The notes under the pieces: model-generated | What the model was told of the DNA's origin: nothing | What the model saw: only the letters and a program-made list of their open reading frames with translations | Databases searched by the model: none | Source: Candidatus Saccharimonadales bacterium | GTDB lineage: Bacteria; Patescibacteriota; Saccharimonadia; Saccharimonadales; UBA4665 | Assembly: GCA_035248005.1 (NCBI GenBank) | Contig: DATFHU010000006.1 | Coordinates: 17,546 to 81,545 of the forward strand | DNA: 64,000 bases | Direction of reading: 5' to 3' | Made by a program: the position numbers and the translations under genes | Shown: piece by piece, positions 1-64,000 of the stretch | Numbering within the stretch: position 1 is the first letter of the stretch | Layout of the letters: the number at the start of each line of letters is the position of its first letter

Positions 1-175
1 AGCCGATGAGTTGTGGTTAAAGATATTCCCTGTGACGCTCGGTAAAGGCAAACGATTATTTGGCGAAGGAACCATACCCGCCGCTTTTAAGCTTATAGAA
101 TCAAAAGTGTCACCAAGTGGCGTAATCATTGCTTCTTACAAGCGAGACGGTGACGTTAAGCTTGGCTCTTTTTAG
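1..175 (+). CDS. Partial (C-terminal) dihydrofolate reductase / RibD C-terminal family protein
   Basis: Frame 2 reads [23 protein letters not shown]...SF*, with the DEL...P...G.G.RLF motif of RibD_C/DHFR-like proteins; truncated by the window edge. Confidence 0.75.
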
Positions 176-215
176 AGCTGGCCACACCTACTATAAGCGT
201 TAGCGCAACCAAAGC

Positions 216-821
216 TTATGCGGGCGTAATTTCTGTATTTTTTTCTTTGGAAATTCCAAGCTGTTTCCTACGGAGCATTAACATGGCTACAAATAACCCG
301 TTCATAACAACGAGGGAGGCAGGGTAGAGTACTGTGACAATTGTGTAGTTGGTAAGCGCGGCAATAGCAATGACGAATTTTATAGCTGAAAGGGCGAAGG
401 TAATGGCCGTTTCTTCTTGTGGTTTATAAAAGGCCTTGCGAAATGTGGGCGCAAATCCCAATGCGTCAATGATGGTAATAAGAATGACCGCCGTAAACGG
501 AGAATTCGTAATCGTCCAAAGCCCCATGGACAAAAAAGCGCCGACAAGGCACAGCCAATCTGAACGGGTAATATTTTTTTCTCCTCGCGTAATCGCTGCC
601 ATAAAGATGAAAAGAGCAATCAGAGCAGTAAATCCGGTTACCCATGCGCCAGCCCCGGCATTGTCGTTTACCTGGGCTACAAACGCAATGGCAGTGAGTA
701 AAAACCAAACCAGCCAGCTGAATGCGTGGGGTTTTGTCTTTCCGGCAAATATATCACGGAAATAGGGGATGTAACTATATAGAGCAAGGAGGGTGGCTGC
801 GATTCCCAGCAACGGCTTCAT
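216..821 (-). CDS. Multi-pass membrane protein (PQ-loop-like, CPR-common)
   Basis: 201 aa, about 6 hydrophobic segments; YIPY...GKTKPHAFSW and FAPTFRKAF..P.EE repeat-like halves. Confidence 0.6.
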   Translation of the reverse strand: MKPLLGIAATLLALYSYIPYFRDIFAGKTKPHAFSWLVWFLLTAIAFVAQVNDNAGAGAWVTGFTALIALFIFMAAITRGEKNITRSDWLCLVGAFLSMGLWTITNSPFTAVILITIIDALGFAPTFRKAFYKPQEETAITFALSAIKFVIAIAALTNYTIVTVLYPASLVVMNGLFVAMLMLRRKQLGISKEKNTEITPA

Positions 822-823
822 GT

Positions 824-1234
824 TTATTGCTCCTCGTCAGGAGGGGCAATACCTCGCCGGCGTAGTTCTTCTTCGGATTCAAACTCTAGATAGTTCTGGG
901 TAAGTTCCTCGCCTGCATGGATATCTTGAGCGGCAATCAGGTGCGCTTCGTCATGGTCCGCGTCTTGAGTGACAGAAGGGTGGTATGAATGATTAATGAA
1001 CTTTGAAACATCAAAGTCAACATGCCACATTTGGGTTTGACCGTCAAAAAATCCCCACCAGAGTATTTCATCCTTTTCTCTTTGATCTAACGAATCGAAT
1101 TGTTCCTGGGTGATGTTAAGGTCAAGCAAGGAGCTTGCAGTGTACACTACTTGCCCCTTTTTTATTGGTTCGCCGGCAAAGAGGCCAATGCCATGCAGAT
1201 TGGAAACTTTCAGCCTGTATTTTATGTGAATCAT
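824..1234 (-). CDS. SET domain protein (lysine methyltransferase-like)
   Basis: G.GLFA.E.IKKG, FINHS..P and A.DI.AGEELT.NY motifs. Confidence 0.9.
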   Translation of the reverse strand: MIHIKYRLKVSNLHGIGLFAGEPIKKGQVVYTASSLLDLNITQEQFDSLDQREKDEILWWGFFDGQTQMWHVDFDVSKFINHSYHPSVTQDADHDEAHLIAAQDIHAGEELTQNYLEFESEEELRRRGIAPPDEEQ

Positions 1235-1350
1235 GTGGCTAGTATATCAAAACACTTCGCCTAGCCCTTCTTAGTTACGACATTTGTCGCCTCCCATCAA
1301 GCAAGACGGACTGCTCGCCTTGGCTGAAGCCGTTTTATGTATGGGTCAGT

Positions 1351-2328
1351 CTATGGCTGGCCGCCGATAAACTGCCGCGGGTCTGCCGCCTGGCCGTCTA
1401 CTCGGATTTCGAAATGCAGGTGCGTGCCGGTAGAAGCACCGGTTGACCCTTCGAAGCCGAGGGTGGTATCTATAGTAACCTCCTGTTCTACCTGCACGGA
1501 TATAGAAGCAAGGTGGGCGTATACCGATGTCACTCCATTTCCGTGGTCTACAATTATGTGATTGCCAAGTCCGCGATTTGAGTATATCGTGTCTACGACT
1601 CGCCCTGGCCTGAAGGGTTTGATGGGGGTGACACCCGAGGGTTGTCCGTCGCTAATGTCTATGCCGGTGTGGGTGTGTTGGAAAGGCCAGTGCGCTACGC
1701 CGAAGTGTGTAGTGATTTCGCCGTGCATCGGCCACGCCGGGCCCGAACTGCCTTGGGGTGTTGCCTGCTGCGTCTCTTTTGCAGGAGGCAGAGCGGTAAG
1801 AGCCGCATGCAAGGCGGGAGAATCAGGGTCGATTATAGGTATTTCCTCGTGGTCGGACGGCCTTATGACGGCGCGCACGACAGAGGTATTGGAAGCAGAG
1901 GTTAAGATATCGCCAGGAATACCAAGAATAAATGTAATGCCACCGCCAATGGCGTGGCCCACCGATACGATCCCTTTGCCCGCAGTGCGGACGACAGTAA
2001 TTACGCCAGCCTGTGTACTGCGAGCGATAGACCTGCCACTTTGGGCAACAACCGACGCGGCTGCGTGCATACCGCTGCTAATTGCATACTCAGCCGAATT
2101 CATGGTGCCCCCCAGCTTATACACTGCCTCGGCAATACTTCCGGCAATGACGTTTGGGTTGTCGGATACGTTCAGGGCTAGGGCAGAAGAATCCTTATCC
2201 TTGGCCTGCACGCTATTTTTTTCTGTAGTAGACAGTAAAAACGATATCAGAAAGAGGTTGACGATAATTAGTATGCCGGCAAGCATAAACCGCAATTTGT
2301 ATAAAAGTGTATATAGTTGAAAAGTCAT
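1351..2328 (-). CDS. M23 family metallopeptidase with N-terminal membrane anchor
   Basis: HTGID, YAHL and HLHFE motifs; N-terminal TM. Confidence 0.92.
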   Translation of the reverse strand: MTFQLYTLLYKLRFMLAGILIIVNLFLISFLLSTTEKNSVQAKDKDSSALALNVSDNPNVIAGSIAEAVYKLGGTMNSAEYAISSGMHAAASVVAQSGRSIARSTQAGVITVVRTAGKGIVSVGHAIGGGITFILGIPGDILTSASNTSVVRAVIRPSDHEEIPIIDPDSPALHAALTALPPAKETQQATPQGSSGPAWPMHGEITTHFGVAHWPFQHTHTGIDISDGQPSGVTPIKPFRPGRVVDTIYSNRGLGNHIIVDHGNGVTSVYAHLASISVQVEQEVTIDTTLGFEGSTGASTGTHLHFEIRVDGQAADPRQFIGGQP

Positions 2329-2447
2329 ACAACCTCACACCAAAACCACACAGGATTTGAAAACATTAATTATACACTAAACTTGCAGATAACGCTTGCA
2401 TAAGCAACAACAGCCGCATCGGTTATACCTAAACTGCTCTTGATGAA

Positions 2448-2467
2448 GCGTTGTGCGTAGAGGGCCA
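2448..2467 (-). repeat. tRNA-Lys 3'-end-like cassette junction (K7)
   Basis: Minus strand TGGCCCTCTACGCACAACGC vs tRNA end TGGCCCTCCA and arm AGCATAAGC of K1/K2; 36 nt after the stop of 2503..3033. Confidence 0.65.
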
Positions 2468-2502
2468 TTACGGCCGTTATTGCAATAAATCCAGTCCGCA
2501 GG

Positions 2503-3033
2503 CTAAGGGCCCGAAGCACTGCCCCGTATCACTCTTAAATCTGAATAATCGTAAGGTACAAAGGAGTCTACCGTCTTATGCCATGTTTCCGATGAAAGGT
2601 TTTTCTGAAGGCCGGGTATTGTTATCCAAACTTCTGTGCCGTGTTTTATGAACCGAACATCGTACGAATAATATCCTTCTTTACTAGTACTGTGTGTGGT
2701 TAATTGGTAGCTTTGTCCCTTGGGGCTTGTAAGAGTTTGGCAGACGGTATGTGAACAGGAGTTGGTTATTGCACCGTCACCTTTCCATTGTGCTATCCAC
2801 GAATTAGGGTGATTAAGGTAAACATTTATATGTTTTTTGAACGATGGCAATAATCCCTTGTCCCGCAAGGTATAAAAGTTGCCATCTGTAGTTTTTAGTT
2901 GTGCGGGCAGTGTAGTTGGTTTAAGAGCTTGGAAGTCGGGAGTTTGACCATAACCAGTCCACACAAGATAGTATAGGGCTGCGATTATAAGCAAGACTGC
3001 TCCAGTAATAGCGACTCGTTTTAAGTTATTCAT
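2503..3033 (-). CDS. Hypothetical membrane-anchored protein
   Basis: ORF with N-terminal TM; ATG at 3033 chosen as the likely start. Confidence 0.7.
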   Translation of the reverse strand: MNNLKRVAITGAVLLIIAALYYLVWTGYGQTPDFQALKPTTLPAQLKTTDGNFYTLRDKGLLPSFKKHINVYLNHPNSWIAQWKGDGAITNSCSHTVCQTLTSPKGQSYQLTTHSTSKEGYYSYDVRFIKHGTEVWITIPGLQKNLSSETWHKTVDSFVPYDYSDLRVIRGSASGP

Positions 3034-3079
3034 CAATTTAATCCTATCAAATAAAAGGACTCTCAAGAATTTTTATGGC

Positions 3080-3097
3080 GCTTGTGCCTGGAGAGCA
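3080..3097 (-). repeat. tRNA-Lys 3'-end-like cassette junction (K6)
   Basis: Plus strand GCTTGTGCCTGGAGAGCA vs GCTTATGCTTGGAGGGTCA at 6930 and 7474; intergenic. Confidence 0.6.
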
Positions 3098-3164
3098 GGT
3101 GTGGGTGACGGTAGAAGACAGAGGTTATTTAGACGTAGTATCGTGATTTTGGTTGCAAGGGTTT

Positions 3165-4187
3165 TTAAGCGGACTGCTTAAAGTACTTTTTGTTGATACT
3201 AGAAGCTATTGCAGCAGAACCAAGCAGCCCAATAGCTGCTAAGACTAAGCTGGTGGTAATGCCGTACCCAGAGAAGTATTTAAACGAGATTGTAATAACG
3301 GTTAATACCAGGAAGAACGAAGCATTACCTAGCAAGTGCTTGTTCTGAGAAATAATACTAAGGTAAAAAATTCCAAACACGCCTGCAATTAGGATGCCCA
3401 ACCATAACACGCCGTAGTTGCCAAAACTTGATACATACATAGATAGCAGTGCCACAAATGCTGAAAAAGAATCGAATGAGCTACGGATTTTCTGCCTATC
3501 AGGGTTAATTTTAGCAACGACTCGAGCAGCGTACACCAGCAGTCCTGCAGAGAGGATGAATATCACAGACCATACATCCACTGAAACTTCGGTACCTTGT
3601 AAAAATCCGAAAAGTAATGCCGGAAAAGATGCTACGCATAGCAATATGCCCATAAGAAGCGTTAAGTCCCTCTTGATTAACCTATCGAAGCCAAGATGCA
3701 CTCCGCCAATAACTGCTAGCATAACTGCGCCAGGGATAAAATTAACTTCTTCGAAGCCACCGATAATTTCGTTCGTAATTATGTAGCCTCCTGCCACGAC
3801 TGACAACGATCCAGTCAATAGCAGGGAATTTATCAAGCCTTTTCTAACGTCGTTCTGTAAGGGTTTTTTGATTAGATAATAAGCTAAAGACCATAGGCCC
3901 ACGCCAACCCCTGCGCTTAAAAGAATATGTACCAGTGCATTGCCGTCATGCCACGACTGGACAATTACGGACATTATTGCCGAAAACAGTACAATCCCGG
4001 CAATGTAGAACATAACGTCAACTGCCGATAATTTGTCCGGCTTATTACCTTGCCCTGCTGTATGGGCAATGGCAGGTTCTGGCTGGTTTTGTTGATAGGC
4101 GACAAAGGGTTCGATATCGGCTTCCGTAATTACGCCGGCACGTAGACCTTCTTGTATGTCTCCTAAAATTTCCTGCTTACTTTTCAT
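3165..4187 (-). CDS. Polytopic membrane protein (DUF2157-like)
   Basis: 340 aa; N-terminal 'GLRAGVITEA' segment followed by about 10 TMs. Confidence 0.6.
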   Translation of the reverse strand: MKSKQEILGDIQEGLRAGVITEADIEPFVAYQQNQPEPAIAHTAGQGNKPDKLSAVDVMFYIAGIVLFSAIMSVIVQSWHDGNALVHILLSAGVGVGLWSLAYYLIKKPLQNDVRKGLINSLLLTGSLSVVAGGYIITNEIIGGFEEVNFIPGAVMLAVIGGVHLGFDRLIKRDLTLLMGILLCVASFPALLFGFLQGTEVSVDVWSVIFILSAGLLVYAARVVAKINPDRQKIRSSFDSFSAFVALLSMYVSSFGNYGVLWLGILIAGVFGIFYLSIISQNKHLLGNASFFLVLTVITISFKYFSGYGITTSLVLAAIGLLGSAAIASSINKKYFKQSA

Positions 4188-4714
4188 TTATTGACCCATC
4201 CTAAAAACGTAACCTCGTGTGTATGGTATGAACCGTTGTTTGTGAGCGCTACCTTTTTCTTTTTTGCCCCGTTTTTTAAGTACCAGCTTTCATCATAGTT
4301 GTCCCAAAACAGAAAACCACTGCCCGAGCTTCCTTTGTCTAACGTGTAGCCATCCGGTGATTTCGAAGAAGTATTAAGCGTATATCGCCTAGCTTCTTCC
4401 AGTGTCAGGCTTTTTGTTGCCTCGTTTGCGGAGTCATAGTACCGAAGACTTGCTGTGCGATCATAGTAGTCCTGGTCCGGGGCATTAGAAACGCCCCATG
4501 TGACATAGCCGTTAGTATCAACCGAATAACTGTCTCTGCATCGGTAGTCGTCGCAAACCGAGTAGATAAAGTCGTACTTTGGATTTGCCAAAAAACGTGG
4601 AACATAAATAACAAGCGCGGCAAAAACTGCTATTGCTGCCGGTATTGCAAAAAGTAAAAACAAGTCCTTAAAATAGCTATTACTTTTTGTTTTTTTGACA
4701 CTATTGTCTGCCAT
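4184..4714 (-). CDS. Hypothetical membrane-anchored protein
   Basis: Likely start ATG 4714 (MADNSVKK); one TM, then a soluble domain; 4-nt overlap with the next gene. Confidence 0.7.
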   Translation of the reverse strand: MADNSVKKTKSNSYFKDLFLLFAIPAAIAVFAALVIYVPRFLANPKYDFIYSVCDDYRCRDSYSVDTNGYVTWGVSNAPDQDYYDRTASLRYYDSANEATKSLTLEEARRYTLNTSSKSPDGYTLDKGSSGSGFLFWDNYDESWYLKNGAKKKKVALTNNGSYHTHEVTFLGWVNK

Positions 4715-4838
4715 GTATATATCTCTGGAAGAATTGTAGCATAGAAAACAGCCAAAATTGTTCATTGCGGAGCAACAATAACGTCGCAATCTTCGGGTTT
4801 GAAAGGTGTGCTTGTCTTCCTCTAGAGTTGATACCTGA

Positions 4839-4850
4839 TTTGTAGGGCTA
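4839..4850 (-). repeat. Degenerate tRNA-Lys 3'-end-like junction (K5, weak)
   Basis: Minus strand TAGCCCTACAAA, 9/11 match to TGGCCCTCCAA, 12 nt after the NUDIX stop. Confidence 0.4.
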
Positions 4851-4862
4851 ATCGTTTGCTGT

Positions 4863-5273
4863 TTAGATGTGAAGGCTAGGGTCAAAAACATCTAAAAATT
4901 TTTCGACATTCGGGAATAAGCTTTCATGGCGGGCTTCTTCGGCACTAAAATAGCGAAGCTCTTGGCATTCATCCGAAGGCTTGAAGTCCAGGTCTTTTAG
5001 TTTGATTTCGTAAATGACGTTAGCAATGAACGTGTCGCTGTTATGACGGCGGGTGGTAACAAAATACTTGGGTGATGAAGATACATAGGTGACTTCGAGT
5101 CCGGTTTCTTCGTTGATTTCGCGCTTTAGGCAAGCAATAGGGTCTTCGCCATGATCGAGCCCTCCACCAAGAAGCTCCCATTTATCGTTATCTTCTTTGG
5201 TCAACAAAAATCTGCCGGTTTCATCAATAACAAGGCCTTTCACGCTGACCCGGTAATAACAAGCGTTATTCAT
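4863..5273 (-). CDS. NUDIX hydrolase
   Basis: GGGLDHGEDPIACLKREINEETGL Nudix box. Confidence 0.93.
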   Translation of the reverse strand: MNNACYYRVSVKGLVIDETGRFLLTKEDNDKWELLGGGLDHGEDPIACLKREINEETGLEVTYVSSSPKYFVTTRRHNSDTFIANVIYEIKLKDLDFKPSDECQELRYFSAEEARHESLFPNVEKFLDVFDPSLHI

Positions 5274-5385
5274 CGAGCTAAGTGTAGCAAAAACTCTGGG
5301 AATCCACGAATTAAACCCTTAACAGAGTAATAAAATGTGGATTGAGTCAGAAGGATCGCTCATCCTTGCGGACGAGGCTTTTATT

Positions 5386-5396
5386 TTGGAGGGGCA
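5386..5396 (-). repeat. tRNA-Lys 3'-end-like cassette junction (K4)
   Basis: Minus strand TGCCCCTCCAA, 10/11 match to the tRNA end; followed by hairpins and a TTTGCTACACT -10-like box before the NUDIX ATG. Confidence 0.65.
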
Positions 5397-5465
5397 TAGT
5401 TGATGCGTTGCAACTGAAATTACCCTGTCGCACTCATCTATTTTTTTGCCCGAACGAGGCTGCCG

Positions 5466-5885
5466 CTATTGTTGTTCGCGCCAGCGAAGATGGGCTTGCA
5501 GTAGCTGGCTGGCATGGTCTTCGCTCGTTGCCGGCTGCCGTAAGGGTATGTCGTACACGAACAGCGTTGCACTTATTCGGCCCTCACTGTCTTTAGCGTA
5601 TGAAAAACCAAGAGTATACCTATCGGTAGCGGTACGGCGCTTACCCAGTGTATATTTTGCGGTGCGTGTGTGATAAAGTACCAGGCAGCCTGCATAGTGG
5701 TACTGTGGCGCAATAAGTTCGTCCCAACCCTGCAGTTTTAGCGATCTTGACCATTCCTCTGTGCCGGTGCCAAGTAATTTGAAACCGGTGTTGCGTGACG
5801 TAATTGTGTCCGGATCACTAAAGACCATGTTGACAAGCTGGTCCATAGTTTGCATAGGTTCTGATTCAGGGGTAGCCTCTGACAT
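5466..5885 (-). CDS. Hypothetical protein
   Basis: 139-aa ATG-initiated ORF, co-oriented with its neighbours; no recognised motif. Confidence 0.6.
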   Translation of the reverse strand: MSEATPESEPMQTMDQLVNMVFSDPDTITSRNTGFKLLGTGTEEWSRSLKLQGWDELIAPQYHYAGCLVLYHTRTAKYTLGKRRTATDRYTLGFSYAKDSEGRISATLFVYDIPLRQPATSEDHASQLLQAHLRWREQQ

Positions 5886-6214
5886 AAAAACTAGGGTCTG
5901 ACTCTATTCCTATAATGCATAAATCATATCATTTTATTGTGAAACTTCAAGTTACCTACAGGCCTGGCCTCTAACAGATAAGGAAAATGTGAATTGGGTT
6001 AGGAAGGATAGCCTAATTGTATAGGCTACCGGTCCGTACATGCCCTCGTTATAGCTTCACGCCGAATCGCCTTTATTATAGCCCTTACGGGTATATCGCT
6101 CGCTTACAGCTAAAGCCTACCGCTCGGCCAAGCGCAGAAAACGTAACTGTCCACTGGACAATTACGTCCGTCGACATTATGAATATCGACGGTTCGAGTC
6201 CTTTAACCTTGCCA

Positions 6215-6260
6215 TACAAAAAGCCCTACCTTGCAGTAGGACTATTTGTATGGAGGGCCA
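6215..6260 (-). repeat. tRNA-Lys 3'-end cassette junction (K3) plus terminator hairpin
   Basis: 6251-6260 TGGAGGGCCA is identical to tRNA 8825-8834; adjacent hairpin TACAAAAAGCCCTAC/GTAGGACTATTTGTA. Confidence 0.75.
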
Positions 6261-6322
6261 TCATACATACTAGCGCATCTCAACTACAAGCCTCGGCGAT
6301 GCATAGTCAGCCAGAGGTGATC

Positions 6323-6877
6323 TTACGTCTTGGCTTTTCTGAACCCCAGGATAAAAGAGCCGATGACGACCACCTCGTTTATAAATAACATAGCGTAATA
6401 GGTTGCAGAGCTGTCTGTTGAATCGGCAAATAGTCTTTGATCGATAAGAAATTTATTAAAGCTCGGCATAGACATAAGCGTACATAAAGTAAAACTGTTA
6501 TTGCTGTAAGCGCCGCTTATAAAAGGTTCGTCCCATATCAGACAATTCATATCAGGGCCTGCTGGCCCTCCCTCGCTAGTTATATATAGCCTGCTGCTGT
6601 AAACATATTGTGCCGAAAGAAGTACAGCAGCTAAGGAGAAGATAATGGGCACTACGACCCCCCTAAGCTGGGGTTTCTTCTTTACGATAGATATGACTAA
6701 CACGACAATGCTGGCTGTGGCCAAGTAGAACCACTGCCAACCAAATAGAATACTCCAGACATTTGTACTTTCCTCACCGACGATCAGGTGATAGAAGAGC
6801 AGCCCGCTTATAAGGACGGCTGTCAAAAAAGTCAATAATATAATCGCCCACATCAAGTGGGCCTTAGAACGTTTCAT
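6323..6877 (-). CDS. Hypothetical membrane protein
   Basis: About 4 TMs; likely start ATG 6877, just after the TTTGGTATACT -10-like box. Confidence 0.7.
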   Translation of the reverse strand: MKRSKAHLMWAIILLTFLTAVLISGLLFYHLIVGEESTNVWSILFGWQWFYLATASIVVLVISIVKKKPQLRGVVVPIIFSLAAVLLSAQYVYSSRLYITSEGGPAGPDMNCLIWDEPFISGAYSNNSFTLCTLMSMPSFNKFLIDQRLFADSTDSSATYYAMLFINEVVVIGSFILGFRKAKT

Positions 6878-6892
6878 AACCTTGAGTATACC

Positions 6893-6948
6893 AAACAAAA
6901 AGACTCCTCCAATGAGAAGTCTCTCAAGTGCTTATGCTTGGAGGGTCA
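6893..6948 (-). repeat. tRNA-Lys 3'-end-like cassette junction (K2) plus terminator
   Basis: Minus strand TGACCCTCCAAGCATAAGC (19 bp identical to K1), then hairpin AGACT..AGTCT and TTTTTGTTTG. Confidence 0.85.
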
Positions 6949-6972
6949 TCGCAGAACTTATTAGGGCTGAGC

Positions 6973-7421
6973 TTATAAAAAGCCGAGCTTTTGTAGTGTC
7001 AATTTAGTGTTTGGACCGATTTGTGCGTTTTCCAGTTCATCGGCTACATACCATTGAGCATCACCAAAGTCATCATTGAATCTTAGGCTCACTGCGCTTG
7101 CTTCCTCATGGAGCCTGACTGTAAAGTCATAAAACTCCATTTTCATAAGGACGACTTCATTTGCATCTTTGAGCGTTTTCTTACTTTCGCCAGTTGCAAC
7201 ATTGTCTAGTCGCGTGATGGTGGCGCCAGTGATATCTATGCCTGTTTCTTCAAATATTTCACGCATAACTGCCTGAAGCTTGCTTTCGCCTGCTTCAATT
7301 CCACCGCCTGGGATAACGAGCATCCCCTGATATGTACCGCCTTTTTGTTATGACCGAGTAGTACTTTTCCGTCACTCGAAAAAATAAAGGCACCTACGAT
7401 CTTGCGGCTTGCTGTTCTCAT
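6973..7421 (-). pseudogene. NUDIX hydrolase split by a 1-nt frameshift
   Basis: MRTASRKIVGAFIFSSDGKVLLGHNK then GGTYQGMLVIPGGGIEAGES...REIFEETG; adding one A to the A5 run (T5 at 7342-7346) restores a single ORF. Confidence 0.85.
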
Positions 7422-7435
7422 TTAGTAATGATAGC

Positions 7436-7492
7436 AAACAAAAAGACCTCAGATGAACTGCGGTCTTCATAACGCTTATGCTTGGAGGGTCA
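7436..7492 (-). repeat. tRNA-Lys 3'-end-like cassette junction (K1) plus terminator
   Basis: Minus strand TGACCCTCCAAGCATAAGC, hairpin AAGACC..GGTCTT, TTTTTGTTTG, then TATCAT and ATG. Confidence 0.85.
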
Positions 7493-7606
7493 CCGTGTGC
7501 ACTATCGCAGCCGAAGTCCAGCAGGGGTAAAGCATGTCTATTTCCTTATTAAGCTAAACTCTCACTTTACATATCGAAAAAGATTGTGGTAAGGGGGGTA
7601 TCTTAA

Positions 7607-8719
7607 TCATGCGTTAAAACGGGCCTCCGCCTTCCGCGCCAGATACTCCGCTTCCACGATAATCGTCGCAATAGCCAAACGCCCAGCCTCGGTCCTTAGC
7701 CCCTCTTCATTGGGCACATTGGGTGTCAGCGCACGCAGCAAGGCGTTCCCTAGTCCTACCGAACCATCCCCTCGGATTATGTAATCGAAAGCAAAGTAGT
7801 TATCTTCGCCATAGCGTGCCGCAAAAGCATTGCGGATGAGAGTGTGGGCTGCTGCAAATGCCGGTAATCTACCGAATGCCTGTTCGGGCGGCAGCAAATG
7901 CAGTTCGGTAGCGAACAGCTTGCCGATGTCACCCCGCGGATTATCTGCATCACCCTTCGGGTTGGTCAGCCTTAACTCAATAGCCGGAGTCGCCCCCGCC
8001 AGACTAAAGACACGGATAGCGTGGAGGTAGCCTGCCTTGGAGTTATCCGTTTCAATGCCGAGTTGAGCCATTAAATCAGTGGCCACCAACAGCGGTTCGG
8101 GCTGCTGTAAAACCGCGCCGCCAGCGAATGTTATCTCTGCAAGCTTTGCTTCAAGATCACGACCAGTAACAAGATGTGCGCGAGTGCCGGGGTGTTTGTT
8201 GATGTCGCTAATATCGGAAATGGTATCTGGTTTAAGGAATACCGCTTGCTCGGCAGCCCAGTCGCGCGCATGCAGTTCGGTAATAGTTTCTATGCCGTAA
8301 GATTCAAGGCCCATTCCTTGCAGGGCATGCCAAACATCCATGCGAGTTCTTAACGCGTAACGGGCTGAGTTGTAGCCGTCGCCATTGCGGTAAGCTGCCG
8401 GATCACCGCTCGGCCAGGTAATATCACGTAGACGCCAAGCGTAGCTACCGCACTCAAGAATACCGTTTACGGGCTCGGTGGCTCTGTATGGTGTGTATTT
8501 CTTGATTCGACCCGCAGGGCCGTCGGGCTGTCCGGACTCTTCGTAGGTAGCTGGGTCTTGCGCGTCGACAAAGAGAGTGTCTACACTCAACCTGGCTAGA
8601 ATTATGGGCAGCTCGGTCTGGCGGGTTCTAACTTGCTCCAGTCCATCTGGCATTAGATGAGCAGGTAACGGTGTGCGGCCTTCAATAACTGCGGCGGGTT
8701 GGGTTAGTCTTCCTGACAT
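7607..8719 (-). CDS. Hypothetical protein, possibly a divergent ATP-grasp fold
   Basis: Start ATG 8719 (MSGRLTQ); motifs FLKPD, VLQQP, AIRVF, FAFDYII..DG occur in ATP-grasp-like order. Confidence 0.5.
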   Translation of the reverse strand: MSGRLTQPAAVIEGRTPLPAHLMPDGLEQVRTRQTELPIILARLSVDTLFVDAQDPATYEESGQPDGPAGRIKKYTPYRATEPVNGILECGSYAWRLRDITWPSGDPAAYRNGDGYNSARYALRTRMDVWHALQGMGLESYGIETITELHARDWAAEQAVFLKPDTISDISDINKHPGTRAHLVTGRDLEAKLAEITFAGGAVLQQPEPLLVATDLMAQLGIETDNSKAGYLHAIRVFSLAGATPAIELRLTNPKGDADNPRGDIGKLFATELHLLPPEQAFGRLPAFAAAHTLIRNAFAARYGEDNYFAFDYIIRGDGSVGLGNALLRALTPNVPNEEGLRTEAGRLAIATIIVEAEYLARKAEARFNA

Positions 8720-8762
8720 ATAGTCATCATAGCAAACGAGACTAGAACTTTTTAACAGATAC

Positions 8763-8789
8763 AAAAAACACCTCCAAAACAGGGAGGTG
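8763..8789 (-). terminator. Intrinsic terminator downstream of tRNA-Lys
   Basis: CACCTCC/GGAGGTG stem with a T6 tail on the minus strand. Confidence 0.8.
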
Positions 8790-8824
8790 AAATCAGAACC
8801 TAAATTACATCTGTTAAAAATCCT

Positions 8825-8901
8825 TGGAGGGCCAGGAGGGACTCGAACCCTCGACATTCTGCTTAAGAGGCAGACGCTCTAACCAGCTGAGCTACTGGCC
8901 C
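8825..8901 (-). tRNA. tRNA-Lys(CTT)
   Basis: GGGCCAG..CTGGCCC acceptor stem, D-arm TAGCTCAGCTGGTTAGAGC, anticodon loop CTCTTAA, T-loop TTCGAGT, encoded CCA. Confidence 0.97.
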
Positions 8902-9159
8902 GTTTATATAAAACTAGGTGGTGAGTTAAAGTACTATTTGGCTATTAGTATGAAGTTTTTGCCGCCGAGAACAAAGCGTTTTGCATAAAACAAGATAAGC
9001 TTTATGTGCACCAGCTATACCACTAAAAATTTTTTAAGAACCATGCTATTCTAGCAAAATACCTCTGTTTTTGCAAATCAGGCGTGCTGTTTGATAAGCC
9101 GTTTTGTATGCTTCGCTGGCGTGGTACAATCAACTTCTATTATACTCTTAGAAATAGTT

Positions 9160-10011
9160 ATGGCAGAATTACAAGAACCCTTGGTGTTGGATTATGACTT
9201 GGAAGTAGGAGCACATACTCAGTGGTTGTTCAATAGGCTTGACGTTGTGCGTAATGTGCAAAGCGATTACTTTTACGGCTTAGCGGCCCGAGCAGGGGGC
9301 TTGGCGCGCGAACTTGGTGGACCTTGTGCGGTAGACGCCGTTGCCAATCAAGGGGTAATATATATAGAAAGCGGCCTATATCACTTCCGGCCTTCTAGCC
9401 GCCCGCAGGCAGCGAGAGTGCTGGGCGTACAGGGCATGGCATACTTGAAATCTGCGCTTACGCACCGGCCTGGCAGTGTCCTTGGTGGCGAGGGTTTAGA
9501 CAAGGCAAGACGTACGTTAGAAGCGGCCCGGCGGCTTGTTGCTCCGTTTGTAGTGAGCGAGCCTGGGTACCAGTTAAGTACTGTAAAGCGGCGAGAAGCA
9601 GAGGACACAAACGGCAATCCTGTACGGCGCCACATGACCGTAGGGCGCCATCAGCGCCACGAACTTATTAAAGGGTCCTTTGCACATGCCTTGAGCAGTT
9701 TGGGCCGGATCGCGTTAGCCGAAGGTAACGAAGCTGGTATTGCGCGGCTTGGTGAAGCACATGATGTGTATCTGGCAAGCAGCGACAAAGTAGGCCAGAC
9801 GCGCAATATTATGTATATGCTGATGAATGAGCGTGCTCGGGACAGCCGCGTTGGGCAATTAGGATATAATGGCCTTCGATTAACTTGGGCGTTGACGGCT
9901 GCGGCCGTCAGAGGCCAATTCCATGCATGGAAAGTAGCCGCCAGAATGGCGCCCCATGTATTGACCCAAAGCAGGGCACAGCGCGCCCGCACCGACTGGC
10001 GGGCTGTGTAA
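9160..10011 (+). CDS. Hypothetical helical protein
   Basis: Likely start ATG 9160 (MAELQEP); Ala/Arg-rich helical orphan. Confidence 0.65.
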   Translation: MAELQEPLVLDYDLEVGAHTQWLFNRLDVVRNVQSDYFYGLAARAGGLARELGGPCAVDAVANQGVIYIESGLYHFRPSSRPQAARVLGVQGMAYLKSALTHRPGSVLGGEGLDKARRTLEAARRLVAPFVVSEPGYQLSTVKRREAEDTNGNPVRRHMTVGRHQRHELIKGSFAHALSSLGRIALAEGNEAGIARLGEAHDVYLASSDKVGQTRNIMYMLMNERARDSRVGQLGYNGLRLTWALTAAAVRGQFHAWKVAARMAPHVLTQSRAQRARTDWRAV

Positions 10012-10020
10012 TCTGTTATA

Positions 10021-10839
10021 ATGCCCCTGATGAAACTGCTGAATGGCAAAGAGCTAGCCGATTATATTAAAGAACGCCAAGCACACGAGGTCCGGGCGCT
10101 TAAGCAGGCGTGGCACGTACAGCCAAAGTTGGCTATTATACTTACTATTGACCATCCCGTCATTAGTGTTTACGTGCGTATGAAAAAAAAGTATGGTGCT
10201 GACCTTTTGATTGACGTTGATATTCATACTGTAGAACAAGATGACACCCCAGCACTTATAGACCGACTAAATAAAGATGATACCGTTCACGGTATCATTG
10301 TGCAGCTCCCGCTTGAACGTCCAGAAGAAACCGACTCACTGGTTAATCTGGTCACTCCCGAAAAAGATGTAGACGCTTTGGGACGAGACGCGCAGTTCGA
10401 TCCAGCAACGCCCATGGCTATCCTTTGGCTGCTCGCCGGGTATAATATTGAGCTCGCCGGAAAGAAAGTACTGCTGATTGGCCGCGGCAAATTGGTAGGT
10501 ACGCCACTGGAGAGAATGCTAAAAGGCTCCGGCATAGATGTTTGGAGCGTTGACCGCGAAACCAAAGACCTAAAAGCCGAAACCCTGAAAGCAGATGTTA
10601 TTATTACTGCCACTGGCAGTCCGGCTATTTTATACTCCAATATGATAAAGCAAGGTGCTGTAGTGGTAGACGCCGGCGTTGCAGGCGAAGAGGGCAAAAC
10701 AGTCGGCGACCTTGCATCAGAAGTATATGAGCGCGATGACCTAACCCTTACTCCGGCCAAAGGCGGTGTCGGTCCCCTGACTGTATGCGCCCTCTTCGAA
10801 AACGTCATCCGCGCCGCCCGCCGCACAGTAAAGCAATAG
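10021..10839 (+). CDS. folD: Bifunctional methylenetetrahydrofolate dehydrogenase/cyclohydrolase
   Basis: LLNGKELA, YVRMK, IIVQLPL, KDVD, VVDAG and TPAKGGVGPLT motifs. Confidence 0.95.
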   Translation: MPLMKLLNGKELADYIKERQAHEVRALKQAWHVQPKLAIILTIDHPVISVYVRMKKKYGADLLIDVDIHTVEQDDTPALIDRLNKDDTVHGIIVQLPLERPEETDSLVNLVTPEKDVDALGRDAQFDPATPMAILWLLAGYNIELAGKKVLLIGRGKLVGTPLERMLKGSGIDVWSVDRETKDLKAETLKADVIITATGSPAILYSNMIKQGAVVVDAGVAGEEGKTVGDLASEVYERDDLTLTPAKGGVGPLTVCALFENVIRAARRTVKQ

Positions 10840-10879
10840 CTTCTTTGTCTTGGCTTGAAAGTGTATTATAAAAGCGTAT

Positions 10880-11737
10880 ATGATAATGCCTCTAGAAAGT
10901 GGTACTATTGCCGGGGCTATGACTTTGGATCTCATTGACCGAACCGATAGGTTGGGCGAACAGGAAGTATTGCCCCATTTGGCCATTATAGAAGGCATTG
11001 GACACACTAGTCTTTCCGGAGAAGTAAACGCCTACGTGCAAGGGAAGCAGAAGGTGGCTATGGGGGTAGGTGTAGAAACCGGCCATGTACGAGTGCCTAC
11101 GGTGGAATTAGAGGAATGGATTGCAATGATGAACGACCAGCCATATACTGACGCCATCATTGTTGAGGAGCCCTTGCCTGGTTGTAGTCGGGCGGAAACG
11201 GCAGTAATACTAGGTATGCTGGATGATAACAAGGCCGTTGACAACCAAGGCCCGAACAGGTTGTGGGGTATGGGCGCGACATCAGAAGCTACGGTAACGC
11301 TTCTTGATTGGCATGGACATACCGGCGAAGGCCGGCATGTTTTAATTGTCGGCGACGGCAAGGTGGGCGGGCCACTGGCTAACGTATATAACAGCCCCGA
11401 ACGCAAGGTTAAGGATTTATCAGTCGTAAACATACATAACAGAGAAAAACTACCCGCTCTGGCGCTCGCAGCTGACATGGTAATTGTAGCCACGGGTTCG
11501 CCTAATACGCTAACGCCCGATATGGTGCGTAAAGAGCACGTTATCGTCGGCGTGGGCGCACGGGACATACATCCAGATGTCCGCGCGCTAACCCATACTC
11601 CTTTCTGGGTCACCCCCGCCAAAGGCGGTGTCGGTCCCTTAACGATCCGCACGTTGCTTGGCAGGGTTGTCGACCTAGCGGAAGGCAAACCGCCCCGTCA
11701 TCCTTTCGCTACCCAGCTCGCCGAATCCATGCAGTAG
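10880..11737 (+). CDS. Divergent FolD-like paralog
   Basis: YVQGK, IIVEEPLP, KAVD, ATGSP and TPAKGGVGPLT; start uncertain. Confidence 0.85.
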   Translation: MIMPLESGTIAGAMTLDLIDRTDRLGEQEVLPHLAIIEGIGHTSLSGEVNAYVQGKQKVAMGVGVETGHVRVPTVELEEWIAMMNDQPYTDAIIVEEPLPGCSRAETAVILGMLDDNKAVDNQGPNRLWGMGATSEATVTLLDWHGHTGEGRHVLIVGDGKVGGPLANVYNSPERKVKDLSVVNIHNREKLPALALAADMVIVATGSPNTLTPDMVRKEHVIVGVGARDIHPDVRALTHTPFWVTPAKGGVGPLTIRTLLGRVVDLAEGKPPRHPFATQLAESMQ

Positions 11738-11763
11738 TGTACACCTGTTATTATAAGTGGAGT

Positions 11764-12414
11764 ATGGCAATAATAGGCGTTTTTGATTCGGGTATTGGCG
11801 GGCTTTCGGTTGCCAAGGCCATAGAACAGGCTCTGCCAGATGATACAGTGGTGTGGCGTAGTGACCACAAACATATACCCTATGGCGATAAATTACCCCA
11901 AGAGGTGTTAGGTTTTGTTATGCCCATTTTTGAGGACATGATTGCCGAGGGCTGCGACGTTATTGTCGCAGCCTGTAATACCGTTACAACAACCCTTATT
12001 GGCGAACTGCGCGCGTGTTTTCCTGATACCCCTTTGATCGGCATTGAGCCAATGGTCAAACCCGCTGCCCTGCATACCAAAAACGGTGTTATTGCGGTAT
12101 GTGCCACGCCCGCAACACTAGCCAGCAAACGGTACGCTTGGCTTAAAGAGACATATGCTCAAGGAGTTACGGTGTTAGAGCCGGATTGCAGCCAGTGGGC
12201 ATACATGATCGAACATAACCGCGTGAACGAACAACAATTACAGCGGCAAATAGATGACCTTTGCAATAAAAGAGCCGATGTTATTGTGCTGGGCTGCACG
12301 CATTACCACTGGATCGAAGAGGTAATTCAAAAGCTTGCCAAAAAACGGGCGGTTGTTATCCAGCCCGAGCAGCCCGTTATTAAACGTCTTTTGTTTGTGC
12401 TTGGCCGATCCTAA
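11764..12414 (+). CDS. murI: Glutamate racemase
   Basis: GVFDSGIGG, PYG, ACNT and LGCTHY motifs. Confidence 0.95.
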   Translation: MAIIGVFDSGIGGLSVAKAIEQALPDDTVVWRSDHKHIPYGDKLPQEVLGFVMPIFEDMIAEGCDVIVAACNTVTTTLIGELRACFPDTPLIGIEPMVKPAALHTKNGVIAVCATPATLASKRYAWLKETYAQGVTVLEPDCSQWAYMIEHNRVNEQQLQRQIDDLCNKRADVIVLGCTHYHWIEEVIQKLAKKRAVVIQPEQPVIKRLLFVLGRS

Positions 12415-13703
12415 AGCGCTTGCACCGCAGCTTTAAATTGGATGCCCCGATCCTTGTAGTTCTTAAACATATCAAAACTGGCGCATGCTGTAGAAAGCAA
12501 CACTACATCGCCTTTTTTGGCAAGCGAATGGGCGGTGGCGACAATTTCCAGCATGGTTTGTCCGCCTGGCGTAATGGCCATAAAGCCGGCTTCATGCAAG
12601 GCGGTGGTGATTTTGGCTGCCATATCACCAATAACTACCACGGCCCGTACATTGCTTTTGGCAACGGTCGCGGCAAGTTTGTCATAACTGGAGCCTTTAT
12701 CCGAGCCGCCCAAAATAATTACTTTCGGCTTATGAAAGGCAGCAATAGCTACTTGGGCGGTTTCCGGTGTGGTGCCAAACGAGTCGTCATAGTATTTAAC
12801 GCCATCTACTTCGCGCACGAATTCAAGGCGGTGCTCCAGGCCATTAAAGGTAGTCAGCACGGTGCGGATAGCGCCCGGGACTTGCATGACTTGCCAAACC
12901 GCAGTCGCGGCAGCACAGGCATTTTGCCAATTGTGCTTGCCAAGCAGCTTTAGTTCGTTTGTTTTACAAAGCACAGTTTGGTCAATCATGATTTGGTTAT
13001 TGTGTATATATGCACCCGGCTCGTCATAGTAAGCGATTTTGTCGCCCGGGCTGGCACTGGCAATGCGATGTGATACGTCATCGTCGGCAAAGTAAATAGC
13101 TACATCTTTGTCGGTTTGATGCGCAAAAAGCTGCGATTTGGCGCGTATGTAGTCGTTCATGTCCGTATGCCAATCCATATGCTCCTGGGCTATCATCAGA
13201 CATACGGCAATATGCGGGCTGTGTTTTACGTCGAACAACTGGAAGCTGGAAAGCTCCAGCACGACCCAGCTGTCAGCTGTTAATTCAGGCAGAAAGTCGA
13301 GGGGGGAAATACCGTAGTTGCCACCCAAAAAAGCCTGTTTGCCAGCCGCTTCCAGCATTTTGGCAATCAGCATAGACGTGGTACCTTTACCCTTGGTACC
13401 GGTAACGCCAATAATATTCCGGGTTGGGCTGACTTTAATAAATTCGTCTACTACGGTGGTAATTTTGGCTTCTATACCAGGGTTTTTAGCCGTAATTAGG
13501 CTGGGCGGCACACCCGCGGTGCGCATAATAACATCAAACCCTCCTAGATCTTCCAGATGGTGGTCGCCGAACCGCGCGTTAACGCCTTTTGGTAGCTGTA
13601 CATTATTGCTGCGTTTACAGACCGTTATCTCCGCTCCTTTATCTTGCCAATAGTGTAGCGCGCTGCGCCCCTCTATGCCGTAGCCAATAATCGCGACTTT
13701 CAT
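12411..13703 (-). CDS. murD: UDP-N-acetylmuramoyl-L-alanine--D-glutamate ligase
   Basis: GVTGTKGKGTT, ELSSFQL, LEHRLE, DSFGT and SFDMFKNYKDRG; start MKVAIIG at 13703. Confidence 0.95.
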   Translation of the reverse strand: MKVAIIGYGIEGRSALHYWQDKGAEITVCKRSNNVQLPKGVNARFGDHHLEDLGGFDVIMRTAGVPPSLITAKNPGIEAKITTVVDEFIKVSPTRNIIGVTGTKGKGTTSMLIAKMLEAAGKQAFLGGNYGISPLDFLPELTADSWVVLELSSFQLFDVKHSPHIAVCLMIAQEHMDWHTDMNDYIRAKSQLFAHQTDKDVAIYFADDDVSHRIASASPGDKIAYYDEPGAYIHNNQIMIDQTVLCKTNELKLLGKHNWQNACAAATAVWQVMQVPGAIRTVLTTFNGLEHRLEFVREVDGVKYYDDSFGTTPETAQVAIAAFHKPKVIILGGSDKGSSYDKLAATVAKSNVRAVVVIGDMAAKITTALHEAGFMAITPGGQTMLEIVATAHSLAKKGDVVLLSTACASFDMFKNYKDRGIQFKAAVQAL

Positions 13704-13739
13704 AGTTCTACTATACCTGGCTGCACTCCGGTACCTCAA

Positions 13740-14123
13740 CTATTCGTGTTTTTCGGCAAGTTTGGCTTTTACTAGTTCGGCTACTTGGCGCGGGGTCATG
13801 GCGGCTTTTAAAATAATGGCGTCCACGCCTAGCTGTTTTATGCTCGGTGGGATTTCTTGCTCACCGCGGTTGGTAAGAATGATCACCTTCGTGTGTTTGC
13901 CCCACTCGGTTTTACGCAAACGCGCCAGCATTTCTTCGCCGCTCATAACCGGCATCATCAGGTCAAGCAAAACGATGTCCGGACGCATTTCTTCGGCTAG
14001 CTCCAAGCCTAATTGGCCATTTTCTGCCGTTTCGACCGTGTAGCCCTCGGCCTCGAATTTAATGCGATACATCTGCGAGATGGCTGCATCATCTTCGATA
14101 ATCGCTACTTTGATAGAACTCAT
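13740..14123 (-). CDS. Stand-alone response regulator receiver
   Basis: IIEDD, LLDLMMP, ILTN and ILK motifs; no output domain. Confidence 0.92.
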   Translation of the reverse strand: MSSIKVAIIEDDAAISQMYRIKFEAEGYTVETAENGQLGLELAEEMRPDIVLLDLMMPVMSGEEMLARLRKTEWGKHTKVIILTNRGEQEIPPSIKQLGVDAIILKAAMTPRQVAELVKAKLAEKHE

Positions 14124-14179
14124 GGCTACTCTCTTTCTCTATTTAGTGTACCACCCTTGGCTATGGTTATGTTGTCTCG

Positions 14180-14566
14180 CTACATTGCTTTTTTGCCAAG
14201 CACATCGTCAATAATATGTATTACCTGGGCTGGTGTGTGATGCGCTTTTACCACGTACCGGTCGACATGTAAAAAACGAAGCGCCGGGGGCGCTTCATCT
14301 TTGCTGATGTTGGTGAGCACTACAACGCGGACGTCGCTGCCCCACCGCGTTGCACGCAGGTGGGCCAGCATTTCGGACCCACCCATGACTGGCATAAGTA
14401 AATCGAGCAGCACAATATCCGGCCGCAGCCGCTCAATAACTTCCAGTCCTTCCACTCCATTGCAGGCAGTCGCCACCTCAAACCCCTCACGCTGTAGTTT
14501 AAGTTTGTACATAAACTGCAGATCGGTATCATCCTCGACCACGACTACTTTACGAATTGACGGCAT
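14180..14566 (-). CDS. Stand-alone response regulator receiver
   Basis: VVEDD, LLDLLMP, VLTN and YVVK motifs; no output domain. Confidence 0.92.
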   Translation of the reverse strand: MPSIRKVVVVEDDTDLQFMYKLKLQREGFEVATACNGVEGLEVIERLRPDIVLLDLLMPVMGGSEMLAHLRATRWGSDVRVVVLTNISKDEAPPALRFLHVDRYVVKAHHTPAQVIHIIDDVLGKKAM

Positions 14567-14680
14567 AGATAAAATATAAAAATTATTTGTTTCAGTTGTA
14601 GTTTTATATGTTAGCTACAGTAGTAGCATATAATACCTATCTCCTGCAATATATGCAGAGGAGTTTTTAAGCATAAGTTA

Positions 14681-14709
14681 TTGACTTTTTTGCTGTTTAA
14701 TAGTATTAT
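14681..14709 (+). promoter_or_regulatory. Sigma70-type promoter
   Basis: TTGACT-17 nt-TATTAT. Confidence 0.65.
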
Positions 14710-14745
14710 TTGATTGTATCTTTTAAGATTGTTTTTACTTAGATT

Positions 14746-14785
14746 AAAACGACGCCCTTCCTTGTAAAAGGCTGGCGTCGTTTTT
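14746..14785 (+). terminator. Terminator-like hairpin in the leader of the ABC permease gene
   Basis: AAAACGACGCC / GGCGTCGTTTT stem with T tail. Confidence 0.75.
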
Positions 14786-14817
14786 GTATCTATATAAGGA
14801 TAAGGAGCGACCATAGC

Positions 14818-16320
14818 ATGACCGACGCACTGGGCACAGAACGGCTAAATCTGCCCCCAAATGGGCATACTGAAGCATTACAAGCATCTGTTTTACAGGA
14901 GTTGGAGCGGGAATATGCCCAAGAAGGGCGTCGGCAAGCGATGGTAGGAACTGGCATGGTGGCCGGAGCTGTAGGGGCATCGTTGGCTATTTGGGAGCTT
15001 TCGCGTCAAGGTGCGGGCCGTATAACCGCAAGCCTGCCATTTAACGAAAACATACAGCAAATAGTAAACGGTGTGGATGACGCCTTGGCTCCTGCAGGAG
15101 CTGTCGTATTACCTACGGCTATAGCTATTGTGGGGGGAGTAAAGTTGGCGGGCGCATGGAATTCTCGCGCACGTTTTATAGATCGCTATTCGTCACGTGA
15201 ACCCAATGACGAAGGCGCAGGTCTGCGCGGCCGAGTGGCCAATTTTCTAAGACGAATTCCAGTGGTGGCAACCGCCGGTGTGGCACTTGGCGCATTTACT
15301 GCTGGCATCGGCACTGAAGTGAGCGAGGGACCGCAGCGACCCATCGGCGAGCTGAACAAACTCGTCCCAGGTCATAGCATGGTTGTTCAATATAAAGATG
15401 TTATGCCTATGGTGCAGAGCAATGTAAATCATCATTTGGTGGAACGTGTGCGCTCCAAAGCCGCTGAGCGTGGTGTTCGGACTCATATATTTGACTTCAA
15501 TCTCGGTGCATATGAGTACAAGGGCCATGGACGGACCGACCTTATAGCCGGGATCGAAACAGATAGCTCCTCGCCAATTCACTGGACATTGGAACAAGGA
15601 TGTACAGACATACCAATTATTATGGATACTTCCAGTGGTATTAAGGTTAATTCTCGATTCAGTATGAATGGGGTTTCCGTGCAGGCAGTCGGCGAAATGA
15701 ACGACGGATCGGCGATAAACCGTATTGGCGGAATTATGGACGTACACGCTCTACAGTCCTGTCTAGAGCAACAGTCAGACGGTCAAGGCGCTGTTCATGC
15801 CGTTGTATTAGAGACCGACACGACAACAACACAAGAAATTGTGCACGAGGCCAATCAAGGCATTAATGCCCCGCAGGCCGTTATAACTAAAGAGCAGTAC
15901 CGGGAAAATAACCGGAAGTTTTGGGAGGCGAACGTACAGCCGATTACCAACGTTTTGTCTTTGGCGTCTGGGGCGGTCGCACTGATTGCTATGAGTGGAA
16001 CAATGCTGTCTCGTTTGTTGCGTAACCGCCGGGAACTTGCGGCCAAAATGGCGGCTGGCTTTTCGACTACGCAGCTGCGGGCAACCGAATTAGTGAGGAG
16101 TGCAAAGGATGGTATTGCGGCTGCACTGCTAGGTACGGCTATAGCAACCGGAATAACGCCGGCGGCTAATACGCTGGAATCCGGCTTTAAGGCCGGCATT
16201 GGCCTTCGTGAGGCATGTATAGCCTTCGCATTAGGTATTGGGGGGACGGTTATCGGCGGCGCGGGCCGGTTATTACGGCTGAGGAAAACAATTAACCCAA
16301 GCGAGAATACAAGAGTATAG
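14818..16320 (+). CDS. ABC transporter permease, MacB/FtsX-like
   Basis: N-terminal TMs, a large extracytoplasmic domain and 3 C-terminal TMs with 'RNRRELAAKMAAGF'; next to an ATPase gene. Confidence 0.65.
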   Translation: MTDALGTERLNLPPNGHTEALQASVLQELEREYAQEGRRQAMVGTGMVAGAVGASLAIWELSRQGAGRITASLPFNENIQQIVNGVDDALAPAGAVVLPTAIAIVGGVKLAGAWNSRARFIDRYSSREPNDEGAGLRGRVANFLRRIPVVATAGVALGAFTAGIGTEVSEGPQRPIGELNKLVPGHSMVVQYKDVMPMVQSNVNHHLVERVRSKAAERGVRTHIFDFNLGAYEYKGHGRTDLIAGIETDSSSPIHWTLEQGCTDIPIIMDTSSGIKVNSRFSMNGVSVQAVGEMNDGSAINRIGGIMDVHALQSCLEQQSDGQGAVHAVVLETDTTTTQEIVHEANQGINAPQAVITKEQYRENNRKFWEANVQPITNVLSLASGAVALIAMSGTMLSRLLRNRRELAAKMAAGFSTTQLRATELVRSAKDGIAAALLGTAIATGITPAANTLESGFKAGIGLREACIAFALGIGGTVIGGAGRLLRLRKTINPSENTRV

Positions 16321-16322
16321 CC

Positions 16323-17048
16323 ATGGGAGAATACATAGCATTACTAGGTAATGTGCATGTCGCCGCCAAAGATGGTGCGCAAATTTTAGGGGGCATTTCG
16401 CTACAGGTATATCGAGGCGACCGCGTTCTGGTTACGGGGCCTAGCGGCTCGGGCAAATCGACCGTTCTACGTACGTTATTTGGCGTAGAAACGCTTCGGA
16501 GCGGGGAAGTCCGTCTACTTGAAAAAGACATTCACTCTTTTGCCTCATCCCAAAGAACAAAACTCATTGCCGAGCATGTAGGCGTAGGTTTTCAGGCGCC
16601 CAATTTAGATCCCGGCTTTAACGTCTGGCAAAACATAGTCAGTTTATATGAAGGAATAAGGAGGGGTAGGCCGCCTCTAGATCGTTTGGCGGCTTTAGCG
16701 GTCGCTTTTGGTCTGCAAAATAAACTAAAGAGGCCTGTAGCGCAACTTTCTGGTGGCGAAAAGCAACGTACAGCTCTTGCACGCTTATTGCTGCCTCAAC
16801 CAGACCTGTTATTGCTGGACGAGCCGACCAGCATGATCGACTCCGGTGTTGCCGGCAAGGCGGCGGTGTATGATGTATTAGATAACATGGCCGGTCCGGA
16901 TGCTGCCTTGGTTATTGTGAGCCATGACCGCGAAGCCGAGCGTATTGCAACCCGGCGCATAGTAATGGCTGACGGACTTGCGGCAGAAGTAATGCCAGGT
17001 CAGACAGGTCAAGAGTTTCCGGCACACATACAGGGGTACGCTGCCTAA
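16323..17048 (+). CDS. ABC transporter ATP-binding protein (LolD/MacB-type)
   Basis: GPSGSGKST, LSGGEKQ, LLLDEP and SHD motifs. Confidence 0.95.
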   Translation: MGEYIALLGNVHVAAKDGAQILGGISLQVYRGDRVLVTGPSGSGKSTVLRTLFGVETLRSGEVRLLEKDIHSFASSQRTKLIAEHVGVGFQAPNLDPGFNVWQNIVSLYEGIRRGRPPLDRLAALAVAFGLQNKLKRPVAQLSGGEKQRTALARLLLPQPDLLLLDEPTSMIDSGVAGKAAVYDVLDNMAGPDAALVIVSHDREAERIATRRIVMADGLAAEVMPGQTGQEFPAHIQGYAA

Positions 17049-17066
17049 CTAACTCTGTAATTTGTG

Positions 17067-17095
17067 TTGACATTTTTACACGTTATGCGTATAAT
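17067..17095 (+). promoter_or_regulatory. Consensus sigma70 promoter
   Basis: TTGACA-17 nt-TATAAT, perfect consensus. Confidence 0.85.
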
Positions 17096-17136
17096 ATAAA
17101 CAGTAAGTCTGCAAAGGCTTGCAACTTAGAAGACTA

Positions 17137-17179
17137 AATAGGCAGCAGCCATTTTCTAAAATGGCGCTGCCTATTTTTT
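17137..17179 (+). terminator. Terminator hairpin in the leader of the methyltransferase gene
   Basis: AATAGGCAGC-A-GCCATTTT-CT-AAAATGGC-GCTGCCTATT followed by T run. Confidence 0.8.
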
Positions 17180-17221
17180 GTACCGCGGACTGTACTGAAT
17201 TAGTGGCTACGCACAAATGCT

Positions 17222-18580
17222 ATGCGGACACATATGACACAGTTAATTATGCCGGCAACATATTACGAAAGACATCCGGACGATCCGGAGCGATTCCAAC
17301 TGCCCGAAATTGTTCGTACTTATAGCGTAAGTCCTTCCCAGTTTGGCATTGGCGCAGACCTTGCTCCTAATTCCATTACTGCCTACGAAGTAAGTGACCC
17401 GTATCTAGAGCAGATTCCGGAGGGCAGACTTGATGAAATACGCGCCCAAGAAACACTAGCTAATAGTTATGCGCGTTTGCGTCGTGTACGTGGGTTGTGG
17501 GACCGCAATCCTGGTACTGCTTATCAAGATAGTAATGGTGATGTTCGGCAGAAAAGCAGACTCGAATGGGGTGATCCGGAGAGTCGTAATCGTTTCTTTG
17601 GAGACGGCGCTGATGGCCTGGGTGATGAAGCGCTTCGAGCATGGCTCACACTTGTACCGAGTGCTGCAGCACTAGCTTACTTGAGTGACCCTTTTAATAC
17701 GACCGCTATTCGAAACAGGCGTGGGAATTCTTACGCGGCGACCGAGGCGACTTGCGAGTGGTTGGCGGCCTGTACCGATGCTGCCGATATTCGTGGCCGC
17801 GCAGCAGGATTGGCAGAAGAGGTGCGCGAGTACGTTACGTGGCGTACCTTTCAGTATCCCGGTGAGCCTCTTACTATGATGAGTGTGGCTTGTGGCACGG
17901 CATTGCCGACGATGCAAGCAGTTATGCGCGCGAACGCGCCGAATGCGACTCTGCTATTGGTAGATAAAGATAAGCGTTCAATGAGTTTGACGAGTCAGCT
18001 TGCGCAAGAGATTGGCTTTTCAGGCACGCTTCAGTCAAAGAATCACGATATTTTCGATCGTGACGTTATGCGTAAGCTCCGTCAAGAGTTGACTAATGAC
18101 GCAGACCGTCGTCCTCATCTTGTGGATGCTATGGGTATTTTCGAATATACCGGTGAAGAGTTACGCCCGCCTGGCGATACGAGCGATTCGCTTTTGTACG
18201 ATCCTGCCGGTTTCTTACGCGCCTGCTACGACTTAGTGCGTCCCGGCGGTCGCCTTATATTCGGCCAAATGCGTGACGACCGGCCTAATGCCGACTTCAC
18301 TATGGGTGTGGTCTGCTGGCCCTATGTATGTATGCGCAATCCTAAACGACTGATGGAGATTATCCAAAAAGCCGGTATTAACCCGCGGTGGGTAAATTTA
18401 TCTTTAACACCGCATGGGGTCTATACTATCGCTTCGATCGATAAGCCTGCCAGGGGCTTGCCGGAACAAGCGCCGTTCGCGGAACACGATGCCCACTCTC
18501 CAGCTCCGGATCGCCGTTCGCCCGTACCTGCCGCCCTTCAGATGGCGCGTCGTGCCCTAAGGGTTGCCCTAAGCGTGTAG
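17222..18580 (+). CDS. Class I SAM-dependent methyltransferase-like protein
   Basis: SVACGTA (motif I), LLVDKD, DAMGIFEY, LVRPGGRLIFG and CWPYVCMR; long N-terminal extension. Confidence 0.75.
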   Translation: MRTHMTQLIMPATYYERHPDDPERFQLPEIVRTYSVSPSQFGIGADLAPNSITAYEVSDPYLEQIPEGRLDEIRAQETLANSYARLRRVRGLWDRNPGTAYQDSNGDVRQKSRLEWGDPESRNRFFGDGADGLGDEALRAWLTLVPSAAALAYLSDPFNTTAIRNRRGNSYAATEATCEWLAACTDAADIRGRAAGLAEEVREYVTWRTFQYPGEPLTMMSVACGTALPTMQAVMRANAPNATLLLVDKDKRSMSLTSQLAQEIGFSGTLQSKNHDIFDRDVMRKLRQELTNDADRRPHLVDAMGIFEYTGEELRPPGDTSDSLLYDPAGFLRACYDLVRPGGRLIFGQMRDDRPNADFTMGVVCWPYVCMRNPKRLMEIIQKAGINPRWVNLSLTPHGVYTIASIDKPARGLPEQAPFAEHDAHSPAPDRRSPVPAALQMARRALRVALSV

Positions 18581-18626
18581 GCGGCTCGATCACACTCTCT
18601 ATTATTTTGATACAATAAGCGTAATC

Positions 18627-20852
18627 GTGTTATTTATTATTGGATTACTCTTATCGGTCGGGCTGCTTAATACTGTTGTCGCACTAGCGGTATTAAGCCG
18701 TAACGTTCGCCGTCCGCTCAATATATGGTTTTTTGCACTTGCCGCCTCCTGCGCAGCCTGGGTATTCGGTATCGCAGCGTTTTTGGGCGTAGAATCTTGG
18801 AGCGCAGCCTATAAATGGGCGCAGTTTTTTTATATAGCACCTCTATTTACCGTAGCTTCTTCGGTAGTTTTCGCACAAGCCTTCCCTTCCGGGGGCAAAA
18901 CAAATACCAAGGGCTCCTATGCAGCTGTGGGCGGAGCTGTCGCATTAGCTGCCTGCATTATAGCTTCTCCTCAACTCCTGCTGACTGAGTTGGCATATCA
19001 ACCTTGGGGTAAGGAAATCGTACTCGGCAAGCCCTTCTATTTGTTGTACTCGGCGTACTTGATCGGTATGTTTGCTTTGACTGTGCGGTTAATTTACCGT
19101 AAGGCGCAGACCGAAAAAGGGCTGTACCGGTCGCAGGCGCTTATTTTTTTGAACGGCTTCCTTGTTTCATGCATCTTAGGGGTATTTTTTAACCTGATCC
19201 TACCATGGTTTGGCAATTATCAACTTGTGTGGCTCGGCCCCCTTGCTTCCAGCTTTTACCTGGTGGCGACTGCTTACGGCATAGTGCGTCACCGGTTGTT
19301 TGACGTGCGCATTGTGGCGGCACGCGCAGTGGGTTATGTCCTCTCGTTGCTTGCCCTGGGTGCGATTTATGGTGTTATGGCTTTTGTAGTCTTAGGGTCT
19401 TTATTGGGCGGGAGCGGTGCTAGTACATCGGAGCGGGCCATATCGGCGGCGCTAGCAGTGTCGTTGGCGCTTATTTTTCATCCTATTAAACGTTTTTTCG
19501 ATCGTATTACGAACCGCCTCTTTTATAGGGATGCATATAATGCACAGGCGTTCATTGACAACTTAAATCACGTACTGGTATCTACTTTGGAACTAGATAA
19601 ATTGCTTAAAGATGTGGCGCAATTAGTACAGGATACTTTGAAAGCGGAAAGCTGCTTTTTCGTTATCTCACCTACCTCTAGGGGTCAAAAGGTAATCGGT
19701 GTCGGCGGTAAGGACCTTGTCCCGCAACTTTTTTCCTTACTCCGCACCGTAGAGGGACATAAAGAGGTGAAGAATATAACAGTGGTTGACTATTTGGATC
19801 CATCTATGCGGCGCCAACAGATGGCGCTGCAAAGCGCTGATATAAGTATTGTGGGCTATATTCGTTCTGGGAGTGGCGAAAATGGTATACTGGGCTACTT
19901 TATGCTCGGTCCTAAAAAGAGCGGGAATCCCTATAGTCGTCAAGATATAAAAATGTGCGAGGTAGTGGTAAACGAGCTGATTATTGCCATTCAAAATGCT
20001 ATGCGTTTCCGTGAAATAGAGAACTTCACCCTTACCTTACAGCAAAGAATCGACGAAGCCACGCGCAAACTCAGGCGCACGAATGATAAGCTGCGTAAAC
20101 TGGACGAGACCAAAGACGACTTTATTAGCATGGCCAGCCATCAGCTGCGCACGCCGCTTACCTCTGTTAAGGGATATGTCAGTATGGTGCTTGACGGTGA
20201 CGCTGGCAAAATTACCGGTTTGCAGCGCAAATTGCTAACCCAGTCGTTTATAAGCTCTCAGCGCATGGTATACCTTATTTCCGACCTTTTGAATGTATCG
20301 CGGCTTAGAACGGGCAAATTTATTATAGAGCCAGTGCCTACGAACCTTGCCAAAGTAGTGGAAGAAGAGGTAGAACAGTTGGTCGAGACCGCCAAAGGCC
20401 GCAATTTGGAACTGGTGTACCATAAGCCCGAACACTTCCCGGTACTTATGATGGACGAGACCAAAATGCGCCAGGTTATCATGAACTTTATAGATAACGC
20501 CGTGCATTATACGCCAAGCGGCGGACATATTGAGGTCGGCTTGGTTGAAAAGCCGCTCAGCATTGAATTTACGGTAGTAGATGATGGTATCGGCGTGCCG
20601 AAGCACGAGCAACACCACTTGTTTACCAAATTTTTCCGTGCCCACAACGCCAAGCGCGCCCGGCCGGATGGTACGGGCTTGGGGCTATTTATGGCCAAGA
20701 AGGTAATAATCGCCCAAGGCGGCGCTACCATTTTTAGAAGTCAAGAAAATAGGGGGAGCACCTTTGGATTTACGTTCGCCAAAGCACCTCTGTTACCAGG
20801 GACAGTTAAAGCACCTCCCACCCCACCGATTATCCCTACTAAATCATCTTGA
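18627..20852 (+). CDS. Sensor histidine kinase (7TM N-terminus, GAF-like domain, HisKA, HATPase)
   Basis: H-box ASHQLRTPLT, N-box NFIDNAVHY, G-boxes DDGIG and GTGLGL. Confidence 0.95.
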   Translation: MLFIIGLLLSVGLLNTVVALAVLSRNVRRPLNIWFFALAASCAAWVFGIAAFLGVESWSAAYKWAQFFYIAPLFTVASSVVFAQAFPSGGKTNTKGSYAAVGGAVALAACIIASPQLLLTELAYQPWGKEIVLGKPFYLLYSAYLIGMFALTVRLIYRKAQTEKGLYRSQALIFLNGFLVSCILGVFFNLILPWFGNYQLVWLGPLASSFYLVATAYGIVRHRLFDVRIVAARAVGYVLSLLALGAIYGVMAFVVLGSLLGGSGASTSERAISAALAVSLALIFHPIKRFFDRITNRLFYRDAYNAQAFIDNLNHVLVSTLELDKLLKDVAQLVQDTLKAESCFFVISPTSRGQKVIGVGGKDLVPQLFSLLRTVEGHKEVKNITVVDYLDPSMRRQQMALQSADISIVGYIRSGSGENGILGYFMLGPKKSGNPYSRQDIKMCEVVVNELIIAIQNAMRFREIENFTLTLQQRIDEATRKLRRTNDKLRKLDETKDDFISMASHQLRTPLTSVKGYVSMVLDGDAGKITGLQRKLLTQSFISSQRMVYLISDLLNVSRLRTGKFIIEPVPTNLAKVVEEEVEQLVETAKGRNLELVYHKPEHFPVLMMDETKMRQVIMNFIDNAVHYTPSGGHIEVGLVEKPLSIEFTVVDDGIGVPKHEQHHLFTKFFRAHNAKRARPDGTGLGLFMAKKVIIAQGGATIFRSQENRGSTFGFTFAKAPLLPGTVKAPPTPPIIPTKSS

Positions 20853-20883
20853 TTTTATGGCTCGTCTATGTTATGATTTTATC

Positions 20884-21294
20884 ATGCAAACAGAAGTTGT
20901 ACACCAACAAGATCCTATCATTACCCCTTATGGTGTTACTGACGTTGACCGCGAATTCTCTGCCCTTACCAGTCCGTTAGGTTCTCCTGAGTCTCCAGCT
21001 CCTGGGCTGGAAGACCCAATGGCCGGCTTCATGGAAAGTCAGTTGGCTTTTGCTGACCTGTCGCTTGACCAGACAGATGTAACGGGCCAGGTAACTGGTA
21101 CACGCGAAATTACTGCGCAACAGATGAACTCCCTTATGACTCCCCAGTTTGCTTTTGAGTCGTTAGTAGCTGCGCACGCTGCAATGAGGGCTCAGTATGA
21201 CGCTCAATATCGCCACGATCTTCAGATGAATATCCTAGACGAAGAGGACAGGGGCAAGAACAAAAACAAGAAGCCGGCCGTAAGCATTAAATAG
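20884..21294 (+). CDS. Hypothetical acidic protein
   Basis: MQTEVVH... ORF followed by a terminator; start uncertain (20857 or 20884). Confidence 0.6.
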   Translation: MQTEVVHQQDPIITPYGVTDVDREFSALTSPLGSPESPAPGLEDPMAGFMESQLAFADLSLDQTDVTGQVTGTREITAQQMNSLMTPQFAFESLVAAHAAMRAQYDAQYRHDLQMNILDEEDRGKNKNKKPAVSIK

Positions 21295-21310
21295 ATAGAT
21301 ACTATATGAC

Positions 21311-21339
21311 AAAGAGCCCAGAAATCTGGGTTCTTTTTT
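21311..21339 (+). terminator. Intrinsic terminator
   Basis: AAAGAGCCCAGA/TCTGGGTTCTTT followed by T run. Confidence 0.8.
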
Positions 21340-21460
21340 ATTGCCCGTTCAGCATATATTTGCTAAGATGGCAAAAACAAAACACTTCAGAGAGACGGGT
21401 TATTGACAAATATTCGCTGTTATGTTAATATAGCAGTTGAAACACGAGGAGGTGGTTCAC

Positions 21461-22906
21461 ATGAAGTTTATTACTACTATTATGAAGCGCGTAGATCGTA
21501 TTACATCCAAGCAATTTATTGTTGCCGGTGTATTTTCGCTCGCGCTTGCCAGTTCTATTGGTCTTGGTTTAACGACCAAGCAGCACATTGGTGCCGCAAT
21601 CGTACGCGATGGCAGCCGCAACTCTATTGACTACGTTGATATGAACGGTGGTCCTGGCGCGGCTAACTGTAACGAGATGATCCAAGATATCCGTGACAAC
21701 CGGCCGAGCGACCTGCAGGCTATCTACCGCCATTTTGGTTTGAGTAGTGCCGACTACAGTCGTTTTGCCAAAGATTGTGAGCAAGGTACTTTATTCCTCG
21801 ATGGCCGTATTGAAGTAAAGGGTCACACTGTTATGACCAACGCCTGGACTATGGGCCGCCACACATTTGCCGGCCAGCGTGAGTCTATTAAAGTTCCTGG
21901 TAGCAGCACTACCTACTACCACAGCGCGCCTGCGGGTTCGTTCGCGGATGGCGTTAAATCGCTACCGGTTATGGTTATGTTCAACGAGAACGGTGTTGTA
22001 GAGGCCGCCATCCTGAACGCCTGTGGTAATCCCGTTACTCGCGGCAATAAGGTAACGCCGAGCGCCGTCTGTACCGCGCTTAAGTCAGCCCAGCCAGACA
22101 AGGTTAAAAAGCCAAACACTTACACCTTTACCGCCACTGCTTCTTTTAACGGCAACGCAACCTTTAGTCGCGTGGTATACCACTTTAGCGACGACAACAC
22201 CAGTGTCACTAAGACCAGTCTGACAGCTCCTGTAGAGCACACTTTCAAGAAGTCGGGTAAGGTTACGGTAAAAGTGTATGCCAAGGTTCCTGGCGGCAAA
22301 GAAATCGAAGCCCGCGTTGTAAACTGTGAAAAGCAAATTACCTTTACTCCTCCGTTCTACCTATGTACTGCTTTGGTTGCTTCTGCCTTGGACGACCAAA
22401 AGCGCAAGTTCCGCTTTACCGTTAAGGTAAGTATGGACGCTACCACTACCCTTAAACACGCTGACTTTACGTTAGATGGTACCAACACCACAACCGGCGT
22501 GACCACTAAGGACGCAAGCGGTAACATCTACAAAGACTACGCATTTACCGATGAAAAGACCCACAAGGTTGTTGCCACTGTTCACTTTAACACTTCGCAG
22601 GGTGTGCAAAGCAAAACCTGCCAGGCTAGCGTAACACCTGCCAAGCTGCCTAAGTGTGAAGTACCTGGCTTTGAGCACCTGCCTCCGAACGACGAACGTT
22701 GTGGTTACTGCTTGCCGGGTATTCCAAAGGGTGATGTACGCTGCACCCCTCCGCCTCCGGCACCCCCAGAAACCCCACCCGTAATGCCTGAAACTGGCGC
22801 TGCCGGTGCAGTAGGTTTGTTCACTGGCGTATCTGCCCTAGGGTTCTTTGGTCACAAGGTGTTTGTAAAGCGCCGTGCCCGCAAGAGCGAAAACGCCGTT
22901 TTATAA
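21461..22906 (+). CDS. Surface protein with PKD/Ig-like repeats and LPXTG-like sorting signal
   Basis: GAGGAGG RBS, N-terminal signal/TM, two beta-rich repeats, Cys/Pro-rich linker, MPETG + TM + KRRARK tail. Confidence 0.8.
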   Translation: MKFITTIMKRVDRITSKQFIVAGVFSLALASSIGLGLTTKQHIGAAIVRDGSRNSIDYVDMNGGPGAANCNEMIQDIRDNRPSDLQAIYRHFGLSSADYSRFAKDCEQGTLFLDGRIEVKGHTVMTNAWTMGRHTFAGQRESIKVPGSSTTYYHSAPAGSFADGVKSLPVMVMFNENGVVEAAILNACGNPVTRGNKVTPSAVCTALKSAQPDKVKKPNTYTFTATASFNGNATFSRVVYHFSDDNTSVTKTSLTAPVEHTFKKSGKVTVKVYAKVPGGKEIEARVVNCEKQITFTPPFYLCTALVASALDDQKRKFRFTVKVSMDATTTLKHADFTLDGTNTTTGVTTKDASGNIYKDYAFTDEKTHKVVATVHFNTSQGVQSKTCQASVTPAKLPKCEVPGFEHLPPNDERCGYCLPGIPKGDVRCTPPPPAPPETPPVMPETGAAGAVGLFTGVSALGFFGHKVFVKRRARKSENAVL

Positions 22907-23000
22907 GAGTCTGTGGATAAGCGGCTAGCAATACCTAGTAAATTGTGCTACAGTAGCCATTAACGAGCATTGACTGATCGCTCTACAAGAACTCTTGAGT

Positions 23001-23035
23001 AATCCCCTGGCCTCCGAGCCAGGGGATTTATTTTT
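23001..23035 (+). terminator. Intrinsic terminator
   Basis: AATCCCCTGGC/GCCAGGGGATT followed by T run. Confidence 0.8.
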
Positions 23036-23193
23036 CGTCCCTGTTATGTTAAAATAATCAAGTTCCAACAAAACCAAAATTTCAAACTATGTTTGGAATT
23101 TTGAGAAGAAGCATGGCAGGTTGCTAAACAAAGCCGGCCAAGCAAACTTGTTTTGTCGGACTGTCTTGTTGGCAAGTAAACCGATGCTGGCAA

Positions 23194-23268
23194 GGCCCCA
23201 TCGTCTAATGGTTAGGACACCGGGTTTTCATCCCGGCAACCGGGGTTCGAATCCCCGTGGGGTCACCA
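23194..23268 (+). tRNA. tRNA-Glu(TTC)
   Basis: GGCCCCA..TGGGGTC acceptor stem, CCGGG-TTTTCAT-CCCGG anticodon arm, TTCGAAT T-loop, encoded CCA. Confidence 0.97.
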
Positions 23269-23307
23269 ATTAATAATTTATATTTTGTCGAACTCTCGCC
23301 TGATGTA

Positions 23308-23336
23308 AAAAGCTCCTGGTCTATCCCGGAGCTTTT
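23308..23336 (+). terminator. Terminator after tRNA-Glu
   Basis: AAAAGCTCC/GGAGCTTTT inverted repeat. Confidence 0.7.
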
Positions 23337-23395
23337 GTCTTAACATCATTACGATCTGGTGATGAGTTTGACCCCCCTTGGGGTACAATAATTAT

Positions 23396-23746
23396 ATGAA
23401 GATCAAGAGGCCATTCAGTTGTGGGCTTGGTCCCGCGTTCGATCTGGTGGGCGGTCGCTGGAAAGCCATAATTCTATGGGAGCTAAGCCAGCAGGAACTT
23501 CGCTTTAGCGAACTCAGGGAACGGGCCGAAGGCATTACCGAAAAAATGCTACTGCAACAATTACGTGAGATGGAGCGGCATGGATTAATCGAGCGACACG
23601 ACTATAACGAAAAGCCCTTGCGTGTTGGCTACCGCCTGACCAATGAAGGGCGCATCGTCAATGAATTACTAATCCCGCTTGCCGAATGGGGCAAAGAGTA
23701 TGCCTACAGAATAGACATTACTGGCAATTACGTGCATGCCGACTAG
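23396..23746 (+). CDS. HxlR-family winged-helix transcriptional regulator
   Basis: VGGRWKAIILWEL, RFSELR, ITEKMLLQQLREME and Y.LT..G motifs. Confidence 0.92.
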   Translation: MKIKRPFSCGLGPAFDLVGGRWKAIILWELSQQELRFSELRERAEGITEKMLLQQLREMERHGLIERHDYNEKPLRVGYRLTNEGRIVNELLIPLAEWGKEYAYRIDITGNYVHAD

Positions 23747-24135
23747 TTATTTTTAAATATTTCGATCATATTGCCGTCAACATCGGTTGCCAGGAAAAAT
23801 TTGCCATTGAGGGAATCCATCGGGATTACTTCTGACACAATTTTACCTCCTGCAGCTTCGATTTTCCGGCCCGCAGCCTCCAAACTATCGACCTCGACCA
23901 GCACAACTGGGTGTTTTATGCCGGTAGCCCTTTTAATAATACAGCCGTTTACGCGTCCGCGCTCCTTGGCCACATAGTCGTCATTACTTGGGGAATTGAG
24001 GGCAATCTTAAAATCGTAATCTGGGTTCTTTTCTCTAATATCAGGCAGCATGTCCCATCCGAAGGCCTGATTGTAAAATGCAGCGGCCTTTTCTACGTCG
24101 TCGCTTGGGATGCTAAACCATGTTACTGGATTCAT
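23743..24135 (-). CDS. VOC/glyoxalase family protein
   Basis: PVTWFSIPSDD..KAAAFY..AFGW; D.DGN.IEI. Confidence 0.9.
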   Translation of the reverse strand: MNPVTWFSIPSDDVEKAAAFYNQAFGWDMLPDIREKNPDYDFKIALNSPSNDDYVAKERGRVNGCIIKRATGIKHPVVLVEVDSLEAAGRKIEAAGGKIVSEVIPMDSLNGKFFLATDVDGNMIEIFKNN

Positions 24136-24307
24136 ACTTGCTCTCCTGTACTATTAATTCAGACTGTATTCTCATTGTAGATAAGTTTTGACAGTGGTCA
24201 CAGTACTGTAAGGCTCCGTAGCGTTCATGTAACATATGTTATTACTCCGTCGATATTGACTATGCCCAAAGCCTTTACCTTACGCTCAAGTTCTTCTAAA
24301 CCTCAAA

Positions 24308-24371
24308 CAAGGTTTCGACCTGACTCGCTCTGTGATTCACCATTTCGTACCACAAATATTTTTTCGAACTC
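24308..24371 (+). repeat. tRNA-Glu array junction G1
   Basis: CAAGGTTTCGACCTGACTCGCTCTGTGATTCACCA, 33/35 identical to G5; TCGAACTC motif downstream, as after the tRNA. Confidence 0.85.
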
Positions 24372-24458
24372 CGGCATAATTCGGAGTTTTTATGTTGCTC
24401 CTTAGGTAGATTGGTCTACTTGACTCGTAATGAGCTAATAGTTATACTAGTAGATACT

Positions 24459-24725
24459 ATGAGTAATTACACAGCAACTATTATCAAGACAGGAAATTCG
24501 TATGCGCTTCGCGTTCCTAAGTCGTATGTGGAGAACGCTAAGTTAGAATTAGGCCAAAAGGTACAGATTGGCGCACCTGTGGCGCTCCCAAAAGATTACG
24601 ACCCTGAGGCTGTCAAAAAGGCAGTAAGAAACCTTCAGGCCGTAGGTGCGTTCCGTTCAATCAAAGACCCTGTAGCCTGGCAACGCGAAATACGCAAAGA
24701 CCGCCCTCTGCCTGGAAGAAGCTAG
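24459..24725 (+). CDS. AbrB/MazE-type antitoxin (VapB-like)
   Basis: IIKTGNSYALRVPK AbrB motif; DPVAWQREIRKDR C-terminus; upstream of a PIN toxin. Confidence 0.85.
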   Translation: MSNYTATIIKTGNSYALRVPKSYVENAKLELGQKVQIGAPVALPKDYDPEAVKKAVRNLQAVGAFRSIKDPVAWQREIRKDRPLPGRS

Positions 24726-24733
24726 GATAAATC

Positions 24734-25096
24734 ATGTTGTGTTTTGACACGAACGTTATCATTTACCTTGGTAATCAGATGCTTGACGAAAGTATTATCG
24801 GCAAAGAACCTATTTGTTATGCCTCGGCTAGTCTCATAGAGGCGCTTGGTTACCCCGACATCTTAGCAGCAGAAGAGCAGCGTATTAAAGAGCTCTTCGA
24901 TACGATGATCGAGATACCTCTTAATGCATCTATAATCCAGGCAGCAGTGCGGCTGAGGCAGCTTAAAAGAATGAGTCTGGGTGATGCTATTGTTGCAGCA
25001 ACAGCATTGGAAAATGACTGTGTGCTCTGGACGGCAAATATTGAGGATTTTGCACATATTGACGGATTACGTCTGTATAACCCTCTAAAGACCTAA
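24734..25096 (+). CDS. vapC: PIN-domain toxin
   Basis: FDTNVIIY, E, LGDAIVAATA and T.N..DF PIN residues. Confidence 0.9.
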   Translation: MLCFDTNVIIYLGNQMLDESIIGKEPICYASASLIEALGYPDILAAEEQRIKELFDTMIEIPLNASIIQAAVRLRQLKRMSLGDAIVAATALENDCVLWTANIEDFAHIDGLRLYNPLKT

Positions 25097-25105
25097 TCAC
25101 TCTCT

Positions 25106-25181
25106 AGTGCCTTCAACTGTAGCTCAATATATTCCAACTCACCGAAGAAGGTTTCGGCCTGTTTCGCTGTTAGGTTCACCA
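25106..25181 (+). repeat. tRNA-Glu array junction G2
   Basis: 76 bp, 65/76 identical to G6 (36230-36305), ends in GGTTCACCA. Confidence 0.85.
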
Positions 25182-25267
25182 TTGCAATTATTACATTACC
25201 AACAGATGGGAAAGTTTCAGATTTTATTTTCTGGAACTTTTTGTTTTGACCTCTACCCCTGTTATTT

Positions 25268-25294
25268 CGGGGTTCGATCTCCCGTAGGCAGCCA
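25268..25294 (+). other. Isolated tRNA 3' fragment (T-arm + acceptor strand + CCA)
   Basis: CGGGG-TTCGATC-TCCCG-TAGGCAG-CCA; no D or anticodon arm upstream. Confidence 0.6.
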
Positions 25295-25496
25295 ACAATA
25301 GTTTGTCGAACACCTTGACCACGGTAAAATTGTTCTATGCATATACTCATAACCGGTGGCAGCAAGGGCATTGGCCTTGAGGCGACTAAACTCGGGATGG
25401 CAATAAACTTTGTAGGCTAGGCGTAGCTTTGACTTACCCTACAATTAATTAGCACAATTGCTCGCCATACGTTCATATGGGCAGCTCCAGACTACC

Positions 25497-25754
25497 CTAC
25501 CCGTACAACTGACTGCGTGTACCGAGCGTATCAAAAATCGCTTCGTTTTCTTTTTGTAAATATAGTGCTCGGATATCGCCTGTAACATCAATGCTACGAT
25601 ATTCTTTATATTTTCCTTTGAGCTGATGATTACGCAAAAGGGGATGGAGGGGATTATTACTAAAAATGGTGAGCCGTTCCAATAGTTTCTTGCGAGCTTC
25701 CGGGTCTAATTTTTTTGCCTGTTTGACGAAGTTTTTCGAATACGAGATTGTCAT
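25497..25754 (-). CDS. RelE/YafQ-family mRNA interferase toxin
   Basis: I.YSK.F.KQ.KKL, L..H.L.G.Y..YRSI.V.GD.R. Confidence 0.9.
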   Translation of the reverse strand: MTISYSKNFVKQAKKLDPEARKKLLERLTIFSNNPLHPLLRNHQLKGKYKEYRSIDVTGDIRALYLQKENEAIFDTLGTRSQLYG

Positions 25755-26032
25755 TACAGCTCTTTAGCTAGGAAATCGAGTGCTTTTTTGTTGGATTCAA
25801 ATGAATGGTAGTCGCCAGCTTCTATCTCTTTTCTAGAGGCTGTTAGCTGTTTGGCTGTCCTATCGTTTGGCACTTCAGGAACATCAAAAACAACACTTTG
25901 CTCGGCCGTAAAACGCCGTAGTTCATTGTTAAGAATTGCGCTGATGCTAATACCCAACTTATCGGCAGTTTCTTGCGCCAACTTTTTGAGTTTAGGATCA
26001 GTTTTGAGGTTTATGACTGCATAGTTACTCAT
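25754..26032 (-). CDS. RelB/DinJ-type antitoxin
   Basis: INLKTDPKLK..A...ADKLGISIS ribbon-helix-helix; PN motif; upstream of the toxin. Confidence 0.85.
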   Translation of the reverse strand: MSNYAVINLKTDPKLKKLAQETADKLGISISAILNNELRRFTAEQSVVFDVPEVPNDRTAKQLTASRKEIEAGDYHSFESNKKALDFLAKEL

Positions 26033-26154
26033 ACCAAAAGTATATACCTTTGGTATAGTAGTTGTCAATAATCGTAAGCAACATAAATCATATTGCCATT
26101 AATTTCAACGACACCCAAAGCCTTAAGTTTAGGATCGATATCTAAAGCATCAAG

Positions 26155-26189
26155 CAAGGTTTCGACCCGACTCGTCCTATAGTTAAACA
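26155..26189 (+). repeat. tRNA-Glu array junction G3 (degenerate core)
   Basis: CAAGGTTTCGACCCGACTCGTCCTATAGTTAAACA, 27/35 identical to G1. Confidence 0.75.
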
Positions 26190-26371
26190 TTGCAATTATT
26201 GCATCATTACAGATTAAGAAGAGTTCCATGATTTATTTTGGACTTTTTGTTTAATTCTTATCTATTATTTGAGTTCGATTCCCGGGAGGGTGATAGCGCA
26301 TGCCTATAGGGTTTCCATTACTATGAAATTATGATTGAGTTAGTATCAAATAGTTATTATGATGATTAATC

Positions 26372-27076
26372 ATGGCTAAACTTATTCTTATTCGTCATGG
26401 CCGCTCACGTGGCAATGCTAATAAAGGAATTATCCAAGGCAGTGGTCCTGACCCTGCCAATACCTTAGACGATCTTGGTGAGCGTCAAGCGCACCGGCTT
26501 GGTCAAACTTTTGCGGATCGGGAGATATCTCCTGCGGTCGTCTGGTCGTCTCCGCTGGCGCGCGCCCGGCAAACCTGTGATACTGCACTGGAAGTAATGG
26601 GTTGTAAACTACCCGTAACTGAAGACGATCGGTTGCGCGAAATGTGTAAGGGTCTGGCGGGTTTACCGGGCGGCATGGAGGGGCGGCCTCGTGGCGACGT
26701 TGAAACGCCGCAGTACTGGCTAGAGTACAAAAAGCAGGGATGGCAATTCCGTCATGGCTCACTACAAAGCGGAGGTGAAACTGCTGAAGAAGTCGGCATC
26801 CGCACTCTGTCCGCCATGAACGATATTGCCGATCACGTGGGCAGTAACGCAACCGCGTTAGTTTTTACTCATGGTCAAGCCATACGTTTCGGCATAGGTG
26901 CAGCGTTGGATTGGCCGGATATACAACAGGTAAATACTGAGTATATGTTGGGAAACTGTGAAGGTATTGTTATGGGCCGCGGTACCCGCAATCTGTCGTG
27001 GCATGTTGCCAGCCGCATTGCGTGCGCAGGCAGCCTAAACGAAACTATTATACCAGGCAGCACTGACCGGCATTAA
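26372..27076 (+). CDS. Histidine phosphatase family protein
   Basis: LIRHG, WSSPLARARQT, LREM and FTHG motifs. Confidence 0.92.
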   Translation: MAKLILIRHGRSRGNANKGIIQGSGPDPANTLDDLGERQAHRLGQTFADREISPAVVWSSPLARARQTCDTALEVMGCKLPVTEDDRLREMCKGLAGLPGGMEGRPRGDVETPQYWLEYKKQGWQFRHGSLQSGGETAEEVGIRTLSAMNDIADHVGSNATALVFTHGQAIRFGIGAALDWPDIQQVNTEYMLGNCEGIVMGRGTRNLSWHVASRIACAGSLNETIIPGSTDRH

Positions 27077-27335
27077 TTTTCCAACATTCTTACAATATTT
27101 TCCAGCCGTTTAACCGCTGTATAGCTTGTCAACTCGTTCACTCATTTGCAAACTAGGCCACATACAAAGTGTCCATAATTCCAGGAATTTATTTGCGAAA
27201 TTATATACTGGCTAGCAACCGATGCGCCAAAACAAATTATTGGCCCCATAATAGATATTATGGGGGAGCCTACCTTCATTCTCGGACAAGTGGTGATGCA
27301 ATTTTGCTGCTCCATATGTGGTGTAAAATTTTTGT

Positions 27336-28184
27336 ATGAGCTATGAAAATTTAACACCTCTTACTCAAGAGGAAATAGAGCGTATAGGGGTAAAGGAGTC
27401 CGAGCCTGGCTATCCGCCCCTGTCGAATAGACTGATTGTTCCTCGTGACCAATGGGATCAAATGGTAGCGGAGAATAGTATAATTATTCCGGATGATCCG
27501 GCTTATCACATCACTGATCATCCTAATCGTCGTAATGTTGCAGAAGATCAGCGGGATGATATCGCTACCGTTGGTCGGCCTATGTCTGCAGGGCTGGTAG
27601 CCTACTGGAAATCACTCGGTCTGCATGTAGATACTGCGGGCCGGCCGCTGCATCCGCGTGCAGCTGAGGTCTTGCCAGTGACAGGCATGTATACCGGCCC
27701 GGGCTGGAGTTATAGGTATGGCCCACAACGAATCGGCAATCTAGGCTTGCGTCGCACACGAAACAGTAGGGTGGAGTATGCGGTTGTTGCCGTACAGCGC
27801 AGAACTGTGATGTGGGGTTTGCCTGGCGGTTATGCCGAAATGGGCGAAACTCCAAGGCAAGCTGCTTTTCGGGAGGGCAGTGAGGAAGCAGGTGTTGACT
27901 TGCGCAAACAGGAACTTCAACGTCTTGTCGGACGGCTGGTGTTAAGAGACGTGCTTGCAAGGTTAAAGTGTTCTCCTAAAGACACATTACATGCTTGGCT
28001 GGAGGAGTGGTTTACAATCGTGCATAGCCCGGAAAACCCAGCCCTGGAAGGAGTTGAACTGAGGAACGGCGACACGGAAGTGCTTGAGATGGGCTGGATG
28101 GAGGCTGCGGAGATTGTAAGCCGTAAAGATTTTCTTGGCACTCACAAGAGAGTAGTCAGAGCACATGAGGGCATGGGCCAATGA
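27336..28184 (+). CDS. NUDIX hydrolase, ADP-ribose pyrophosphatase (NUDT9)-like
   Basis: GRPLHP...TG..G.G..YRYGP N-terminal motif and W.LPGG...GE....AAFRE.SEE box. Confidence 0.8.
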   Translation: MSYENLTPLTQEEIERIGVKESEPGYPPLSNRLIVPRDQWDQMVAENSIIIPDDPAYHITDHPNRRNVAEDQRDDIATVGRPMSAGLVAYWKSLGLHVDTAGRPLHPRAAEVLPVTGMYTGPGWSYRYGPQRIGNLGLRRTRNSRVEYAVVAVQRRTVMWGLPGGYAEMGETPRQAAFREGSEEAGVDLRKQELQRLVGRLVLRDVLARLKCSPKDTLHAWLEEWFTIVHSPENPALEGVELRNGDTEVLEMGWMEAAEIVSRKDFLGTHKRVVRAHEGMGQ

Positions 28185-28285
28185 GTGAATTTCAGCTTGG
28201 GAATGAACCGGTACAAAGTGTCATCATATGGCGTCATACACTTTTTAATAGATAAGCAGGCTTAACCGGGGAGGCGGCAAAAGAA

Positions 28286-28963
28286 GTGGTGAAAAGAGGT
28301 TTGAAACGTGATGATTATGACCCATGGCCTTTATTGGCGGAAGGTGTACAGCAGGCGGAATTGCTGCGCCGGGAGGTAGGACAGTTTGCCATTGATGCTT
28401 GCCTCTGCTCGCCCACTTTGCGCACCAGACAGACGGCGGATATTGTGCTTGGCGAGAGACAGATCGAGGTTGAGTATATGGAAGAGCTGCGGGAACGTGA
28501 CCGGGGAATATTTGCATATATGCCTGATGAATGGTCGGATAATCATCCCCTGTATAGAATCGGCAAGGAGTCGTTTCGGAAATGGCACCCCGGAGGTGAG
28601 GGCATGCAACCCCGAGCCGAAACAATTGAAGAAGTCATAGCTCGTATTGATTCTGCAGTGCTACGTCGGGCCGATGCCCTTGCGCCCGGAGGTTGTGTTG
28701 CCATTAGTACGCATGGCGAAACTATGGCAGCATTTCGTGGTGTACGGCGACTGGGTGCACGTGATGATGCCCGCTACGCCATGCCTGTTATTCCAAATCA
28801 TAAAGATATTAAACCCCACAAAAAGGCGAGTTGGATTGGACAGGTACAGATTGATATATATGAGCGGCGAGCAGATGGCCCTGAGATGACGCATTTCAGA
28901 ACACTCGGCTACCATAAAGGCGAGCGCTTTGGCACTGACTGGATAGAAATTGTGAGAGACTAA
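28286..28963 (+). CDS. Histidine phosphatase family protein (N-terminal RHG not visible)
   Basis: CSPTLRTRQTA, LRERDRG and ISTHGE; no RHG in the called ORF, which may be truncated or divergent. Confidence 0.75.
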   Translation: MVKRGLKRDDYDPWPLLAEGVQQAELLRREVGQFAIDACLCSPTLRTRQTADIVLGERQIEVEYMEELRERDRGIFAYMPDEWSDNHPLYRIGKESFRKWHPGGEGMQPRAETIEEVIARIDSAVLRRADALAPGGCVAISTHGETMAAFRGVRRLGARDDARYAMPVIPNHKDIKPHKKASWIGQVQIDIYERRADGPEMTHFRTLGYHKGERFGTDWIEIVRD

Positions 28964-29040
28964 TTTTCTGCCAGTGCTATTGCTCGGACGATATATTCAA
29001 TTCTCGCAAGCCTTTGTTCATTTGTTCTAGACCCGCCCAT

Positions 29041-29110
29041 AAGGTGTTCCAATTCAGACTCCACAGGGTCACCAAGTTGAAACCATATATTTTATCTTAT
29101 CGAACTCTCG
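29041..29110 (+). repeat. tRNA-Glu array junction G4
   Basis: GGGTCACCA (29066-29074) is identical to the tRNA end; TCGAACTCTCG (29100-29110) is identical to 23288-23298. Confidence 0.8.
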
Positions 29111-29310
29111 ACAGAGACGAAGAAATAGCTTCAAGTACTTGGAATTATTTCTTTAGCTCACTATTACACCTTTAGCAAGTTTTGATTCTCTTAGGGTTGT
29201 ACAGCGCAATACCCTGAATAGCTATCTGTTATATTGATGTTCGATTCCACCGGAGGCTGTCGTTTATCTTTCTGGCGTATGATTCTAAAGGTATACACTA
29301 CAATAAAGAC

Positions 29311-30126
29311 ATGAAGATAACTGTTCTAGGCTCCGGCGCGTGGGAAGGAATACCCGCTCCCTTCTGTCATTGTGGAGTATGTGTTGAAGCCACTAAGAAC
29401 CCGCATTCAATAAATAGCCGGACGCGACCTCAGTTGCTTGTGGAGAATGAAGAACAAAATTTTTTAGTAGAAGCCAGCCCTGATATTAGAATACAATCAG
29501 CCAGGTTTTCATTACCGCCAATACGAGACTTCATAATAAGTCATTGGCATTTTGACCATATGTATGGCTTACATGAACTTTTTGCATATAGCAAATATAA
29601 GGCTCATGGTTTGAATTTTTATTGCTCGAGAGATACCAAAAAAGTGCTCGATGACGAAGAATTTAACTATGTCCCAGCCGAAGTTATTGAGGTAAAGGCA
29701 TTCAAACCATTTGAACTGGCAGGAATTAAGGTCACACCCTTGCCGACATATCATATGCGTGATAGAGACGACCAAGTGGGCGAGGACCAGCTTGCGAATA
29801 CCTTTGGCTACCTGCTCGAGCATGATGGAAAGCGTGTGGCATATCTGGCGGATTATTACCGAGTTCCGCAGGCGGTTAAGGCACTACTGCGTGGAATAGA
29901 TGCTGTGATATGCGATGGTACCTACCTACTAACTGACGATTATAAAAGTTACAAGCCAAACCATATGCACGGTAAAGAAGGCATGGAACTTGCCGAAAAT
30001 TTAGGGGCAAGGCAGGTATATTACCATAGTGTGTCGCACCTCACCGGCAAAGATCACGATGCGCTTCAAGCGGCACTTCCGGCCGGTCATTCACTTACAT
30101 ACGATGGCATGAAGTTGGAATTCTAA
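29311..30126 (+). CDS. MBL-fold metallohydrolase, PhnP-like
   Basis: LGSG..GIP..FC.C..C, SHWHFDH, YH, D and H motifs. Confidence 0.92.
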   Translation: MKITVLGSGAWEGIPAPFCHCGVCVEATKNPHSINSRTRPQLLVENEEQNFLVEASPDIRIQSARFSLPPIRDFIISHWHFDHMYGLHELFAYSKYKAHGLNFYCSRDTKKVLDDEEFNYVPAEVIEVKAFKPFELAGIKVTPLPTYHMRDRDDQVGEDQLANTFGYLLEHDGKRVAYLADYYRVPQAVKALLRGIDAVICDGTYLLTDDYKSYKPNHMHGKEGMELAENLGARQVYYHSVSHLTGKDHDALQAALPAGHSLTYDGMKLEF

Positions 30127-30299
30127 GATAATTGGATCGCCGTAGGTTCACCATAAGAGATTATTGCCCATATCTGGAGCAACAAACAGGGCGCAAAAAC
30201 TTCCCCTTACAACATCCCGACAGCAATGCCTTGTGGCTCTGCCAATGTGGACTTAGCCCAATGTTGACACGGTGGTATAACAAAAGTTATACTTTAATC

Positions 30300-30536
30300 A
30301 TGAAGACAGCAATCTCTATACCAGACAATACATTCCAGTCAGCTGAGAAGCTCGCCAAGCGTCTGGGCAAATCTCGTAGTCAGTTGTATACCCAGGCCCT
30401 AAATAGTTATTTAGAGCAGAACGGTGAGAAGGGTGTGCAAGAATTGCTTGATAAAGTGTACGCTACCGAAGAATCTCAACTGCCCCCCTCGATGAGGCGA
30501 TTACAGTCCAAGGTTGTTAGTAAGGAACAATGGTAG
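30300..30536 (+). CDS. Ribbon-helix-helix antitoxin (MazF partner)
   Basis: MKTAISIPD..F..AE.LA..LG.SRSQLY..AL. Confidence 0.85.
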   Translation: MKTAISIPDNTFQSAEKLAKRLGKSRSQLYTQALNSYLEQNGEKGVQELLDKVYATEESQLPPSMRRLQSKVVSKEQW

Positions 30537-30871
30537 GCCGTGGTCAGATTTGGTGGGTGGATTTGTCTGAGCCACTGGGTTCTGAGCCGGGCTATACTAG
30601 GCCGGTCGTTATTGTGCAAGCAGATGTCTTTAACCGGAGCCGGATAAGCACGGTTATGGCGATTGTCATCACCTCCAATGTTCGCCTTGCCGAGGCCCCT
30701 GGAAACGTTCTATTGCTTGCTGATAAAACCGGGCTTAAGAAAGATTCCGTGGCGAACGTTTCTCAGACCGTAACTATTGATAAACGGGCATTGCGCGAAC
30801 AAGTTGGAGAACTCGACAACGAAACTATGCGGTTAATTGATGAGGGCATGCGTTTGGCGCTTGGTCTTTAG
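30530..30871 (+). CDS. mazF: PemK/MazF family toxin
   Basis: RGQIWWVDL..P.GSEPG..RP.VIVQ.D.FN; DS.ANVSQ..TIDK. Confidence 0.93.
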   Translation: MVGRGQIWWVDLSEPLGSEPGYTRPVVIVQADVFNRSRISTVMAIVITSNVRLAEAPGNVLLLADKTGLKKDSVANVSQTVTIDKRALREQVGELDNETMRLIDEGMRLALGL

Positions 30872-30912
30872 GGCGCTATATAATTTTGGGTCAAGTTCCT
30901 CTAAAGCTTCAG

Positions 30913-30947
30913 CAAGGTTTCGACCTGACTCGCCCTGTGGTTCACCA
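30913..30947 (+). repeat. tRNA-Glu array junction G5
   Basis: CAAGGTTTCGACCTGACTCGCCCTGTGGTTCACCA, 33/35 identical to G1. Confidence 0.85.
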
Positions 30948-31331
30948 AAAGAGAAGATGATATGATTTATATCCTCTTCTCTTTTGTAGGGCCATAGGGC
31001 CGGGTATACTCTTCTCGGCAGTGGAAAGCGGCGTATACTGAGTGGGAGGTAAGGGAATGTGCAGTGTCTATTATCAGTCAGTACGTGTTGCTCGATGGTC
31101 CCTGGCATAATGCGCATTGTGCAGTGGCGGCATAGGTTTTTAAGCTGGCAGTTGACGGCTATCTTACAGTTAGTTTCAGCAAGACTACTCAATCCGTTAT
31201 TGAAAATCCTCCATTTTGCACTTGTTGTATAGATAACAGAGACAGAGGAGCGATGAGCAGTTGCCACGCTGCGGCTTGTAATTAATGCAAGGTTCTGATA
31301 TCGTTAGCGACAACTAACGGAGTAAGAGGAT

Positions 31332-32528
31332 ATGTCCGAGTTTCGTGCTGATGTTACTGTTGTGGGCGGAGGCATCGCCGGGCTATGGTCTGCGAAAGAG
31401 CTGATCGATCAAGGGCTTACGGTTGATGTTGTCGAACGTACCGAGAGCCTTGCGAATGGCCCCACTACCAGAAACGAGGGCTGGCTGCATGCGGGCACAT
31501 ACCACTCGGTGGCCGTGTATGACGAAGAGGGCGCCAGGCAGGTAACTGAACGTACTGTATATGGTCATGACGCTATCCTTGGCTTCGTACCTGAAAGTGT
31601 CGAACACAGCCCAAGCTTCGCGATCTTCGCCGAGGAGGACCTAGTGCAAATTGCGCTTCGAAAATGGGATCAATTTAATATTCCGCACCAGGAGGTATCA
31701 AAAGGCAAGTTTGCAGCCGATGGGCTGGACACTGATAGGATAAAAGGGGCGTTTGCGGTCCGCGACCGCAGTGTAAACTCACGTGTAATCGTTGGCAGGC
31801 TGGCAGACTATATACTGGATAATGGCGGCCGAATATTCACGGGCGCAGCTCTTACCCCTACAGGCGGCACAACCGCAGACGTTGAGATTGACGGGGAGCG
31901 GCACAAATTCTCGTCCGACGCATTTTTGGTAACGGCAGGTGTTGGTACGAAAAAAGTCTTTGAGGAGATCACCGACACGCCATTCCCGATGCGTTACTTT
32001 AAGTCGCACTTATCTGTCGTGCCACGTATCAGCCAGGATAACATTTTCTACATGGACCCGCTCGAAGCCGGTTTGATGAGCCACGGCGGAGCTACCATCG
32101 TGGGCATTAACCGTGAAGCAGTAGAGGTTGAAACGCCTGAATACGGGGTATTGTTTGATAAGGTACGGCTCGTGCATGACGCCCTTCATCGTATGATGCC
32201 TGAGGTGGGTCGGTCGGCGCTTGCAAACGCTCTTGATGTCGCTTGTGTGAAAGCGGACGTAGCTGATGATGTTTCCAGACGGCGATCCGTTGATACAACG
32301 CAAGTCCTACAGGACTTAAACATTAAAGTATTTGAGCCGGTAGAGGGCTGGGTCTGTGCCATTCCTGGCAAAATGACCGAAGCACCGGCACTCGCGCGTG
32401 TGGCGGCCAACCGGATTATGAGCAGAGAATTTAGTGATTCGGAGCATGACGGTGGTACTAACCACGGGCACGCCCGGCCGCAAGTGACTTTACGACCAGC
32501 CGACCGCTGGCTGACAAGGCAGCCGTAG
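31332..32528 (+). CDS. FAD-dependent oxidoreductase (DAO/GlpA-like)
   Basis: VVGGGIAG Rossmann motif, VVER, T.RNEGWLHAG, PGKMT. Confidence 0.85.
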   Translation: MSEFRADVTVVGGGIAGLWSAKELIDQGLTVDVVERTESLANGPTTRNEGWLHAGTYHSVAVYDEEGARQVTERTVYGHDAILGFVPESVEHSPSFAIFAEEDLVQIALRKWDQFNIPHQEVSKGKFAADGLDTDRIKGAFAVRDRSVNSRVIVGRLADYILDNGGRIFTGAALTPTGGTTADVEIDGERHKFSSDAFLVTAGVGTKKVFEEITDTPFPMRYFKSHLSVVPRISQDNIFYMDPLEAGLMSHGGATIVGINREAVEVETPEYGVLFDKVRLVHDALHRMMPEVGRSALANALDVACVKADVADDVSRRRSVDTTQVLQDLNIKVFEPVEGWVCAIPGKMTEAPALARVAANRIMSREFSDSEHDGGTNHGHARPQVTLRPADRWLTRQP

Positions 32529-32565
32529 GCGTACTCACCCTATTATGTTATAGTGGCGCTTATTA

Positions 32566-33198
32566 ATGGCTACGGGAGAAAACATGGACGACTATCTAAA
32601 GAAAACACGGCAAATCAAAGGGTTCTTGGACGCAAATGAAGCTGTTGCAACTTTAGGGGCCGACAATGCCGTTCTTGACCCGTACTCGGTACTCATCAGC
32701 AAAGAGGTTAAAGTCGGCAAAGGTAATGTTTTTTACCCAAACGTCATCATTGAAGTTCAGGGCGGCGGTACAATAGCTATTGGTGACAACAACGTGTTCT
32801 ATCCCGGCACCTACCTCCTAAGTTCCGCAGGTTCCATAACTGTAGGTAATGACAATGAGTTCGGCACTAATGGTTGTACTATCAAGGCTAATATGCCGGA
32901 CGCACAAATTACCATTGGCGACAATGGCCGCTACTGTGACGGCGCCAATATTATGGGTAAGACTAGCCTCGGCAGCGGCAGTCAGGTACTCGGTGCCATT
33001 ACCGTACAGGGTTGCATATTGGCCGCTGGTGGCACATTTCAGACGCCTGATCCTGACAAACGGGCGGCTGTCCTGAAGGGTTTTGGCCTAGCGCGGGGCA
33101 TTACTCTCGAAAAAGGCCAGGTTGTTAACGGTTCGGGCAATTTTGCCGACCGACCGGTAGAATGGCAACATGACTATCACCCAAAGGTTAAGGCATAA
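32566..33198 (+). CDS. Left-handed beta-helix (hexapeptide) acyltransferase-like protein
   Basis: Repeats VKVGKGN, IAIGDNN, ITVGNDN, ITIGDNG. Confidence 0.85.
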   Translation: MATGENMDDYLKKTRQIKGFLDANEAVATLGADNAVLDPYSVLISKEVKVGKGNVFYPNVIIEVQGGGTIAIGDNNVFYPGTYLLSSAGSITVGNDNEFGTNGCTIKANMPDAQITIGDNGRYCDGANIMGKTSLGSGSQVLGAITVQGCILAAGGTFQTPDPDKRAAVLKGFGLARGITLEKGQVVNGSGNFADRPVEWQHDYHPKVKA

Positions 33199-33200
33199 GG

Positions 33201-33962
33201 ATGGTGGAACTTGGCTGTGGCCTTATTGCTATCGGGCGGCAATGGGGTACAACACCTGAAGTGCCGAGCGAAGCAGGTGCCATCACCTTCTTGCAAGGGG
33301 CATATGATGCTGGTGTGCGGTTCTTCGATACTGCACCGTCCTACGGTTTGAGCGAGGAGCGATTAGGTATTTTCTTGCGTTCATTGACACCTGAACAGCG
33401 CAGGGGGGTCCGCGTTGCTACAAAGTTCGGGGAACACTGGGACTCCCAGGAACGGACAGTATACGCTGACCACTCGCTAGATGCGCTCAAGCGTAGTTTC
33501 GATCAAAGCCGCAGCCGCTTGGGCGAGATCGTTATCCTACAGCTACACAAGACAACGCCTGCGCTGCTCAAAAGTCCAGTGATCGCTGAAGCTTTTAATT
33601 ATGCACTGGCGAACGGTGCTAAACAGATCGGAGTAAGCGTAAGCGACTCGGTTTCTGCCGAGATTGCACTGACAGATGACCGTTTTAGTGTCGTACAGCT
33701 GCCATACAACCCTGCAAGCCCGCAATTTCATGATGCAGTTGCTTCCGCCTGTGAACATGGTAAAGAGCTGCTGATTAACCGACCGTTGCAAATGGGCAAT
33801 ATTACCGCCGCAACGCAAGACAGCGAATCGAAACAGGCTGCCGTAGTGTCGGCGTTCCGCTTTATATTGCAAGAGGAGTTTGACGGGGTTATATTGACCG
33901 GCACCGCAAATCTCGGACACCTACAGGAGAACATGGCGGCATTTACTGCCGCTCAGCAGTAA
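33201..33962 (+). CDS. Aldo/keto reductase
   Basis: LGCG, FFDTAPSYG.SEERLG, ATKFG, LQLH and QLPYN motifs. Confidence 0.92.
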   Translation: MVELGCGLIAIGRQWGTTPEVPSEAGAITFLQGAYDAGVRFFDTAPSYGLSEERLGIFLRSLTPEQRRGVRVATKFGEHWDSQERTVYADHSLDALKRSFDQSRSRLGEIVILQLHKTTPALLKSPVIAEAFNYALANGAKQIGVSVSDSVSAEIALTDDRFSVVQLPYNPASPQFHDAVASACEHGKELLINRPLQMGNITAATQDSESKQAAVVSAFRFILQEEFDGVILTGTANLGHLQENMAAFTAAQQ

Positions 33963-33969
33963 ATTTGGC

Positions 33970-34578
33970 ATGAAAACAATCGTCAACGAAGACATCAACA
34001 GGCACGTCAATGGCTATATGGTTAACACCGTGCCGAGTTTGGCAAACCGCCAAAAAGTAGCCGACTTTCAAGCCAAACTCGCAGACCAATTTGGTAAGAG
34101 CCTGTGGTTGACACCGTCAGGTACGCTGCATATCACTCTCATGGACTGGATTGCGCCGCTGGTGGACTACGGAGAAGCTAAAGACAAGTTATTCAAAAAA
34201 TACTTTGCCGAATACGATGAAGCCCTCACTGATCTCACCGCACATGAGAAGCCTATTACCGTGCATTTCGATATGGTAAAGGCAACACCCGGCGCTATCA
34301 TTCTGACCGGAGAAGATGATGGAAGCTTTCAACGTATTCGCGATGGCTTTCTTGGCAAGGCCGCGCTCCTGCCAGGCACCAAGCAGCCGCCAACCATTAT
34401 TCACTCGAGTCTTGCCCGCTATACTGCCGAGCAGGACTTGGGACCGATTGCCGAATTTGTGGCCAATAATAACATTGTGTCATTCGACCACACCGTAACG
34501 CATTTCCGGCTCGTCCAGGAACACATAGCACCGCAGCTTAATTATACCCTTATTAAGGAGTACTCACTTGGGGGATAG
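33970..34578 (+). CDS. 2H phosphoesterase (2'-5' RNA ligase-like) family protein
   Basis: Two Hx[T/S] motifs: LHITL and IHSSL. Confidence 0.8.
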   Translation: MKTIVNEDINRHVNGYMVNTVPSLANRQKVADFQAKLADQFGKSLWLTPSGTLHITLMDWIAPLVDYGEAKDKLFKKYFAEYDEALTDLTAHEKPITVHFDMVKATPGAIILTGEDDGSFQRIRDGFLGKAALLPGTKQPPTIIHSSLARYTAEQDLGPIAEFVANNNIVSFDHTVTHFRLVQEHIAPQLNYTLIKEYSLGG

Positions 34579-34585
34579 GAAACAT

Positions 34586-35026
34586 ATGAAAGTACTTGTT
34601 ACCCGTGGTGCAGGTTATATAGGGGCACATACGGTCGTTGAGCTATGTACGCGTGGATATGAGGTTGTCATTTTGATAATCTCTTTAACAGTACCTCCGA
34701 AGTCATTGCGCGGGTGCAAAGTATAATCGGCTTCAAACTGCCGTACTACGAGGATGATGTACGGGATAAGGCGTTGCTTGTCCGCTTAAGTACTGGCAAA
34801 GGCGTGTCGGTACTTGAGATGATTCATGCGTTCGAGAAAGCAGCGGGCAAAGTATACCATATGAGATTGTCGGCCGACGCTCAAGTGATCTACCAAGCTA
34901 TTACGCAGATGCCCCTGAAAGGCTCAAACTGAACTTGGGCTGCACGCTGAAAAAGCCATTGAAGATGCTTGCGCCGACAGTTGGCGCTGGCAGTCATGTA
35001 ATCCGGATAGATATCCATTGCGATAG
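34586..35026 (+). pseudogene. galE: UDP-glucose 4-epimerase remnant
   Basis: MKVLVT.GAGYIG.HT start, frameshifts, a large internal deletion joining to TGKGVSVLEM..AFEKA, and a C-terminal DSWRWQ..NP. Confidence 0.85.
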
Positions 35027-35119
35027 ACGCTCTTGTAGTATAATGGCATGGCTACACTCATTGACAAAACAGCACTGGCAAGATTACGACAACGAGATGC
35101 AGCAAGTTAGGAGTATACA

Positions 35120-36085
35120 TTGCGTAAAGACAAACAGATTCTGATTGCTGGCGGAGCTGGCTTTATTGGCTCTCATTTATGTGAAGCATATCTTGCGGAG
35201 GGCGCTCATGTGACATGCATAGACAATACCTCTACCGGGAGAAAACAGAACATCCGTCAGTTTATTAAGGAGCCTAACTTCTCTTTTCATCAAGTTGATA
35301 TCTGCGAATCCTTGCCTGCAGAAGTTACGAAGCAGAAGTACGATTTCATCCTGAACTTGGCTTCTCCGGCGAGTCCGCCAAAGTATCAGGAACTAGCCAT
35401 TGAGACACTTCTTGTAGGCGCGATTGGAACAAAAAATTTACTAGATCTAGCCAGAAGGGATAACGCTCGATTTTTCCACGCGTCTACCAGTGAAGTATAC
35501 GGTGATCCGACCGTTCATCCTCAGCTTGAATCCTACTATGGCAACGTGAATTCCTATGGCCCGCGTGCCATGTATGATGAGGCGAAGCGCTTTAGTGAAG
35601 CATTGATCTATGTTTACAGAAACAAGTATGGGCTTTCGACTGGTACCGCCCGCATTTTCAATACATATGGTCCCGGAATGGATCCTGAAGATGGCCGTGT
35701 TGTTTCAAACTTCATAACCCAGGCGCTTGCAGGCAAGCCACTGACAATTTATGGTGATGGTAGTCAGACACGAAGCTTTTGCTACGTTGATGACCTCGTC
35801 AAAGGAATCATGAAGTTGGCTGCATCGGACGAAGAGGGGCCAATCAACCTGGGGAATCCGAGTGAGTTCACTGTGTTAGAGTTAGCCGACCAGATTATCG
35901 AGTTAGCTGGAACGCAATCGAAACTAGAGCATCACCCCCTTCCTGTTAATGACCCGACACAAAGACAACCAAATATTTCTAAGGCGAAGGCTAAACTGGC
36001 ATGGGAGCCACGAGTATCCCTTCATGACGGTTTAGGCAAGACTATTACGTATTTTAGAGAAACTCTGGGTATCTCTAGTTATTGA
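35120..36085 (+). CDS. UDP-glucuronate decarboxylase (UDP-xylose synthase) family SDR
   Basis: GGAGFIGSHL, NLASPASP, STSEVYGDP..HPQ.E.Y.GNVN..GPR..YDEAKR, DGRVVSNF and GDGSQTRSFCYV motifs. Confidence 0.92.
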   Translation: MRKDKQILIAGGAGFIGSHLCEAYLAEGAHVTCIDNTSTGRKQNIRQFIKEPNFSFHQVDICESLPAEVTKQKYDFILNLASPASPPKYQELAIETLLVGAIGTKNLLDLARRDNARFFHASTSEVYGDPTVHPQLESYYGNVNSYGPRAMYDEAKRFSEALIYVYRNKYGLSTGTARIFNTYGPGMDPEDGRVVSNFITQALAGKPLTIYGDGSQTRSFCYVDDLVKGIMKLAASDEEGPINLGNPSEFTVLELADQIIELAGTQSKLEHHPLPVNDPTQRQPNISKAKAKLAWEPRVSLHDGLGKTITYFRETLGISSY

Positions 36086-36229
36086 GTGACTTGAGTTGCG
36101 CCCATCGTTCTAGATAATGCTAGTTCGAAAACTCACTCTAAGATCAGAGGCACCTTCAAAGCTGCCATTATGAGTTTTTAAACATTCGCAAATATCTAAG
36201 CCCTAGAGCCATTTCTGTTCTACATGCCC

Positions 36230-36305
36230 AGTGCTTTCAGCTGTGCCTCAATATATTCCAACTCACCGAAGAGAGGTTCGACCTGTTTCGTCGTTAGGCT
36301 CACCA
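36230..36305 (+). repeat. tRNA-Glu array junction G6
   Basis: 76 bp, 65/76 identical to G2, ends in GGCTCACCA. Confidence 0.85.
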
Positions 36306-36411
36306 GTACGAAAATTATTCTACAGGATATCTCTGTTATTTTGGTATTCGACCCGCCATAATCGAATCGCATACAAAGTTTCACTAAGGAATATTAAACG
36401 GGTTGTGAATT

Positions 36412-36990
36412 TTATAAAGCCAGGTATTTTATGAGTTTTTGAGTAAAGCGATGCATGTTGGGGTCGAAAATAACTGGGCTCGATTCTAGTACTTCTTGAA
36501 ATGAGAACCACGCTACATTACTAAACTCGCGACGGTCAAAGTTTAGGTGGTCATGAAGCTGCCCTCTTAGCAGGTACCAAAGGCTGACATCGGTATGGCC
36601 TGCGGTTAGGCCGACTGTTTGGGTAACCGTAACAAAAAACGGCTTGTCATTGCTGCGCAGAAAGACTGCTTTTTGGCCCAACTCTTCCTGAGCTTCGCGC
36701 ACAACGGTACCTCTGGGGTCTTCGCCAAGTTCGACATGCCCGCCAGACGGGAGCCATAACTGTGCTTTTATATGATCGGCCAAGAGCAGACTTTTATGGT
36801 CTGGATCAATCAGCACGAAGTACGATACTAAATGTTTGGGTGGTTTATCTGGGCTTTCAATTCTATAGATATTCAGGCCGCTTTCTATCCAGGCAAGCGT
36901 ATCAGCAATATGTTCGCGCTCGACATCGTCATAAGGTTCGATATGTTGCACAAGGCGATACACATTCGATTCGGCTGCCCGTAACTCCAT
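36412..36990 (-). CDS. NUDIX hydrolase
   Basis: PPKHLVSYF, LWLPSGGHVELGEDP..TV.REAQEELG. Confidence 0.92.
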   Translation of the reverse strand: MELRAAESNVYRLVQHIEPYDDVEREHIADTLAWIESGLNIYRIESPDKPPKHLVSYFVLIDPDHKSLLLADHIKAQLWLPSGGHVELGEDPRGTVVREAQEELGQKAVFLRSNDKPFFVTVTQTVGLTAGHTDVSLWYLLRGQLHDHLNFDRREFSNVAWFSFQEVLESSPVIFDPNMHRFTQKLIKYLAL

Positions 36991-37247
36991 ACGCTAATAT
37001 CTCCGTTTATTACGAGTGTAGGTTTCCGGGACACTAAAGCAAGAGCATTATTAACAACAGTCGATGTTCTCCTCTGCTAATTTGCCATTAGTTTTTATTT
37101 CGCCTTGCATTTTTCGTAGGCTCGCCTATTCTCTTAACTCGCAGTTAAGTCGTTGATGTTATCTAATATACGAAAGCTGCGCCCATGCACGCATTTCTTT
37201 GGTGATTTGCCCGCGTTGTCTATATAATTAAGCATAAGCTAAGACTT

Positions 37248-39866
37248 ATGCGGGGTGGTATGCAACAAGTGTTGGAGAGGTTCAAGTATGGTGCTATTAT
37301 TGTGGCATTTATATGTTCTATAGTGGCGGTTTCGATGCCGCCGTTACCAGCTTATGCGGCTGGCGAAACAATTACAGCCCCTGCCAGTGCGGGTGTTACG
37401 TATGCGGCTGCAACGCCGCTGAGCGTGCAAATAGCGGGCACGGGCAATGTTGCAGTATCAATCCGCTTGTATGTAACGCATGGTACGTTGGCTATTACTA
37501 ATACCGGCGGCCTGACGCTCCCGAACGGTACCTCGGGTAGTCCGCTATATATAAGCGGTAATCGTAACGATGTGAACACCGCGCTTGCCACCCTTACCAT
37601 GACTAGTACCACAATCGGCAATGACGAACTGGAGATGTCTTTGACAGCACCGGGCGAGATTTATTTCCCGGATACCGGGCACATGTACGAGGTAGTTTCG
37701 AGTACCGGCACCTGGACTGCCGCCAATACTGCAGCAAGCGGCCTGAGCAAATATGGCGCAACCGGCTACCTGGCTACCATGACGTCAGACGAAGAAAATA
37801 CGTTTGTCGCCGACCGCTTAACTACTGCCGGATGGATGGGGGCCAGCGATAGCGCCATTGAAGGCGATTGGAAATGGGTTAACGGACCAGAGAGTGGTAC
37901 GTCGTTTTGGTCTGGCACGTCTACCGGCTCACCCGTGGGCGGACAGTACGAAAATTGGGGCAGCGGCGAGCCAAACAACGCGGGCAACGAAGATTGCGCC
38001 CAGTTTTTAAGCGGTGGCAGTGGTGAGTGGAATGACCTGCCTTGTACGGTCACTACCTTGCCCGCATATGTGGTAGAGTACGGCGCACCTGGCGCATTAC
38101 CCGCTGTCGAAAGTGACACCATGGCTATTACAGTAGCTGGCGCCACGCGCCACCTTACTACTTGTGCCGACTTGCAAGTCATCGACGACATAGCAAACTC
38201 CATGTTCGACACGTTTATTCTGGATAACGATATCGATTGCAGCGGCATTAGCAACTTTGCACCGCTTGGCTCGGGCGGCACGGCCTGGAATGATTTTATG
38301 GGTACGTTTGACGGCAATGGGCATACTATTAGCAACCTTACCGTCAATAATCCCAATAACGATGCCGGTTTATTCCAGCGCCTGGATGGCGCCATCGTTA
38401 AGGACCTGACGCTGCACTCCGGGTCGGTAACGGCCGCAGTCAGCCGCGCTGGAGCGGTAGCAGGTGATGCCGAGGGATCATTTGCACTTCAAAATATTAC
38501 AAGTGACGTATATGTTACAGCCAATAGTATGGCGGGCGGTTTAGTTGGCAGGGCATTCTTTAACCAGGGAATGGATTCGACCATAACCAACGTACATGTA
38601 TCCGGCGATATTTCGACCACGAGTAATGGCGGCGGCCTAATCGGCCAATTAGCCTTATATGATTCATCCGAGCTAACAGTAACTATCGCCTCGTCTACCG
38701 GGACGGTCGAATCAACGGCGCGTGCTGGCGGTTTGTTTGGGCATGTATATATTGAAGAAGATGTTGGCGACACCGGGCTTACCGTCCGGGACGTATATAG
38801 CTCAGCAACGGTAGAAGCCGTCAATGCAGCGGGCGGTATTGCTGGCTTGGCTGAGCCGTTCGTAAGCGGTGGCGTGGGCAATGCGTATATAAAACTGGAG
38901 CGAGTGTATACGAGCGGGTCTATTACGGCCACTACGGCATATGCCGGCGGTTTGTTCGCGTACCTAAATACCCTTGATAGCGCGGGCGAGATAGTGACTA
39001 TTAACGATTCTTTTGTCGCGGGTGCCATTACGAGTCCGAGTGATGACTATGCCTTGTTTTATTCGAGCGGGGTGAGCGCGCCGGGCGTCGTCAACAGTAA
39101 CGACGTATACGTAGATCGTACTCGTACTAGCCAAAACACTAACTCCAACGTGACGCTGACCGGTGTAACCGGAGTAAATGTCATGAACGCCCAACCCAAC
39201 TATTTTTTTAATACGACAACCAGCGAACCGCTTGATGAGTGGAACTTTAGCAGCGGTACAGTGTGGTATAAGCATCTGCAAACATTCCCAACCTTTGTGG
39301 CAATAACCGATGAAGACGCTGACGGCGCACCCAGCAGCTCAGAAGACGCCGGTCCGAATGGCGGCGACGGTAATAACGACGGCATTTTAGACAGCGTCCA
39401 AAGCAATGTGGTGTCGTTTGTAAGCGGTCTTTCTAGCAAACCGGTAGCCATCGAGGCATCAAGCGGCTGCAGTTTTAGCAGCATGGCAATGCGCAGCGAA
39501 AGCCAATTTGCTGCAAAAGATGGTGGCTATGACTACCCGCAGGGCTTTGTAAAGTTCACGGCAGGTTGCGGCACGCCGGGCTTTACCGCTAACATCAAAC
39601 TATTCTTTTATGACGTCAATAAGGGTGGTCTTGACTTAGTCCGTAAGTACAATAGCGTGCGTGATGCCTACTTTGTTTTACCCGGCTCGACTGTCAGCGG
39701 ACAAACTATCGGCGGCCGTACTGTTACGATTGCCACCTACCACGTAACCGACGGTAGCGAACTAGACGAAGACGCAGCGGCAAATGGTACGATCCTTGAC
39801 CCCGCCGGCTTGGCCCAAAACGTGGTAGGCGTACCAAACACTGGCCTTGGCGGTAGTGTACGATAA
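37248..39866 (+). CDS. Large surface adhesin-like protein: C-type lectin-like domain, GLUG-like repeats, choice-of-anchor-U-like domain, VPNTG motif
   Basis: WMGASD...EGDWKW...WGSGEPNN...EDC...WNDLPC; AGGLVG/GGLIG/AGGLFG repeats; DGNNDGILDS.QSNV...DG..D.D..ANG.I.DP; ends VPNTGLGGSVR*. Confidence 0.8.
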   Translation: MRGGMQQVLERFKYGAIIVAFICSIVAVSMPPLPAYAAGETITAPASAGVTYAAATPLSVQIAGTGNVAVSIRLYVTHGTLAITNTGGLTLPNGTSGSPLYISGNRNDVNTALATLTMTSTTIGNDELEMSLTAPGEIYFPDTGHMYEVVSSTGTWTAANTAASGLSKYGATGYLATMTSDEENTFVADRLTTAGWMGASDSAIEGDWKWVNGPESGTSFWSGTSTGSPVGGQYENWGSGEPNNAGNEDCAQFLSGGSGEWNDLPCTVTTLPAYVVEYGAPGALPAVESDTMAITVAGATRHLTTCADLQVIDDIANSMFDTFILDNDIDCSGISNFAPLGSGGTAWNDFMGTFDGNGHTISNLTVNNPNNDAGLFQRLDGAIVKDLTLHSGSVTAAVSRAGAVAGDAEGSFALQNITSDVYVTANSMAGGLVGRAFFNQGMDSTITNVHVSGDISTTSNGGGLIGQLALYDSSELTVTIASSTGTVESTARAGGLFGHVYIEEDVGDTGLTVRDVYSSATVEAVNAAGGIAGLAEPFVSGGVGNAYIKLERVYTSGSITATTAYAGGLFAYLNTLDSAGEIVTINDSFVAGAITSPSDDYALFYSSGVSAPGVVNSNDVYVDRTRTSQNTNSNVTLTGVTGVNVMNAQPNYFFNTTTSEPLDEWNFSSGTVWYKHLQTFPTFVAITDEDADGAPSSSEDAGPNGGDGNNDGILDSVQSNVVSFVSGLSSKPVAIEASSGCSFSSMAMRSESQFAAKDGGYDYPQGFVKFTAGCGTPGFTANIKLFFYDVNKGGLDLVRKYNSVRDAYFVLPGSTVSGQTIGGRTVTIATYHVTDGSELDEDAAANGTILDPAGLAQNVVGVPNTGLGGSVR

Positions 39867-39870
39867 ATAC

Positions 39871-40500
39871 GTGCCCACAACTCTTAAGCCAGTGGCGCTG
39901 TACGGGATAATGCTGTTGCTTATAGCAGGAGCAGCTATTTGGCTATGGCGGCCTTCGCCTCTGCCAATAGCCAAGACGCCGCCGGTTGTTACTCATTCTG
40001 CTGATAGGCCTAGCGAGACAAAGCCCGATCCGGCTACGCAACAGTGGCGCGGTACGGCTACTCAGCCCAAATACATCAGCCTGCCCAGCATTCAAGCGGA
40101 AGGTTTTTTACAGTGGGTGGGTGTTGACCAGCACAAAACTATTGCCGTACCCAGCAATATCCATATGGCCGGCTGGTATGTAGATAGCCGTTCTCCCGGC
40201 GAAAGGGGTTTAAGTATCATTGACGGACATGTAGATGGGCGCACTGAGGGGGGTATTTTTAAAGATTTGGCAAAGCTTCGTCCGCAGGATCGGTTTAGTA
40301 TTACCTTTGGAGACGATTCCGAAAAGACCTTTGTAGTCCGCAAAGTACACCGCAAGCCGGCCGCAGAAGCGGCTGTCGTTCTATTCTCGCAGGATCCGGC
40401 AATTACTGCGCAACTAAACCTTATTACCTGCGGCGGCCGGTTCGACCGGAAGACAGGCGTTTATGAAGAACGGATAATTGTTGTTGCTTCGCGGTTATAG
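39871..40500 (+). CDS. Class F sortase
   Basis: AGWY..S..PG..G..II.GHVD, GIF..L..L, LITC.G and R motifs; N-terminal TM; GTG 39871 is the likely start (ORF open from 39847). Confidence 0.92.
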   Translation: MPTTLKPVALYGIMLLLIAGAAIWLWRPSPLPIAKTPPVVTHSADRPSETKPDPATQQWRGTATQPKYISLPSIQAEGFLQWVGVDQHKTIAVPSNIHMAGWYVDSRSPGERGLSIIDGHVDGRTEGGIFKDLAKLRPQDRFSITFGDDSEKTFVVRKVHRKPAAEAAVVLFSQDPAITAQLNLITCGGRFDRKTGVYEERIIVVASRL

Positions 40501-40552
40501 CAGTTTTTAGCGAGTTTGTATTAAAAGCTCGCTAAAGCTATCGTCAAACTGC

Positions 40553-41194
40553 CTAAAACAGCAAGTCGTTGCCAAGGCGTGTCCGGAAAAGGTAGAGCCG
40601 TATAAGTACTAACGCCACATGCGCGCAAAAAGACCATATAAGTATTGCTCCCCCAATTTGGAGAATAATGTGCATAGTAGGTTCGCTTACAAACAGCTGG
40701 TAATCTACCGCGAGCAGTTTTTTAAACAGAGGTTGTGCCAGGACAAGCAAGGCAATAAAAATCATAGCGATCACCATCCGCCACAGCATACGGAGCAGGA
40801 CTCCTTGGCGCATAGGATGAGTAATAACTGCCTGTTCGACAACCCGTATGTTATGTTCGCTATCGCGAACGTCACGAACCAGCTCCACGATATATTCAAG
40901 AAGACTAAAGACTGCGAACCCTAGCAGACCCCACATAACAATAAGCACTATACGGCTCATTGTCTGGTTATGAAGGAATGCCTCGATAGGCTGTACAATC
41001 TGGTTGGTATAGGCAGCCGCCCATTCTCCATCTAGTAGGCTTGGCAAAAAGGTGCCAAAGTCTAAGCTCAGTGAAAGAATGTGCAGGCCTGTAATACTGC
41101 ATCCGAATATAAAGCAGTACACTATGCTGCTGCTGGATGGTTCCAGGCTGCGCAGTAGAAGGCGCCAGGTTGAGTACGTTGTATGTGCAGGCAT
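40553..41194 (-). CDS. Hypothetical membrane protein
   Basis: 213 aa with about 4 TMs. Confidence 0.65.
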   Translation of the reverse strand: MPAHTTYSTWRLLLRSLEPSSSSIVYCFIFGCSITGLHILSLSLDFGTFLPSLLDGEWAAAYTNQIVQPIEAFLHNQTMSRIVLIVMWGLLGFAVFSLLEYIVELVRDVRDSEHNIRVVEQAVITHPMRQGVLLRMLWRMVIAMIFIALLVLAQPLFKKLLAVDYQLFVSEPTMHIILQIGGAILIWSFCAHVALVLIRLYLFRTRLGNDLLF

Positions 41195-41288
41195 TGCTAT
41201 TAGTATAGCGCGGTATTATTTGAAAAAAGCCAACCCAGCGTGCTTTAATAATACTTAAGCAATATAAACTAAATATAGGAAACCAAAA

Positions 41289-43064
41289 ATGGACAAGCAA
41301 ACCGAGGTTGTTGTGAGCGAACACAGCGGGCAAACGTCGAAAGGACGTTTTAGCAGATTATTTACCCGCCGTTCCGCTCTTATTAGCACCTTTGTATTAT
41401 TTTTTGCCGCTATCGGCAGCACTACTGTATGGTGGGCAAGCGCCGCTACCACTACTTATAGTTTATGGAGCCAAAAGGCTGTGCCTAAAACTATAACTGT
41501 TTCTACGGATCGTAGTACGGAACTGGGCATGAAGTTCAAAGCGCGGGTTGCCGGGCAAGTAACCGGTATTGCTTTTTACAAAGGCCCGCAAAATACGGGC
41601 ACTCATGTCGGGACGTTGTGGGATATTCGAGGTAATAAACTAGCTACGGTAACGTTTAGGAATGAAACCAAGTATGGCTGGCAAACAGCCACCTTTACGA
41701 AGCCGGTAGATGTAGCCGCTAATGTGCCGTACGTTATCAGCTACAGCGCGCCGAATGGGCATTATTCTCGAAACACAAATTATTTTAAACAGTCATTTAC
41801 TAATAACAATTTAAGTGGCTTGCGGGATGACGGTCCGAACGGCGCCAATGGCGTATATGGCCGGAAAGGCCGGTTCCCTCGGGCTGATGGCAATGGCAGT
41901 AACTACTGGGTTGACATATTGTTTACGAGCAAGCGGGTAGCACCAAAGCCTGCGCCTGCGCCTCCTACGGGGCTAACGGCTACTCAAAGCGGCAGCTCGG
42001 TTATTGTATCCTGGATACCGGCTTCTAGTGAAAACCGGATTGCCAGTTATAAGCTCTTCCGCAACGGCAATCAGGTCGCGACAGTAGGCGGTTCGGCAAC
42101 AACTTGGACGGACAAGAACGTTAATGCCGGCCAACAATATACCTACTATGCTCAATCGGTTGACGATACTGGCACTATATCAGCAAATTCGGTGCCGGTA
42201 AGTATTACCCTCAGCTCCGTACCTACGCCGACCCCAACTTGCCCGCCAGGATACACCGGTACGCCGCCAAACTGTACGCCACCTCCTCCACCGCCGAGTC
42301 CCACCCCTACTCCTACCCCCACTCCTTCTCCTTCGGCTATATGGAAACCGACTTCCGCAGCTCCTATATCTTGGTATTGGCAACTGCAGGGTACTATTAG
42401 TACGTCACCGCTCAAGGCTAGCGTATATGACATTGACGGCTTTGATAACACTGCTGCAACCGTGAAAGCATTACAAGGTAATGGGGCTCGAGTAATCTGT
42501 TACCTCAGTCTTGGCACCTACGAAGATTTCCGGCCGGATAAAGACCAATTCCCCAAGGCTGCTATCGGCGCTTCTGTAGATGGCTGGCCGGGCGAAAACT
42601 GGTTGGATGTTACCAATCCAACGGTCAAAACGATCATGAAGGCACGTATGCAGATGTGCAAAGACAAGGGTTTCGATGCTATTGAACCGGATAATATCGA
42701 TAGTTATCAGAACAAGCCAGGATTCCCCACGACTGCTGCACAGCAAGCTGCGTATAATCAATGGATCGCGGAAACAGCCCATAGCCTTGGGTTGTCAATC
42801 GGCCTTAAGAATGACCTGGATCAGGTTCCACAACTTGTATCGTACTTCGACTGGGCGCTCAATGAAGAATGCAATCAATATGATGAATGCGAAACCTTAG
42901 AGCCATTTGTAAAAGCTAACAAGGCCGTATTTAATGCAGAGTACAAAGGGGGAACTACCTTCTGTAATGCAGATAATGCTAAGCGCATTAATGGCGCGCT
43001 CTTTGACCTAGACCTTACCGGCAAGTACACTCCCTGTAAGAGCATGTCAAGCACTACCTGGTAG
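41289..43064 (+). CDS. Membrane-anchored DUF4082-like + FN3 + Pro linker + GH114 endo-alpha-1,4-polygalactosaminidase
   Basis: ELGMKF...G.VTGI.FYK domain, PTGLTA..Y..YRNG FN3, WQLQG, YDIDGF, ICY.S.G..E..RPD, GFDAIEPDN.D, KND..Q and NEEC..Y.EC motifs. Confidence 0.85.
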   Translation: MDKQTEVVVSEHSGQTSKGRFSRLFTRRSALISTFVLFFAAIGSTTVWWASAATTTYSLWSQKAVPKTITVSTDRSTELGMKFKARVAGQVTGIAFYKGPQNTGTHVGTLWDIRGNKLATVTFRNETKYGWQTATFTKPVDVAANVPYVISYSAPNGHYSRNTNYFKQSFTNNNLSGLRDDGPNGANGVYGRKGRFPRADGNGSNYWVDILFTSKRVAPKPAPAPPTGLTATQSGSSVIVSWIPASSENRIASYKLFRNGNQVATVGGSATTWTDKNVNAGQQYTYYAQSVDDTGTISANSVPVSITLSSVPTPTPTCPPGYTGTPPNCTPPPPPPSPTPTPTPTPSPSAIWKPTSAAPISWYWQLQGTISTSPLKASVYDIDGFDNTAATVKALQGNGARVICYLSLGTYEDFRPDKDQFPKAAIGASVDGWPGENWLDVTNPTVKTIMKARMQMCKDKGFDAIEPDNIDSYQNKPGFPTTAAQQAAYNQWIAETAHSLGLSIGLKNDLDQVPQLVSYFDWALNEECNQYDECETLEPFVKANKAVFNAEYKGGTTFCNADNAKRINGALFDLDLTGKYTPCKSMSSTTW

Positions 43065-43082
43065 TAGTGATACAATGAGCGC

Positions 43083-43937
43083 ATGGAATCTTTTAAAACC
43101 ATGCCGGGACAGCTAACACCCGATGAAGTTGATGCTTCGCTTTTGGTTGTGCAGGATGCTTTTAGGGCGGTTAGACCGCTCATAGTGGAGCGGGCAGGGA
43201 AAGCCCGGTTTGTAAACAAGCACGACGGCTCGCCGCTTACGGATGATGATGTAGCCGTTGAAAAGAGAGTTATAGCAGCGCTTAGGAGCCATTCGCCTGG
43301 GGTGCCGGTTTTTGGGGAAGAGTCTGGGTATGACGAAAATGTAACGGGCACTTTCTGGCTTATTGATCCTATTGACGGTACCAAGAGTTTTGTTGAGAAT
43401 GTACCGGCCTATACAAGTATGGCAGTGCTTATACAGGGCGGCGAGGCGGTTGCGAGTGTTATTTATAACCAATCCCGAGGCGATATGTATGTCGCCCAAA
43501 AGGGTAGGGGGGCGTACAAAAACGAGGTTCGTCTGGACTTGCGCACAAAGCCGCTGCCGAAGGTGGCATACTGCAAGGAGCAGTTTATTGGGGTGCTGAA
43601 TCGTTTATTGGAGTCAAAAGGGGTGGTGTGCGAATCCGGGCCCGCAGGTGGTGGGTATGGATTTACTATGGTGGCTGGCGGCCGCGCGGCCGCGCGGTTT
43701 AATTTGCTAGGCCGTGGGCATATACACGACTATGCGCCGGGCGCCCTGCTGGTGCGCGAAGCGGGCGGAATTATACTGCCGGTTCAGGACGGGGCGTACA
43801 CCTACAAAACGCGAAGCTTTATTGCTTGTCATCCTGATTTGGAAGCAACCCTACGCCCGCACGTGCAAAAACTCCGTGCCTTGGAATTAGAGTTGGCTGG
43901 AAAAAGTAGCCGTATTACCTTTTCCACAGCTCCTTGA
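43083..43937 (+). CDS. Inositol monophosphatase family protein
   Basis: GEE, W.IDPIDGT..F and HDYAPG.LLV.EAGG motifs. Confidence 0.9.
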   Translation: MESFKTMPGQLTPDEVDASLLVVQDAFRAVRPLIVERAGKARFVNKHDGSPLTDDDVAVEKRVIAALRSHSPGVPVFGEESGYDENVTGTFWLIDPIDGTKSFVENVPAYTSMAVLIQGGEAVASVIYNQSRGDMYVAQKGRGAYKNEVRLDLRTKPLPKVAYCKEQFIGVLNRLLESKGVVCESGPAGGGYGFTMVAGGRAAARFNLLGRGHIHDYAPGALLVREAGGIILPVQDGAYTYKTRSFIACHPDLEATLRPHVQKLRALELELAGKSSRITFSTAP

Positions 43938-44544
43938 GTGCCTTTATAACAGATGCTACCGATGCAGAGATATCGTCTTCGCCGTGTACGACTATAGTAT
44001 TAAACCCTTTATCGGCAAAGCTGGCGTAGTCGTTTATAAAGCGGACGAACGCCCCCTCCGGAACGCTGTGACCGCCTTGCTTTTCCCGTTTGGCAATCCG
44101 GGCTTTGGCAGTGTCGTGGCTGATTTCGACTTCTACGACAAGGAGGGGCAGGTGGGTGTCATGTTCTAGTGCATACGTCTGCAGGTAGGCGACTGTGCGG
44201 TTAAAACCGCCCAGGTTGGTAAAAGCCTGATTCCAGATAATGATTTTATTGGAGGTGATTGCCGTGTGCGCCTTTGTTCTTAAAAACCGGTGAGGATGGA
44301 ATTTTTTTTCAACGCCTTCTGAAGTCAAGTCTTTGGAAAGATCGGTGTACTCTTTGCTTAAGTAGTCTATTGTGTCGGGGTCAAGTGTAAGCACCCTCTC
44401 TTTGCCGAGTGCTTTTTGCAGTGCGGACGCTAGGTAAGATTTACCGCTGCCAGGTAGGCCTCGAATCAAAATAAGAGTTGGATGGCTGACGTTTTGCAAG
44501 TTACTTATTGTTGGGTCTGTCTTGGCTGTTGTGCCCATAGGCAT
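43915..44544 (-). CDS. P-loop nucleotide kinase-like (AAA_33/zeta-toxin-like) protein
   Basis: IRGLPGSGKS Walker A; R...R...GGH.VP lid. Confidence 0.8.
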   Translation of the reverse strand: MPMGTTAKTDPTISNLQNVSHPTLILIRGLPGSGKSYLASALQKALGKERVLTLDPDTIDYLSKEYTDLSKDLTSEGVEKKFHPHRFLRTKAHTAITSNKIIIWNQAFTNLGGFNRTVAYLQTYALEHDTHLPLLVVEVEISHDTAKARIAKREKQGGHSVPEGAFVRFINDYASFADKGFNTIVVHGEDDISASVASVIKALKELWKR

Positions 44545-44653
44545 TATCGTAGTATATTTTTGGGCGAAAAACTACAGCGCGTCTTTTACGCACGCTCGGT
44601 GTGGTAAAGTTAATGTAGATATTTGGCCTTAACAAAGGCAAAGGAACTACTAC

Positions 44654-45682
44654 ATGCTCACGCTTGGACAGGTTACGCAAGAATTAACAGTAATTTTTAC
44701 GTTGAGTTTTCTAACCTTCTGCATAGCTATGCTGCTTACACCGATTTACACATCCTTTGCCTACAGGTATAAGTTTTGGAAGCAGCGGCGTACGCATTCG
44801 ACTACAGGCGAGGCACTTGAAGTTATTAAAAAACTGAGTACACGTAAGCGCAATGTACCCACTATGGCGGGTTTGATTGTCGTGGTGGCTGTTACTGTTG
44901 TAACAGTATTATTTAACCTTGATCGCCAACAGACCTGGTTGCCTTTGGCTGCCCTGTTTGGGGGAGGGGTCGTCGGGCTGCTTGACGATATAATTAACGT
45001 TAGGGGCAGAGGTGGCGGCGTAGCGGGCTTGCGCGCTCCAATAAAGTTCGCCATGATTACAGCGGTTGCTGCGATTGGAGCTTGGTTCTTCTATTTTAAA
45101 CTCGATTATACTACGCTGCATGTTCCGTTTGCAGGAGATGTGGCGCTTGGTTGGCTGCTGATTCCGTTGTTTATTTTGGTGGTTGTTAGTACCAGCAACG
45201 CCGTTAATATTAGTGACGGATTGGATGGATTGGCAGGCGGTCTTTTGATGAGCGCTTATGGCGCATTCGGCGTTATTGCGGCCTTGCAGGGCAACTTTGG
45301 TATTGCTGCGTTTTGCATGACGATCGTTGGTGCGCTACTTGCCTATGTTTGGTTTAATATTGCCCCGGCGCGCTTTTTTATGGGGGACGTGGGTTCATTT
45401 GCATTGGGAACCGGCTTGGGTGTGGTGGCAATGTTGACTGATACGCTGCTTTTACTGCCGCTTATTGGTCTGCTGTTTGTTGCAGAAGCCGGCTCAAGTT
45501 TAGTGCAGATACTCTCTAAAAAGCTGTTTCACCGCAAAATTTTTATCGCAGCACCAATGCACCACCATTTTGAAGCCATAGGTTGGCCCAAAACCAAGGT
45601 AACGATGCGCTTTTGGATTATTGGCCAAGTGTGTGCGGCATTGGGTGTTATCTTGGCACTTATAGGCGGCTATATTTATTGA
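44654..45682 (+). CDS. mraY: Phospho-N-acetylmuramoyl-pentapeptide transferase
   Basis: PTMAG, GLLDD, NAVNISDGLDGL, PARFFMGDVGS and APMHHHFE motifs. Confidence 0.95.
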   Translation: MLTLGQVTQELTVIFTLSFLTFCIAMLLTPIYTSFAYRYKFWKQRRTHSTTGEALEVIKKLSTRKRNVPTMAGLIVVVAVTVVTVLFNLDRQQTWLPLAALFGGGVVGLLDDIINVRGRGGGVAGLRAPIKFAMITAVAAIGAWFFYFKLDYTTLHVPFAGDVALGWLLIPLFILVVVSTSNAVNISDGLDGLAGGLLMSAYGAFGVIAALQGNFGIAAFCMTIVGALLAYVWFNIAPARFFMGDVGSFALGTGLGVVAMLTDTLLLLPLIGLLFVAEAGSSLVQILSKKLFHRKIFIAAPMHHHFEAIGWPKTKVTMRFWIIGQVCAALGVILALIGGYIY

Positions 45683-45689
45683 CTCAAAG

Positions 45690-46131
45690 CATCCACCGTT
45701 CAAAAGCAACAGATTCGGTTGAGCTGCAAGGGCGGCTCAATAATGAAGCCAGTGAAACCCCTGCTCTGTATGTCCATGGCATGTCCGGCAATGGCTACGA
45801 AAACTATTTTCTGGACAATTTAAGAGAGATGTATGCTCAACAGGACATCTCCTTTTTACTGTTGATACGCGGGCGGGCGGTATTGTTAGCTCATTTTGGC
45901 AAGGCGGCCAAGGTAGCAAGCTTGGCTGCAGTTATTTCGAGATTTTTTGAAGAAAAGTTGCCCACGATATCCAAGAGCGTCATGCAATACCTTAAGTCGC
46001 TTGATAAGAGGGTGATTACCGACATGGTTGGTTGGGCTAACACTGATCCGCAGCACGAGCAATACTTGGCCAAGGCAAAGCAGCTGCTTGCAGAGGGCAA
46101 GAGCGAGGAGCTGGTGGGCGCGCAGTGCTAA
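45690..46131 (+). pseudogene. Degraded alpha/beta hydrolase-like fragment
   Basis: LYVHGMSGNGYEN.FLD.L motif without a plausible start, with frame-scrambled middle; resembles DUF1749-type hydrolases (inference). Confidence 0.45.
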
Positions 46132-46176
46132 ATGATCTGATTGCCTGAATAAGTTTCCCCTTGTTATCATTAAGGT

Positions 46177-47475
46177 ATGAAGCAAAAGCTGGGTGGTCTT
46201 CTGCTCAAAATCCGGCAAAACCGGAAACTGGCGATCATTTTAATTGGCGTGGCGGGGGTGGTGGTTATTGGGATAGTCTATGGTCTATTACTGGCAAGAC
46301 CGCCCTCTTCTGCTAACGTCCAGACACAGAAGGGCACGGCTACGCAGCCCACGCAAGCTGCAAACAAAAAGCAAGCATTTAGGCAAAGCCGCGGGCCGGC
46401 CAATGCAGGACCTTGCTCTGACGGACCGCTGTTTAACCACCTCCCTATGGCTTTAGCCGATTTTCGCTCCTTCAGGCCTTTGGGCTTCGTAACTCAGCCG
46501 ACGCACATTTTTGGTGCCAAGCACTCAAGCTTTACGATTAATTTGCCGCACGAGTCTAAAAAAGGATTAAAGGTAGTGTTTCCATCAGACGCCTTGGTAA
46601 CGGCAATTATTAGTACTGAAAGCAAGCGCAGCGCGGGATACCAGATGACTTTTTATCCATGCAGTGATTTTAAATCGTACTTTTTCCACCTGGGCACTAT
46701 TTCTGAAAGGTTGCAGCGGGAAATTAAGGGTGGCAAAGCCACTTGTCAAAATGTTGGTACCGGCGAAAATCTTATCAAAAAATGTCAGGTCGATATAGAA
46801 GTAAAAGTAGAGTCGGGCGAGCTGGCAGGTACAAATGATGGCTTCGCCGGTGTTGATTTTGGAGCGGTCGATTACCGACTGCCGCCCGCCCAGTATGCTA
46901 ACCTGAAACGCTACGACGGCGACTACCCACACTACACATCCCCCATTCTATACTTTACGCCGACACTGAAGTCGCAATTAGAGAGTAAGTTGCGCAGCAT
47001 TGACGGCGCAGTGCTACGCACGGCTGAACCCAAAGTAGGTACCCTGTTGCAAGATATAAAGGGAACGGCTCAAGGAAATTGGTTTATTGGTGATAAATCG
47101 TTTAATAATAGCCAAGACTTTAGCCCGTTCCTGGCTTTGTTGCACGATTATATTGATCCATTGCAGCCTCTTTTTTCTATGGGGACTTCGGTGAAGGGCC
47201 TGAATATGGGGCTATACGGCTTTAAGCCGAGAGGCAGCGGTGTAATAAATCGTGATTTCAAAGATATTAAGCCTGACGGTTCTACCTACTGCTTCGATTC
47301 TTTTTTGACCGGTAAAACAGTTGGCGGCCTTAACCTTTCCGCAGTCAGTGGTGCCATTATTATGGCCATGCCAGACGAATCAAAGCTCAAGGTTGAAAAA
47401 ATTGGTCAAGCCGGCAGCAGTTGCGTTAATACTACTTTGGCCTTCAGCTCGGCTGCTACTATATTTGACAGGTAA
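46177..47475 (+). CDS. Hypothetical membrane-anchored secreted protein
   Basis: N-terminal TM, low-complexity linker, Cys-containing beta-rich domain. Confidence 0.75.
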   Translation: MKQKLGGLLLKIRQNRKLAIILIGVAGVVVIGIVYGLLLARPPSSANVQTQKGTATQPTQAANKKQAFRQSRGPANAGPCSDGPLFNHLPMALADFRSFRPLGFVTQPTHIFGAKHSSFTINLPHESKKGLKVVFPSDALVTAIISTESKRSAGYQMTFYPCSDFKSYFFHLGTISERLQREIKGGKATCQNVGTGENLIKKCQVDIEVKVESGELAGTNDGFAGVDFGAVDYRLPPAQYANLKRYDGDYPHYTSPILYFTPTLKSQLESKLRSIDGAVLRTAEPKVGTLLQDIKGTAQGNWFIGDKSFNNSQDFSPFLALLHDYIDPLQPLFSMGTSVKGLNMGLYGFKPRGSGVINRDFKDIKPDGSTYCFDSFLTGKTVGGLNLSAVSGAIIMAMPDESKLKVEKIGQAGSSCVNTTLAFSSAATIFDR

Positions 47476-47804
47476 CATTTTTTAAATATTTTTATATATG
47501 CAAAAGTTTTTGACAACGATTTACAATGCCGCGATATTTGCTTGAACGCGCGCATCCATAAGGACGAGCGGCCTTGTATCATGCTCCAGTTGCGAATGGT
47601 CGTATGTTGGTATAGCGGCAGCACAGTGTGATACGAGTCAAATAGCTTTGTGAGGCTGTGCTTATAAGCCGGCAGCAGCAGAAAACATCCGGTCCGGCAC
47701 TAACCGTATCGATACCTGCTTGCAAGGCTTTGGATAACTACCATAATCGGAATATGGCAAAACAATTAACGTGTTTTGAACGGCCTAAAGTACATTAAAA
47801 ACTT

Positions 47805-48209
47805 ATGCTTTGCAGCTGCCCATGGTTTAATGAAACTATGCAGGATAAAAAATTGTTTAGGGTGAGTGCGCAAGATGGGTATATTTTATCAAGGTTATGG
47901 GGGGATGCAGGCTCCGAAGAGTTCGAGGAATCTGCAGATGAAGTCCTTGCCCTGCGGAAGCAGAAGCATATTGATAGGCTGTTGTGCGATATCAGGGAAC
48001 TGAATCCGGTGGAAGAAGGTATTAAAGAACAAGCACGGTCAATAGGCACGTTATGGAAAATGCGTGATTTTAAGAAGATTGCTTTTTTGTTGGAGCCGCA
48101 TTTAACAGAGTCAATGGCAGCTGCTTTGGCCGTCTCCCATTTGACTAATCGATGCCAAGTCTTTGAAGATGAAGCCGAAGCGGCTGCGTGGCTCAAGACC
48201 GACGAGTAG
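47805..48209 (+). CDS. STAS/SpoIIAA-like small protein
   Basis: LLCDIREL, KIAFL and FEDEAEA.AWL pattern; likely start near 47837. Confidence 0.6.
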   Translation: MLCSCPWFNETMQDKKLFRVSAQDGYILSRLWGDAGSEEFEESADEVLALRKQKHIDRLLCDIRELNPVEEGIKEQARSIGTLWKMRDFKKIAFLLEPHLTESMAAALAVSHLTNRCQVFEDEAEAAAWLKTDE

Positions 48210-48226
48210 GGCGACTTGCCTAAGTG

Positions 48227-50164
48227 CTATTTTCGGCGATAATTCGTCCGCTGCGCCCTGGCGATTGCCTGCTCGCGGCGGCTTGTAAGGCCAAGGACAT
48301 ACGATCTACCGAACCACAATGCGAAGACCAGGAACACGATAACCATCACTACGACGTAGTCAGTAGCATTGAAGCGTACATGATTAAGGGCGGCAATCGG
48401 CAACGGATTTTTAACGCTTATCAGCTTGGTAGAGACTTCGCCATTTTCGGAGATGGTTAGCGTATGAGTACCGTTGGGTAGATTGATGGTTTCGATGACG
48501 TTATTGGGCAGTAGTTTTTGGTTTATCCATACTTGAATAGAGCTGCCGTTTATGGTCGGGCTGACAATAACTAAACTGCCAACGTTGATGGGATACTGAG
48601 GGGCGGAGAAGGTGTTGGCGTTAACGACAGTCGTTCTGTTGGTGGGTGGTGGCGCAGCTTGTTCGTTGGGCTTGTCAGTACTTAAGTTGTCTATAAGGAT
48701 GACAACGGTTTTGGACTGGCCCATGTTGTCGGTGGGGTCCCAGGCTCTGAGCACTACGGAGTGTTTACCCTCTTTGTATTTGCGCGTATCGATTTTAAAT
48801 TCGTAAGGCGCGGATTCGTCGGTTGAGACATATTTATCATCTATGCGCAGGGTAACGGCTTTTACTTTTACATTATCAGAGGCATTGCCTTTTACGGTTA
48901 TGACGCCTGCCTGTCTTGATCCTTCAGTTGGTGAAGATAAAGTGATGGTTGGCGGCACTGTGTCTTTGCTTGGCGTTGGAGTAGGGGTTGGAGTAGGCAG
49001 GGGCTGGGGTGTGCCTAGGCCTTCGCCAACGATGCGGCGGTGGTTTGCAAAGGCGTTGTAGGCGTTTTGCATGCTGCTGCTGGTACCGTTTCCGTCATAG
49101 CCGACACGGTAGTTTTCGCCGTCTGCCGCACCTTTGTGCCGGGCATCGAAAATCATGTAGGCCTTTAGGCGGGGAAAGGTGTTTTTTTCGAGTGCTTCTT
49201 TGGCTTGAGTGAAGTAACTGACGCCCTGGGCGGCTGAAGGGTCTTTAATGCCCCACTCGACAATTCCCCATGGTTTGGACAGGTAATTTTGGTTAGCATT
49301 GCTGGTACGCGTCAGCAGGTCGTAAAATCGGCCAACTTCGGTTACGAACTTATCGTTGCCTACCCCGTAACCATTAAACATTACCCAGTCCACAAGGTCG
49401 TTGCCAGGGTAAAGGTCGTCGACCATACAGTCCCAGCGCTCATAATTCATGTAATCCATGACCCACACCACATTCGTCGCGCCGGCAGCCTTAAAGCGAT
49501 TCTGAACATTGCGCCACATTGCGCGGTATTCGGTGGGTGTGCCGGCCGAGCCGCGGTAGGTGCTGCAACCCGATGCGCCTCCGGCAACATCGTTTTCCGG
49601 CTCGTGGTGAAGTGTCATAAAGATCTTTTTAGAACCGAGCGCCTTGACGCTGCGGGCCATTTTGTCGATGTTGGCATTGGCTGTGCCGTTGCTGCCATCG
49701 CCATCGCGCCATTTCTGTACCGGTTTCCAGTTAGCAAACAGGTAGGTGCCGTCCCGTTTGGCAAAGAAGGCATCGGTTTCGTTAAGGTCGTTATCCCCAA
49801 CCGGATGATAGGTGTGGGCGATATCGAGCTTGCGGCCGATCCGCTGTTCGTGGTACAGCAGTTGGCTTTTAGTGTTGTCGGCCGCTGCGGGGTAATTATT
49901 AACTGCCGCACCTAACCATGGACGGCAAGAATTAACCAATGTGCTCGAAACGCCACACCCTTCGGCGCTCCCGGTTTGAGGCGGTGAACTGACAAGCACA
50001 ATCGTACCCCAAGCCAAACCGATAACAAATAACGCCATGCCGCCGACATGATGCCATCTAAGACGTTTAGTCCAGGATTGTTTATGTGCCGTCTTTTTAT
50101 GTGCGCTACTGCGCGTTACCTTCGAGCTTCTCGAAGAAACTGGTTTTTTTGTTTTGGCTTTCAC
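48227..50164 (-). CDS. Surface glycoside hydrolase (GH26-like) + Pro linker + Ig-like domain, TM at both ends
   Basis: HHEPEN, W...Q..F...GATNVVWV, YPG.D.VDW...GY, KP..I.EWG; PTPTPTP linker; D.VPPTITLSSP Ig domain. Confidence 0.8.
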   Translation of the reverse strand: MKAKTKKPVSSRSSKVTRSSAHKKTAHKQSWTKRLRWHHVGGMALFVIGLAWGTIVLVSSPPQTGSAEGCGVSSTLVNSCRPWLGAAVNNYPAAADNTKSQLLYHEQRIGRKLDIAHTYHPVGDNDLNETDAFFAKRDGTYLFANWKPVQKWRDGDGSNGTANANIDKMARSVKALGSKKIFMTLHHEPENDVAGGASGCSTYRGSAGTPTEYRAMWRNVQNRFKAAGATNVVWVMDYMNYERWDCMVDDLYPGNDLVDWVMFNGYGVGNDKFVTEVGRFYDLLTRTSNANQNYLSKPWGIVEWGIKDPSAAQGVSYFTQAKEALEKNTFPRLKAYMIFDARHKGAADGENYRVGYDGNGTSSSMQNAYNAFANHRRIVGEGLGTPQPLPTPTPTPTPSKDTVPPTITLSSPTEGSRQAGVITVKGNASDNVKVKAVTLRIDDKYVSTDESAPYEFKIDTRKYKEGKHSVVLRAWDPTDNMGQSKTVVILIDNLSTDKPNEQAAPPPTNRTTVVNANTFSAPQYPINVGSLVIVSPTINGSSIQVWINQKLLPNNVIETINLPNGTHTLTISENGEVSTKLISVKNPLPIAALNHVRFNATDYVVVMVIVFLVFALWFGRSYVLGLTSRREQAIARAQRTNYRRK

Positions 50165-50382
50165 AATGCTTCCTAAAGGTTTTTTATTTTTAGTTTAAAT
50201 ATTCTATAGCTTAGAATACGCTCTCATATTGCAAATGTCTACAATATGGCATGTCTGTGTAAAAAACATATGGTTGCTATGTTAGCCTGGCAATATAAGT
50301 CAGGACGCTCACATCGGACTACTTGGCCACTTACGGAATGGCTGTGCATGGTACAATACGAACAAGAATTAGAGGGAAATGC

Positions 50383-50748
50383 GTGACCAATAGCCACAAA
50401 AGCGTTTTGATTGTTGAGGACGAAAAGCCGCTTGCCGGTGCGCTGAAACTCAAGCTGGAGCACGAGGGCTTTTTGGTAACACTTGCTGTCACGGGACAGG
50501 AGTGCGTGGACTTGTGTAGTACCCGGCATTTCGATGTAATTTTACTCGACCTTATTATGCCTGCCATGGACGGATTTCAGGTACTGGAGTGGTTGCAAGA
50601 GCAGCCCAATCCGCCAACAGTGTTTGTTATTTCCAACCTTAGCCAGCCCGAAGATGAAGAGCGGGTACGCAAACTAGGCGCGCAAAAGTTTTTCGTTAAG
50701 TCCGATACTCCTTTGACTAAGATTGTTGACGAGGTTCAGAAAGTATAG
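50383..50748 (+). CDS. Stand-alone response regulator receiver
   Basis: IVEDE, LLDLIMP, ISN and FVK motifs. Confidence 0.92.
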   Translation: MTNSHKSVLIVEDEKPLAGALKLKLEHEGFLVTLAVTGQECVDLCSTRHFDVILLDLIMPAMDGFQVLEWLQEQPNPPTVFVISNLSQPEDEERVRKLGAQKFFVKSDTPLTKIVDEVQKV

Positions 50749-50764
50749 GCCGGCCGAGGTGGGT

Positions 50765-52417
50765 ATGTATCCGAGCATAGACGAAATCAAAAAGATACTG
50801 CTGCAAGAAAATTATATTTCCGAAGCAGACAGCCAGGCTGCCGAAGCTGCTTCGCACGACAGCGCGGGATATGTCGATTATCTTATCCGTGCCGATTTGC
50901 TCAGTAAGGCTTTGCTTGGTCAGGCGTTGGCCGAGGGATATCGTTTGCCATTTGCCGATCTTAGTGCACACCCGGTCGGCAAAGAAGAAGTACATAAAAT
51001 TCCAGAGCGTATCGCCCGTGCGCAGCGCGCGGTATTTATAAAGGCTTCTGATAAAGTAGCAGTCATTGCAACTGGCTCCCCGGAAAGTGCTGATGCTAAG
51101 GCATTGCAGCAGCTTTTCCCGCATCTAAAGATAAGCTTTGCTTATACCCTGCCGGAATATATCGAAGCCGCTTTTAATTTGTACGAACAACCGCTTGAAA
51201 CGCGATTTTCTAAGATTTTGAAGACAAGCCAGCGGGTAGCGCCGGAAGTTGTTGACGAAATTATAAAAGACGCGCTTAACTTCCAGGCTTCGGATATTCA
51301 TTTCGAGCCTCGCGGCAAGCAAGTAAGCGTCCGTTTCCGAGTGGACGGCGCGCTGCGCGAAGCCGGTAATGTACCCAAGGAGTATTACGACAATATTCTA
51401 AATCGCATAAAAGTCGAAAGCGGCATGCGTATCGACGAGCACCTGGCAGCCCAAGATGGCGCCATGCAGCGGGTGGTGGATGGGCGGAACGTCGATTTGC
51501 GTGTTTCGCTGGTGCCAACGGTCGAGGGGGAAAAAGTGACGATGCGGGTGCTTGGCTCGTATGTTGCAGGGTTTAGTTTTGCCGATGTCGGCTTGAGCGA
51601 TCAGCACCGCGAGATGGTCGAGCGCAGTATTATGAAGCCTTTCGGCATGATTTTAACGGTCGGCCCGACCGGTTCCGGCAAGACGACCACGCTCTATTCC
51701 CTGCTTAAGATGCTGAACAAATCGGACGTCAATATTACGACCATTGAAGACCCGGTAGAGTACAAAATGAGCGGCACCAACCAAATACAAGTGCGCGAAG
51801 CCGGTAATCTGACTTTTGCTAAGGGTTTACGGGCGATTGTTCGCCAAGACCCGGATGTTATTTTGGTGGGAGAAATCCGCGACCAAGAAACAGCCGAGAT
51901 ATCAGTAAACGCCGCCTTGACCGGCCACCTGCTGCTTTCGACGTTCCATGCCAACGACGCCGCAACAGCCATGCCTCGCCTGGTGGATATGGGCATCGAG
52001 CCGTTTTTATTGGCTTCTACGCTAGACATTATTATCGCGCAGCGCTTGGTACGCAAAATCTGCAGCCGCTGCCGGTACGGGCTGAGTATTGGCGAAGCCA
52101 CAGCTCATTTGCCAGTACAGAATTTGAATTGGTGGCACTATTTTAACGAAGGCGACACGGTGTACGCCGGTAAGGGCTGCGACACCTGCAGCGGCAGTGG
52201 CTACCACGGCCGGTCGGCTTTGTTCGAGATTGTTGAGGTAACGCCCCAGATGCAGGAGCTTATGCTGCGTTCCCCGTCGACGCGGGAAATCGAACAATTG
52301 GCTCGTACACAAGGGTGTCGCCCTATGTTTGAAGATGGTATTGAAAAGGTAAGGCGCGGCGTAACTACGCTTGCCGAGGTGGTGCGCGTAGTGCCGCCCA
52401 CGCCTGCGGAGAAGTAA
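50765..52417 (+). CDS. pilB: Type IV pilus/T2SS assembly ATPase (PilB/GspE)
   Basis: SDIHFEP, GPTGSGKTTT, TIEDPVE, RQDPDVILVGEIRD, TGHL.LST.H and the C..C/C..C zinc motif. Confidence 0.95.
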   Translation: MYPSIDEIKKILLQENYISEADSQAAEAASHDSAGYVDYLIRADLLSKALLGQALAEGYRLPFADLSAHPVGKEEVHKIPERIARAQRAVFIKASDKVAVIATGSPESADAKALQQLFPHLKISFAYTLPEYIEAAFNLYEQPLETRFSKILKTSQRVAPEVVDEIIKDALNFQASDIHFEPRGKQVSVRFRVDGALREAGNVPKEYYDNILNRIKVESGMRIDEHLAAQDGAMQRVVDGRNVDLRVSLVPTVEGEKVTMRVLGSYVAGFSFADVGLSDQHREMVERSIMKPFGMILTVGPTGSGKTTTLYSLLKMLNKSDVNITTIEDPVEYKMSGTNQIQVREAGNLTFAKGLRAIVRQDPDVILVGEIRDQETAEISVNAALTGHLLLSTFHANDAATAMPRLVDMGIEPFLLASTLDIIIAQRLVRKICSRCRYGLSIGEATAHLPVQNLNWWHYFNEGDTVYAGKGCDTCSGSGYHGRSALFEIVEVTPQMQELMLRSPSTREIEQLARTQGCRPMFEDGIEKVRRGVTTLAEVVRVVPPTPAEK

Positions 52418-53514
52418 TGGCAACTAAGGAGCGAAAAAATTGGTTAAGCGGGCTGCGCAAGATCCACTTTACGTACAAAGAACGTGAATATTTTAGCGCG
52501 AATTTAGCCATGATGTTACGGTCGGCGGTGCCAATCGGGCAAGCGCTTGATTCGTTGCGTAACACTACCAACAATCAGGCACTTAAAAAAACACTGGCTC
52601 AAATGCAAACCGATATCGAAGCCGGCCTTGGTTTGGCTGACGCCTTGCAGCGTTCGGGCCTGGTAAGTCCTCAAACGCTGGTGCTCGTCCGCCTGGGCGA
52701 AAAATCCGGGCATCTTATCGATAATTTAGAGTTGGCGGCCCAGCAGGAAGAAAAGCGGCACATGTTTGCGGCCCGGGTACGCTCGGCGCTTATTTATCCT
52801 TCGTTCGTATTGGGATTGACTGTGCTTGTGGGACTGGGTGTAGCGTGGTTTTTGTTGCCCCGGCTTGCCGTGACATTTTCGGAATTAAAAGTTGCTTTGC
52901 CGTTTATTACCAAAATGATGATCGGTTGCGGAGTGTTCTTAAGAGACTATGGCTACATAGCCGTGCCGCTAGGGTTGTTGGCGCTTGTTGCAAGCGGATA
53001 TGTATTATTCGTTGCGCCGCGTACCAGGGCAATCGGCATGCGCCTGCTATTCCGCTTGCCTGGCATAGGCCGTCTGATGAGCGAGGTAGAGATTGCACAG
53101 TTCGGTTATCTGCTGGGCACACTGCTCAATGCCGGTCTGCCAGTAACGCAGGCAGTTCGATTACTGGCCGGCGCTAGCACGGCCCCCCATTACAAACGTT
53201 TTTACACCTATTTGGCAGATTCGATTGGCGACGGGTACAGTTTTAAAGACAGTCTGCACCACTACACGGGCAGCTTGCAGCTTATACCGCCTGCCATACA
53301 ACAAATGATGATTGCCGGCGAGTCCTCTGGTTCGCTGCCCGAAGTGTTAGCTACTATAGGCCGGACCTACGAGCAAAAGTCGGACATTACCACGCAAAAT
53401 CTGCAGTCCATTCTTGAGCCTATTCTGCTGGTTATCGTGTGGATCGGCGTCATGTTGGTAGCAGTGGCGGTTATTGTACCGATTTACAGTTTGGTCGGGG
53501 GTTTGCGCCAGTAA
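52417..53514 (+). CDS. pilC: Type IV pilus/T2SS inner-membrane platform protein (PilC/GspF)
   Basis: GEKSG, ALIYP, GESSGSL and LEP motifs. Confidence 0.93.
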   Translation: MATKERKNWLSGLRKIHFTYKEREYFSANLAMMLRSAVPIGQALDSLRNTTNNQALKKTLAQMQTDIEAGLGLADALQRSGLVSPQTLVLVRLGEKSGHLIDNLELAAQQEEKRHMFAARVRSALIYPSFVLGLTVLVGLGVAWFLLPRLAVTFSELKVALPFITKMMIGCGVFLRDYGYIAVPLGLLALVASGYVLFVAPRTRAIGMRLLFRLPGIGRLMSEVEIAQFGYLLGTLLNAGLPVTQAVRLLAGASTAPHYKRFYTYLADSIGDGYSFKDSLHHYTGSLQLIPPAIQQMMIAGESSGSLPEVLATIGRTYEQKSDITTQNLQSILEPILLVIVWIGVMLVAVAVIVPIYSLVGGLRQ

Positions 53515-53948
53515 TGAAGCAACGAGGATTTACGCTCCTTGAGGTGTTGTTGTCGGTGACGATAATCACTGTGTTGGTTGGCGCGTCGTTGCCAGTGTAC
53601 GAATCATTTGTGCGCCGTAATGACCTGGACCTTACCACGCAAAGGGTCGCAGAGGCATTACGCCGGGCTCAAACCTATGCCCGGGCAGCCAAAGGGGATG
53701 TTGACTGGAGCGTAGCAGTACAAACTTCGGCTGTTACCTTATTTGAGGGTACGAATTTTGCCGGGCGTGATACCGGCATGGACGAAGTCATCACCCTTCC
53801 TGCTACGGTTACACCCGGCGGATTAAGTGAAGTGCGGTTTGCTAAATTCAGTGCCACCCCCAACACAACCGGTACGATTACGTTTAGTAGTACTATTAAC
53901 GATACGAGGATTATAACAATCAATGCCAAGGGTATGGTCGATTACTAA
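53514..53948 (+). CDS. Minor pilin / pseudopilin
   Basis: RGFTLLEVL class III signal. Confidence 0.9.
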   Translation: MKQRGFTLLEVLLSVTIITVLVGASLPVYESFVRRNDLDLTTQRVAEALRRAQTYARAAKGDVDWSVAVQTSAVTLFEGTNFAGRDTGMDEVITLPATVTPGGLSEVRFAKFSATPNTTGTITFSSTINDTRIITINAKGMVDY

Positions 53949-55389
53949 AACTGCGATCCAGGGCACGCTCCGGCGCGGCGCGTCAGACGCCATTCGCCAC
54001 GCCGGTTTCTCGGTGGTCGAGGTTATATTGGCCGCCACTGTTTTAGGCTTTTTGGCAACGGCACTTGTTGGCGCATTAGTGTATGGCAGATCATCGACAG
54101 CAGGTGCTGGCGACCGGACACGGGCGATTTTTTTGGCAGACGAGGGTTTTGAAGCAACACGCAATATTACTAATGCAGCCTACGCCAACCTTGTAGACGG
54201 CACGCGCGGCCTGACGCAAAGCGGCGGCCCGCTCGTATGGGCGTTTTTGGGTACAACCGATACCACGGGCATCTACACGCGCCAAATCACTATTGCCAGC
54301 GCCGGTACCGACCGCAAAAGCATTACTAGTACCGTAACCTGGCCGCAAGCCGGCGGCACAACAGGCAGTGCAGTCATAACGAGCCGTTTAACGAACTGGC
54401 GGGCGGCAATAGACTTATGGAGTAATGGCATTATAGCTGGCTCTGCGGATGCTACCGGAACCACCGATGCCATTAAAACCGATACCGTCGGTATATACGC
54501 CTATACGGTGCGCAATACCACCTCAAGCAATTTTGTCGTTACTGACATTTCTAACCCGGCAGCACCCGTCATTATTCGTACCGTAACTATTGCGGGAACA
54601 CCTACTAACATTACGGTGAGCGGTAACTACGCGTATGTTACTAATACAAGTGATACTGCCGAACTACAGGTGGTAGACGTTACTAATCCCGTAATAACAG
54701 CCCCTTCGGTTGTTCACAGCGTGAACATGACTGGCGCCGGTAATGGCCAAAGCGTGGCCGTGAGCGGTAACTACGCTTTTGTGGCGCGTGCCGCCGACAC
54801 GACCGCGGGCGCAAATGAATTCACGGTAGTTAACATTTCTAACCCTCTAACCGCCAGTGTGACAGGAGGTTACAATAATAATATATCGATGAATGGCATG
54901 ACTGTTTTGGGCAATTTTGCGTATGTTCCTACCAGTTCGACCACGCAGGAAATGTTGGTTATTAATATTACTACGCCGACTGCTCCTGCATTAACGATTG
55001 CCTATAACGCGCCCACTGCAGTTGCCGCTCAAACTATAAGCGGTTTCGGCAGCACAGTGTTTTTAGCTGCCGGCACCACGCTTCGTTCAATTAATGTAGC
55101 CACCCCTTCTGCACCCGTATCGTTAGGCACCTTTACGGCGGCGGGTACAATTAACGACATTGAAATAGATATTACGGATCAGTTCGCATTTTTAGGCACT
55201 TCCAGCACAACGGCCGAGTTCCAGGTAGTAAATATCGCAAATCCTGCGTCTATGTCCCTTACAAGGTCGGTTGATGCATCTGGAACTGCCACCACAATAA
55301 GCGGGGTGAGTTACAATAGCTCGTATGATATAGTGGTGGGCGCCAGCGCCTCTAATACCCAGGAAATCCTGGTGTTTAGGAGAAATTAG
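53923..55389 (+). CDS. Pilin fused to LVIVD-type beta-propeller repeats
   Basis: AGFSVVEVIL signal; repeats V.DISNP, VSGNYAYV, V.D.TNP, VVNI.NP; start uncertain. Confidence 0.8.
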   Translation: MPRVWSITKTAIQGTLRRGASDAIRHAGFSVVEVILAATVLGFLATALVGALVYGRSSTAGAGDRTRAIFLADEGFEATRNITNAAYANLVDGTRGLTQSGGPLVWAFLGTTDTTGIYTRQITIASAGTDRKSITSTVTWPQAGGTTGSAVITSRLTNWRAAIDLWSNGIIAGSADATGTTDAIKTDTVGIYAYTVRNTTSSNFVVTDISNPAAPVIIRTVTIAGTPTNITVSGNYAYVTNTSDTAELQVVDVTNPVITAPSVVHSVNMTGAGNGQSVAVSGNYAFVARAADTTAGANEFTVVNISNPLTASVTGGYNNNISMNGMTVLGNFAYVPTSSTTQEMLVINITTPTAPALTIAYNAPTAVAAQTISGFGSTVFLAAGTTLRSINVATPSAPVSLGTFTAAGTINDIEIDITDQFAFLGTSSTTAEFQVVNIANPASMSLTRSVDASGTATTISGVSYNSSYDIVVGASASNTQEILVFRRN

Positions 55390-55394
55390 GCGGT

Positions 55395-55919
55395 ATGCGA
55401 TGTATGCGGCGACATATAGAACGGCAGGCGGGTTACACACTCATCGAGCTGCTTTTGTATGTGTCGATTATTGGCGGCTTGTTGCTGTCGGTAACGTATT
55501 TTTTTGGCACGACCGCTGAAACGCGCGTTAAAAATCAAAGTATCAGCGAGGTGAACGACCAAGCCGCAGCCGTAATGGACACGATTACGCAGACGGTTCG
55601 TAATGCGGTATCCATTACCTCGCCCGCAGCTGGTGCGAGCGGTGCTTCCTTGACGCTAGTAGTACCTACTGGCAGTCTAAGTCCCACGGTGTTTGACTTA
55701 AGCGGCACGACTTTGCGAATAAAGGAGGGGACTGCTCCTACCATTAACCTTACGAATACCAAGGTACAGGTGACCAGTCTGACTTTTAGAAATTTGACCC
55801 GCACCGGCACTAACGGCATTGTGCAGATCAGTTTTACCATGAGCCGGGTTAATGCTAATAATCGCAACGAATACGATTTTCAGAAAACATTTACTTCTTC
55901 GGCGGAGGTAAGATGGTAA
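55395..55919 (+). CDS. Minor pilin (PilW-like)
   Basis: AGYTLIELL signal. Confidence 0.88.
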   Translation: MRCMRRHIERQAGYTLIELLLYVSIIGGLLLSVTYFFGTTAETRVKNQSISEVNDQAAAVMDTITQTVRNAVSITSPAAGASGASLTLVVPTGSLSPTVFDLSGTTLRIKEGTAPTINLTNTKVQVTSLTFRNLTRTGTNGIVQISFTMSRVNANNRNEYDFQKTFTSSAEVRW

Positions 55920-56311
55920 AGCTTCGGTCGGCTGCAAACGGGTACGTGGCTTTTATCGCCGTGCTTATTGTAGGCGCTGCGGCATTGGCTATCTCCTTGG
56001 CGGTACTATTAACCGGCGCCGACAGTCAGCGCGCTACCCTGGCCGAACAACAGTCAAAACAGGCCCGGGCATTAGCGGTGGGATGCGCACAGGAAGCTTT
56101 GCAGCAAATACACGACAACATTGCGTTTAGCGGCACAAATAATCTGTCGCTCGGCCAAGGAAATTGTACGTACACGGTTGCCGTTACCACTCCTACTACG
56201 CGCAGCGTTGCTGTTACCGGCACGGCCGGCACGGCAGTTAGAAAAATACAGGCGAACGTTACTGTCGGCTCAACAACCATAAGCGTTACTTCTTGGCAGG
56301 AAGTGTTGTGA
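55913..56311 (+). CDS. Minor pilin (PilX-like)
   Basis: NGYVAFIAVLI signal lacking E5; ARALAVGC..EAL. Confidence 0.75.
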   Translation: MVKLRSAANGYVAFIAVLIVGAAALAISLAVLLTGADSQRATLAEQQSKQARALAVGCAQEALQQIHDNIAFSGTNNLSLGQGNCTYTVAVTTPTTRSVAVTGTAGTAVRKIQANVTVGSTTISVTSWQEVL

Positions 56312-56394
56312 TGTGTGTTACAATTGCCGTATAAAGCATTAACGCTAACTAAACATAAGCTAATGATAGAATGCATAGCAAAAAGGGTGGACAG

Positions 56395-56871
56395 ATGAAA
56401 CTACTTAAGGTCATTAAAAGTCAAAAAGGCTTTACATTGCTTGAAGTACTGTTAGTCGTGGCTGTTATCGCGTTGCTTGCAGGCATTGTTATCATAGCTA
56501 TCAACCCCAACAAAAATCTAGGCGACACGCGTAACTCGCAGCGGTCGTCGGACGTGACCACTATACTCAACGCCGTATATCAGTATTCGCTCGACAACAA
56601 CGGCGGCGCTCCGCCTACTGGTACAGGCGCTGCCATTTCCGCCACGCCGACCGAGATTTGTAAAACCGGCGCTACCTGCACGGGTCTAATTGACCTTGGA
56701 GTGCTGGCCACTAATGGCAAGTATCTGGTATCTTTGCCGCTTGATCCGCAGTGTCCCACTCTTTGCGACGCAAATGGTAATGGTTACGAAATATCAAAAG
56801 ACACCAATAATCGTTATACCGTGAGCGCGCCCAATGCAGAGCAGGATAAAACTATATCGGCAACACGTTAG
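56395..56871 (+). CDS. Type IV major pilin-like 1
   Basis: KGFTLLEVLLVVAVIALLAGIVIIAINP; C-terminal Cys pairs. Confidence 0.92.
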   Translation: MKLLKVIKSQKGFTLLEVLLVVAVIALLAGIVIIAINPNKNLGDTRNSQRSSDVTTILNAVYQYSLDNNGGAPPTGTGAAISATPTEICKTGATCTGLIDLGVLATNGKYLVSLPLDPQCPTLCDANGNGYEISKDTNNRYTVSAPNAEQDKTISATR

Positions 56872-57143
56872 TGGCCGCCGGATAACTGCTATCGTTCGCT
56901 TGCAGTATGCTACAATGACCTTAGTAAGCATTAACATTATATAGATATGAAGAAGCGGATAGCTTTTATAAAAGAAGAGTTTTTGGATATGTTGCACGTT
57001 AAAGGAGCTATCAAGCGCCTGCAGCGTGGGTTTACGCTGCTCGAGGTTTTGCTGGTAGTAGCGGTTATCGCAATTTTAGCAGGCATTGTTATCATAGCTA
57101 TCAACCCCAACAAAAATCTAGGCGACACGCGTAACTCGCAGCG
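56479..57143 (+). repeat. 65-bp perfect direct repeat in the two pilin genes (56479-56543 and 57079-57143)
   Basis: GCAGGCATTGTTATCATAGCTATCAACCCCAACAAAAATCTAGGCGACACGCGTAACTCGCAGCG is identical in both copies, 600 bp apart. Confidence 0.95.
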
Positions 57144-57459
57144 TCAAACCGATGTAACAACTATTCTGAATGCAGTCTACCAATATAGCTTGGATAATAA
57201 TGGGGCGTTGCCAAGCGGTATTACCCTGACCGCCACCGAAGTCTGTAGAACAGGCGCTGGTTCATGTGCCGGTCTGGTGGATCTGAGCGTATTAACTGCG
57301 GCCGGCAAATACTTAGTGGCAATTCCGGCCGATCCGCAATGCCCCACCGTGTGTAACGCCAATGGCGTGGGGTATGAAATTAGGAGAGACGCTAATAGCC
57401 GGTTGATCGTTAATGCGCCGGACGCCGAACAGGGTAAGACTATTTCTGTGAACCGCTAG
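56947..57459 (+). CDS. Type IV major pilin-like 2
   Basis: RGFTLLEVLLVVAVIAILAGIVIIAINP; paralog of pilin 1. Confidence 0.92.
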   Translation: MKKRIAFIKEEFLDMLHVKGAIKRLQRGFTLLEVLLVVAVIAILAGIVIIAINPNKNLGDTRNSQRQTDVTTILNAVYQYSLDNNGALPSGITLTATEVCRTGAGSCAGLVDLSVLTAAGKYLVAIPADPQCPTVCNANGVGYEIRRDANSRLIVNAPDAEQGKTISVNR

Positions 57460-57597
57460 TATGCCCAAGCCAAAAGATGAGCGGCAGTTTAAGGTGTTTT
57501 TGGGCAACCCGTCAATCAAAATCTGTAAAAAAAATTACAGACATATAATACTGCTCGGTTATCATGATGAGCGATATTAACAAAAGGACAAACAAAC

Positions 57598-58308
57598 ATG
57601 ATGGTTCTGTACAATACGCTCATGGGCGTAGCCGCTGGCTTGGCCCTGATTCTGGTACCATTGCTCGGCCGTAAACTCTACCGGCGCGAACGAATAGCGC
57701 CCGAAGGCTGGTCGCTCACCTTTGCTGTTCTGGGAATTATCCTAACTTTTTTGGGCGGACTGATGACAGTGACCTGGCCGCTCACGGCAAACCCGCCAAT
57801 TAATATTATTTTCGCCGAACCCACTTTGGTGCTTGGACTTTTGCTACTTGCAGGGGCATGGTACCTGTGGCGTCAGCGATTAGTGGTTATGGCACTCGCG
57901 ACCGGCACAAAACATGAGGCGGATGAGGCGCAGACTACTATTGCGCGCGTACTTTCCCCTGTGTCTTGGCTTGTCCTGGCGCTTGGACTCATGCTGTTGG
58001 CTTGCACGCTGGCGATTTTACGCTTCGGGTTTGTGGGTGGCGCACCGGCGGAGGAGCCGATTAGCGGCCTGTTGCACGATAAGCCATGGATAGAGAATAC
58101 ATTCTTTGGCGTTATATACGGCCTGAGCGCCCTTGGCGCCCTGACAATGCCTTTCGTAGTACGCCGCCCAGCAAGCAAGCTGGCGTGGCTTATAGGTATT
58201 AGCTGGACTGTGGCAGGTGTAGCCTTTTTGTTATTTAGTGCTATGAATTACTACACGCATGTCGGCCTGCTGGTCAACCTGCTGGAAGGCAAGAATTTCG
58301 AATTTTAA
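57598..58308 (+). CDS. DUF981-like membrane protein
   Basis: YN, G..MT.TWPL...NIIF.EP motif; multiple TMs. Confidence 0.7.
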   Translation: MMVLYNTLMGVAAGLALILVPLLGRKLYRRERIAPEGWSLTFAVLGIILTFLGGLMTVTWPLTANPPINIIFAEPTLVLGLLLLAGAWYLWRQRLVVMALATGTKHEADEAQTTIARVLSPVSWLVLALGLMLLACTLAILRFGFVGGAPAEEPISGLLHDKPWIENTFFGVIYGLSALGALTMPFVVRRPASKLAWLIGISWTVAGVAFLLFSAMNYYTHVGLLVNLLEGKNFEF

Positions 58309-58360
58309 TATCAGCTGCGGATATGGTGCGCTTGTTAGTGCTTGTGCTACAATAAAAATC

Positions 58361-59521
58361 ATGCAAACCGGGCAATCCCCCCGACGGTACTCACCGCTAC
58401 TTATTATATTTGTATCTCTAGCTCTCGCTCTCATTTCGTTTTTTATACCTGTAGCTCCAGGGGTCAATAGTCCGGCCGAGGCTCACTGGCGGACTGCCGT
58501 GGCCATAGTAGTGTCGACGCTGCTGTTTGGGGCGGCGCTCTCTTTCCTAAGGGGGCTTAAAGGTTTTAAGACTAATTTAAGGGTGGCGTATATCCTGTTG
58601 GCTGTCGGTATAATTACCATGAGCCTGGCATTTTTTCAGCTGCCTATATTCGGCATATTTAATTTATGGGAAACGGATTGGGTAGACGCCGGTGGAGCTA
58701 TTTTGCCTTTTGGGTTTGCGACCATACTAGTTTACCTGGGCGCACGTAAGTTTGCTAAAACATTACAAGTGCGCAGCAAGTTAAAATCGTTTTGGCTCGT
58801 TTTTGCCGTTACTACCGTCTTTACGGTATTGCTTGGTATAGCTGGAAGCCTGTGGGTACAGTACGAATTGGAGGGTGTCGAAATATATATTGCTGTCACC
58901 GGGTGGACGGCAATATATGCCTTGTTTGCAGGTTTTCTGCTACATAAAATTACGAATACCATCGGCGTGTATTACCATAAAGCAATACGGGCGCTTGAGG
59001 TAGCTATTTTTGCACTCGGTCTGGGTGCGTTGCATGAGTCGCTTTCTACTTTTTATTTTAACAATGGTCATGCCTACAACGACTGGGGTATATATTTGTG
59101 GCCACTCGTAATTACCGGTTTATTGTTTGTTAAGGCAGGTTACGAGTTTCGTTTGCTTGCCTTGCAGGCTGTAGACGATAAAAAAGAAGAACATACTAAA
59201 GATGCCACTGACAGGGATCATATCGACAGCATAGTAGCTGTAGCCAGCCTGGCTTCGCGGCCAGAAGAAATAGATGCTATTTTGGATGACTTGCGTATGA
59301 TGACCGCGCACCTGGGTTCCGGTACAACACTAACCGCAGAAGACAGGCGACGAGCCCTTAGTATATATCATCGGCTAGAGACCTATCTAACCACCAGTGA
59401 TCCGGTGCGTAATTTTACCAAAGAAGAGGTGCGCAGTCGCGCTACGCCTGCTTTCCGTACCATTATTGACAAACACGATAAACCATTTACCTCTGCGCCT
59501 ACGCCTACCCACTCTTCGTAG
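58361..59521 (+). CDS. Polytopic membrane protein with C-terminal helical cytoplasmic domain
   Basis: About 8 TMs, then LASRPEEID.ILDDLR...Y..LE.YL...DP.R.FT.EE.R. Confidence 0.7.
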   Translation: MQTGQSPRRYSPLLIIFVSLALALISFFIPVAPGVNSPAEAHWRTAVAIVVSTLLFGAALSFLRGLKGFKTNLRVAYILLAVGIITMSLAFFQLPIFGIFNLWETDWVDAGGAILPFGFATILVYLGARKFAKTLQVRSKLKSFWLVFAVTTVFTVLLGIAGSLWVQYELEGVEIYIAVTGWTAIYALFAGFLLHKITNTIGVYYHKAIRALEVAIFALGLGALHESLSTFYFNNGHAYNDWGIYLWPLVITGLLFVKAGYEFRLLALQAVDDKKEEHTKDATDRDHIDSIVAVASLASRPEEIDAILDDLRMMTAHLGSGTTLTAEDRRRALSIYHRLETYLTTSDPVRNFTKEEVRSRATPAFRTIIDKHDKPFTSAPTPTHSS

Positions 59522-59725
59522 AACTTTAGGGGCGCGTGCAAAAAGACAGGGTCTGTACGCGGGCAAGTGTTTGCTAGGGTGATGTATTAGGTACTAATAC
59601 GCGGCACGAGCTAGATAGCCACCGGCTTACCGCATAAGAAGGAGCTGCCGCTGACCCGTATCATAGAACTTAATACGACTAGGGCTGGTAACACGGATAT
59701 GAGCCTTTGTTCCACTGCTACCACT

Positions 59726-60118
59726 TTATCTTTTTATAGCCGCGATCGCATCGATTTCTATTAAATAGCGTGGGTCGGATAGGCCGGCAACAATAACCGT
59801 TGTAATTGCCGTAGGACGTGTACCCCAAATTTTCTGTGAAGCAGCAAGGGCTTCCCGGATGTCTTGATTCTGCACAATGTATATCTGTAATTTTATAACA
59901 TCGGCCGGGGTAGCATGAGCTGCCTCCAAGGCGGCAATGACGTTTTTTAAAGCTTGCTCTGTCTGAGTGGAAAGGGTGGCGCCGACAATTTCGCCTGCGG
60001 CGTCAATAGCATTTTGCCCGCCTACGTAGACCATTCTCCCTGGGTTTTCTACAGTTACGACTTGTGTAAAGGCTGGGTTTTTGTATAGCATATCTGGATT
60101 CAAATGTGTAATCTGCAT
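59726..60118 (-). CDS. RidA/YjgF family protein
   Basis: VYVGGQ, QALKNV..AL, RP..T...VAGL..P..LIEIDAIA. Confidence 0.9.
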   Translation of the reverse strand: MQITHLNPDMLYKNPAFTQVVTVENPGRMVYVGGQNAIDAAGEIVGATLSTQTEQALKNVIAALEAAHATPADVIKLQIYIVQNQDIREALAASQKIWGTRPTAITTVIVAGLSDPRYLIEIDAIAAIKR

Positions 60119-60401
60119 GGTGCCGTGCTCCTCGCACTGGAATTAGTTCGCGGCTACATGGTACTAAATATATGAATGATCAGGCTATAAGATATACCAC
60201 AGCCGCTTCTGCTTGGTTGGGGATAGATAAGGTTAGTATAAAGTGAGCGTAAGAGGTATAGAGCATATTATGCAAATTGTTTCAGGGGAGTCAGCACCTC
60301 CAGCATAATGGCAAGGAGGGGGCGTTTGTAGAAGGCGCTAAGGGATGGCGAGTTCAAGCTAGACTAGGGGTTTGCCCTTCCTTTTGCTCATGCACCAATA
60401 C

Positions 60402-61835
60402 TTAAGTTGCAAGCAGGCGCAATTGTCGAGGGGGAAGGGGCTGTATGATCAGCCGTTCCAATTTGGTTGTAAGGTACGACTTTAAAATGCTGTATGCATC
60501 CAGGTCAAACCTGCCGGGTAGCGTCTCTATGACCGGCTCGCAGTAAGCATCTTGGCGCACTTTAGCGATAACGCACCAACGGTCGACGATTAGACCTTGG
60601 CAGGTTGCGCTGCTGCTTTTGGTTTTTTCTTGTACTAACATAGGGCCTGGGTAGGGCCAGGGATCAACTTGGGAATGAGCAAAGGCGGTGAGCAAGCGGT
60701 TATTGTATTGGCCGGGTTGTTCGCGTTCCACGCACGCGCCTTGGCATTTGCCAAGTTGTGATAAAAAGCAGGCGCCCTTGCTTTTTTCAAGGCCTAATAG
60801 TTTTGGGCAGAGCTGCCAGTCTTTGGCTATACGATCCAATGACTCCCGGGCTTTACCGCGGTGGGAATATACGGCCAGAATGTTGTCGCTGCCTGGGATG
60901 TCAGACGGGTTGGCCTCTTCCAGATGCACCGCAATATAGCCTGCATCGGTATGTACCCGCTTAGCAAGCATGACTTTGCTCACTTTACGCAATTTTTTGT
61001 TATAGAGGGGAAGCATTTCTTTGACTAATCTCGATTCGAGTAGCAGTGCCTCTAACTCGCTGTCGGTCTGATGCACCGTGATATTTTTTACGTGCTGAGC
61101 GATATTAAATTCTTGGGTATTTTCGTGGTCGCGCGTAAAATGTGACGCGACACGTTTTTTAATGTTAATACTTTTACCGACGTAAATCGGCTGGCCAGCT
61201 TCGTCCTCCATAATGTATACGCCGGCTGCTTCAGGCAGGCTTGCTAATGCATCGGCAGGCAGGCCCTTAGGCAAAGAAGGTTTTTTCAATTGGCAGGCAA
61301 GTGCCTTGCGCAGTACCTCCGGGTCTACGGTGTGTTCGATGTGCCTAAGGAACTGCCAGAGTGCGTGCGCGTCGTCGTAAGCCCGATGTCGGCTGTCGAC
61401 TTTTAGATTGTGCCGGGCAATAAGGTCGTGCAATTTATGCGTGCGGTACTGGGGATAGAGTGCGCGGCTTAACCGTACGGTACATAGCTGCCTTGGAGAA
61501 AAACTTTTACCGATCCGTCTGAACTCTTGCTTTAAAAATGAGTAATCAAAACGCACGTTGTGGGCGACAAATATAGCGCCGTCCAGTATATCGAATAGTT
61601 TGTCGGCAATTGCCAAGAACAATGGCGCATTGCGCAAATCTTTGGGGGTAATGCCGGTGAGGTTGGTAATAAATTGCGGTAACTCAGAGCCTGGGTCGAT
61701 AAGTTTACGGAATTCGTGCACGATACGTCCTTGCTCCACCCTAATCGCGGCTACTTCTATAACGCGGCCGCGGATGTGGTTTAATCCATTCGTTTCGATA
61801 TCGACTAGTACCAGTGGCTCCCCGAATACGCTCAT
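60402..61835 (-). CDS. DnaQ-like 3'-5' exonuclease fused to GIY-YIG (UvrC/Cho-like) domain
   Basis: VDIETNG, VAHNVRFD, HRA.DDA; GVY...YVGKS..I..RV..H and E.EALLLE..L.K...P.YN motifs. Confidence 0.92.
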   Translation of the reverse strand: MSVFGEPLVLVDIETNGLNHIRGRVIEVAAIRVEQGRIVHEFRKLIDPGSELPQFITNLTGITPKDLRNAPLFLAIADKLFDILDGAIFVAHNVRFDYSFLKQEFRRIGKSFSPRQLCTVRLSRALYPQYRTHKLHDLIARHNLKVDSRHRAYDDAHALWQFLRHIEHTVDPEVLRKALACQLKKPSLPKGLPADALASLPEAAGVYIMEDEAGQPIYVGKSINIKKRVASHFTRDHENTQEFNIAQHVKNITVHQTDSELEALLLESRLVKEMLPLYNKKLRKVSKVMLAKRVHTDAGYIAVHLEEANPSDIPGSDNILAVYSHRGKARESLDRIAKDWQLCPKLLGLEKSKGACFLSQLGKCQGACVEREQPGQYNNRLLTAFAHSQVDPWPYPGPMLVQEKTKSSSATCQGLIVDRWCVIAKVRQDAYCEPVIETLPGRFDLDAYSILKSYLTTKLERLIIQPLPPRQLRLLAT

Positions 61836-61895
61836 CCTTAAATTTATTATACCTTTTCATTGAGAAGTCACGGTATCCGGCCTATACTGGTGTCT

Positions 61896-63329
61896 ATGCA
61901 TGCAACCAATATAGCACCCAAGGGGCCCCTCGCGTCTTTTAAAAGAACTAAAATTATCGCTACGGTCGGACCGGCAACCTATAGCCCGGATACTGTAAGC
62001 CGGCTTATCGCGGCTGGAGCAAACGGTATCCGGCTTAACTTTAGCCACGGTACGCACGAAGAGCACGAACGTGTTATTCCATGGGCGCGTGAAGCCAGCG
62101 AAAAGCAGGGCAAGCCAGTTGCAATTATTCAGGATTTGCAGGGTCCCAAGATACGTCTGGGTGATTTTGACGGCATTATACCGGTACAGGCCGGCCAGCA
62201 CCTTAGCTTCGCGTACCAGGCAGATTATGCGGCCAGCGGCCACATACCTACGCAGTACGATTTAAGTAAAAAGGTAGAGGCAGGCGAACGATTGTACTTA
62301 TACGATGGGAAGGTGCGCTGCAAAGTCTCATCGGTACGAGCGGGCGTGGTCTATGCCAAGGCCGACAATGAAGGCATTCTGATTAAGCGTAAAGGCATTA
62401 ACTTGCCGGATACCGACTTTGGTGGCGATATTCTAACCGAAAAAGATATGAAGGATATTGCGTTTGGGGCTAAAAGGGATTTCGACTATGTTGCGCTCAG
62501 CTTTGTACAAACGGCCAATGACGTACATAACTTGCGCAAGATTTTACAAGAGCATAACAGCCGGGCCAAGATTATTGTAAAAGTCGAAACCAAAGCAGCA
62601 GTGGATAATATTGAAGAAATCATTAAAGCGACTGATGTAGTCATGGTAGCCCGCGGCGATTTGGCAGTTGAAACGCCGGCCGAGAGCGTGCCGGTGGTCC
62701 AGCGGCAAATCATCGGCTTGGGCCAAAAGTATGCCAAACCTACCATTGTTGCTACGCAAATGCTGCTTAGCATGATGGACATGCCGGAGCCAACCCGCGC
62801 CGAAGTTTCGGACGTTGCCACGGCGGTATTTATCGGCGCCGATTGCGTTATGTTGAGCGACGAGACGGCCATGGGCAAGTATCCGGTAGATGCGGTAAAA
62901 ACCATGAAGCGCGTGATTTTGTACGCCGAACAACACCCGCCGCTTAAAACTATTTATCCATTTGAGCGCGAACATACCATTGAAAATGCAGTTTCGAGCA
63001 GCGTACTTAACCTGGCAAACAATATCGACGCCAAGGCAATCGTGGCCGAAACTAAGTCCGGCGCAACAGCCCGGCAAATCGCTGCCCACCGCGCGAATAT
63101 AGCATTGCTGGCTGTTACCGACGTCCCGCGGACCGCCCAGCAACTCGTGCTGGTATATGGTGTCATGAGCTATGTCCGTCCGGCCCACAAACAGGCGGCC
63201 AACAAATTGACCGACTGGCTGCGCGGCAAAAAACTATTGCAGGCGAAAGACGTGGTAGTCATGGTTTCCGGCCGCTACCCAGGTGTTGTCGGCACCACCG
63301 ATACCATTAAGGTTCGTGTGCTGGAATAG
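61896..63329 (+). CDS. pyk: Pyruvate kinase
   Basis: TKIIATVGP, RLNFSHG, DLQGPKIR, MVARGDL.VE, ATQML.SM, RAEVSDVA and MLS.ETA.G.YP motifs. Confidence 0.97.
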   Translation: MHATNIAPKGPLASFKRTKIIATVGPATYSPDTVSRLIAAGANGIRLNFSHGTHEEHERVIPWAREASEKQGKPVAIIQDLQGPKIRLGDFDGIIPVQAGQHLSFAYQADYAASGHIPTQYDLSKKVEAGERLYLYDGKVRCKVSSVRAGVVYAKADNEGILIKRKGINLPDTDFGGDILTEKDMKDIAFGAKRDFDYVALSFVQTANDVHNLRKILQEHNSRAKIIVKVETKAAVDNIEEIIKATDVVMVARGDLAVETPAESVPVVQRQIIGLGQKYAKPTIVATQMLLSMMDMPEPTRAEVSDVATAVFIGADCVMLSDETAMGKYPVDAVKTMKRVILYAEQHPPLKTIYPFEREHTIENAVSSSVLNLANNIDAKAIVAETKSGATARQIAAHRANIALLAVTDVPRTAQQLVLVYGVMSYVRPAHKQAANKLTDWLRGKKLLQAKDVVVMVSGRYPGVVGTTDTIKVRVLE

Positions 63330-63533
63330 GATACATGTCTGCAGGCGACTCCTCGTTATCGGCATTGCAAAACGAGCAGCCCACATAGCGCATTTGCCCT
63401 CTTCTGCGCAGGCGACGATAGAGCATTACTGTAACTTACAAATTATGGGGCACACACAGCCTATCCATATCATATATCATGCAATGCCGCTTATGGTACA
63501 CTAGAGTTGAAAGAAGTAAAAAGGCGGCGATGC

Positions 63534-64000
63534 ATGTTTACGAAAAAGACAATTTACGATGTCGATTTGCAAGGCAAGCACATCCTAATGCGCGCCGATT
63601 ACAATGTGCCAATAAACAAAGACGGCACAATCAGTAACGATTACCGCTTGACTCAGTCTGTTAAAACCATCCAAGCGCTTCTGGAAAAAGATGCGCGGTT
63701 AGTTATTTGTTCACATCTCGGCAGGCCTGATGGCAAGCCCGACCCTGCTGCCAGCCTCGCCCCGGTTGCTAAGCGTTTAAGTGAACTGCTAGAACAGGAC
63801 GTGCAATTTGTGCCGGACTGCATTGGTGAAGAAGTGGAAAAGGCCGCAGCGGCTCTAAGACCCCGGCAGATCTTGCTACTCGAAAATCTACGATTTTATA
63901 AGGAAGAAGAAGCGAACGATAACGGGTTTGCTGCCAGCCTCGCCAAATTGGGCGAGCTATTCGTGCAGGACGGCTTTGGGGTAGTGCACCGGGCGCATGC
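63534..64000 (+). CDS. pgk: Phosphoglycerate kinase (N-terminal part, runs off window)
   Basis: MRADYNVP, SHLGRP, LLENLRF..EE and DGFG..HRAH motifs. Confidence 0.96.
   Translation, partial: MFTKKTIYDVDLQGKHILMRADYNVPINKDGTISNDYRLTQSVKTIQALLEKDARLVICSHLGRPDGKPDPAASLAPVAKRLSELLEQDVQFVPDCIGEEVEKAAAALRPRQILLLENLRFYKEEEANDNGFAASLAKLGELFVQDGFGVVHRAH

Follow-up and report, generated by a model that had tools for sequence, protein, structure and literature searches.

The 64,000-nt stretch of Candidatus Saccharimonadales bacterium DNA that we analysed (the window) carries, with a probability that we put at about 70%, a site-specific array of gene cassettes anchored at the 3′ terminus of tRNA-Lys(CTT), whose most likely enzyme is a clade of tRNA-Lys-specific large serine recombinases (LSRs). 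Such an array would work like an integron, with small, self-expressing genes as swappable cassettes. We found no published report of a tRNA-Lys cassette array of this kind.

The last 10 nt of the tRNA (Table 1) form the core common to all junctions, and we propose an attB-type docking role for them. The sequence TG(G/A)CCCTCCA was matched four times in the window, the tRNA included, against 0.16 matches expected, a count that none of 100 shuffles reached; in the whole 1.5-Mb genome it occurs six times. The four copies lie on the tRNA strand, no more than 2.6 kb downstream of tRNA-Lys(CTT), which confirms the recurrence of the tRNA end claimed in a preliminary description of this DNA. The core is exact at K1, K2 and K3 and has one mismatch at K4, where the conserved arm is present. 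K1 and K2 have the 19-mer TGACCCTCCAAGCATAAGC in common; both also have TGA for TGG, a change that would break the acceptor pair C4-G69 if placed in the tRNA. The repeat had been described as the tRNA end, and this holds for the 10-nt core, but the unit is larger: each downstream copy has, upstream of the core, a ~20-nt arm (AGTTGCGATAGCGTCTAC-NN) that is absent from the tRNA.

Table 1. Features of the array in the window, listed from the tRNA outwards
Feature	Position	Strand	Description
tRNA-Lys(CTT)	8825-8901	minus	ARAGORN; Rfam tRNA 74.4 bits; 3′ end reads TGGCCCTCCA (8825-8834)
Cassette 1 left-end module	8720-8824	minus	flank AGGATTTTTAACAGATG; terminator hairpin 8769-8789 and T-run; promoter-like TTAAAA-18-TATGAT with TG at 8726-8755
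Cassette 1 cargo	7607-8719	minus	370-aa protein; no Pfam or PHROG family matched
K1 site	7483-7512	minus	arm GGCTGCGATAGTGCACACGG 7493-7512; core TGACCCTCCA 7483-7492
Cassette 2	6939-7482	minus	left module (AGCATAAGC 7474-7482, hairpin, TGCTATCAT); Nudix gene 6973-7422 (Pfam NUDIX 2.3e-11), frameshifted near 7345, where an A-run has lost 1 nt; K2 site (short arm AAGTTCTGCGA 6949-6959, core TGACCCTCCA 6939-6948)
Cassette 3	6251-6938	minus	left module (AGCATAAGC 6930-6938, terminator 6898-6925, TGGTATACT); 184-aa membrane protein 6323-6877; K3 site (arm 6261-6285 carrying an insertion, exact core 6251-6260)
Bidirectional terminator and convergent 'X' unit	6040-6250	plus	terminator 6222-6243; 'X' unit of ~190 nt, ending in CCA (6212-6214)
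Cassette 4	5387-5992	minus	37-nt repeat 5956-5992; promoter-like site; 139-aa protein 5466-5885; K4 site (arm AGTTGCAACGCATCAACTA 5397-5415, core TGCCCCTCCA 5387-5396)
Cassette 5	4839-5386	minus	intact Nudix hydrolase 4863-5273 (136 aa; Pfam NUDIX 4.8e-18); weak K5 remnant 4839-4850
Cassette 6	3080-4838	minus	176-aa protein 4184-4714; 340-aa membrane protein 3165-4187 (weak DUF2157); K6 3080-3097, decayed K2-type module
Cassette 7	2448-3079	minus	176-aa protein 2503-3033; K7 site (arm TATTGCAATAACGGCCGTAA 2468-2487, core-like TGGCCCTCTA 2458-2467, right flank CGCACAACGC 2448-2457)

Profiles built exclusively from relatives put K1, K3, K4, K2 and K7 among the top matches of the whole genome. 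With an nhmmer profile made from 103 sites, all from other genomes, the only whole-genome matches at E < 1 were K1 (E = 0.0044), K4 (E = 0.0085) and K3 (E = 0.042), and a position weight matrix built from the sites of six relatives ranked K3 first, K1 second, K2 third and K7 fifth genome-wide. Arm plus core is thus specific to this locus, as had been anticipated. Among the seven copies originally listed, K1 to K4 and K7 are supported by these searches, K6 is on sequence inspection a degenerate K2 right-flank module with its hairpin deleted, and K5 is weak and stands unsupported alone. The newest cassettes had been placed nearest the tRNA; K5 to K7 are indeed the most decayed, but K3 and K4 outscore K2 and the gradient is only rough.

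The arm, the core and the left end of the next cassette together make up a site of ~47 bp whose dyad symmetry has TGG^CCC of the acceptor stem as its centre; 13 of 22 positions match about this point, a score reached by 47 of 5,000 shuffles. This layout may be likened to the attP of LSRs, and the T-arm plus acceptor of tRNA-Lys would take the role of attB, with a crossover position that we infer. That the arm is conserved in over 50 genera points to recognition by a protein more than to homology as such.

Terminator-like hairpins follow the tRNA, K2 and K3, and a hairpin at K1 and TGnTAnnnT -10 boxes are visible by sequence inspection, in agreement with the hairpins and -10-like boxes first reported. 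The ORFs from 8719 down to 216 all share the orientation of tRNA-Lys, as stated previously for the cargo. At K1 and K2 the core is followed by AGCATAAGC, which also occurs after other tRNA-like ends elsewhere in the genome, and the module of AGCATAAGC plus terminator is found behind the tRNA-like ends C8, C17 and C21 as well. Further copies of the 37-nt repeat of cassette 4 are likewise present elsewhere in the genome. The 'X' unit has one hairpin with compensatory changes, matched no Rfam family, and has homologues in loci L026, L039, L072, L074 and L084, recurring as a unit in the arrays of relatives. A homologue of the cassette 5 Nudix hydrolase (61% aa identity) lies in L027 at +1736, directly preceded by an arm-like sequence and ACCCTCCA, and the gene pair of cassette 6 is also found in L032 at +7624..9227 (53% and 65% identical).

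Allowing up to two mismatches, the 30-nt arm plus core was found in 59 of 301 genomes and in 54 of 218 genera of the order, and the reversed pattern, used as a control on the same 301 genomes, gave no match. Relatives carry same-strand arrays of two to seven copies downstream of tRNA-Lys. Scanned for exact matches, 185,579 species genomes returned 54 stretches with the site, almost only from Saccharibacteria; except for two tiny contigs, they are labelled Saccharibacteria, Saccharimonadia, Patescibacteria or unnamed bacterium. Sites are typically spaced 0.2-3.8 kb apart (median 706 nt), 81% of cassette ORFs have them on the sense strand, and a left-end module of ATMCGCTTATGCTTAAA, hairpin and TTGTTATAMT is common to 36 of 103 sites. 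Toxin-antitoxin cassettes are among the cargo of these arrays.

Comparison between genomes shows that cassettes are exchanged with breakpoints at the core, as predicted for relatives. Upstream of tRNA-Lys the folD synteny is kept, and downstream the sequences diverge right after CCA in all 20 relatives compared. Shared cassettes begin and end at sites, and 40 of the 50 homology blocks found between genomes have an end that falls on a site in the one genome as in the other (for example, a block of 771 nt, 83% identical, shared by families f1 and f33). The K1-K2 Nudix cassette of the window (7492-6939) is 76% identical over 557 nt to positions 2827-3380 of L074, from a genome of another family (G026), and the homology stops at both cores; the L074 copy, in which the Nudix ORF is intact, lies between tRNA-Lys and the first site. 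Indeed, the same single cassette, bounded by sites on both sides, is found in different families at differing array ranks, directly at the tRNA in one genome and behind other cassettes in another.

The locus itself has no integrase, as described earlier: the contig around the window (96 kb) carries no gene for a tyrosine or serine recombinase. A search of the genome for recombinases recovered seven LSRs, but none exceeds 36% identity to the tRNA-Lys clade and none is on the window's contig. In relatives, LSR matches at least 47% identical to the enzyme of G005 all adjoin tRNA-Lys (ctt or ttt); the ORFs of this clade end inside the tRNA on the opposite strand and carry the domains Resolvase, Recombinase and Zn_ribbon. 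Complete LSR integrative elements of 5-16 kb stand at this same tRNA-Lys with the same arm at their far end. The AGTTGC arm, scored at the first core copy beyond the LSR or at the junction that the LSR reads into, was present in 6/6 LSR elements examined (G005, G186, G044, G222, the G316 junction and the P0004 contig), and in P0049, on a contig without tRNA, the LSR ORF crosses P′-core-arm, an attP-like junction. Apart from these, relatives have one tyrosine recombinase of the Xer type, distant from the locus, and no recombinase recurs inside cassettes. Co-occurrence of the motif with the LSR(Lys) clade was not above chance in the 301 genomes (3 of 11 LSR-bearing genomes versus a 20% background), and 9 of 19 array-bearing genomes have no serine recombinase, including G127 and G025 (99% completeness). 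Since neither these nine genomes nor the present one hold an LSR of the tRNA-Lys clade, we infer an action in trans. The proposal of cassettes inserted in trans is hence supported as regards site specificity and breakpoints, the enzyme itself being a putative one.

A cassette of 0.2-3.8 kb, with one or two genes, would start with a terminator for its upstream neighbour and a promoter for its own gene, and would close with the arm and, after it, a repeat of the tRNA's last 10 nt. The LSR clade would ride on the integrative elements of related genomes, its gene running antisense across the tRNA end, and would catalyse cassette insertion and excision, presumably through circular intermediates. 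In the one public run holding the locus, neither the circular cassettes that had been anticipated nor a deletion variant or joint was found, and no free element was found in IMG/VR. The seven recombinase-less units of the window may have been captured in trans or left behind by LSR elements, and stacked through repeated recombination at the core, K5 to K7 then partly decaying. To our knowledge, recombination between attP and attL is not an activity of canonical LSRs, and stacking would therefore need a relaxed site choice, as in Ccr enzymes.

It seems unlikely to us that the cassettes never moved as small units and are fossils of whole LSR elements, which would have integrated repeatedly at tRNA-Lys and later lost recombinase and backbone, leaving right-end cargo and attR scars. 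Complete 5-16-kb elements do share the tRNA end and the arm, an LSR C-terminal pseudogene fragment adjoins tRNA-Lys in G035, the distal K5 to K7 are decayed and about half of the array genomes (9/19) lack a serine recombinase; but single cassettes recur across families between two sites and at different ranks, no LSR fragments were found in 20 arrays, and the conserved terminator-plus-promoter module occupies the left end, where LSR elements have the 3′ end of their recombinase. We also hold it improbable that cassettes turn over by natural transformation and homologous recombination, with the ~47-nt junctions and the tRNA as portable homology and a recombinase involved, if ever, only when the sites first arose. 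Exchange between repeats would likewise give breakpoints at a conserved repeat, but a homology of 30-47 bp is short for exchange of the RecA type. Natural competence is known in Saccharibacteria (PMC10633639), and genomes that lack every serine recombinase still keep arrays and share cassettes; yet the dyad symmetry of the site is centred in the core, LSR elements end in this site as well, and the arm is kept across more than 50 genera.

An RNA-level element is hard to credit. Arm and core would here be a tRNA-end mimic in the cassette 3′ UTR, acting in processing, stability or termination, and the array a set of paralogous intergenic modules instead of recombination sites. This would leave unexplained the restriction to downstream of tRNA-Lys, the homology breakpoints between genomes, which fall precisely on the core, and the presence of this arm at the far ends of LSR elements; moreover, the core has no acceptor-helix partner strand upstream and Rfam gave no match, even if each site stands between a stop codon and a terminator hairpin close behind it, on the sense strand in 81% of cassette ORFs, and the AGCATAAGC-plus-terminator module is also found at C8, C17 and C21.

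Among known systems, we class the site-specific cassette array as a variant of LSR tandem islands. In the ssrA-specific islands of Dehalococcoides, which have the large serine recombinase DsiB (McMurdie et al. 2011, PMC3146451), tandem units also lie downstream of a tRNA-like gene, the boundaries are direct repeats of the gene's 3′ end (20 bp at ssrA, 10 nt at tRNA-Lys) with an element-side motif beside them that cannot be aligned to the target (15 bp and ~20 nt, respectively), the LSR gene runs antisense into the target and overlaps attL, and some units lack the integration module, those at ssrA being proposed as cis-mobilisable (PMC3146451). In contrast, the target here is tRNA-Lys, the lineage is Saccharimonadia (CPR), and in place of islands of 10-30 kb there are cassettes with a median of 706 nt, most of them holding one gene and equipped with a terminator and promoter of their own; a recombinase is missing from most units and from many entire genomes, and no second small serine recombinase of the DsiA/CcrA type was seen beside the LSR. 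Staphylococcal SCC/SCCmec composite islands at rlmH, with the CcrAB/CcrC large serine recombinases (PMC11470126), similarly grow by accretion of multiple cassettes at a single conserved gene's 3′ end, driven in SCC by the LSR, include att-flanked cassettes without recombinase (ACME, COMER, defence) that are mobilised in trans, as would be the case here, and have a site choice relaxed enough for stacking. The SCC target is however a protein-coding gene and the cassettes measure tens of kb, and their excision and circularisation, predicted for the present array, were shown experimentally.

Tyrosine recombinases are carried by 910 of 937 tycheposon-type elements (bioRxiv 10.1101/2020.12.28.424599). 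Like the array, Prochlorococcus tycheposons and tRNA islands grow at a tRNA as successive integrations displace older elements away from it, contain partial tRNA repeats together with degenerate remnants, and occur in streamlined host genomes with few other mobile elements. Unlike the cassettes described here, tycheposons hold integration and replication modules and cargo of up to 10 kb or more, and no conserved non-tRNA arm closing single-gene units is described for them.

Finally, the label 'integron-like' holds as an analogy of function and not as membership, since the likely enzyme is an LSR. Integrons have the tyrosine recombinase IntI, attI, Pc, and attC sites conserved in structure, and CALINs are integrase-less integron cassette arrays. 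As in both, co-oriented one-gene cassettes stand in a row, each closed by a recombination site, their content differs between relatives, arrays occur without a nearby integrase, and toxin-antitoxin cassettes are among the cargo (here in relatives). The present array, on the other hand, is without IntI, attI and Pc; its sites, unlike attC, are conserved in sequence and contain the tRNA 3′ end, and its cassettes bring their own promoter and terminator.

The genome that carries the window comprises 1.50 Mb in 22 contigs and is 97% complete. The preliminary description had proposed that copies of the tRNA-Lys(CTT) 3′ end recur downstream of this gene and delimit small gene cassettes, and the repeats are confirmed: the last ten nucleotides of the tRNA (the core, TG(G/A)CCCTCCA) match four times in the window (0.16 matches expected by chance), each time on the minus strand and within 6251-8834, and six times in the whole genome. 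Among the sites K1 to K7, numbered outward from the tRNA, K1 and K2 have 19 identical bases in common and K3 carries the exact 10-mer. K4 is a copy of the tRNA end with one mismatch in the core, K6 and K7 stand as degenerate copies of the K1/K2 type, and K5 is unconvincing as a repeat copy. Hairpins and TGnTAnnnT boxes follow the copies as had been described, and ORFs from 8719 down to 216 are all oriented as tRNA-Lys. The reported lack of a recombinase holds for the whole 96-kb contig, on which neither a tyrosine nor a serine recombinase gene found a match. Alignment of the downstream tRNA-Lys copies of 20 relatives showed that the core is preceded by a conserved arm, AGTTGCGATA(A/G)CGTCTAC-NN. 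This arm is missing from tRNA-Lys itself, and the repeat is thus larger than the tRNA end; arm and core together form a 30-nt site.

Features of the tRNA-Lys(CTT) array, its sites and flank classes, and of recombinase genes at other tRNAs of the same genome (LSR, large serine recombinase; C4, C17 and C20, contigs of this genome)
Feature	Position	Strand	Description
tRNA-Lys(CTT)	8825-8901	minus	CCA encoded; last ten bases TGGCCCTCCA
Cargo			370-aa protein, no family
Cargo, Nudix gene	6973-7422		broken by 1-nt deletion
Cargo			184-aa membrane protein
Cargo			139-aa protein
Cargo, Nudix gene	4863-5273		intact
Cargo, gene pair			176 aa + 340 aa
Cargo			176-aa protein, separate from the 176/340-aa pair
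Cargo, distal	beyond the 176-aa protein		M23 peptidase and others
K1 arm			GGCTGCGATAGTGCACACGG
K2 arm			shortened form
K3 arm			AGTTGAGATGCGCTAGTATGTATGA
K4 arm			AGTTGCAACGCATCAACTA
K7 arm			TATTGCAATAACGGCCGTAA
Array site, 49 bp			AGTTGCAATAGCGTCTACGATGGCCCTCCAATACGCTTATGCTTAAAAC
Right flank, type (i)			36 sites; ATMCGCTTATGCTTAAA, hairpin (ACAGAGG...CCTCTGT or CTCCTC...GAGGAG), TTTTTGTTATAMT, then ATG a few bases on
Right flank, type (ii)			13 sites; AGCATAAGC(R)YTAT, hairpin, TGnTAnnnT; as at K1, K2
Right flank, type (iii)			bidirectional terminator, then convergent ~190-nt unit; as at K3
Right flank, type (iv)			TTAACAGATAC-type flank; as directly behind the window's tRNA-Lys
LSR gene ending in tRNA-Gly-gcc	C17:105378-107054
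LSR gene ending in tRNA-Ala-ggc	C4:72879-74717
LSR gene ending in tRNA-Arg-gcg	C20:32755-34419
LSR gene ending in tRNA-Phe-gaa	C17:121098-122831

Two scans built on relatives pick out the K sites, showing that arm plus core is specific to this locus. With a PWM made from six relatives' sites only, K3, K1 and K2 were the top three hits in the 1.5-Mb genome and K7 the fifth; with an nhmmer profile of 103 relatives' sites, K1, K4 and K3 were the only matches below E = 1. The genome-wide search proposed in the preliminary description was hence positive, and a generic terminator motif is ruled out for arm plus core, which these scans match at the tRNA-Lys locus alone. In a sample of 301 genomes from across the order, 59 contain the 30-nt pattern when up to two mismatches are allowed (54 of 218 genera), and the reversed pattern used as a control gave zero matches over the same 301 genomes. 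In relatives the sites likewise form same-strand arrays downstream of tRNA-Lys (five sites in genome G025, four in G142, four in G026 and seven in G127), with site-to-site intervals of 706 nt in the median (n=198, range 208-3793 nt) whose ORFs are co-oriented with the tRNA in 81% of cases. An exact scan of one genome per species in 185,579 species yielded 54 stretches, all labelled Saccharibacteria, Saccharimonadia, Patescibacteria or unnamed bacterium, bar two tiny contigs; relatives that share the sites bear the labels Candidatus Saccharibacteria, Saccharimonadia or Saccharimonadales. A motif search of IMG/VR gave no match.

If the units between sites are exchanged as cassettes, the content of related loci should vary with breakpoints at the core, as the preliminary description predicted, and this is what we observe. 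The folD region upstream of tRNA-Lys is syntenic in relatives, and from the first base after CCA onward the downstream sequence diverges in 20 of 20. Comparison of loci between genomes gave 50 homology blocks, of which 40 have an end that lies no more than 90 nt from a site in each of the two genomes, and outside the sites identity drops to background; clear examples are blocks of 83% identity over 771 nt (families f1 and f33), 88% over 708 nt and 87% over 445 nt. The window itself provides one such case. Positions 7492-6939, which run exactly from core to core of K1 and K2, match G026:C42 with 76% identity over 557 nt; in G026 the same Nudix cassette is placed between tRNA-Lys and the first site. 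To the left of its core stands the K1 arm in the window and the body of the tRNA in G026; to the right of the second core, homology stops again. The second Nudix gene has a 61% homologue in G019, likewise directly behind an arm-like site, and the 176/340-aa gene pair is also present in G020. Locus-specific sites and breakpoints in relatives both support the interpretation as a cassette array, and we regard the existence of a site-specific array as close to certain. Relative to the intact 150-aa homologue in G026, the Nudix gene shared with that genome lacks one A near 7345, in an A-run (7341-7349); the frameshift is either that of a pseudogene or, at a depth of about 10x, an error in a homopolymer.

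The flanks to the right of 103 distinct sites fall into recurrent classes (types (i) to (iv) in the table), from which the anatomy of a unit follows: a terminator acting on upstream transcription, its own promoter, one or two genes, and the arm before the next core. The type (ii) motif AGCATAAGC belongs to cassette left ends and forms a quasi-palindrome, GCWTAWGC, that occurs in two registers 4 nt apart, and the same right flank is found behind other tRNA-like ends (C8:66716, C8:67548, C17:80410 and C21:36685). We abandoned the idea that the two registers are attB-type and attP-type half-sites because their order along arrays does not fit it cleanly. Upstream of the 139-aa gene lies a 37-nt sequence, TTATCTGTTAGAGGCCAGGCCTGTAGGTAAC (window 5956-5992), with 89-95% identical copies on C8 (four), C14 and C19, which looks like a shared operator or promoter element; TTAACAGATAC, a related word, recurs beside many tRNA ends.

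The unit behind K3 (the X unit, ~190 nt, window 6040-6250, plus strand) is conserved and has a CCA end; it follows a bidirectional terminator and runs convergent to the array. It recurs as a unit in relatives, up to three times per array, where on the tRNA strand it is closed by an exact copy of 18-22 nt of the tRNA-Lys 3′ end and not by the AGTTGC arm. In an alignment fold, compensatory changes were restricted to one hairpin, NNNTGCC-ACT-GGCANNN, and no Rfam family matched the unit. A tRNA, tmRNA or known RNA in the region 5886-6325 was rejected, ARAGORN returning only a forced intron model and Rfam nothing. Candidates are an RNA gene, a MITE-like element or an att relic. On C22 (19135-19410), the 3′ end of tRNA-Thr(ggt) recurs as an exact 33-nt copy 188 nt downstream of the gene, and the interval contains a palindrome resembling the X units of tRNA-Lys (TGCCACTG...GGCA).

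Which enzyme could build such an array? Integrons possess an IntI-type tyrosine recombinase next to the array, with attI and Pc, and their cassettes are promoterless and closed by attC sites, imperfect inverted repeats conserved in structure and not in sequence. No match to PF00589 was found on contig C6, which carries the window, and neither IntI nor attI and Pc accompany the array. In contrast to attC, the junctions here are conserved in sequence over 30-47 nt and contain the tRNA-Lys 3′ end, and whereas integron cassettes lack promoters, each of these has a terminator hairpin and a TGnTAnnnT -10 box. The array has the function of an integron in common with it and none of the defining parts. 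The whole genome holds two PF00589 matches, a Xer-like one on C10 and an integrase on C4 beside a tRNA-Val repeat; each relative has a single Xer-type gene, remote from tRNA-Lys. Xer/dif sites consist of two inverted arms of ~11 bp around a 6-8-bp spacer, and a site of this kind (IMEX, pdif) was rejected on architecture, since a distance of 21 nt separates the inverted motifs GCGATAGCG and CGCTTATGC and the sites repeat directly along the array. The C4 integrase (C4:58781) was also dismissed, being part of a 38.7-kb element at tRNA-Val. At a distance of 38.7 kb downstream of tRNA-Val(tac), next to this gene (C4:58781-59272), the only non-Xer tyrosine integrase of the genome, the 3′ end of the tRNA recurs as a 33-nt copy; C4:20685-59490 is probably a separate integrated element. 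Tycheposons, in which islands grow anchored at tRNAs mostly through tyrosine recombinases (10.1101/2020.12.28.424599), differ too: their elements have a tycheposon-clade tyrosine recombinase and a replication module, while no tyrosine recombinase was found at the tRNA-Lys locus in this genome and 19 relatives, and the elements at tRNA-Lys carry an LSR.

Our results point to such an LSR acting in trans as the mechanism behind the array, with a probability that we put at about 0.7. Genomes G005 and G036 have an LSR gene immediately behind tRNA-Lys, on the other strand, whose final codons are the antisense of the tRNA end. The clade adjoins tRNA-Lys in G005, G044 (twice), G055, G186, G222, G269, G316, G320 and G121, and in an order-wide search all LSRs with at least 47% identity to the G005 enzyme adjoined tRNA-Lys (ctt or ttt), more distant ones adjoining tRNA-Asn or tRNA-Trp. 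The family combines Resolvase, Recombinase and Zn-ribbon domains and has more than 1000 members in the protein collection. Several loci tie the arm to these elements: the first core copy beyond the LSR has the AGTTGC arm in G005, G186, G044 and G222; in G044 and on the LSR-bearing contig P0004 the LSR element is followed by cassettes; and in G316 the LSR stands behind a cassette and reads into the AGTTGC arm. On P0004 a 7-kb element behind tRNA-Lys, with LSR, DnaD-like protein and an HTH/ImmA-type pair, ends in a degenerate arm and core, after which come a two-gene cassette and a clean arm and core. The LSR P0049 reads across P′-core-arm with the tail WRAIVHAIST on a 2.7-kb contig without tRNA, which is either a free attP or an LSR behind a cassette.

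The site itself is consistent with this enzyme class. LSR attP sites are imperfect dyads of ~40-50 bp with the crossover at the centre. The type (i) consensus is a dyad with 13 of 22 positions matching, centred between TGG and CCC (47 of 5000 shuffles reach its score); the site spans ~47 bp in total, the crossover position being putative. This is the layout that a serine-integrase attP should have if its right half restores the tRNA end. Unit boundaries are direct repeats of the tRNA 3′ end plus the adjoining conserved motif on the element side, and units without a recombinase are flanked by the same sites. No LSR lies inside the seven units of the window or the arrays of 20 relatives, and no other recombinase recurs among the cassette ORFs.

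Against this reading, the LSR at the 3′ end of tRNA-Lys is found in relatives and not at the window locus. The window's genome has no LSR of the tRNA-Lys clade (the closest is 36% identical), serine recombinases are completely absent from 9 of 19 array genomes, and co-occurrence of motif and clade in the genome sample is not above chance. Cassettes therefore outlast the enzyme or move otherwise. To our knowledge, canonical serine integrases do not recombine attP × attL, so that stacking requires a less strict choice of sites, a property known from Ccr enzymes. In the sole public run containing the locus (the source metagenome, about 10x depth), no excision products, joints or variants were seen. 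In IMG/VR a single LSR query returned nothing, and an LSR alignment returned four proviruses, at other tRNAs, and no free attP. Natural transformation with the junctions as homology may be one such other route, Saccharibacteria being naturally competent (PMC10633639). Recombinase-less cassettes of SCC composite islands are mobilised in trans by an LSR (PMC11470126). The closest published system is that of the Dehalococcoides ssrA islands (PMC3146451); what is new in the array is its scale and design: the mostly single-gene units with their own terminator and promoter, the short sequence-conserved site, the tRNA target and the spread across a CPR class. Our literature search found no published account of tRNA-anchored cassette arrays in Saccharibacteria.

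We tentatively propose that Saccharimonadia could possess a lineage-wide gene-capture platform in which an LSR does the job of the integron, with parallel stacks at other tRNAs, a reading we hold somewhat less likely than its opposite. A small circle with arm, core and left module would be a complete attP, and a visiting element would supply the tRNA-specific LSR in trans, inserting the circle at the tRNA 3′ end. As the circle carries its own terminator and promoter, the new gene would be expressed at once and the tRNA repaired. Stacks at further tRNAs, in this genome Glu, Lys-TTT and Leu, would each have their own LSR clade and arm. In Saccharibacteria, whose genomes are tiny and in which few mobile elements have been recognised, swappable, self-expressing single-gene cassettes at a tRNA would, if true, explain the flexible gene pool of these reduced genomes; Nudix and HAD hydrolases, small kinases, toxin-antitoxin parts and membrane proteins are among the cargo seen. 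Integron-like gene capture would then have arisen again with a different enzyme class. The site is short and conserved, and no member lacks the docking tRNA, which makes the tRNA-Lys LSR with its ~47-bp site a candidate tool for site-specific integration in CPR genetics, these bacteria being naturally competent (PMC10633639). The 30-nt signature also offers a simple marker to delimit accessory cassettes in Saccharibacteria MAGs.

Other tRNA genes of this genome also border repeats or recombinases. Four of its seven LSRs end inside tRNA genes on the opposite strand, and the element at tRNA-Arg probably ends 7.7 kb downstream, where the arm is a different one. ARAGORN found no tmRNA gene in the whole 97%-complete genome. 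In the region C8:63703-67600, tRNA-Lys(TTT) has two same-strand junction modules behind it, at distances of 3.0 and 3.8 kb. Their arm, GTATATAACTTACTTCCTYGGT, is not that of the tRNA-Lys(CTT) array, their core is degenerate (GGACCTCCA or TGACCTCCA), and they also carry AGCAT(A/T)A(A/G); a similar arm occurs in G036 (locus L040, near +9560). In our own scan of window 23194-36305, tRNA-Glu(TTC) has one core copy, AGGGTCACCA, 5.8 kb downstream, followed by a flank resembling that of the tRNA itself (..TCGAACTCTCG..). Upstream of tRNA-Lys, window 10021-11737 contains two tandem folD-like genes with a mutual identity of only 31%; the first is conserved beside tRNA-Lys in nearly all relatives, and for the second just one relative has a homologue, at 45%.

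Follow-up and report, generated by a model that had tools for sequence, protein, structure and literature searches.

We describe an array of six cassettes, spanning ~13 kb at the 3' tip of tRNA-Glu(UUC) in a soil Saccharibacteria genome (1.5-Mb assembly), that is probably a tandem stack of six elements inserted there by tRNA-Glu-specific large serine recombinases (LSRs) of Saccharimonadales. Read in antisense and judged by homology, the direct repeat of ~83 nt that closes each cassette is the predicted displaced 3'-terminal coding sequence of such a recombinase. What we add is the recombinase and the coding origin of the repeat; the initial annotation of the window (the whole stretch of 64,000 nucleotides analysed) had read the junctions as attP-like hybrids between successively integrated, recombinase-free cargo elements. 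Because the cassettes end in cut-off LSR tails of ~30 codons, we interpret them as footprints of elements that inserted at the tRNA tip and now have no integrase.

The six repeats (G1 to G6) end at 24342, 25181, 26189, 29074, 30947 and 36305, reproducing the annotated positions, and the identities given for their sub-families were recovered exactly (33/35 for G1 and G5, 27/35 for G1 and G3, 65/76 for G2 and G6). Junctions had been said to delimit functional modules, and every one does fall between modules. Pfam bore out the assigned contents: HxlR/VOC; PIN; YafQ/RelB; His_Phos-NUDIX-His_Phos; metallo-beta-lactamase (MBL), weak RHH and MazF; and DAO/AKR/2H/epimerase. The cargo thus totals three toxin-antitoxin (TA) pairs, a regulator with a VOC enzyme, phosphatase/NUDIX genes and a sugar-modification cluster. 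Each TA pair consists of a neighbouring antitoxin and toxin, with family domains: PIN (Pfam E 6e-6) beside an upstream 104-aa ORF, YafQ (1.6e-9) paired with RelB (4e-6), and PemK/MazF (2e-26) paired with the weak RHH. The features of the array are as follows.

23194-23268, plus: tRNA-Glu(UUC) (ARAGORN; Rfam tRNA, 65 bits)
23259-23268: attachment core, the last ~9-10 nt of the tRNA, GGGGTCACCA
23269-24342, plus: Cassette 1, with type-A right arm, HxlR, VOC/glyoxalase, tail stub G1
23273-23303: type-A right arm of Cassette 1, with TCGAACTC at 23288
23378-23746, plus: HxlR regulator (Pfam)
23743-24135, minus: VOC/glyoxalase (Pfam)
24262-24345, minus: G1, LSR tail stub MVNHRASQVETLFEV and stop; frameshifted, tail ORF 24343-24296
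24343-25181, plus: Cassette 2, with type-A arm, VapB-like antitoxin, PIN/VapC, tail stub G2
24366-24389: terminator hairpin in the type-A arm of Cassette 2
24411-24725: VapB-like antitoxin
24734-25096: PIN/VapC (Pfam PIN)
25093-25184, minus: G2, open 29-codon LSR tail MVNLTAKQAETFFGELEYIELQLKALESD and stop
25182-26189, plus: Cassette 3, with type-B right arm, YafQ, RelB, tail stub G3
25182-25300: type-B right arm of Cassette 3, a hairpin with T run, then CTGTTATTTCGGGGTTCGATCTCCC
25497-25754, minus: YafQ toxin (Pfam)
25754-26068, minus: RelB antitoxin (Pfam)
26065-26192, minus: G3, open 41-codon tail MFNYRTSRVETLLDALDIDPKLKALGVVEINGNMIYVAYDY and stop; core decayed to TTAAACA
26190-29074, plus: Cassette 4, with type-B arm, His_Phos, NUDIX, His_Phos, tail stub G4
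26190-26305: type-B arm of Cassette 4
26372-27076: first His_Phos (Pfam)
27336-28184: NUDIX (Pfam)
28286-28963: second His_Phos (Pfam)
28977-29077, minus: G4, divergent tail subtype LVTLWSLNWNTLWAGLEQMNKGLRELNISSEQ and stop; best core match AGGGTCACCA, 9/10
29075-30947, plus: Cassette 5, with type-A arm, metallo-beta-lactamase-fold protein, RHH-like antitoxin, MazF/PemK, tail stub G5
29085-29115: type-A arm of Cassette 5, with TCGAACTC at 29100
29311-30126: metallo-beta-lactamase-fold protein (Pfam MBL)
30132-30536: RHH-like antitoxin (Pfam, weak RHH)
30530-30871: MazF/PemK (Pfam)
30867-30950, minus: G5, LSR tail stub LVNHRASQVETLLKL and stop; frameshifted like G1
30932-31000: 32-nt hairpin across the Cassette 5/6 junction
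30948-36305, plus: Cassette 6, with sugar-modification cluster, tail stub G6
31332-32528: DAO oxidoreductase (Pfam)
32566-33198: 210-aa ORF
33201-33962: AKR (Pfam)
33970-34578: 2H phosphoesterase (Pfam)
34568-35144: galE pseudogene
35120-36085: UXS-like epimerase/dehydratase (Pfam epimerase)
36220-36308, minus: G6, open 28-codon tail LVSLTTKQVEPLFGELEYIEAQLKALGM and stop
36306-36365: type-B arm after G6, without hairpin

Confinement of the repeat to tRNA-Glu loci

An nhmmer profile of the six window copies found eight significant copies in the whole assembly, all of them downstream of the two tRNA-Glu genes and on the tRNA strand: six in the window and two on contig C14, directly downstream of the other gene, tRNA-Glu(CUC). 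G4 is the weakest member of the family (E 1.9e-10, whereas the others range from 1e-16 to 1e-20). A repeat match is also present in nine genomes of the same genus, five of which were examined. In G003, G004, G006 and G011, all placeable copies follow tRNA-Glu(UUC) and are oriented as here; the copies of G019 were not placeable because its contig begins within the array. The association of the repeat with tRNA-Glu is not due to chance, and the repeat is specific for this tRNA. Dispersal away from tRNA-Glu, which the initial annotation had named as evidence against its reading, was not seen (8/8 copies at tRNA-Glu loci).

The annotated tRNA-Glu-like core stood in a reduced form. G1 to G6 match the last 10 nt of the tRNA at 7, 8, 5, 9, 8 and 8 positions, respectively, but the tRNA itself holds the sole exact GGGGTCACCA. 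Likewise, the junctions are att-type and tied to the 3' end of tRNA-Glu, as proposed, but the left arm is tRNA-like over ~10 nt only; its other ~70 nt are integrase-tail sequence. On the right-hand side, the motif TCGAACTC was found, as annotated, at 23288, 24364 and 29100 only (searched over 23000-37000). The type-B right arm also occurs after tRNA-Leu(CAG) and elsewhere, and comparison with the 3' ends of intact LSR genes yielded nothing significant. When the sequence around the cores was scanned for dyad symmetry, no centre recurred consistently.

Recombinase tails and intact elements in relatives

All eight tails share a single frame with the motif (L/M)V(N/T)..QVETLF..LE....LKALG. Six of the eight are open, and G1 and G5 stop after 15 codons through a frameshift; the intact counterpart of the G1 subtype is H2 on contig C14. 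In G006, a minus-strand ORF of 221 aa has the repeat as its final 28 codons; over 184 aa, this ORF shares 46% identity (E 5e-49) with the C-terminal region of a 529-aa G002 protein with Pfam Resolvase and Recombinase domains. By tblastn, G2 matches residues 176-202 of this G006 LSR fragment (56% identity, E 2e-4) and G6 matches residues 177-204 (64% identity, E 3.7e-6). In G013, the repeat likewise runs on from an LSR fragment, here truncated by the end of the contig, and the G4 tail is similar to the far-end tails of the intact G083 and G002 elements. From these alignments, we regard the homology of the repeat to the LSR tail as shown.

LSR homologues occur in 65 of the 301 genomes of the order, mostly as open frames of about 510-620 aa. 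All 16 homologue loci that were checked abut a convergent tRNA (tRNA-Glu in nine, tRNA-Met in seven). Full-length homologues, including those of G002 and G083, read antisense into tRNA-Glu, and the ORFs terminate in antisense tRNA-Glu sequence (..MVIPRRIELLLPG and stop). The enzymes of the relatives are 520-600 aa long and have Resolvase and Recombinase domains followed by a C-terminal region without a Pfam domain, which homology identifies as the predicted end of the LSR. The G083 element (4.4 kb) and the G002 element (6.1 kb; same genus) are both arranged as tRNA-Glu, LSR, cargo, tail stub, 9-nt core repeat and terminator. Both attL and attR carry the 9-nt repeat, GGTCACCA(A) or GGGTCACCA, so that the short core is common to the target and both element ends. 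Their sequence organization marks them as intact, two-ended elements. Since full-length elements carry a tail stub and core at the far end, attP would lie within the integrase gene. Consistent with an integrase ORF that spans the crossover and has its 3' piece at the other end, the LSR ORFs pass through the core into antisense tRNA, same-frame tail stubs lie at the distal core, and the P-core-P' junctions of G006 and G013 join body to tail without a break.

Because the repeat is an LSR tail, the window's elements would derive from recombinase-bearing ones with attP inside their own integrase gene. We propose that the recombinase gene, antisense to the tRNA, holds attP within its last ~30-40 codons. 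Crossover at the core of ~7-9 nt that target and element share, (G)GTCACCA(T), would leave the recombinase body beside the tRNA, where it would gain a short tail from the tRNA antisense strand (...LVTPRGFEPRLPG and stop, or similar), and the native tail-coding piece would be displaced to the far end of the element as the P arm, seen here as the junction repeat of ~83 nt. Downstream of each core, the conserved 30-100 nt would be the P' arm of the next-older element, with its terminator hairpin, and fresh insertions at the regenerated tRNA end would shift older cassettes outward. In the six window elements, the recombinase bodies would have been lost, or never been there, with cargo and tail stubs left. 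What we infer is the catalytic steps, the order in which the elements inserted and the manner of recombinase loss. To our knowledge, canonical LSRs recombine attP only with attB and not with attL, and repeated insertion beside an occupied tRNA therefore needs explaining.

The cassettes had been described as recombinase-free, and Pfam and tblastn indeed found no Resolvase/Recombinase gene or remnant within 23194-36305; tblastn detected no remnant of an LSR body in the array. An encoded enzyme with both domains is present in the G002 and G083 elements and missing from the window's cassettes, which are therefore derivatives or satellites rather than complete LSR elements. The source assembly has no tRNA-Glu-type LSR, and thus no enzyme at hand for these sites. 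In G004 and G006, arrays are present, but a Resolvase-domain gene is absent altogether.

Possible movement of cassettes, and alternative explanations

One TA cassette, which carries no recombinase, is common to G003, G004 and G019. Its homology runs from the left core, ending in TCACCA, to its own right repeat, ending in TCACCAT; the left neighbour is the tRNA in G003 and the previous repeat in G004 and G019, and the cassette occupies different array slots among the three. These alignments place the cassette borders at the core, and sharing from core to core agrees with the earlier view of each internal junction as left arm, core and right arm of adjacent elements. DNA identity is 83-84% over ~900 nt, non-coding arms included, against 65-71% in these genomes for a conserved core gene of 442 aa, a yardstick of one gene only. 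This suggests that cassettes also move as units, and there is some evidence in these sequences that recombinase-less cassettes may have moved as such, in trans.

It is accordingly quite possible, if short of probable, that the cassettes are true non-autonomous units with a minimal attP of tail-derived P arm, core and short P' arm, excised and inserted in trans by a tRNA-Glu-specific LSR from an autonomous element elsewhere or from another cell, like integron cassettes or mobilisable mini-elements. This would refine, not contradict, the best explanation as far as the cassettes' present state is concerned. Across three species, the recombinase-less TA cassette keeps one structure, at an identity above that of the core gene, although a single gene is a thin yardstick of genome divergence. 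Furthermore, a ~30-nt type-A arm is common to unrelated cargoes (after the tRNA, G1, G4 and in the TA cassette), and the internal P-core-P' junctions of G006 and G013, with LSR read-through, could yield a full-length enzyme. Nevertheless, the cognate LSR is absent from the source genome and any LSR from G004 and G006, and the source-sample sequences (contigs only) show neither circles nor empty sites nor strain variants. The frameshifts in two of the six tails are harmless to a DNA site and equally consistent with decay.

The repeats might instead be small functional antisense genes, encoding micro-peptides of 28-41 aa that start in the core and are kept for their product, but we consider this very unlikely. 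The open tails do conserve the motif in one frame, G2 and G3 have an ATG start, and several differences between G2 and G6 are synonymous. Tails that evolved within recombinase genes before deposition would be expected to look coding in this way, and in G006 and G013 the sequence is the in-frame end of a longer recombinase ORF. G1 and G5 are truncated at 15 codons, G4 to G6 begin with TTG or CTG without evident start context, and the tails have no Pfam match.

An array built by a tyrosine recombinase, whether IntI acting on attC, a tRNA-island integrase or housekeeping Xer as in IMEX, is highly improbable. Short TA-rich cassettes are known from chromosomal integrons, a GTTAGGY similar to the integron core site lies near the boundary in several repeats, and one Xer-like enzyme is the only recombinase found in every genome examined. 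However, the genome has just two Phage_integrase (PF00589) genes, far off on contigs C10 and C4 and adjoining no array. GTTAGG is missing from G1, G3, G4 and G5, no attC-like dyad was found, and LSRs, of which the repeat is the tail, occupy this exact site in relatives.

REP/MITE-like dispersed elements, local tandem duplication or homologous recombination hardly merit consideration: sub-families do exist among the copies, an 80-nt repeat could serve RecA-mediated exchange and Saccharibacteria are reportedly naturally competent, but the eight copies lie at two tRNA-Glu loci only, in one orientation and not scattered across intergenic regions, the inter-repeat modules are mutually unrelated and therefore not duplications, and the shared cassette is homologous from the core onward whether beside the tRNA or beside an unrelated repeat, a pattern that flank-dependent exchange would not give.

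Comparison with known integration systems

The proposed stacking by tRNA-Glu-specific LSRs resembles the known LSR elements and phages (phiC31, Bxb1, A118/LI, TP901-1, SPbeta SprA) in the Resolvase and Recombinase enzymes of the relatives, the short common core at attL and attR, and the small elements of G083 and G002. In contrast to these, the elements here target a tRNA gene at its 3' tip, attP lies in the integrase ORF so that integration swaps the enzyme's tail, and elements accumulate in tandem with no integrase left in the array.

In the myxophage Mx8 (IntP/IntX), attP lies within the 3' end of int, and integration into a tRNA gene alters the integrase C-terminus. Mx8 is thus a bacterial case of the same placement, but it involves a tyrosine recombinase and a single prophage, with no stack of integrase-less cassettes. 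The 'suicidal' SSV-type tyrosine integrases of archaea are also similar: the site lies in the integrase frame, the C-terminal piece is displaced at the tRNA, and leftover gene pieces pile up beside tRNA genes. According to one account of the SSV-type enzymes (PMC7253208), hybrids can arise again when pieces of different origin join. Such hybrids have a parallel in the P-core-P' junctions of G006 and G013. Here, though, the enzymes belong to the serine family in a bacterial host, and only the last ~30-40 codons are removed, with ~13 tRNA-antisense codons substituted. Given this small swap, the integrated enzyme need not be dead. Membership in the SSV/Mx8 split-integrase class was rejected, since the enzymes carry Resolvase and Recombinase domains and are not tyrosine recombinases; they only work alike.

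Islander/TIGER tRNA island arrays and chromosomal integrons likewise have direct core repeats at their borders, growth at one site, content that varies between species and TA modules as common cargo. In Islander arrays, each island has a tyrosine integrase and a tRNA fragment of its own, whereas none of the six units here has an integrase and no more than the last ~10 nt of the tRNA is repeated; we therefore rejected this class. Integrons need IntI, attI and attC, whereas the repeat here is an integrase-tail remnant. That assignment too was rejected, with PF00589 genes on other contigs, no consistent dyad and GTTAGG in some copies only.

We tentatively suggest, as a possibility, an integron-like cassette system based on LSRs and tRNA 3' ends, one per isoacceptor, in which tail-complete LSRs act in trans. 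Each recombinase-less cassette would then carry an attP of ~110-190 nt, made up of the tail-coding sequence, the core and a short terminator-bearing right arm. LSRs would capture, stack and exchange cassettes between species, and tail-complete LSRs would be re-formed at internal P-core-P' junctions or come from autonomous elements. The initial annotation had envisaged two parallel capture systems, at tRNA-Glu and tRNA-Lys. The arms do differ, as the repeat profile gives no match in the tRNA-Lys array, but two is an understatement: the source genome has seven LSRs, four of which read antisense into tRNA-Gly, -Ala, -Arg and -Phe, and across the genus a convergent tRNA adjoins 21 of 30 LSR loci, with at least 13 isoacceptors represented.

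The tRNA-Glu array and its junction repeats

We consider it likely that the array downstream of tRNA-Glu(UUC) consists of stacked elements that lack a recombinase and descend from split-gene serine-integrase elements inserted at tRNA-Glu. The enzyme family is probably that of the large serine recombinases (LSRs) and the site is the last bases of the tRNA gene, which explains a seemingly enzyme-less, integron-like array.

Features of the array (window positions)
23194-23268, + strand: tRNA-Glu(UUC)
24342: end of direct repeat G1, downstream of the tRNA, as are G2-G6
25181: end of direct repeat G2
26189: end of direct repeat G3
29074: end of direct repeat G4
30947: end of direct repeat G5
36305: end of direct repeat G6

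The repeat identities reported in the initial annotation were reproduced exactly (G1/G5 33/35, G1/G3 27/35, G2/G6 65/76), and its right-arm motif TCGAACTC is confined, within 23000-37000, to positions 23288, 24364 and 29100. The exact 10-mer GGGGTCACCA has its sole occurrence in the tRNA; the junction "cores" of G1-G6 match the tRNA's last 10 nt at 7, 8, 5, 9, 8 and 8 positions. Pfam upheld the module contents: HxlR and VOC; PIN with a small ORF upstream; YafQ and RelB; His_Phos-NUDIX-His_Phos; MBL, a weak RHH and MazF in module 5; and DAO, AKR, 2H and epimerase in module 6. Additionally, a galE pseudogene at 34568-35144, broken into three short frames that hold an N-terminal Rossmann part and a C-terminal part, lies directly upstream of an intact UXS-like epimerase/dehydratase.

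A profile built from the six copies found eight significant copies in the whole 1.5-Mb assembly, which derives from a rhizosphere metagenome. Six are those in the window, and two (H1 and H2) lie on contig C14, just downstream of a second tRNA-Glu gene (CUC) and on its strand, where they, too, separate modules, with a 292-aa ORF followed by two genes on the minus strand. The tRNA-Lys array of the same window was not matched by this profile. In four genomes of the same genus (G003, G004, G006 and G011), all copies are downstream of tRNA-Glu(UUC) in one orientation; the contig of a further genome, G019, begins within its array. Upstream of the tRNA, the window, G006 and G011 have the first gene in common, and the window, G003 and G011 the second, while the downstream modules differ. 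The initial annotation had named dispersal unrelated to tRNA-Glu as the outcome that would speak against it; with all eight genomic copies downstream of two tRNA-Glu genes, common upstream genes and variable modules, the repeat cannot be classed among dispersed elements of the REP or MITE kind. Nor are the junctions a known RNA family, since an Rfam scan of 22500-37500 matched only the tRNA.

The array's neighbours, with genes for histidine kinase and PKD-domain proteins upstream and for NUDIX and lectin-type adhesin proteins downstream, include no recombinase. A scan for dyad symmetry, covering LSR-like and attC-like palindromes, located no symmetric site. Assembler contigs of the source rhizosphere sample contained no alternative joints or variants of the array; their lone loose end, at 24329, is the repeat common to the window and H2.

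The left repeat and the split recombinase gene

Judged from sequence comparison, the junction repeat consists of the core and the tail-coding 3' end of an LSR gene specific for tRNA-Glu, displaced from the rest of that gene. In the relative G006, a minus-strand ORF of 221 aa has the repeat as its final 28 codons. Among 301 genomes of the order, 65 have homologues of this ORF, mostly as open frames of ~510-620 aa. Pfam finds Resolvase and Recombinase domains in two of these homologues, the one in G083 and the one of the same genus in G002 (46% identity over 184 aa, E 5e-49), which identifies both as large serine recombinases. All 16 homologue loci examined have a convergent tRNA gene at the LSR 3' end (tRNA-Glu in 9, tRNA-Met in 7), and the LSR ORFs run across the core into the tRNA antisense strand, ending ..(M/L)V(I/T)PRRIELLLPG*. 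Both ends of the element are seen in G083, where tRNA-Glu, LSR and cargo are followed by a tail stub, LVTRLETKWNLICEEILRWQQLL..*, that ends where 9 nt of the tRNA tip recur, and then by a terminator; the 6.1-kb element of G002, from the same genus, has the same layout. Furthermore, the repeat is contiguous with the LSR body at an internal junction in G013 and G006.

The eight tails of the studied genome, when anchored at the core, share one frame with the motif (L/M)V(N/T)..QVETLF..LE....LKALG; G1 and G5 are shortened by a frameshift, and H2 represents the intact form. By tblastn, the G006 tail residues matched G6 (64%, E 4e-6) and G2 (E 2e-4). The antisense frames had seemed inconsistent, suggesting conservation at the DNA level only, a reading dropped once core anchoring gave a single frame with G1 and G5 frameshifted. 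We also dropped an origin of the left arm from the tRNA, as its match to the tRNA extends over ~10 nt only. Of the earlier interpretation, the att junctions and cassette logic stand; it lacked an account of where the repeat comes from and of the enzyme, both of which are added here.

These loci show that attP lies within the LSR ORF, as it also does within the integrase ORF of myxophage Mx8. On integration at the tRNA tip, the LSR body stays beside the tRNA and gains a tRNA-encoded tail, and the native tail ends up at the element's far end; where elements are stacked, an internal junction joins a tail anew to the next body. The crossover would fall inside TCACCA(T), and new elements would enter at the regenerated tRNA end, leaving the oldest distal. 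However, attL is not a target for canonical LSRs, so stacking is not accounted for by their known behaviour.

By domain content the relatives' enzymes are ordinary LSRs like those of phages and other elements, but their tRNA target is unusual. The tRNA-Glu elements do not fit an older general rule by which tRNA genes are not targets of serine integrases (PMC4383910). They are a bacterial, serine-recombinase counterpart of the split tyrosine integrases of archaeal SSV-type elements, termed "suicidal", whose attP lies within the integrase ORF (PMC7253208). Our literature search found neither this split LSR-tRNA architecture nor such arrays described for Saccharibacteria or Patescibacteria. Two in-genus LSR genes of ~580 aa, L094 (G008) and L095 (G001), adjoin tRNA-Glu(UUC) and are unmatched by the G006-type fragment; given these, tRNA-Glu may be targeted by more than one LSR clade.

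Cassettes as units and their right arms

A ~900-nt toxin-antitoxin (TA) cassette with two minus-strand ORFs (102 and 88 aa) is common to G003, G004 and G019. It directly follows the tRNA in G003 and another repeat in G019 and G004, the latter being a divergent junction missed by the profile. In all three genomes, homology starts directly behind ..TCACCA and stops at the cassette's own ..TCACCAT, and beyond these borders the genomes show no relationship on either side. The unit thus runs from the core through right arm, cargo and 80-nt left repeat to the next core, which bears out the self-contained arm-core-arm modules originally proposed. Entry at the tRNA end fits the positions of this cassette, which occupies slot 1 in G003 and inner slots in the other two genomes. 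DNA identity of the cassette is 83-84%, whereas that of a conserved 442-aa core gene in the same genomes is only 65-71%; by this comparison, in which one core gene is a thin yardstick, the recombinase-less cassette has probably passed from one species to another in one piece. A 67%-identical relative of its cargo lies in the studied genome (C22:11791-12384), ~1 kb downstream of tRNA-Tyr(GTA) and without cassette arms, so the same cargo is found behind a different tRNA.

The array contains no remnant of an LSR body, and none of the assembly's seven LSRs is of the tRNA-Glu type. G004 and G006, which also have arrays, lack Resolvase genes altogether and have just a single Xer-like tyrosine recombinase. 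The cassettes are thus either non-autonomous units moved in trans or relics that have lost their recombinase. Movement in trans is a tentative reading, to which we give somewhat less than an even chance overall, and the TA cassette common to three genomes and the short arms shared by unrelated cargo favour it for at least some cassettes.

Right arms are of two types, both giving a terminator-like hairpin behind the core. Type A (~30 nt, ATATTTT..TCGAAC) is found behind the tRNA, G1 and G4 and as the right arm of the TA cassette. Type B (~100 nt, a hairpin with a T run, then CTGTTATTT..GGTTCGA..CC) follows G2, G3, H1 and tRNA-Glu(CUC), and G6 without the hairpin; it also follows tRNA-Leu(CAG) and other sites. 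The type-B arm might be a decayed LSR 3' end, but its profile had no match at the 3' ends of intact LSR genes.

Type-B arm copies elsewhere in the genome (hairpin with T run, then CTGTT..GGTTCGA)
C4:283-400
C17:109434-109560, - strand
C8:139234-139312
C4:15654-15696
C4:92248-92343

The C17 copy has a GGTTCACCA core before the arm and lacks a tail of the tRNA-Glu type. T-loop-like motifs (GTTCGAnnCC) 80-170 nt after G2, G3, G4 and G6 were considered as displaced tRNA fragments marking the true att sites; we set them aside because they lie within the conserved type-B arm and the cassettes begin and end at the TCACCA core. Cassette 6 has neither arm type, and a 32-nt inverted repeat at 30932-31000 (81% complementary, 5-nt loop) covers the G5 core and the start of this cassette. 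In the intact elements of G083 (L041) and G262 (L056), the hairpin after tRNA-Glu (e.g. AAAGAGACTTTTCCTTTGCGGAAAGGTCTTTTTT) is embedded in antisense LSR codons (..KKDLSAKEKSLLV), so that the same DNA serves as tRNA terminator and integrase C-terminal codons.

Other tRNA sites in the genome and genus

Across the genus, a convergent tRNA lies at the LSR 3' end in 21 of 30 LSR loci, involving at least 13 isoacceptors, including Lys(CUU) and both Glu genes. As most LSR genes are tRNA-paired, the split-LSR mechanism may be one of the principal ways in which these very small, host-dependent genomes acquire and reshuffle their accessory genes, among them those for toxin-antitoxin pairs, regulators and enzymes of sugar modification. 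Native LSRs with short conserved tRNA-tip targets are also possible tools for site-specific integration in a group that is genetically hard to manipulate. Four of the assembly's seven LSRs run antisense into tRNA genes.

Full-length LSR ORFs antisense into tRNA genes
C17:105378-107054: tRNA-Gly(GCC)
C4:72879-74717: tRNA-Ala(GGC)
C20:32755-34419: tRNA-Arg(GCG)
C17:121098-122831: tRNA-Phe(GAA)

A fifth, C14:66608-68323, contains the tRNA-like antisense stretch GLDSNQRPSGY, with no tRNA gene called there. The tRNA-Lys(CUU) array of the window (2448-8901, - strand) resembles the tRNA-Glu array in layout.

Recurrences of the tRNA-Lys tip, (G)ACCCTCCA, most followed by a terminator-like hairpin
7483-7492
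6939-6948
6251-6260
5387-5396
2458-2467

Its antisense frames have WR(V/A/G).. tails, which together with the tip repeats and hairpins points to the same logic with another enzyme. In the relative G005, an LSR gene (L081) adjoins tRNA-Lys(CUU).

Follow-up and report, generated by a model that had tools for sequence, protein, structure and literature searches.

Antisense micro-ORFs at the junctions of a Saccharimonadales tRNA-Glu cassette array: probable C-terminal tails of a large serine recombinase

Each of six junctions (G1–G6) in a gene-cassette array behind a tRNA-Glu gene of Candidatus Saccharimonadales bacterium carries a short frame antisense to the tRNA, and the question raised by this locus is what these frames are. 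The window, that is the whole stretch of DNA that was analysed, comprises 64 000 nucleotides of contig DATFHU010000006.1. The original prediction had taken the frames either for the C-terminal tails of a recombinase whose gene spans attP or for expressed directionality peptides, and its readings at all six junctions and in the tRNA frame were reproduced by minus-strand translation (Table 1). All copies begin at the core formed by the tRNA end and share a single frame, with the first two codons, NTG GTG, being the reverse complement of CAC-CAN (the ...TCACCA end of the tRNA plus one base). The last bases of the tRNA-Glu, GGGTCACCA, form the core common to every junction and are also found in the attL/attR pairs of relatives; tRNA-Glu(ttc) is the integration target (attB-left).

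The window copies share 63–88% DNA identity over 57–88 nt, and five of them match the profile of the copy set with E values of 2e-16 to 2e-18 (3.8e-17 for G2). The prediction of one conserved peptide at each junction holds for G1, G2, G3, G5 and G6, but G4 belongs to a second tail family distinct from the other five: type i and type iii tails align in register, with a homology that is not significant (hhalign P = 0.06). Two of the six tails are frameshifted (G5 and G1, the latter broken by one frameshift). A hairpin with a T-run, of varying sequence, lies 3′ of every junction and of every tRNA-Glu in the genus. The motif on the right side of G1 recurs in relatives and in metagenomes and, read antisense, gives the 'SSKKYLWYE' listed in the original prediction. 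Decayed tRNA-Glu 3′ pieces similar to that behind the G2 hairpin were seen at ∼26270–26300 and 36328–36360; such pieces may be old att remnants. Within the source genome, copies are confined to the window array and to another one on contig C14, where the second tRNA-Glu, tRNA-Glu(ctc), has three further copies. Beyond it, 23 of 301 genomes of the family have the motif, as do other families of the order and 54 metagenome loci; it lies downstream of tRNA-Glu on the opposite strand in all cases with the tRNA inside the available sequence stretch.

Table 1. Junction copies and neighbouring features in the window (readings are of the minus strand).
Feature	Coordinates	Strand	First codon base	Description	Reading	Cassette
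tRNA-Glu(ttc)	23194–23268	+		found by ARAGORN		
tRNA frame		−	23269	read from the CCA end	LVTPRGFEPRLPG, stop	
G1	24246–24343	−	24343	type ii tail	MVNHRASQVETLFEV, stop, then −2 frame LEELERKVKALGIVNIDG	P arm of HxlR + glyoxalase cassette
G1 right side	24344–24395	+		P′ of next cassette; motif TTTCGTACCAnnAATATTTT, then terminator hairpin (24366–24389)		
G2	25093–25182	−	25182	intact type i tail, 29 codons + stop	MVNLTAKQAETFFGELEYIELQLKALESD, stop	P arm of AbrB-like/PIN toxin-antitoxin cassette
G2 right side	25183–25248	+		AT-rich spacer, then hairpin with T-run (∼25213–25248)		
Decayed tRNA-Glu 3′ end	25254–25296	+		T-arm to ...GCAGCCA; behind G2 hairpin		
G3	26065–26190	−	26190	intact type ii tail, 41 codons + stop	MFNYRTSRVETLLDALDIDPKLKALGVVEINGNMIYVAYDY, stop	P arm of YafQ/RelB cassette
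G4	28977–29075	−	29075	intact type iii tail (LVTLWSLNWNTLWAGLEQ...)	LVTLWSLNWNTLWAGLEQMNKGLRELNISSEQ, stop	closes His_Phos/NUDIX/His_Phos cassette
G5	30869–30948	−	30948	type ii tail	LVNHRASQVETL, then frameshifted AEALEELDPKLYSAL	P arm of metallo-beta-lactamase-fold + RHH/MazF cassette
G6	36220–36306	−	36306	type i tail, 28 codons + stop, starting with CTG; final junction of the array	LVSLTTKQVEPLFGELEYIEAQLKALGM, stop	closes five-gene enzyme cassette

The tail segment is protein-coding. Of 38 copies, 35 keep the peptide frame open, compared with 1, 1, 2, 9 and 15 for the other five frames; the peptide frame contains three stops where 6.5 are expected from column-shuffled controls (P = 0.03) and has the lowest dN/dS (0.41 versus 0.64–1.44). 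The codon-position bias named as a check in the original prediction is present: in codons 20–28 the diversity at the three positions is 0.41, 0.30 and 0.61, with the third exceeding the second (P = 0.004; permutation P = 0.0009), and synonymous switching is extensive (five codons at Leu23, six at Leu26, four at Gly27, and likewise at Lys24). The junction peptides are thus real sequences that are partly protein-constrained. In codons 1–19 the three positions are conserved nearly equally (diversity 0.24, 0.18 and 0.20); codons 8–19, which contain the T-loop-like GGTTTCGACC motif, are frozen at all three, so that a DNA-site constraint acts in addition, and the segment is probably also a recombinase-binding half-site. 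The whole of the conservation could be ascribed to such an attachment-site arm, the open frame being incidental, and both the evenness of codons 1–19 with their T-loop-like motif and the frameshifted window copies fit this explanation. We consider it unlikely, as the periodicity and synonymous switching of codons 20–28, the single open frame of six and the scarcity of stops speak against it; moreover, the conserved stretch measures 84 nt, whereas half-sites of serine integrases span only ∼20–25 bp and full att sites 40–50 bp (bioRxiv 10.1101/2025.05.02.651858).

The tails are linked to an enzyme by the large serine recombinase (LSR) genes of relatives, which encode Resolvase and Recombinase domains. 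At least 14 genomes carry an LSR gene directly behind tRNA-Glu on the opposite strand, and these genes stop 41 nt inside the tRNA in the same frame as the peptides (e.g. ...NDENFVMVIPRRVELLLPG, stop). Genes of sister clades end in tRNA-Met and tRNA-Asn, and four of the seven LSRs of the source genome itself end likewise inside tRNA-Gly, Ala, Arg and Phe. Seven LSR-bearing tRNA-Glu elements have a second core at the far end, followed by a conserved tail that is antisense and in frame; the G4-type (type iii) family is the one that tRNA-Glu elements with an integrase carry at this end. LSR frames run stop-free into a G2-type (type i) tail at four loci: L168 (385 aa, open to the contig edge, then ...VPAYAY followed by LVNLTTTQVETFFGELEYIEQQLKALGV...), G256 (225 aa), P0039/L088 (152 aa) and G047 (an 80-aa deletion fusion). 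Recombinases ending in such tails, as foreseen by the original prediction, thus exist in relatives, including an intact LSR of 559 aa that crosses the junction into a G4-type tail (locus G077). The conserved part of the tails is an internal amphipathic helix, with a variable extreme C-terminus, and an AlphaFold2 model of a tail-bearing LSR places a helix at residues 521–542, after a zinc ribbon with a coiled-coil insert, with low confidence there. In all arrays examined, type i and ii tails sit on integrase-less cassettes and integrase-bearing elements have tail types iii and iv; an LSR that reads into a type i tail is therefore a neighbour of that tail and not its partner within one element. 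A tail search of 1.84 billion cluster representatives gave 148 matches, none of them a full-length LSR ending in a type i tail; all genuine matches are short (≤186 aa), and three longer proteins match short repeated stretches only (E > 1e-5). Nor was a full-length tailed LSR recovered with a chimeric LSR–tail query from a collection clustered at 90% identity.

The 148 short ORFs, which are annotated as genes in public data, would also suit a different reading, in which the intact copies are genes for stand-alone small amphipathic-helix proteins (e.g. recombination directionality factors or regulators) expressed from the junction. Almost all copies lack an upstream integrase, yet their frame has stayed open with protein-level constraint in codons 20–28, and an AT-rich TGnAATAAT-like box lies just before the ATG in G2 and G3. 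Only 15 of 31 copies begin with ATG, while six have CTG and three no start codon at this place; the first base of this codon falls directly outside the common core, on the side of the neighbour; a same-strand hairpin with a T-run is located ∼20 nt upstream of most copies; there is no Shine–Dalgarno sequence; and a consensus scan of the minus strand gave no promoter-like site directly upstream of G1–G3. Furthermore, the stop position ranges from 28 to more than 44 codons, and the same segment forms the end of the LSR frames at the four loci above. The suggestion of directionality peptides was accordingly not borne out, and stand-alone genes appear improbable.

We consider it probable that the micro-ORFs are the left (P) arms of LSR attachment sites and supply the last codons of the integrase. 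In this family of tRNA-targeting Saccharibacteria elements, the integrase gene would lie at the tRNA-proximal end, on the strand opposite to the tRNA, and its frame would stay open as far as the crossover core (A/G)GGGTCACCA, formed by the tRNA 3′ end. The sequence to the left of the core would then supply the last codons of the enzyme, and since the gene spans its own recombination site, the attachment arms would provide its last ∼30 residues. Directly behind tRNA-Glu, these codons would be the 13 antisense codons of the tRNA; on the circular element, or behind another cassette, they would form a helix-forming tail of 28–45 codons. With every integration, one arm would remain at the distal boundary of the insert, and a stack of insertions would thus show one tail per junction. 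Conservation would have two joint causes, a protein-coding tail and a putative recombinase-binding half-site. The tail may serve the activity, stability or directionality of the enzyme. The six window copies are orphans: an integrase is missing from all six cassettes, two tails carry frameshifts, the window array yielded no recombinase of any type and, at E ≤ 1e-30, the tRNA-Glu LSRs have no relative in the source genome.

The array resembles an integron in being a stack of small cassettes, rich in toxin–antitoxin pairs, with a repeated recombination site and growth from one fixed point. The junctions could be read as attC sites of the integron type or as some other structured element of RNA or DNA: the cassettes hold one to five genes, small enzymes among them, the boundary unit of ∼60–250 nt is repeated, and GTTAGGT, GTTAGGC and GTTAAAC near the core fit the integron core-site consensus GTTRRRY. 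This very improbable reading was rejected. The contig has no IntI or other tyrosine recombinase (the genome has two, elsewhere), the junctions show no attC hairpin or other conserved RNA structure (consensus fold −4.3 kcal/mol, no covariation), genes occur in both orientations, and the junctions share the tRNA 3′ end as anchor, with serine recombinases flanking those of relatives.

Returning to the tail reading, the relatives' enzymes resemble phiC31, Bxb1, A118/LI and SPbeta SprA in their Resolvase and Recombinase domains and in a modelled zinc ribbon with a long coiled-coil insert, and share with phage-type large serine integrases a short att core of 9–10 nt. In classical phage-type serine systems, the integrase gene does not contain attP and a separate RDF protein sets directionality, whereas here the gene would run across the crossover core. 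The myxophage Mx8 (IntP/IntX) reportedly has attP inside its tyrosine integrase gene, and its integration into a tRNA gene is said to swap the C-terminal part of the enzyme for a short host-encoded end. Mx8 is similar to the present system in both respects, but has a tyrosine recombinase in a phage, without stacks of integrase-less cassettes. In the mycobacteriophages BPs and Brujita, attP lies in a coding sequence and attB overlaps a tRNA gene, so that integration swaps the C-terminal tail of the protein and alters its behaviour; no separate directionality factor is encoded (Broussard et al., 2013, via PMC9262239). In these phages the cut gene encodes a repressor, the integrase is of the tyrosine type and integration exchanges an ssrA-like degradation tag (-LAA), whereas the cut gene here would be that of a serine-type integrase, with a tail that is variable at its extreme C-terminus and conserved in its internal amphipathic helix. 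The closest precedent is Dehalococcoides dsiB, the 3′ end of which always overlaps attL at ssrA, with its stop codon in ssrA or in a neighbouring island, the islands being stacked in tandem at one site (McMurdie et al., 2011; PMC3146451). The authors suggested that dsiB may be a full gene only in the circular form or when it sits behind an adjacent island with a '3′ gene fragment', and reported that its overlapping C-terminal part is divergent in length and sequence and probably not functional (PMC3146451). The Dehalococcoides islands target a tmRNA gene and have retained their integration module (with DsiB, DsiA and others), whereas the target here is a tRNA and the cassettes, of one to five genes, are mostly integrase-less; and in contrast to the divergent overlap of dsiB, the tail is conserved across genera with protein-level constraint.

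The window contains a tRNA-Glu(ttc) gene with six junction repeats, G1–G6, downstream of it. When the minus strand was translated starting at the base that follows each ...TCACCA, all of the peptide strings of the original prediction were reproduced, including the frameshifts in G1 and G5; read in antisense, the tRNA gene itself gives, as had been stated, LVTPRGFEPRLPG followed by a stop codon. On the strand of the tRNA, each junction unit comprises ~84 nt that encode the peptide in antisense (the tail), a core (G)GTCACCA identical to the tRNA 3′ end, an AT-rich spacer and a hairpin with a T-run. Core and tail are present at all six junctions, but the proposal of one micro-peptide family throughout does not extend to G4, the tail of which (LVTLWSLNWNTLWAGLEQ...) belongs to a separate family from the other five. 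We distinguish tails of types i (G2 and G6), ii (G1, G3 and G5), iii (G4) and iv (some integrase-bearing elements of relatives); comparison of types i and iii using hhalign gave P = 0.06. The cassettes between the junctions are listed in the table; three type II toxin–antitoxin pairs (AbrB-like/PIN, RelB/YafQ and RHH/MazF) each occupy a separate junction-bounded cassette.

Locations of features of the tRNA-Glu arrays, related loci and large serine recombinases (LSRs); a slash marks the junction between LSR frame and tail
Feature	Location	Remarks
tRNA-Glu(ttc)	window 23194–23268	+ strand
Window cassette		HxlR and glyoxalase
Window cassette	window 24411–25096	AbrB-like/PIN toxin–antitoxin
Window cassette	window 25497–26068	YafQ/RelB toxin–antitoxin
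Window cassette		His_Phos/NUDIX/His_Phos
Window cassette	RHH/MazF at window 30132–30871	metallo-beta-lactamase-fold protein and RHH/MazF
Window cassette		five-gene enzyme block
Decayed tRNA-Glu 3′ ends	window 25254–25296, ~26270–26300, 36328–36360; C14 ~184700–184760	
Right-arm motif TTTCGTACCAnnAATATTTTnnCGAA	window 24343–24372; L047 6894–6925; G109, right after tRNA-Glu; metagenome loci L146, L149, L153, L160, L182	
Second stack (locus L003)	C14:182197–184896	outside the window; heads at tRNA-Glu(ctc)
Fic-domain cassette of second stack	tail at C14:183671–183760	closed by intact type i tail
Second cassette of second stack	tail at C14:182197–182316	closed by type ii tail
LSR frame entering type i tail	metagenome contig L168	385 aa upstream, open from the contig's first base; ...NTTKLSSIYRLLDTKRGTEVPAYAY / LVNLTTTQVETFFGELEYIEQQLKALGV...
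LSR frame entering type i tail	G256, L046 7795–8469	225 aa upstream, 5′-truncated remnant; ...ISPLYRGITAVNQADLDKNSS / LVNLATTQVETLFGEWEYIEPELQWLGL, stop
LSR frame entering type i tail	P0039, L088 238–720	152 aa upstream
LSR frame entering type i tail	G047	80-aa deletion fusion
LSRs of the own genome ending in tRNAs	C17:105366–107054; C4:72879–74735; C20:32755–34470; C17:121047–122831	
Fifth LSR of the own genome	C14:66608–68347	ends in a tRNA-like remnant (...GLDSNQRPSGY...)

The tails carry a coding signature. The peptide frame is open in 35 of 38 copies, compared with 1, 1, 2, 9 and 15 copies in the other five frames. As the original prediction had anticipated for a protein-level signal, substitutions among junction copies are biased towards coding in the peptide frame, with a dN/dS of 0.41 (below the 0.64–1.44 of the other five frames) and a codon periodicity in the 31 ungapped type i copies. 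Diversity at positions 1, 2 and 3 of codons 20–28 is 0.41, 0.30 and 0.61, respectively (Wilcoxon P = 0.004, permutation P = 0.0009), with the same outcome when one copy per locus is used, and Leu23, Leu26 and Gly27 are encoded by five, six and four synonymous codons. In codons 1–19 all three positions are conserved (0.24, 0.18 and 0.20). Codons 8–11 are the antisense of GGTTTCGACC, a T-loop-like sequence that lies 6–7 nt farther from the core than the T-loop of the tRNA, and the type iii arms carry TTCGA within 1 nt of its tRNA position. At the level of sequence, this pattern points to a putative recombinase half-site superimposed on the tail, whose coding signal is directly observed. A conserved RNA fold was sought with RNAalifold in 22 copies, which gave −4.3 kcal/mol, nine pairs and no covariation; with no imperfect-hairpin fold, an attC site or structured RNA was rejected. 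An integron cassette array was likewise rejected, as IntI is lacking and the only two tyrosine recombinases of the genome are on contigs C10 and C4.

Hydrophobic residues of the tail (V9, L12, L16, I19, L23 and L26) are spaced 3-4-3-4-3, the pattern of an amphipathic or coiled-coil helix. An AlphaFold2 model of the tail-bearing LSR-B from the relative G077 places a helix (residues 521–542) behind a zinc-ribbon domain with a coiled-coil insert, at a low pLDDT of ~50–60. The same model has long helices (residues 356–452) between β-strand segments.

The way in which the frame begins and ends is difficult to reconcile with a stand-alone small protein gene, the alternative originally offered for the intact, ATG-started copies. 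Only 15 of 31 copies begin with ATG (CTG in six, TTG in four, GTG in three, and others), and the first base of the initial codon falls immediately beyond the shared core, on the side of the neighbour. A hairpin with a T-run is present on the same strand ~20 nt upstream with no Shine–Dalgarno sequence, a promoter scan directly upstream of the micro-ORFs gave no promoter-like site, and the position of the stop ranges from 28 to >44 codons. Expressed stand-alone peptides are thus unlikely, even though they would accommodate the protein-level constraint that persists on integrase-less cassettes, which a recombinase tail does not explain by itself; purifying selection does not separate the two readings. 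We favor the reading in which the tails are the last codons of an LSR, the gene of which runs across its own recombination site.

This reading, that of a C-terminal recombinase tail encoded by a gene spanning attP, was the leading interpretation of the original prediction and is supported by the LSRs of relatives. In the relative G047, a 526-aa LSR with Resolvase and Recombinase domains (PF00239, E = 1.6e-24; PF07508, E = 1.4e-7) lies directly behind tRNA-Glu; its gene crosses the core and extends 41 nt into the tRNA, where it ends (...NDENFVMVIPRRVELLLPG, stop) in the peptide frame, such that the end of the enzyme is encoded by the tRNA when the element is integrated there. A search with this protein as the query identified at least 14 LSRs of relatives that end inside a detected tRNA-Glu (ttc or ctc) in the same frame, three further LSRs with the same tail at a contig end, and others that end in tRNA-Met (n = 9) or tRNA-Asn (n = 1). 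The recurrence of such ends at three kinds of tRNA marks the gene-spans-attachment-site architecture as a trait of the clade. At the distal end of seven LSR-bearing tRNA-Glu elements (3.6–6.6 kb) lies a further core, (A/G)GGGTCACCA, behind which a conserved tail is open in antisense and in the same frame, of either type iii (e.g. LVTLIESNWNSILSEIARWWGLLR...) or type iv (e.g. LVTLPHPIYSSIVAEVVRWNDVIRN...). Since the attL and attR sites of LSR-bearing elements share only 9–10 nt, a crossover inside this core would yield a circle on which the LSR frame continues into the tail. G077 has a tandem of two elements, in which the intact 559-aa LSR of the distal element reads over the junction into the proximal tail (MVNHLSSNWNDILTELHDWYNLL...), which is of the same type as that of G4.

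LSR frames also enter type i tails in four cases (see table). Type i and ii tails belong to integrase-less cassettes in all of the arrays examined, and the LSR that enters them is that of the next element; LSRs behind other cassettes therefore read into the tails of those cassettes. In G047 the junction at L047 ~6893 lies between an LSR element, which has a type iv tail, and a RelE/RHH cassette with a type i tail, a toxin–antitoxin cassette comparable to the three of the window. In L088 a Fic cassette is bounded by a type i tail, behind which there is a type iii tail at 1691. The expectation that recombinases end in these tails is borne out by such frames, but not by a complete LSR with a type i tail. 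None was present among the 148 matches of the peptide profile to 1.84 billion cluster representatives, of which the genuine ones are ≤186 aa and three longer proteins match in short repeated stretches only (E > 1e-5). Neither a chimeric LSR-plus-tail query against a collection clustered at 90% identity, the C-terminal 60 residues of the G077 LSR as a query nor a search of viral contigs returned a full-length example. These negatives are weak, as clustering at 50% identity may mask tail-bearing variants under tRNA-tailed representatives. Two of the entering frames, in G256 and P0039, are independent integrase remnants that keep only the C-terminal 150–200 residues (the coiled-coil end, the last zinc-ribbon strands and the tail), each with a possible start codon; either they decayed to this state by chance, or the fragment was retained for a function of its own.

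The tails of the window are orphans and relics. Resolvase and Phage_integrase domains had no match on the contig of the window, no recombinase remnants were found inside the window cassettes, the frames upstream of the cores close within 8–63 codons, frameshifts break two of the six tails, and no LSR relative of the tRNA-Glu clade was recovered from the genome (1.5 Mb, 22 contigs). Elsewhere in this genome the repeat occurs only behind a second tRNA-Glu(ctc) on contig C14, where the copies read MVTLTTTQVETFFGELEYIEPRLKVLGVPV with a stop and MSYKASQVETLFEVLEELDPKLKALGVV...; as tblastn copies are confined to the two tRNA-Glu arrays, an origin as the N-terminus of a disrupted host gene or as a dispersed small gene family was rejected. 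The genome has seven LSRs, four of which end 65–71 nt antisense inside tRNA-Gly(gcc), tRNA-Ala(ggc), tRNA-Arg(gcg) and tRNA-Phe. A search with 14-nt cores for the far ends of these four gave one possible site, at tRNA-Ala. The same type of search near tRNA-Lys(ctt) (window 2448–8901; tRNA at 8825–8901) gave no clear tail-bearing junctions, and the junctions there may be of a different type. Of 301 genomes of the family, 23 (in 11 genera) have matches to the peptide profile, which also occur in two other families of the order and at 54 metagenome loci. A tRNA-Glu is present in ten of the 14 larger loci that were fetched, with all copies downstream of it on the opposite strand, and the only tRNAs seen in the metagenome loci are likewise tRNA-Glu on the opposite strand.

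The sequence after the CCA of tRNA-Glu differs in nearly every genome of the genus and nearly always opens with a terminator-like hairpin, consistent with units that insert at the tRNA end and each supply a new tRNA terminator. In L093, L094 and L095 (genomes G285, G288 and G078) the terminator hairpin, in the first ~35 nt after the CCA, lies within the last codons of the integrase, so one stretch serves as both tRNA terminator and coding sequence; the protein motif KKDLSxSEKSL(L)V conserved in these integrase-bearing elements is the antisense of AAAGGGACTTTTCCGATACGGAAAGGTCTTTTTT. Directly behind the core of one cassette class there is a conserved right-arm motif, TTTCGTACCAnnAATATTTTnnCGAA, the antisense of which is the 'SSKKYLWYE' reported at G1; it is probably the P′ half-site of this class. 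Several cores are followed, at ~75–110 nt and past the hairpin, by a decayed version of the tRNA-Glu 3′ end that runs from the T-arm to ...GCAGCCA; these sequences may be former secondary att sites or relics of a different type of element.

In the mechanism that we propose, crossover would take place inside the 9–10-nt core, new units would enter at the tRNA-proximal site and integrase-less cassettes would be moved in trans. More speculatively, the putative tail helix might alter the activity or direction of the integrase. Immediately behind the tRNA, an LSR would then lack the helix, and one on the circle or behind an inserted integrase-less cassette would regain the helix from the P arm, the left arm of the attachment site that encodes the tail. 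The tail would thereby be a functional, exchangeable module through which integration state or the neighboring cassette sets activity or direction without a recombination directionality factor (RDF), and a cassette that supplied a working tail would favor its own subsequent mobilization. We regard this extension as improbable; if true, such self-promotion would account for the protein-level constraint on integrase-less tails. The conservation and coding signature of the far-side codons make it testable whether a serine integrase senses its own integration state via its C-terminus; if it does, directionality would be under a new, RDF-independent form of control in a family of enzymes much used in genome engineering. 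For the annotation of Saccharibacteria, the analysis explains a recurrent, easily misannotated feature, with 'hypothetical' proteins of 30–100 aa (148 public clusters) being attachment-site arms, and a tRNA-end core with an in-frame tail is a simple marker that delimits cassettes in tRNA-anchored stacks.

A full-text literature search on serine recombinases at tRNAs in Saccharibacteria returned nothing relevant. Among tyrosine integrases, IntP/IntX of Mx8 is an analogue. In the integration-dependent immunity of mycobacteriophages a C-terminal tag of the repressor is swapped likewise (summarized in PMC9262239). One earlier case of a serine integrase gene that overlaps its att site has been noted, that of DsiB at ssrA in Dehalococcoides, the report of which raised the possibility that a full gene exists only in the circular form or where a neighboring island precedes it; the overlapping part was divergent there and was judged to be probably nonfunctional (McMurdie et al., 2011; PMC3146451). 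In contrast to the divergent far-side part of DsiB, the tails of Saccharibacteria are conserved across genera, and it is these conserved far-side codons with a coding signature that are new.
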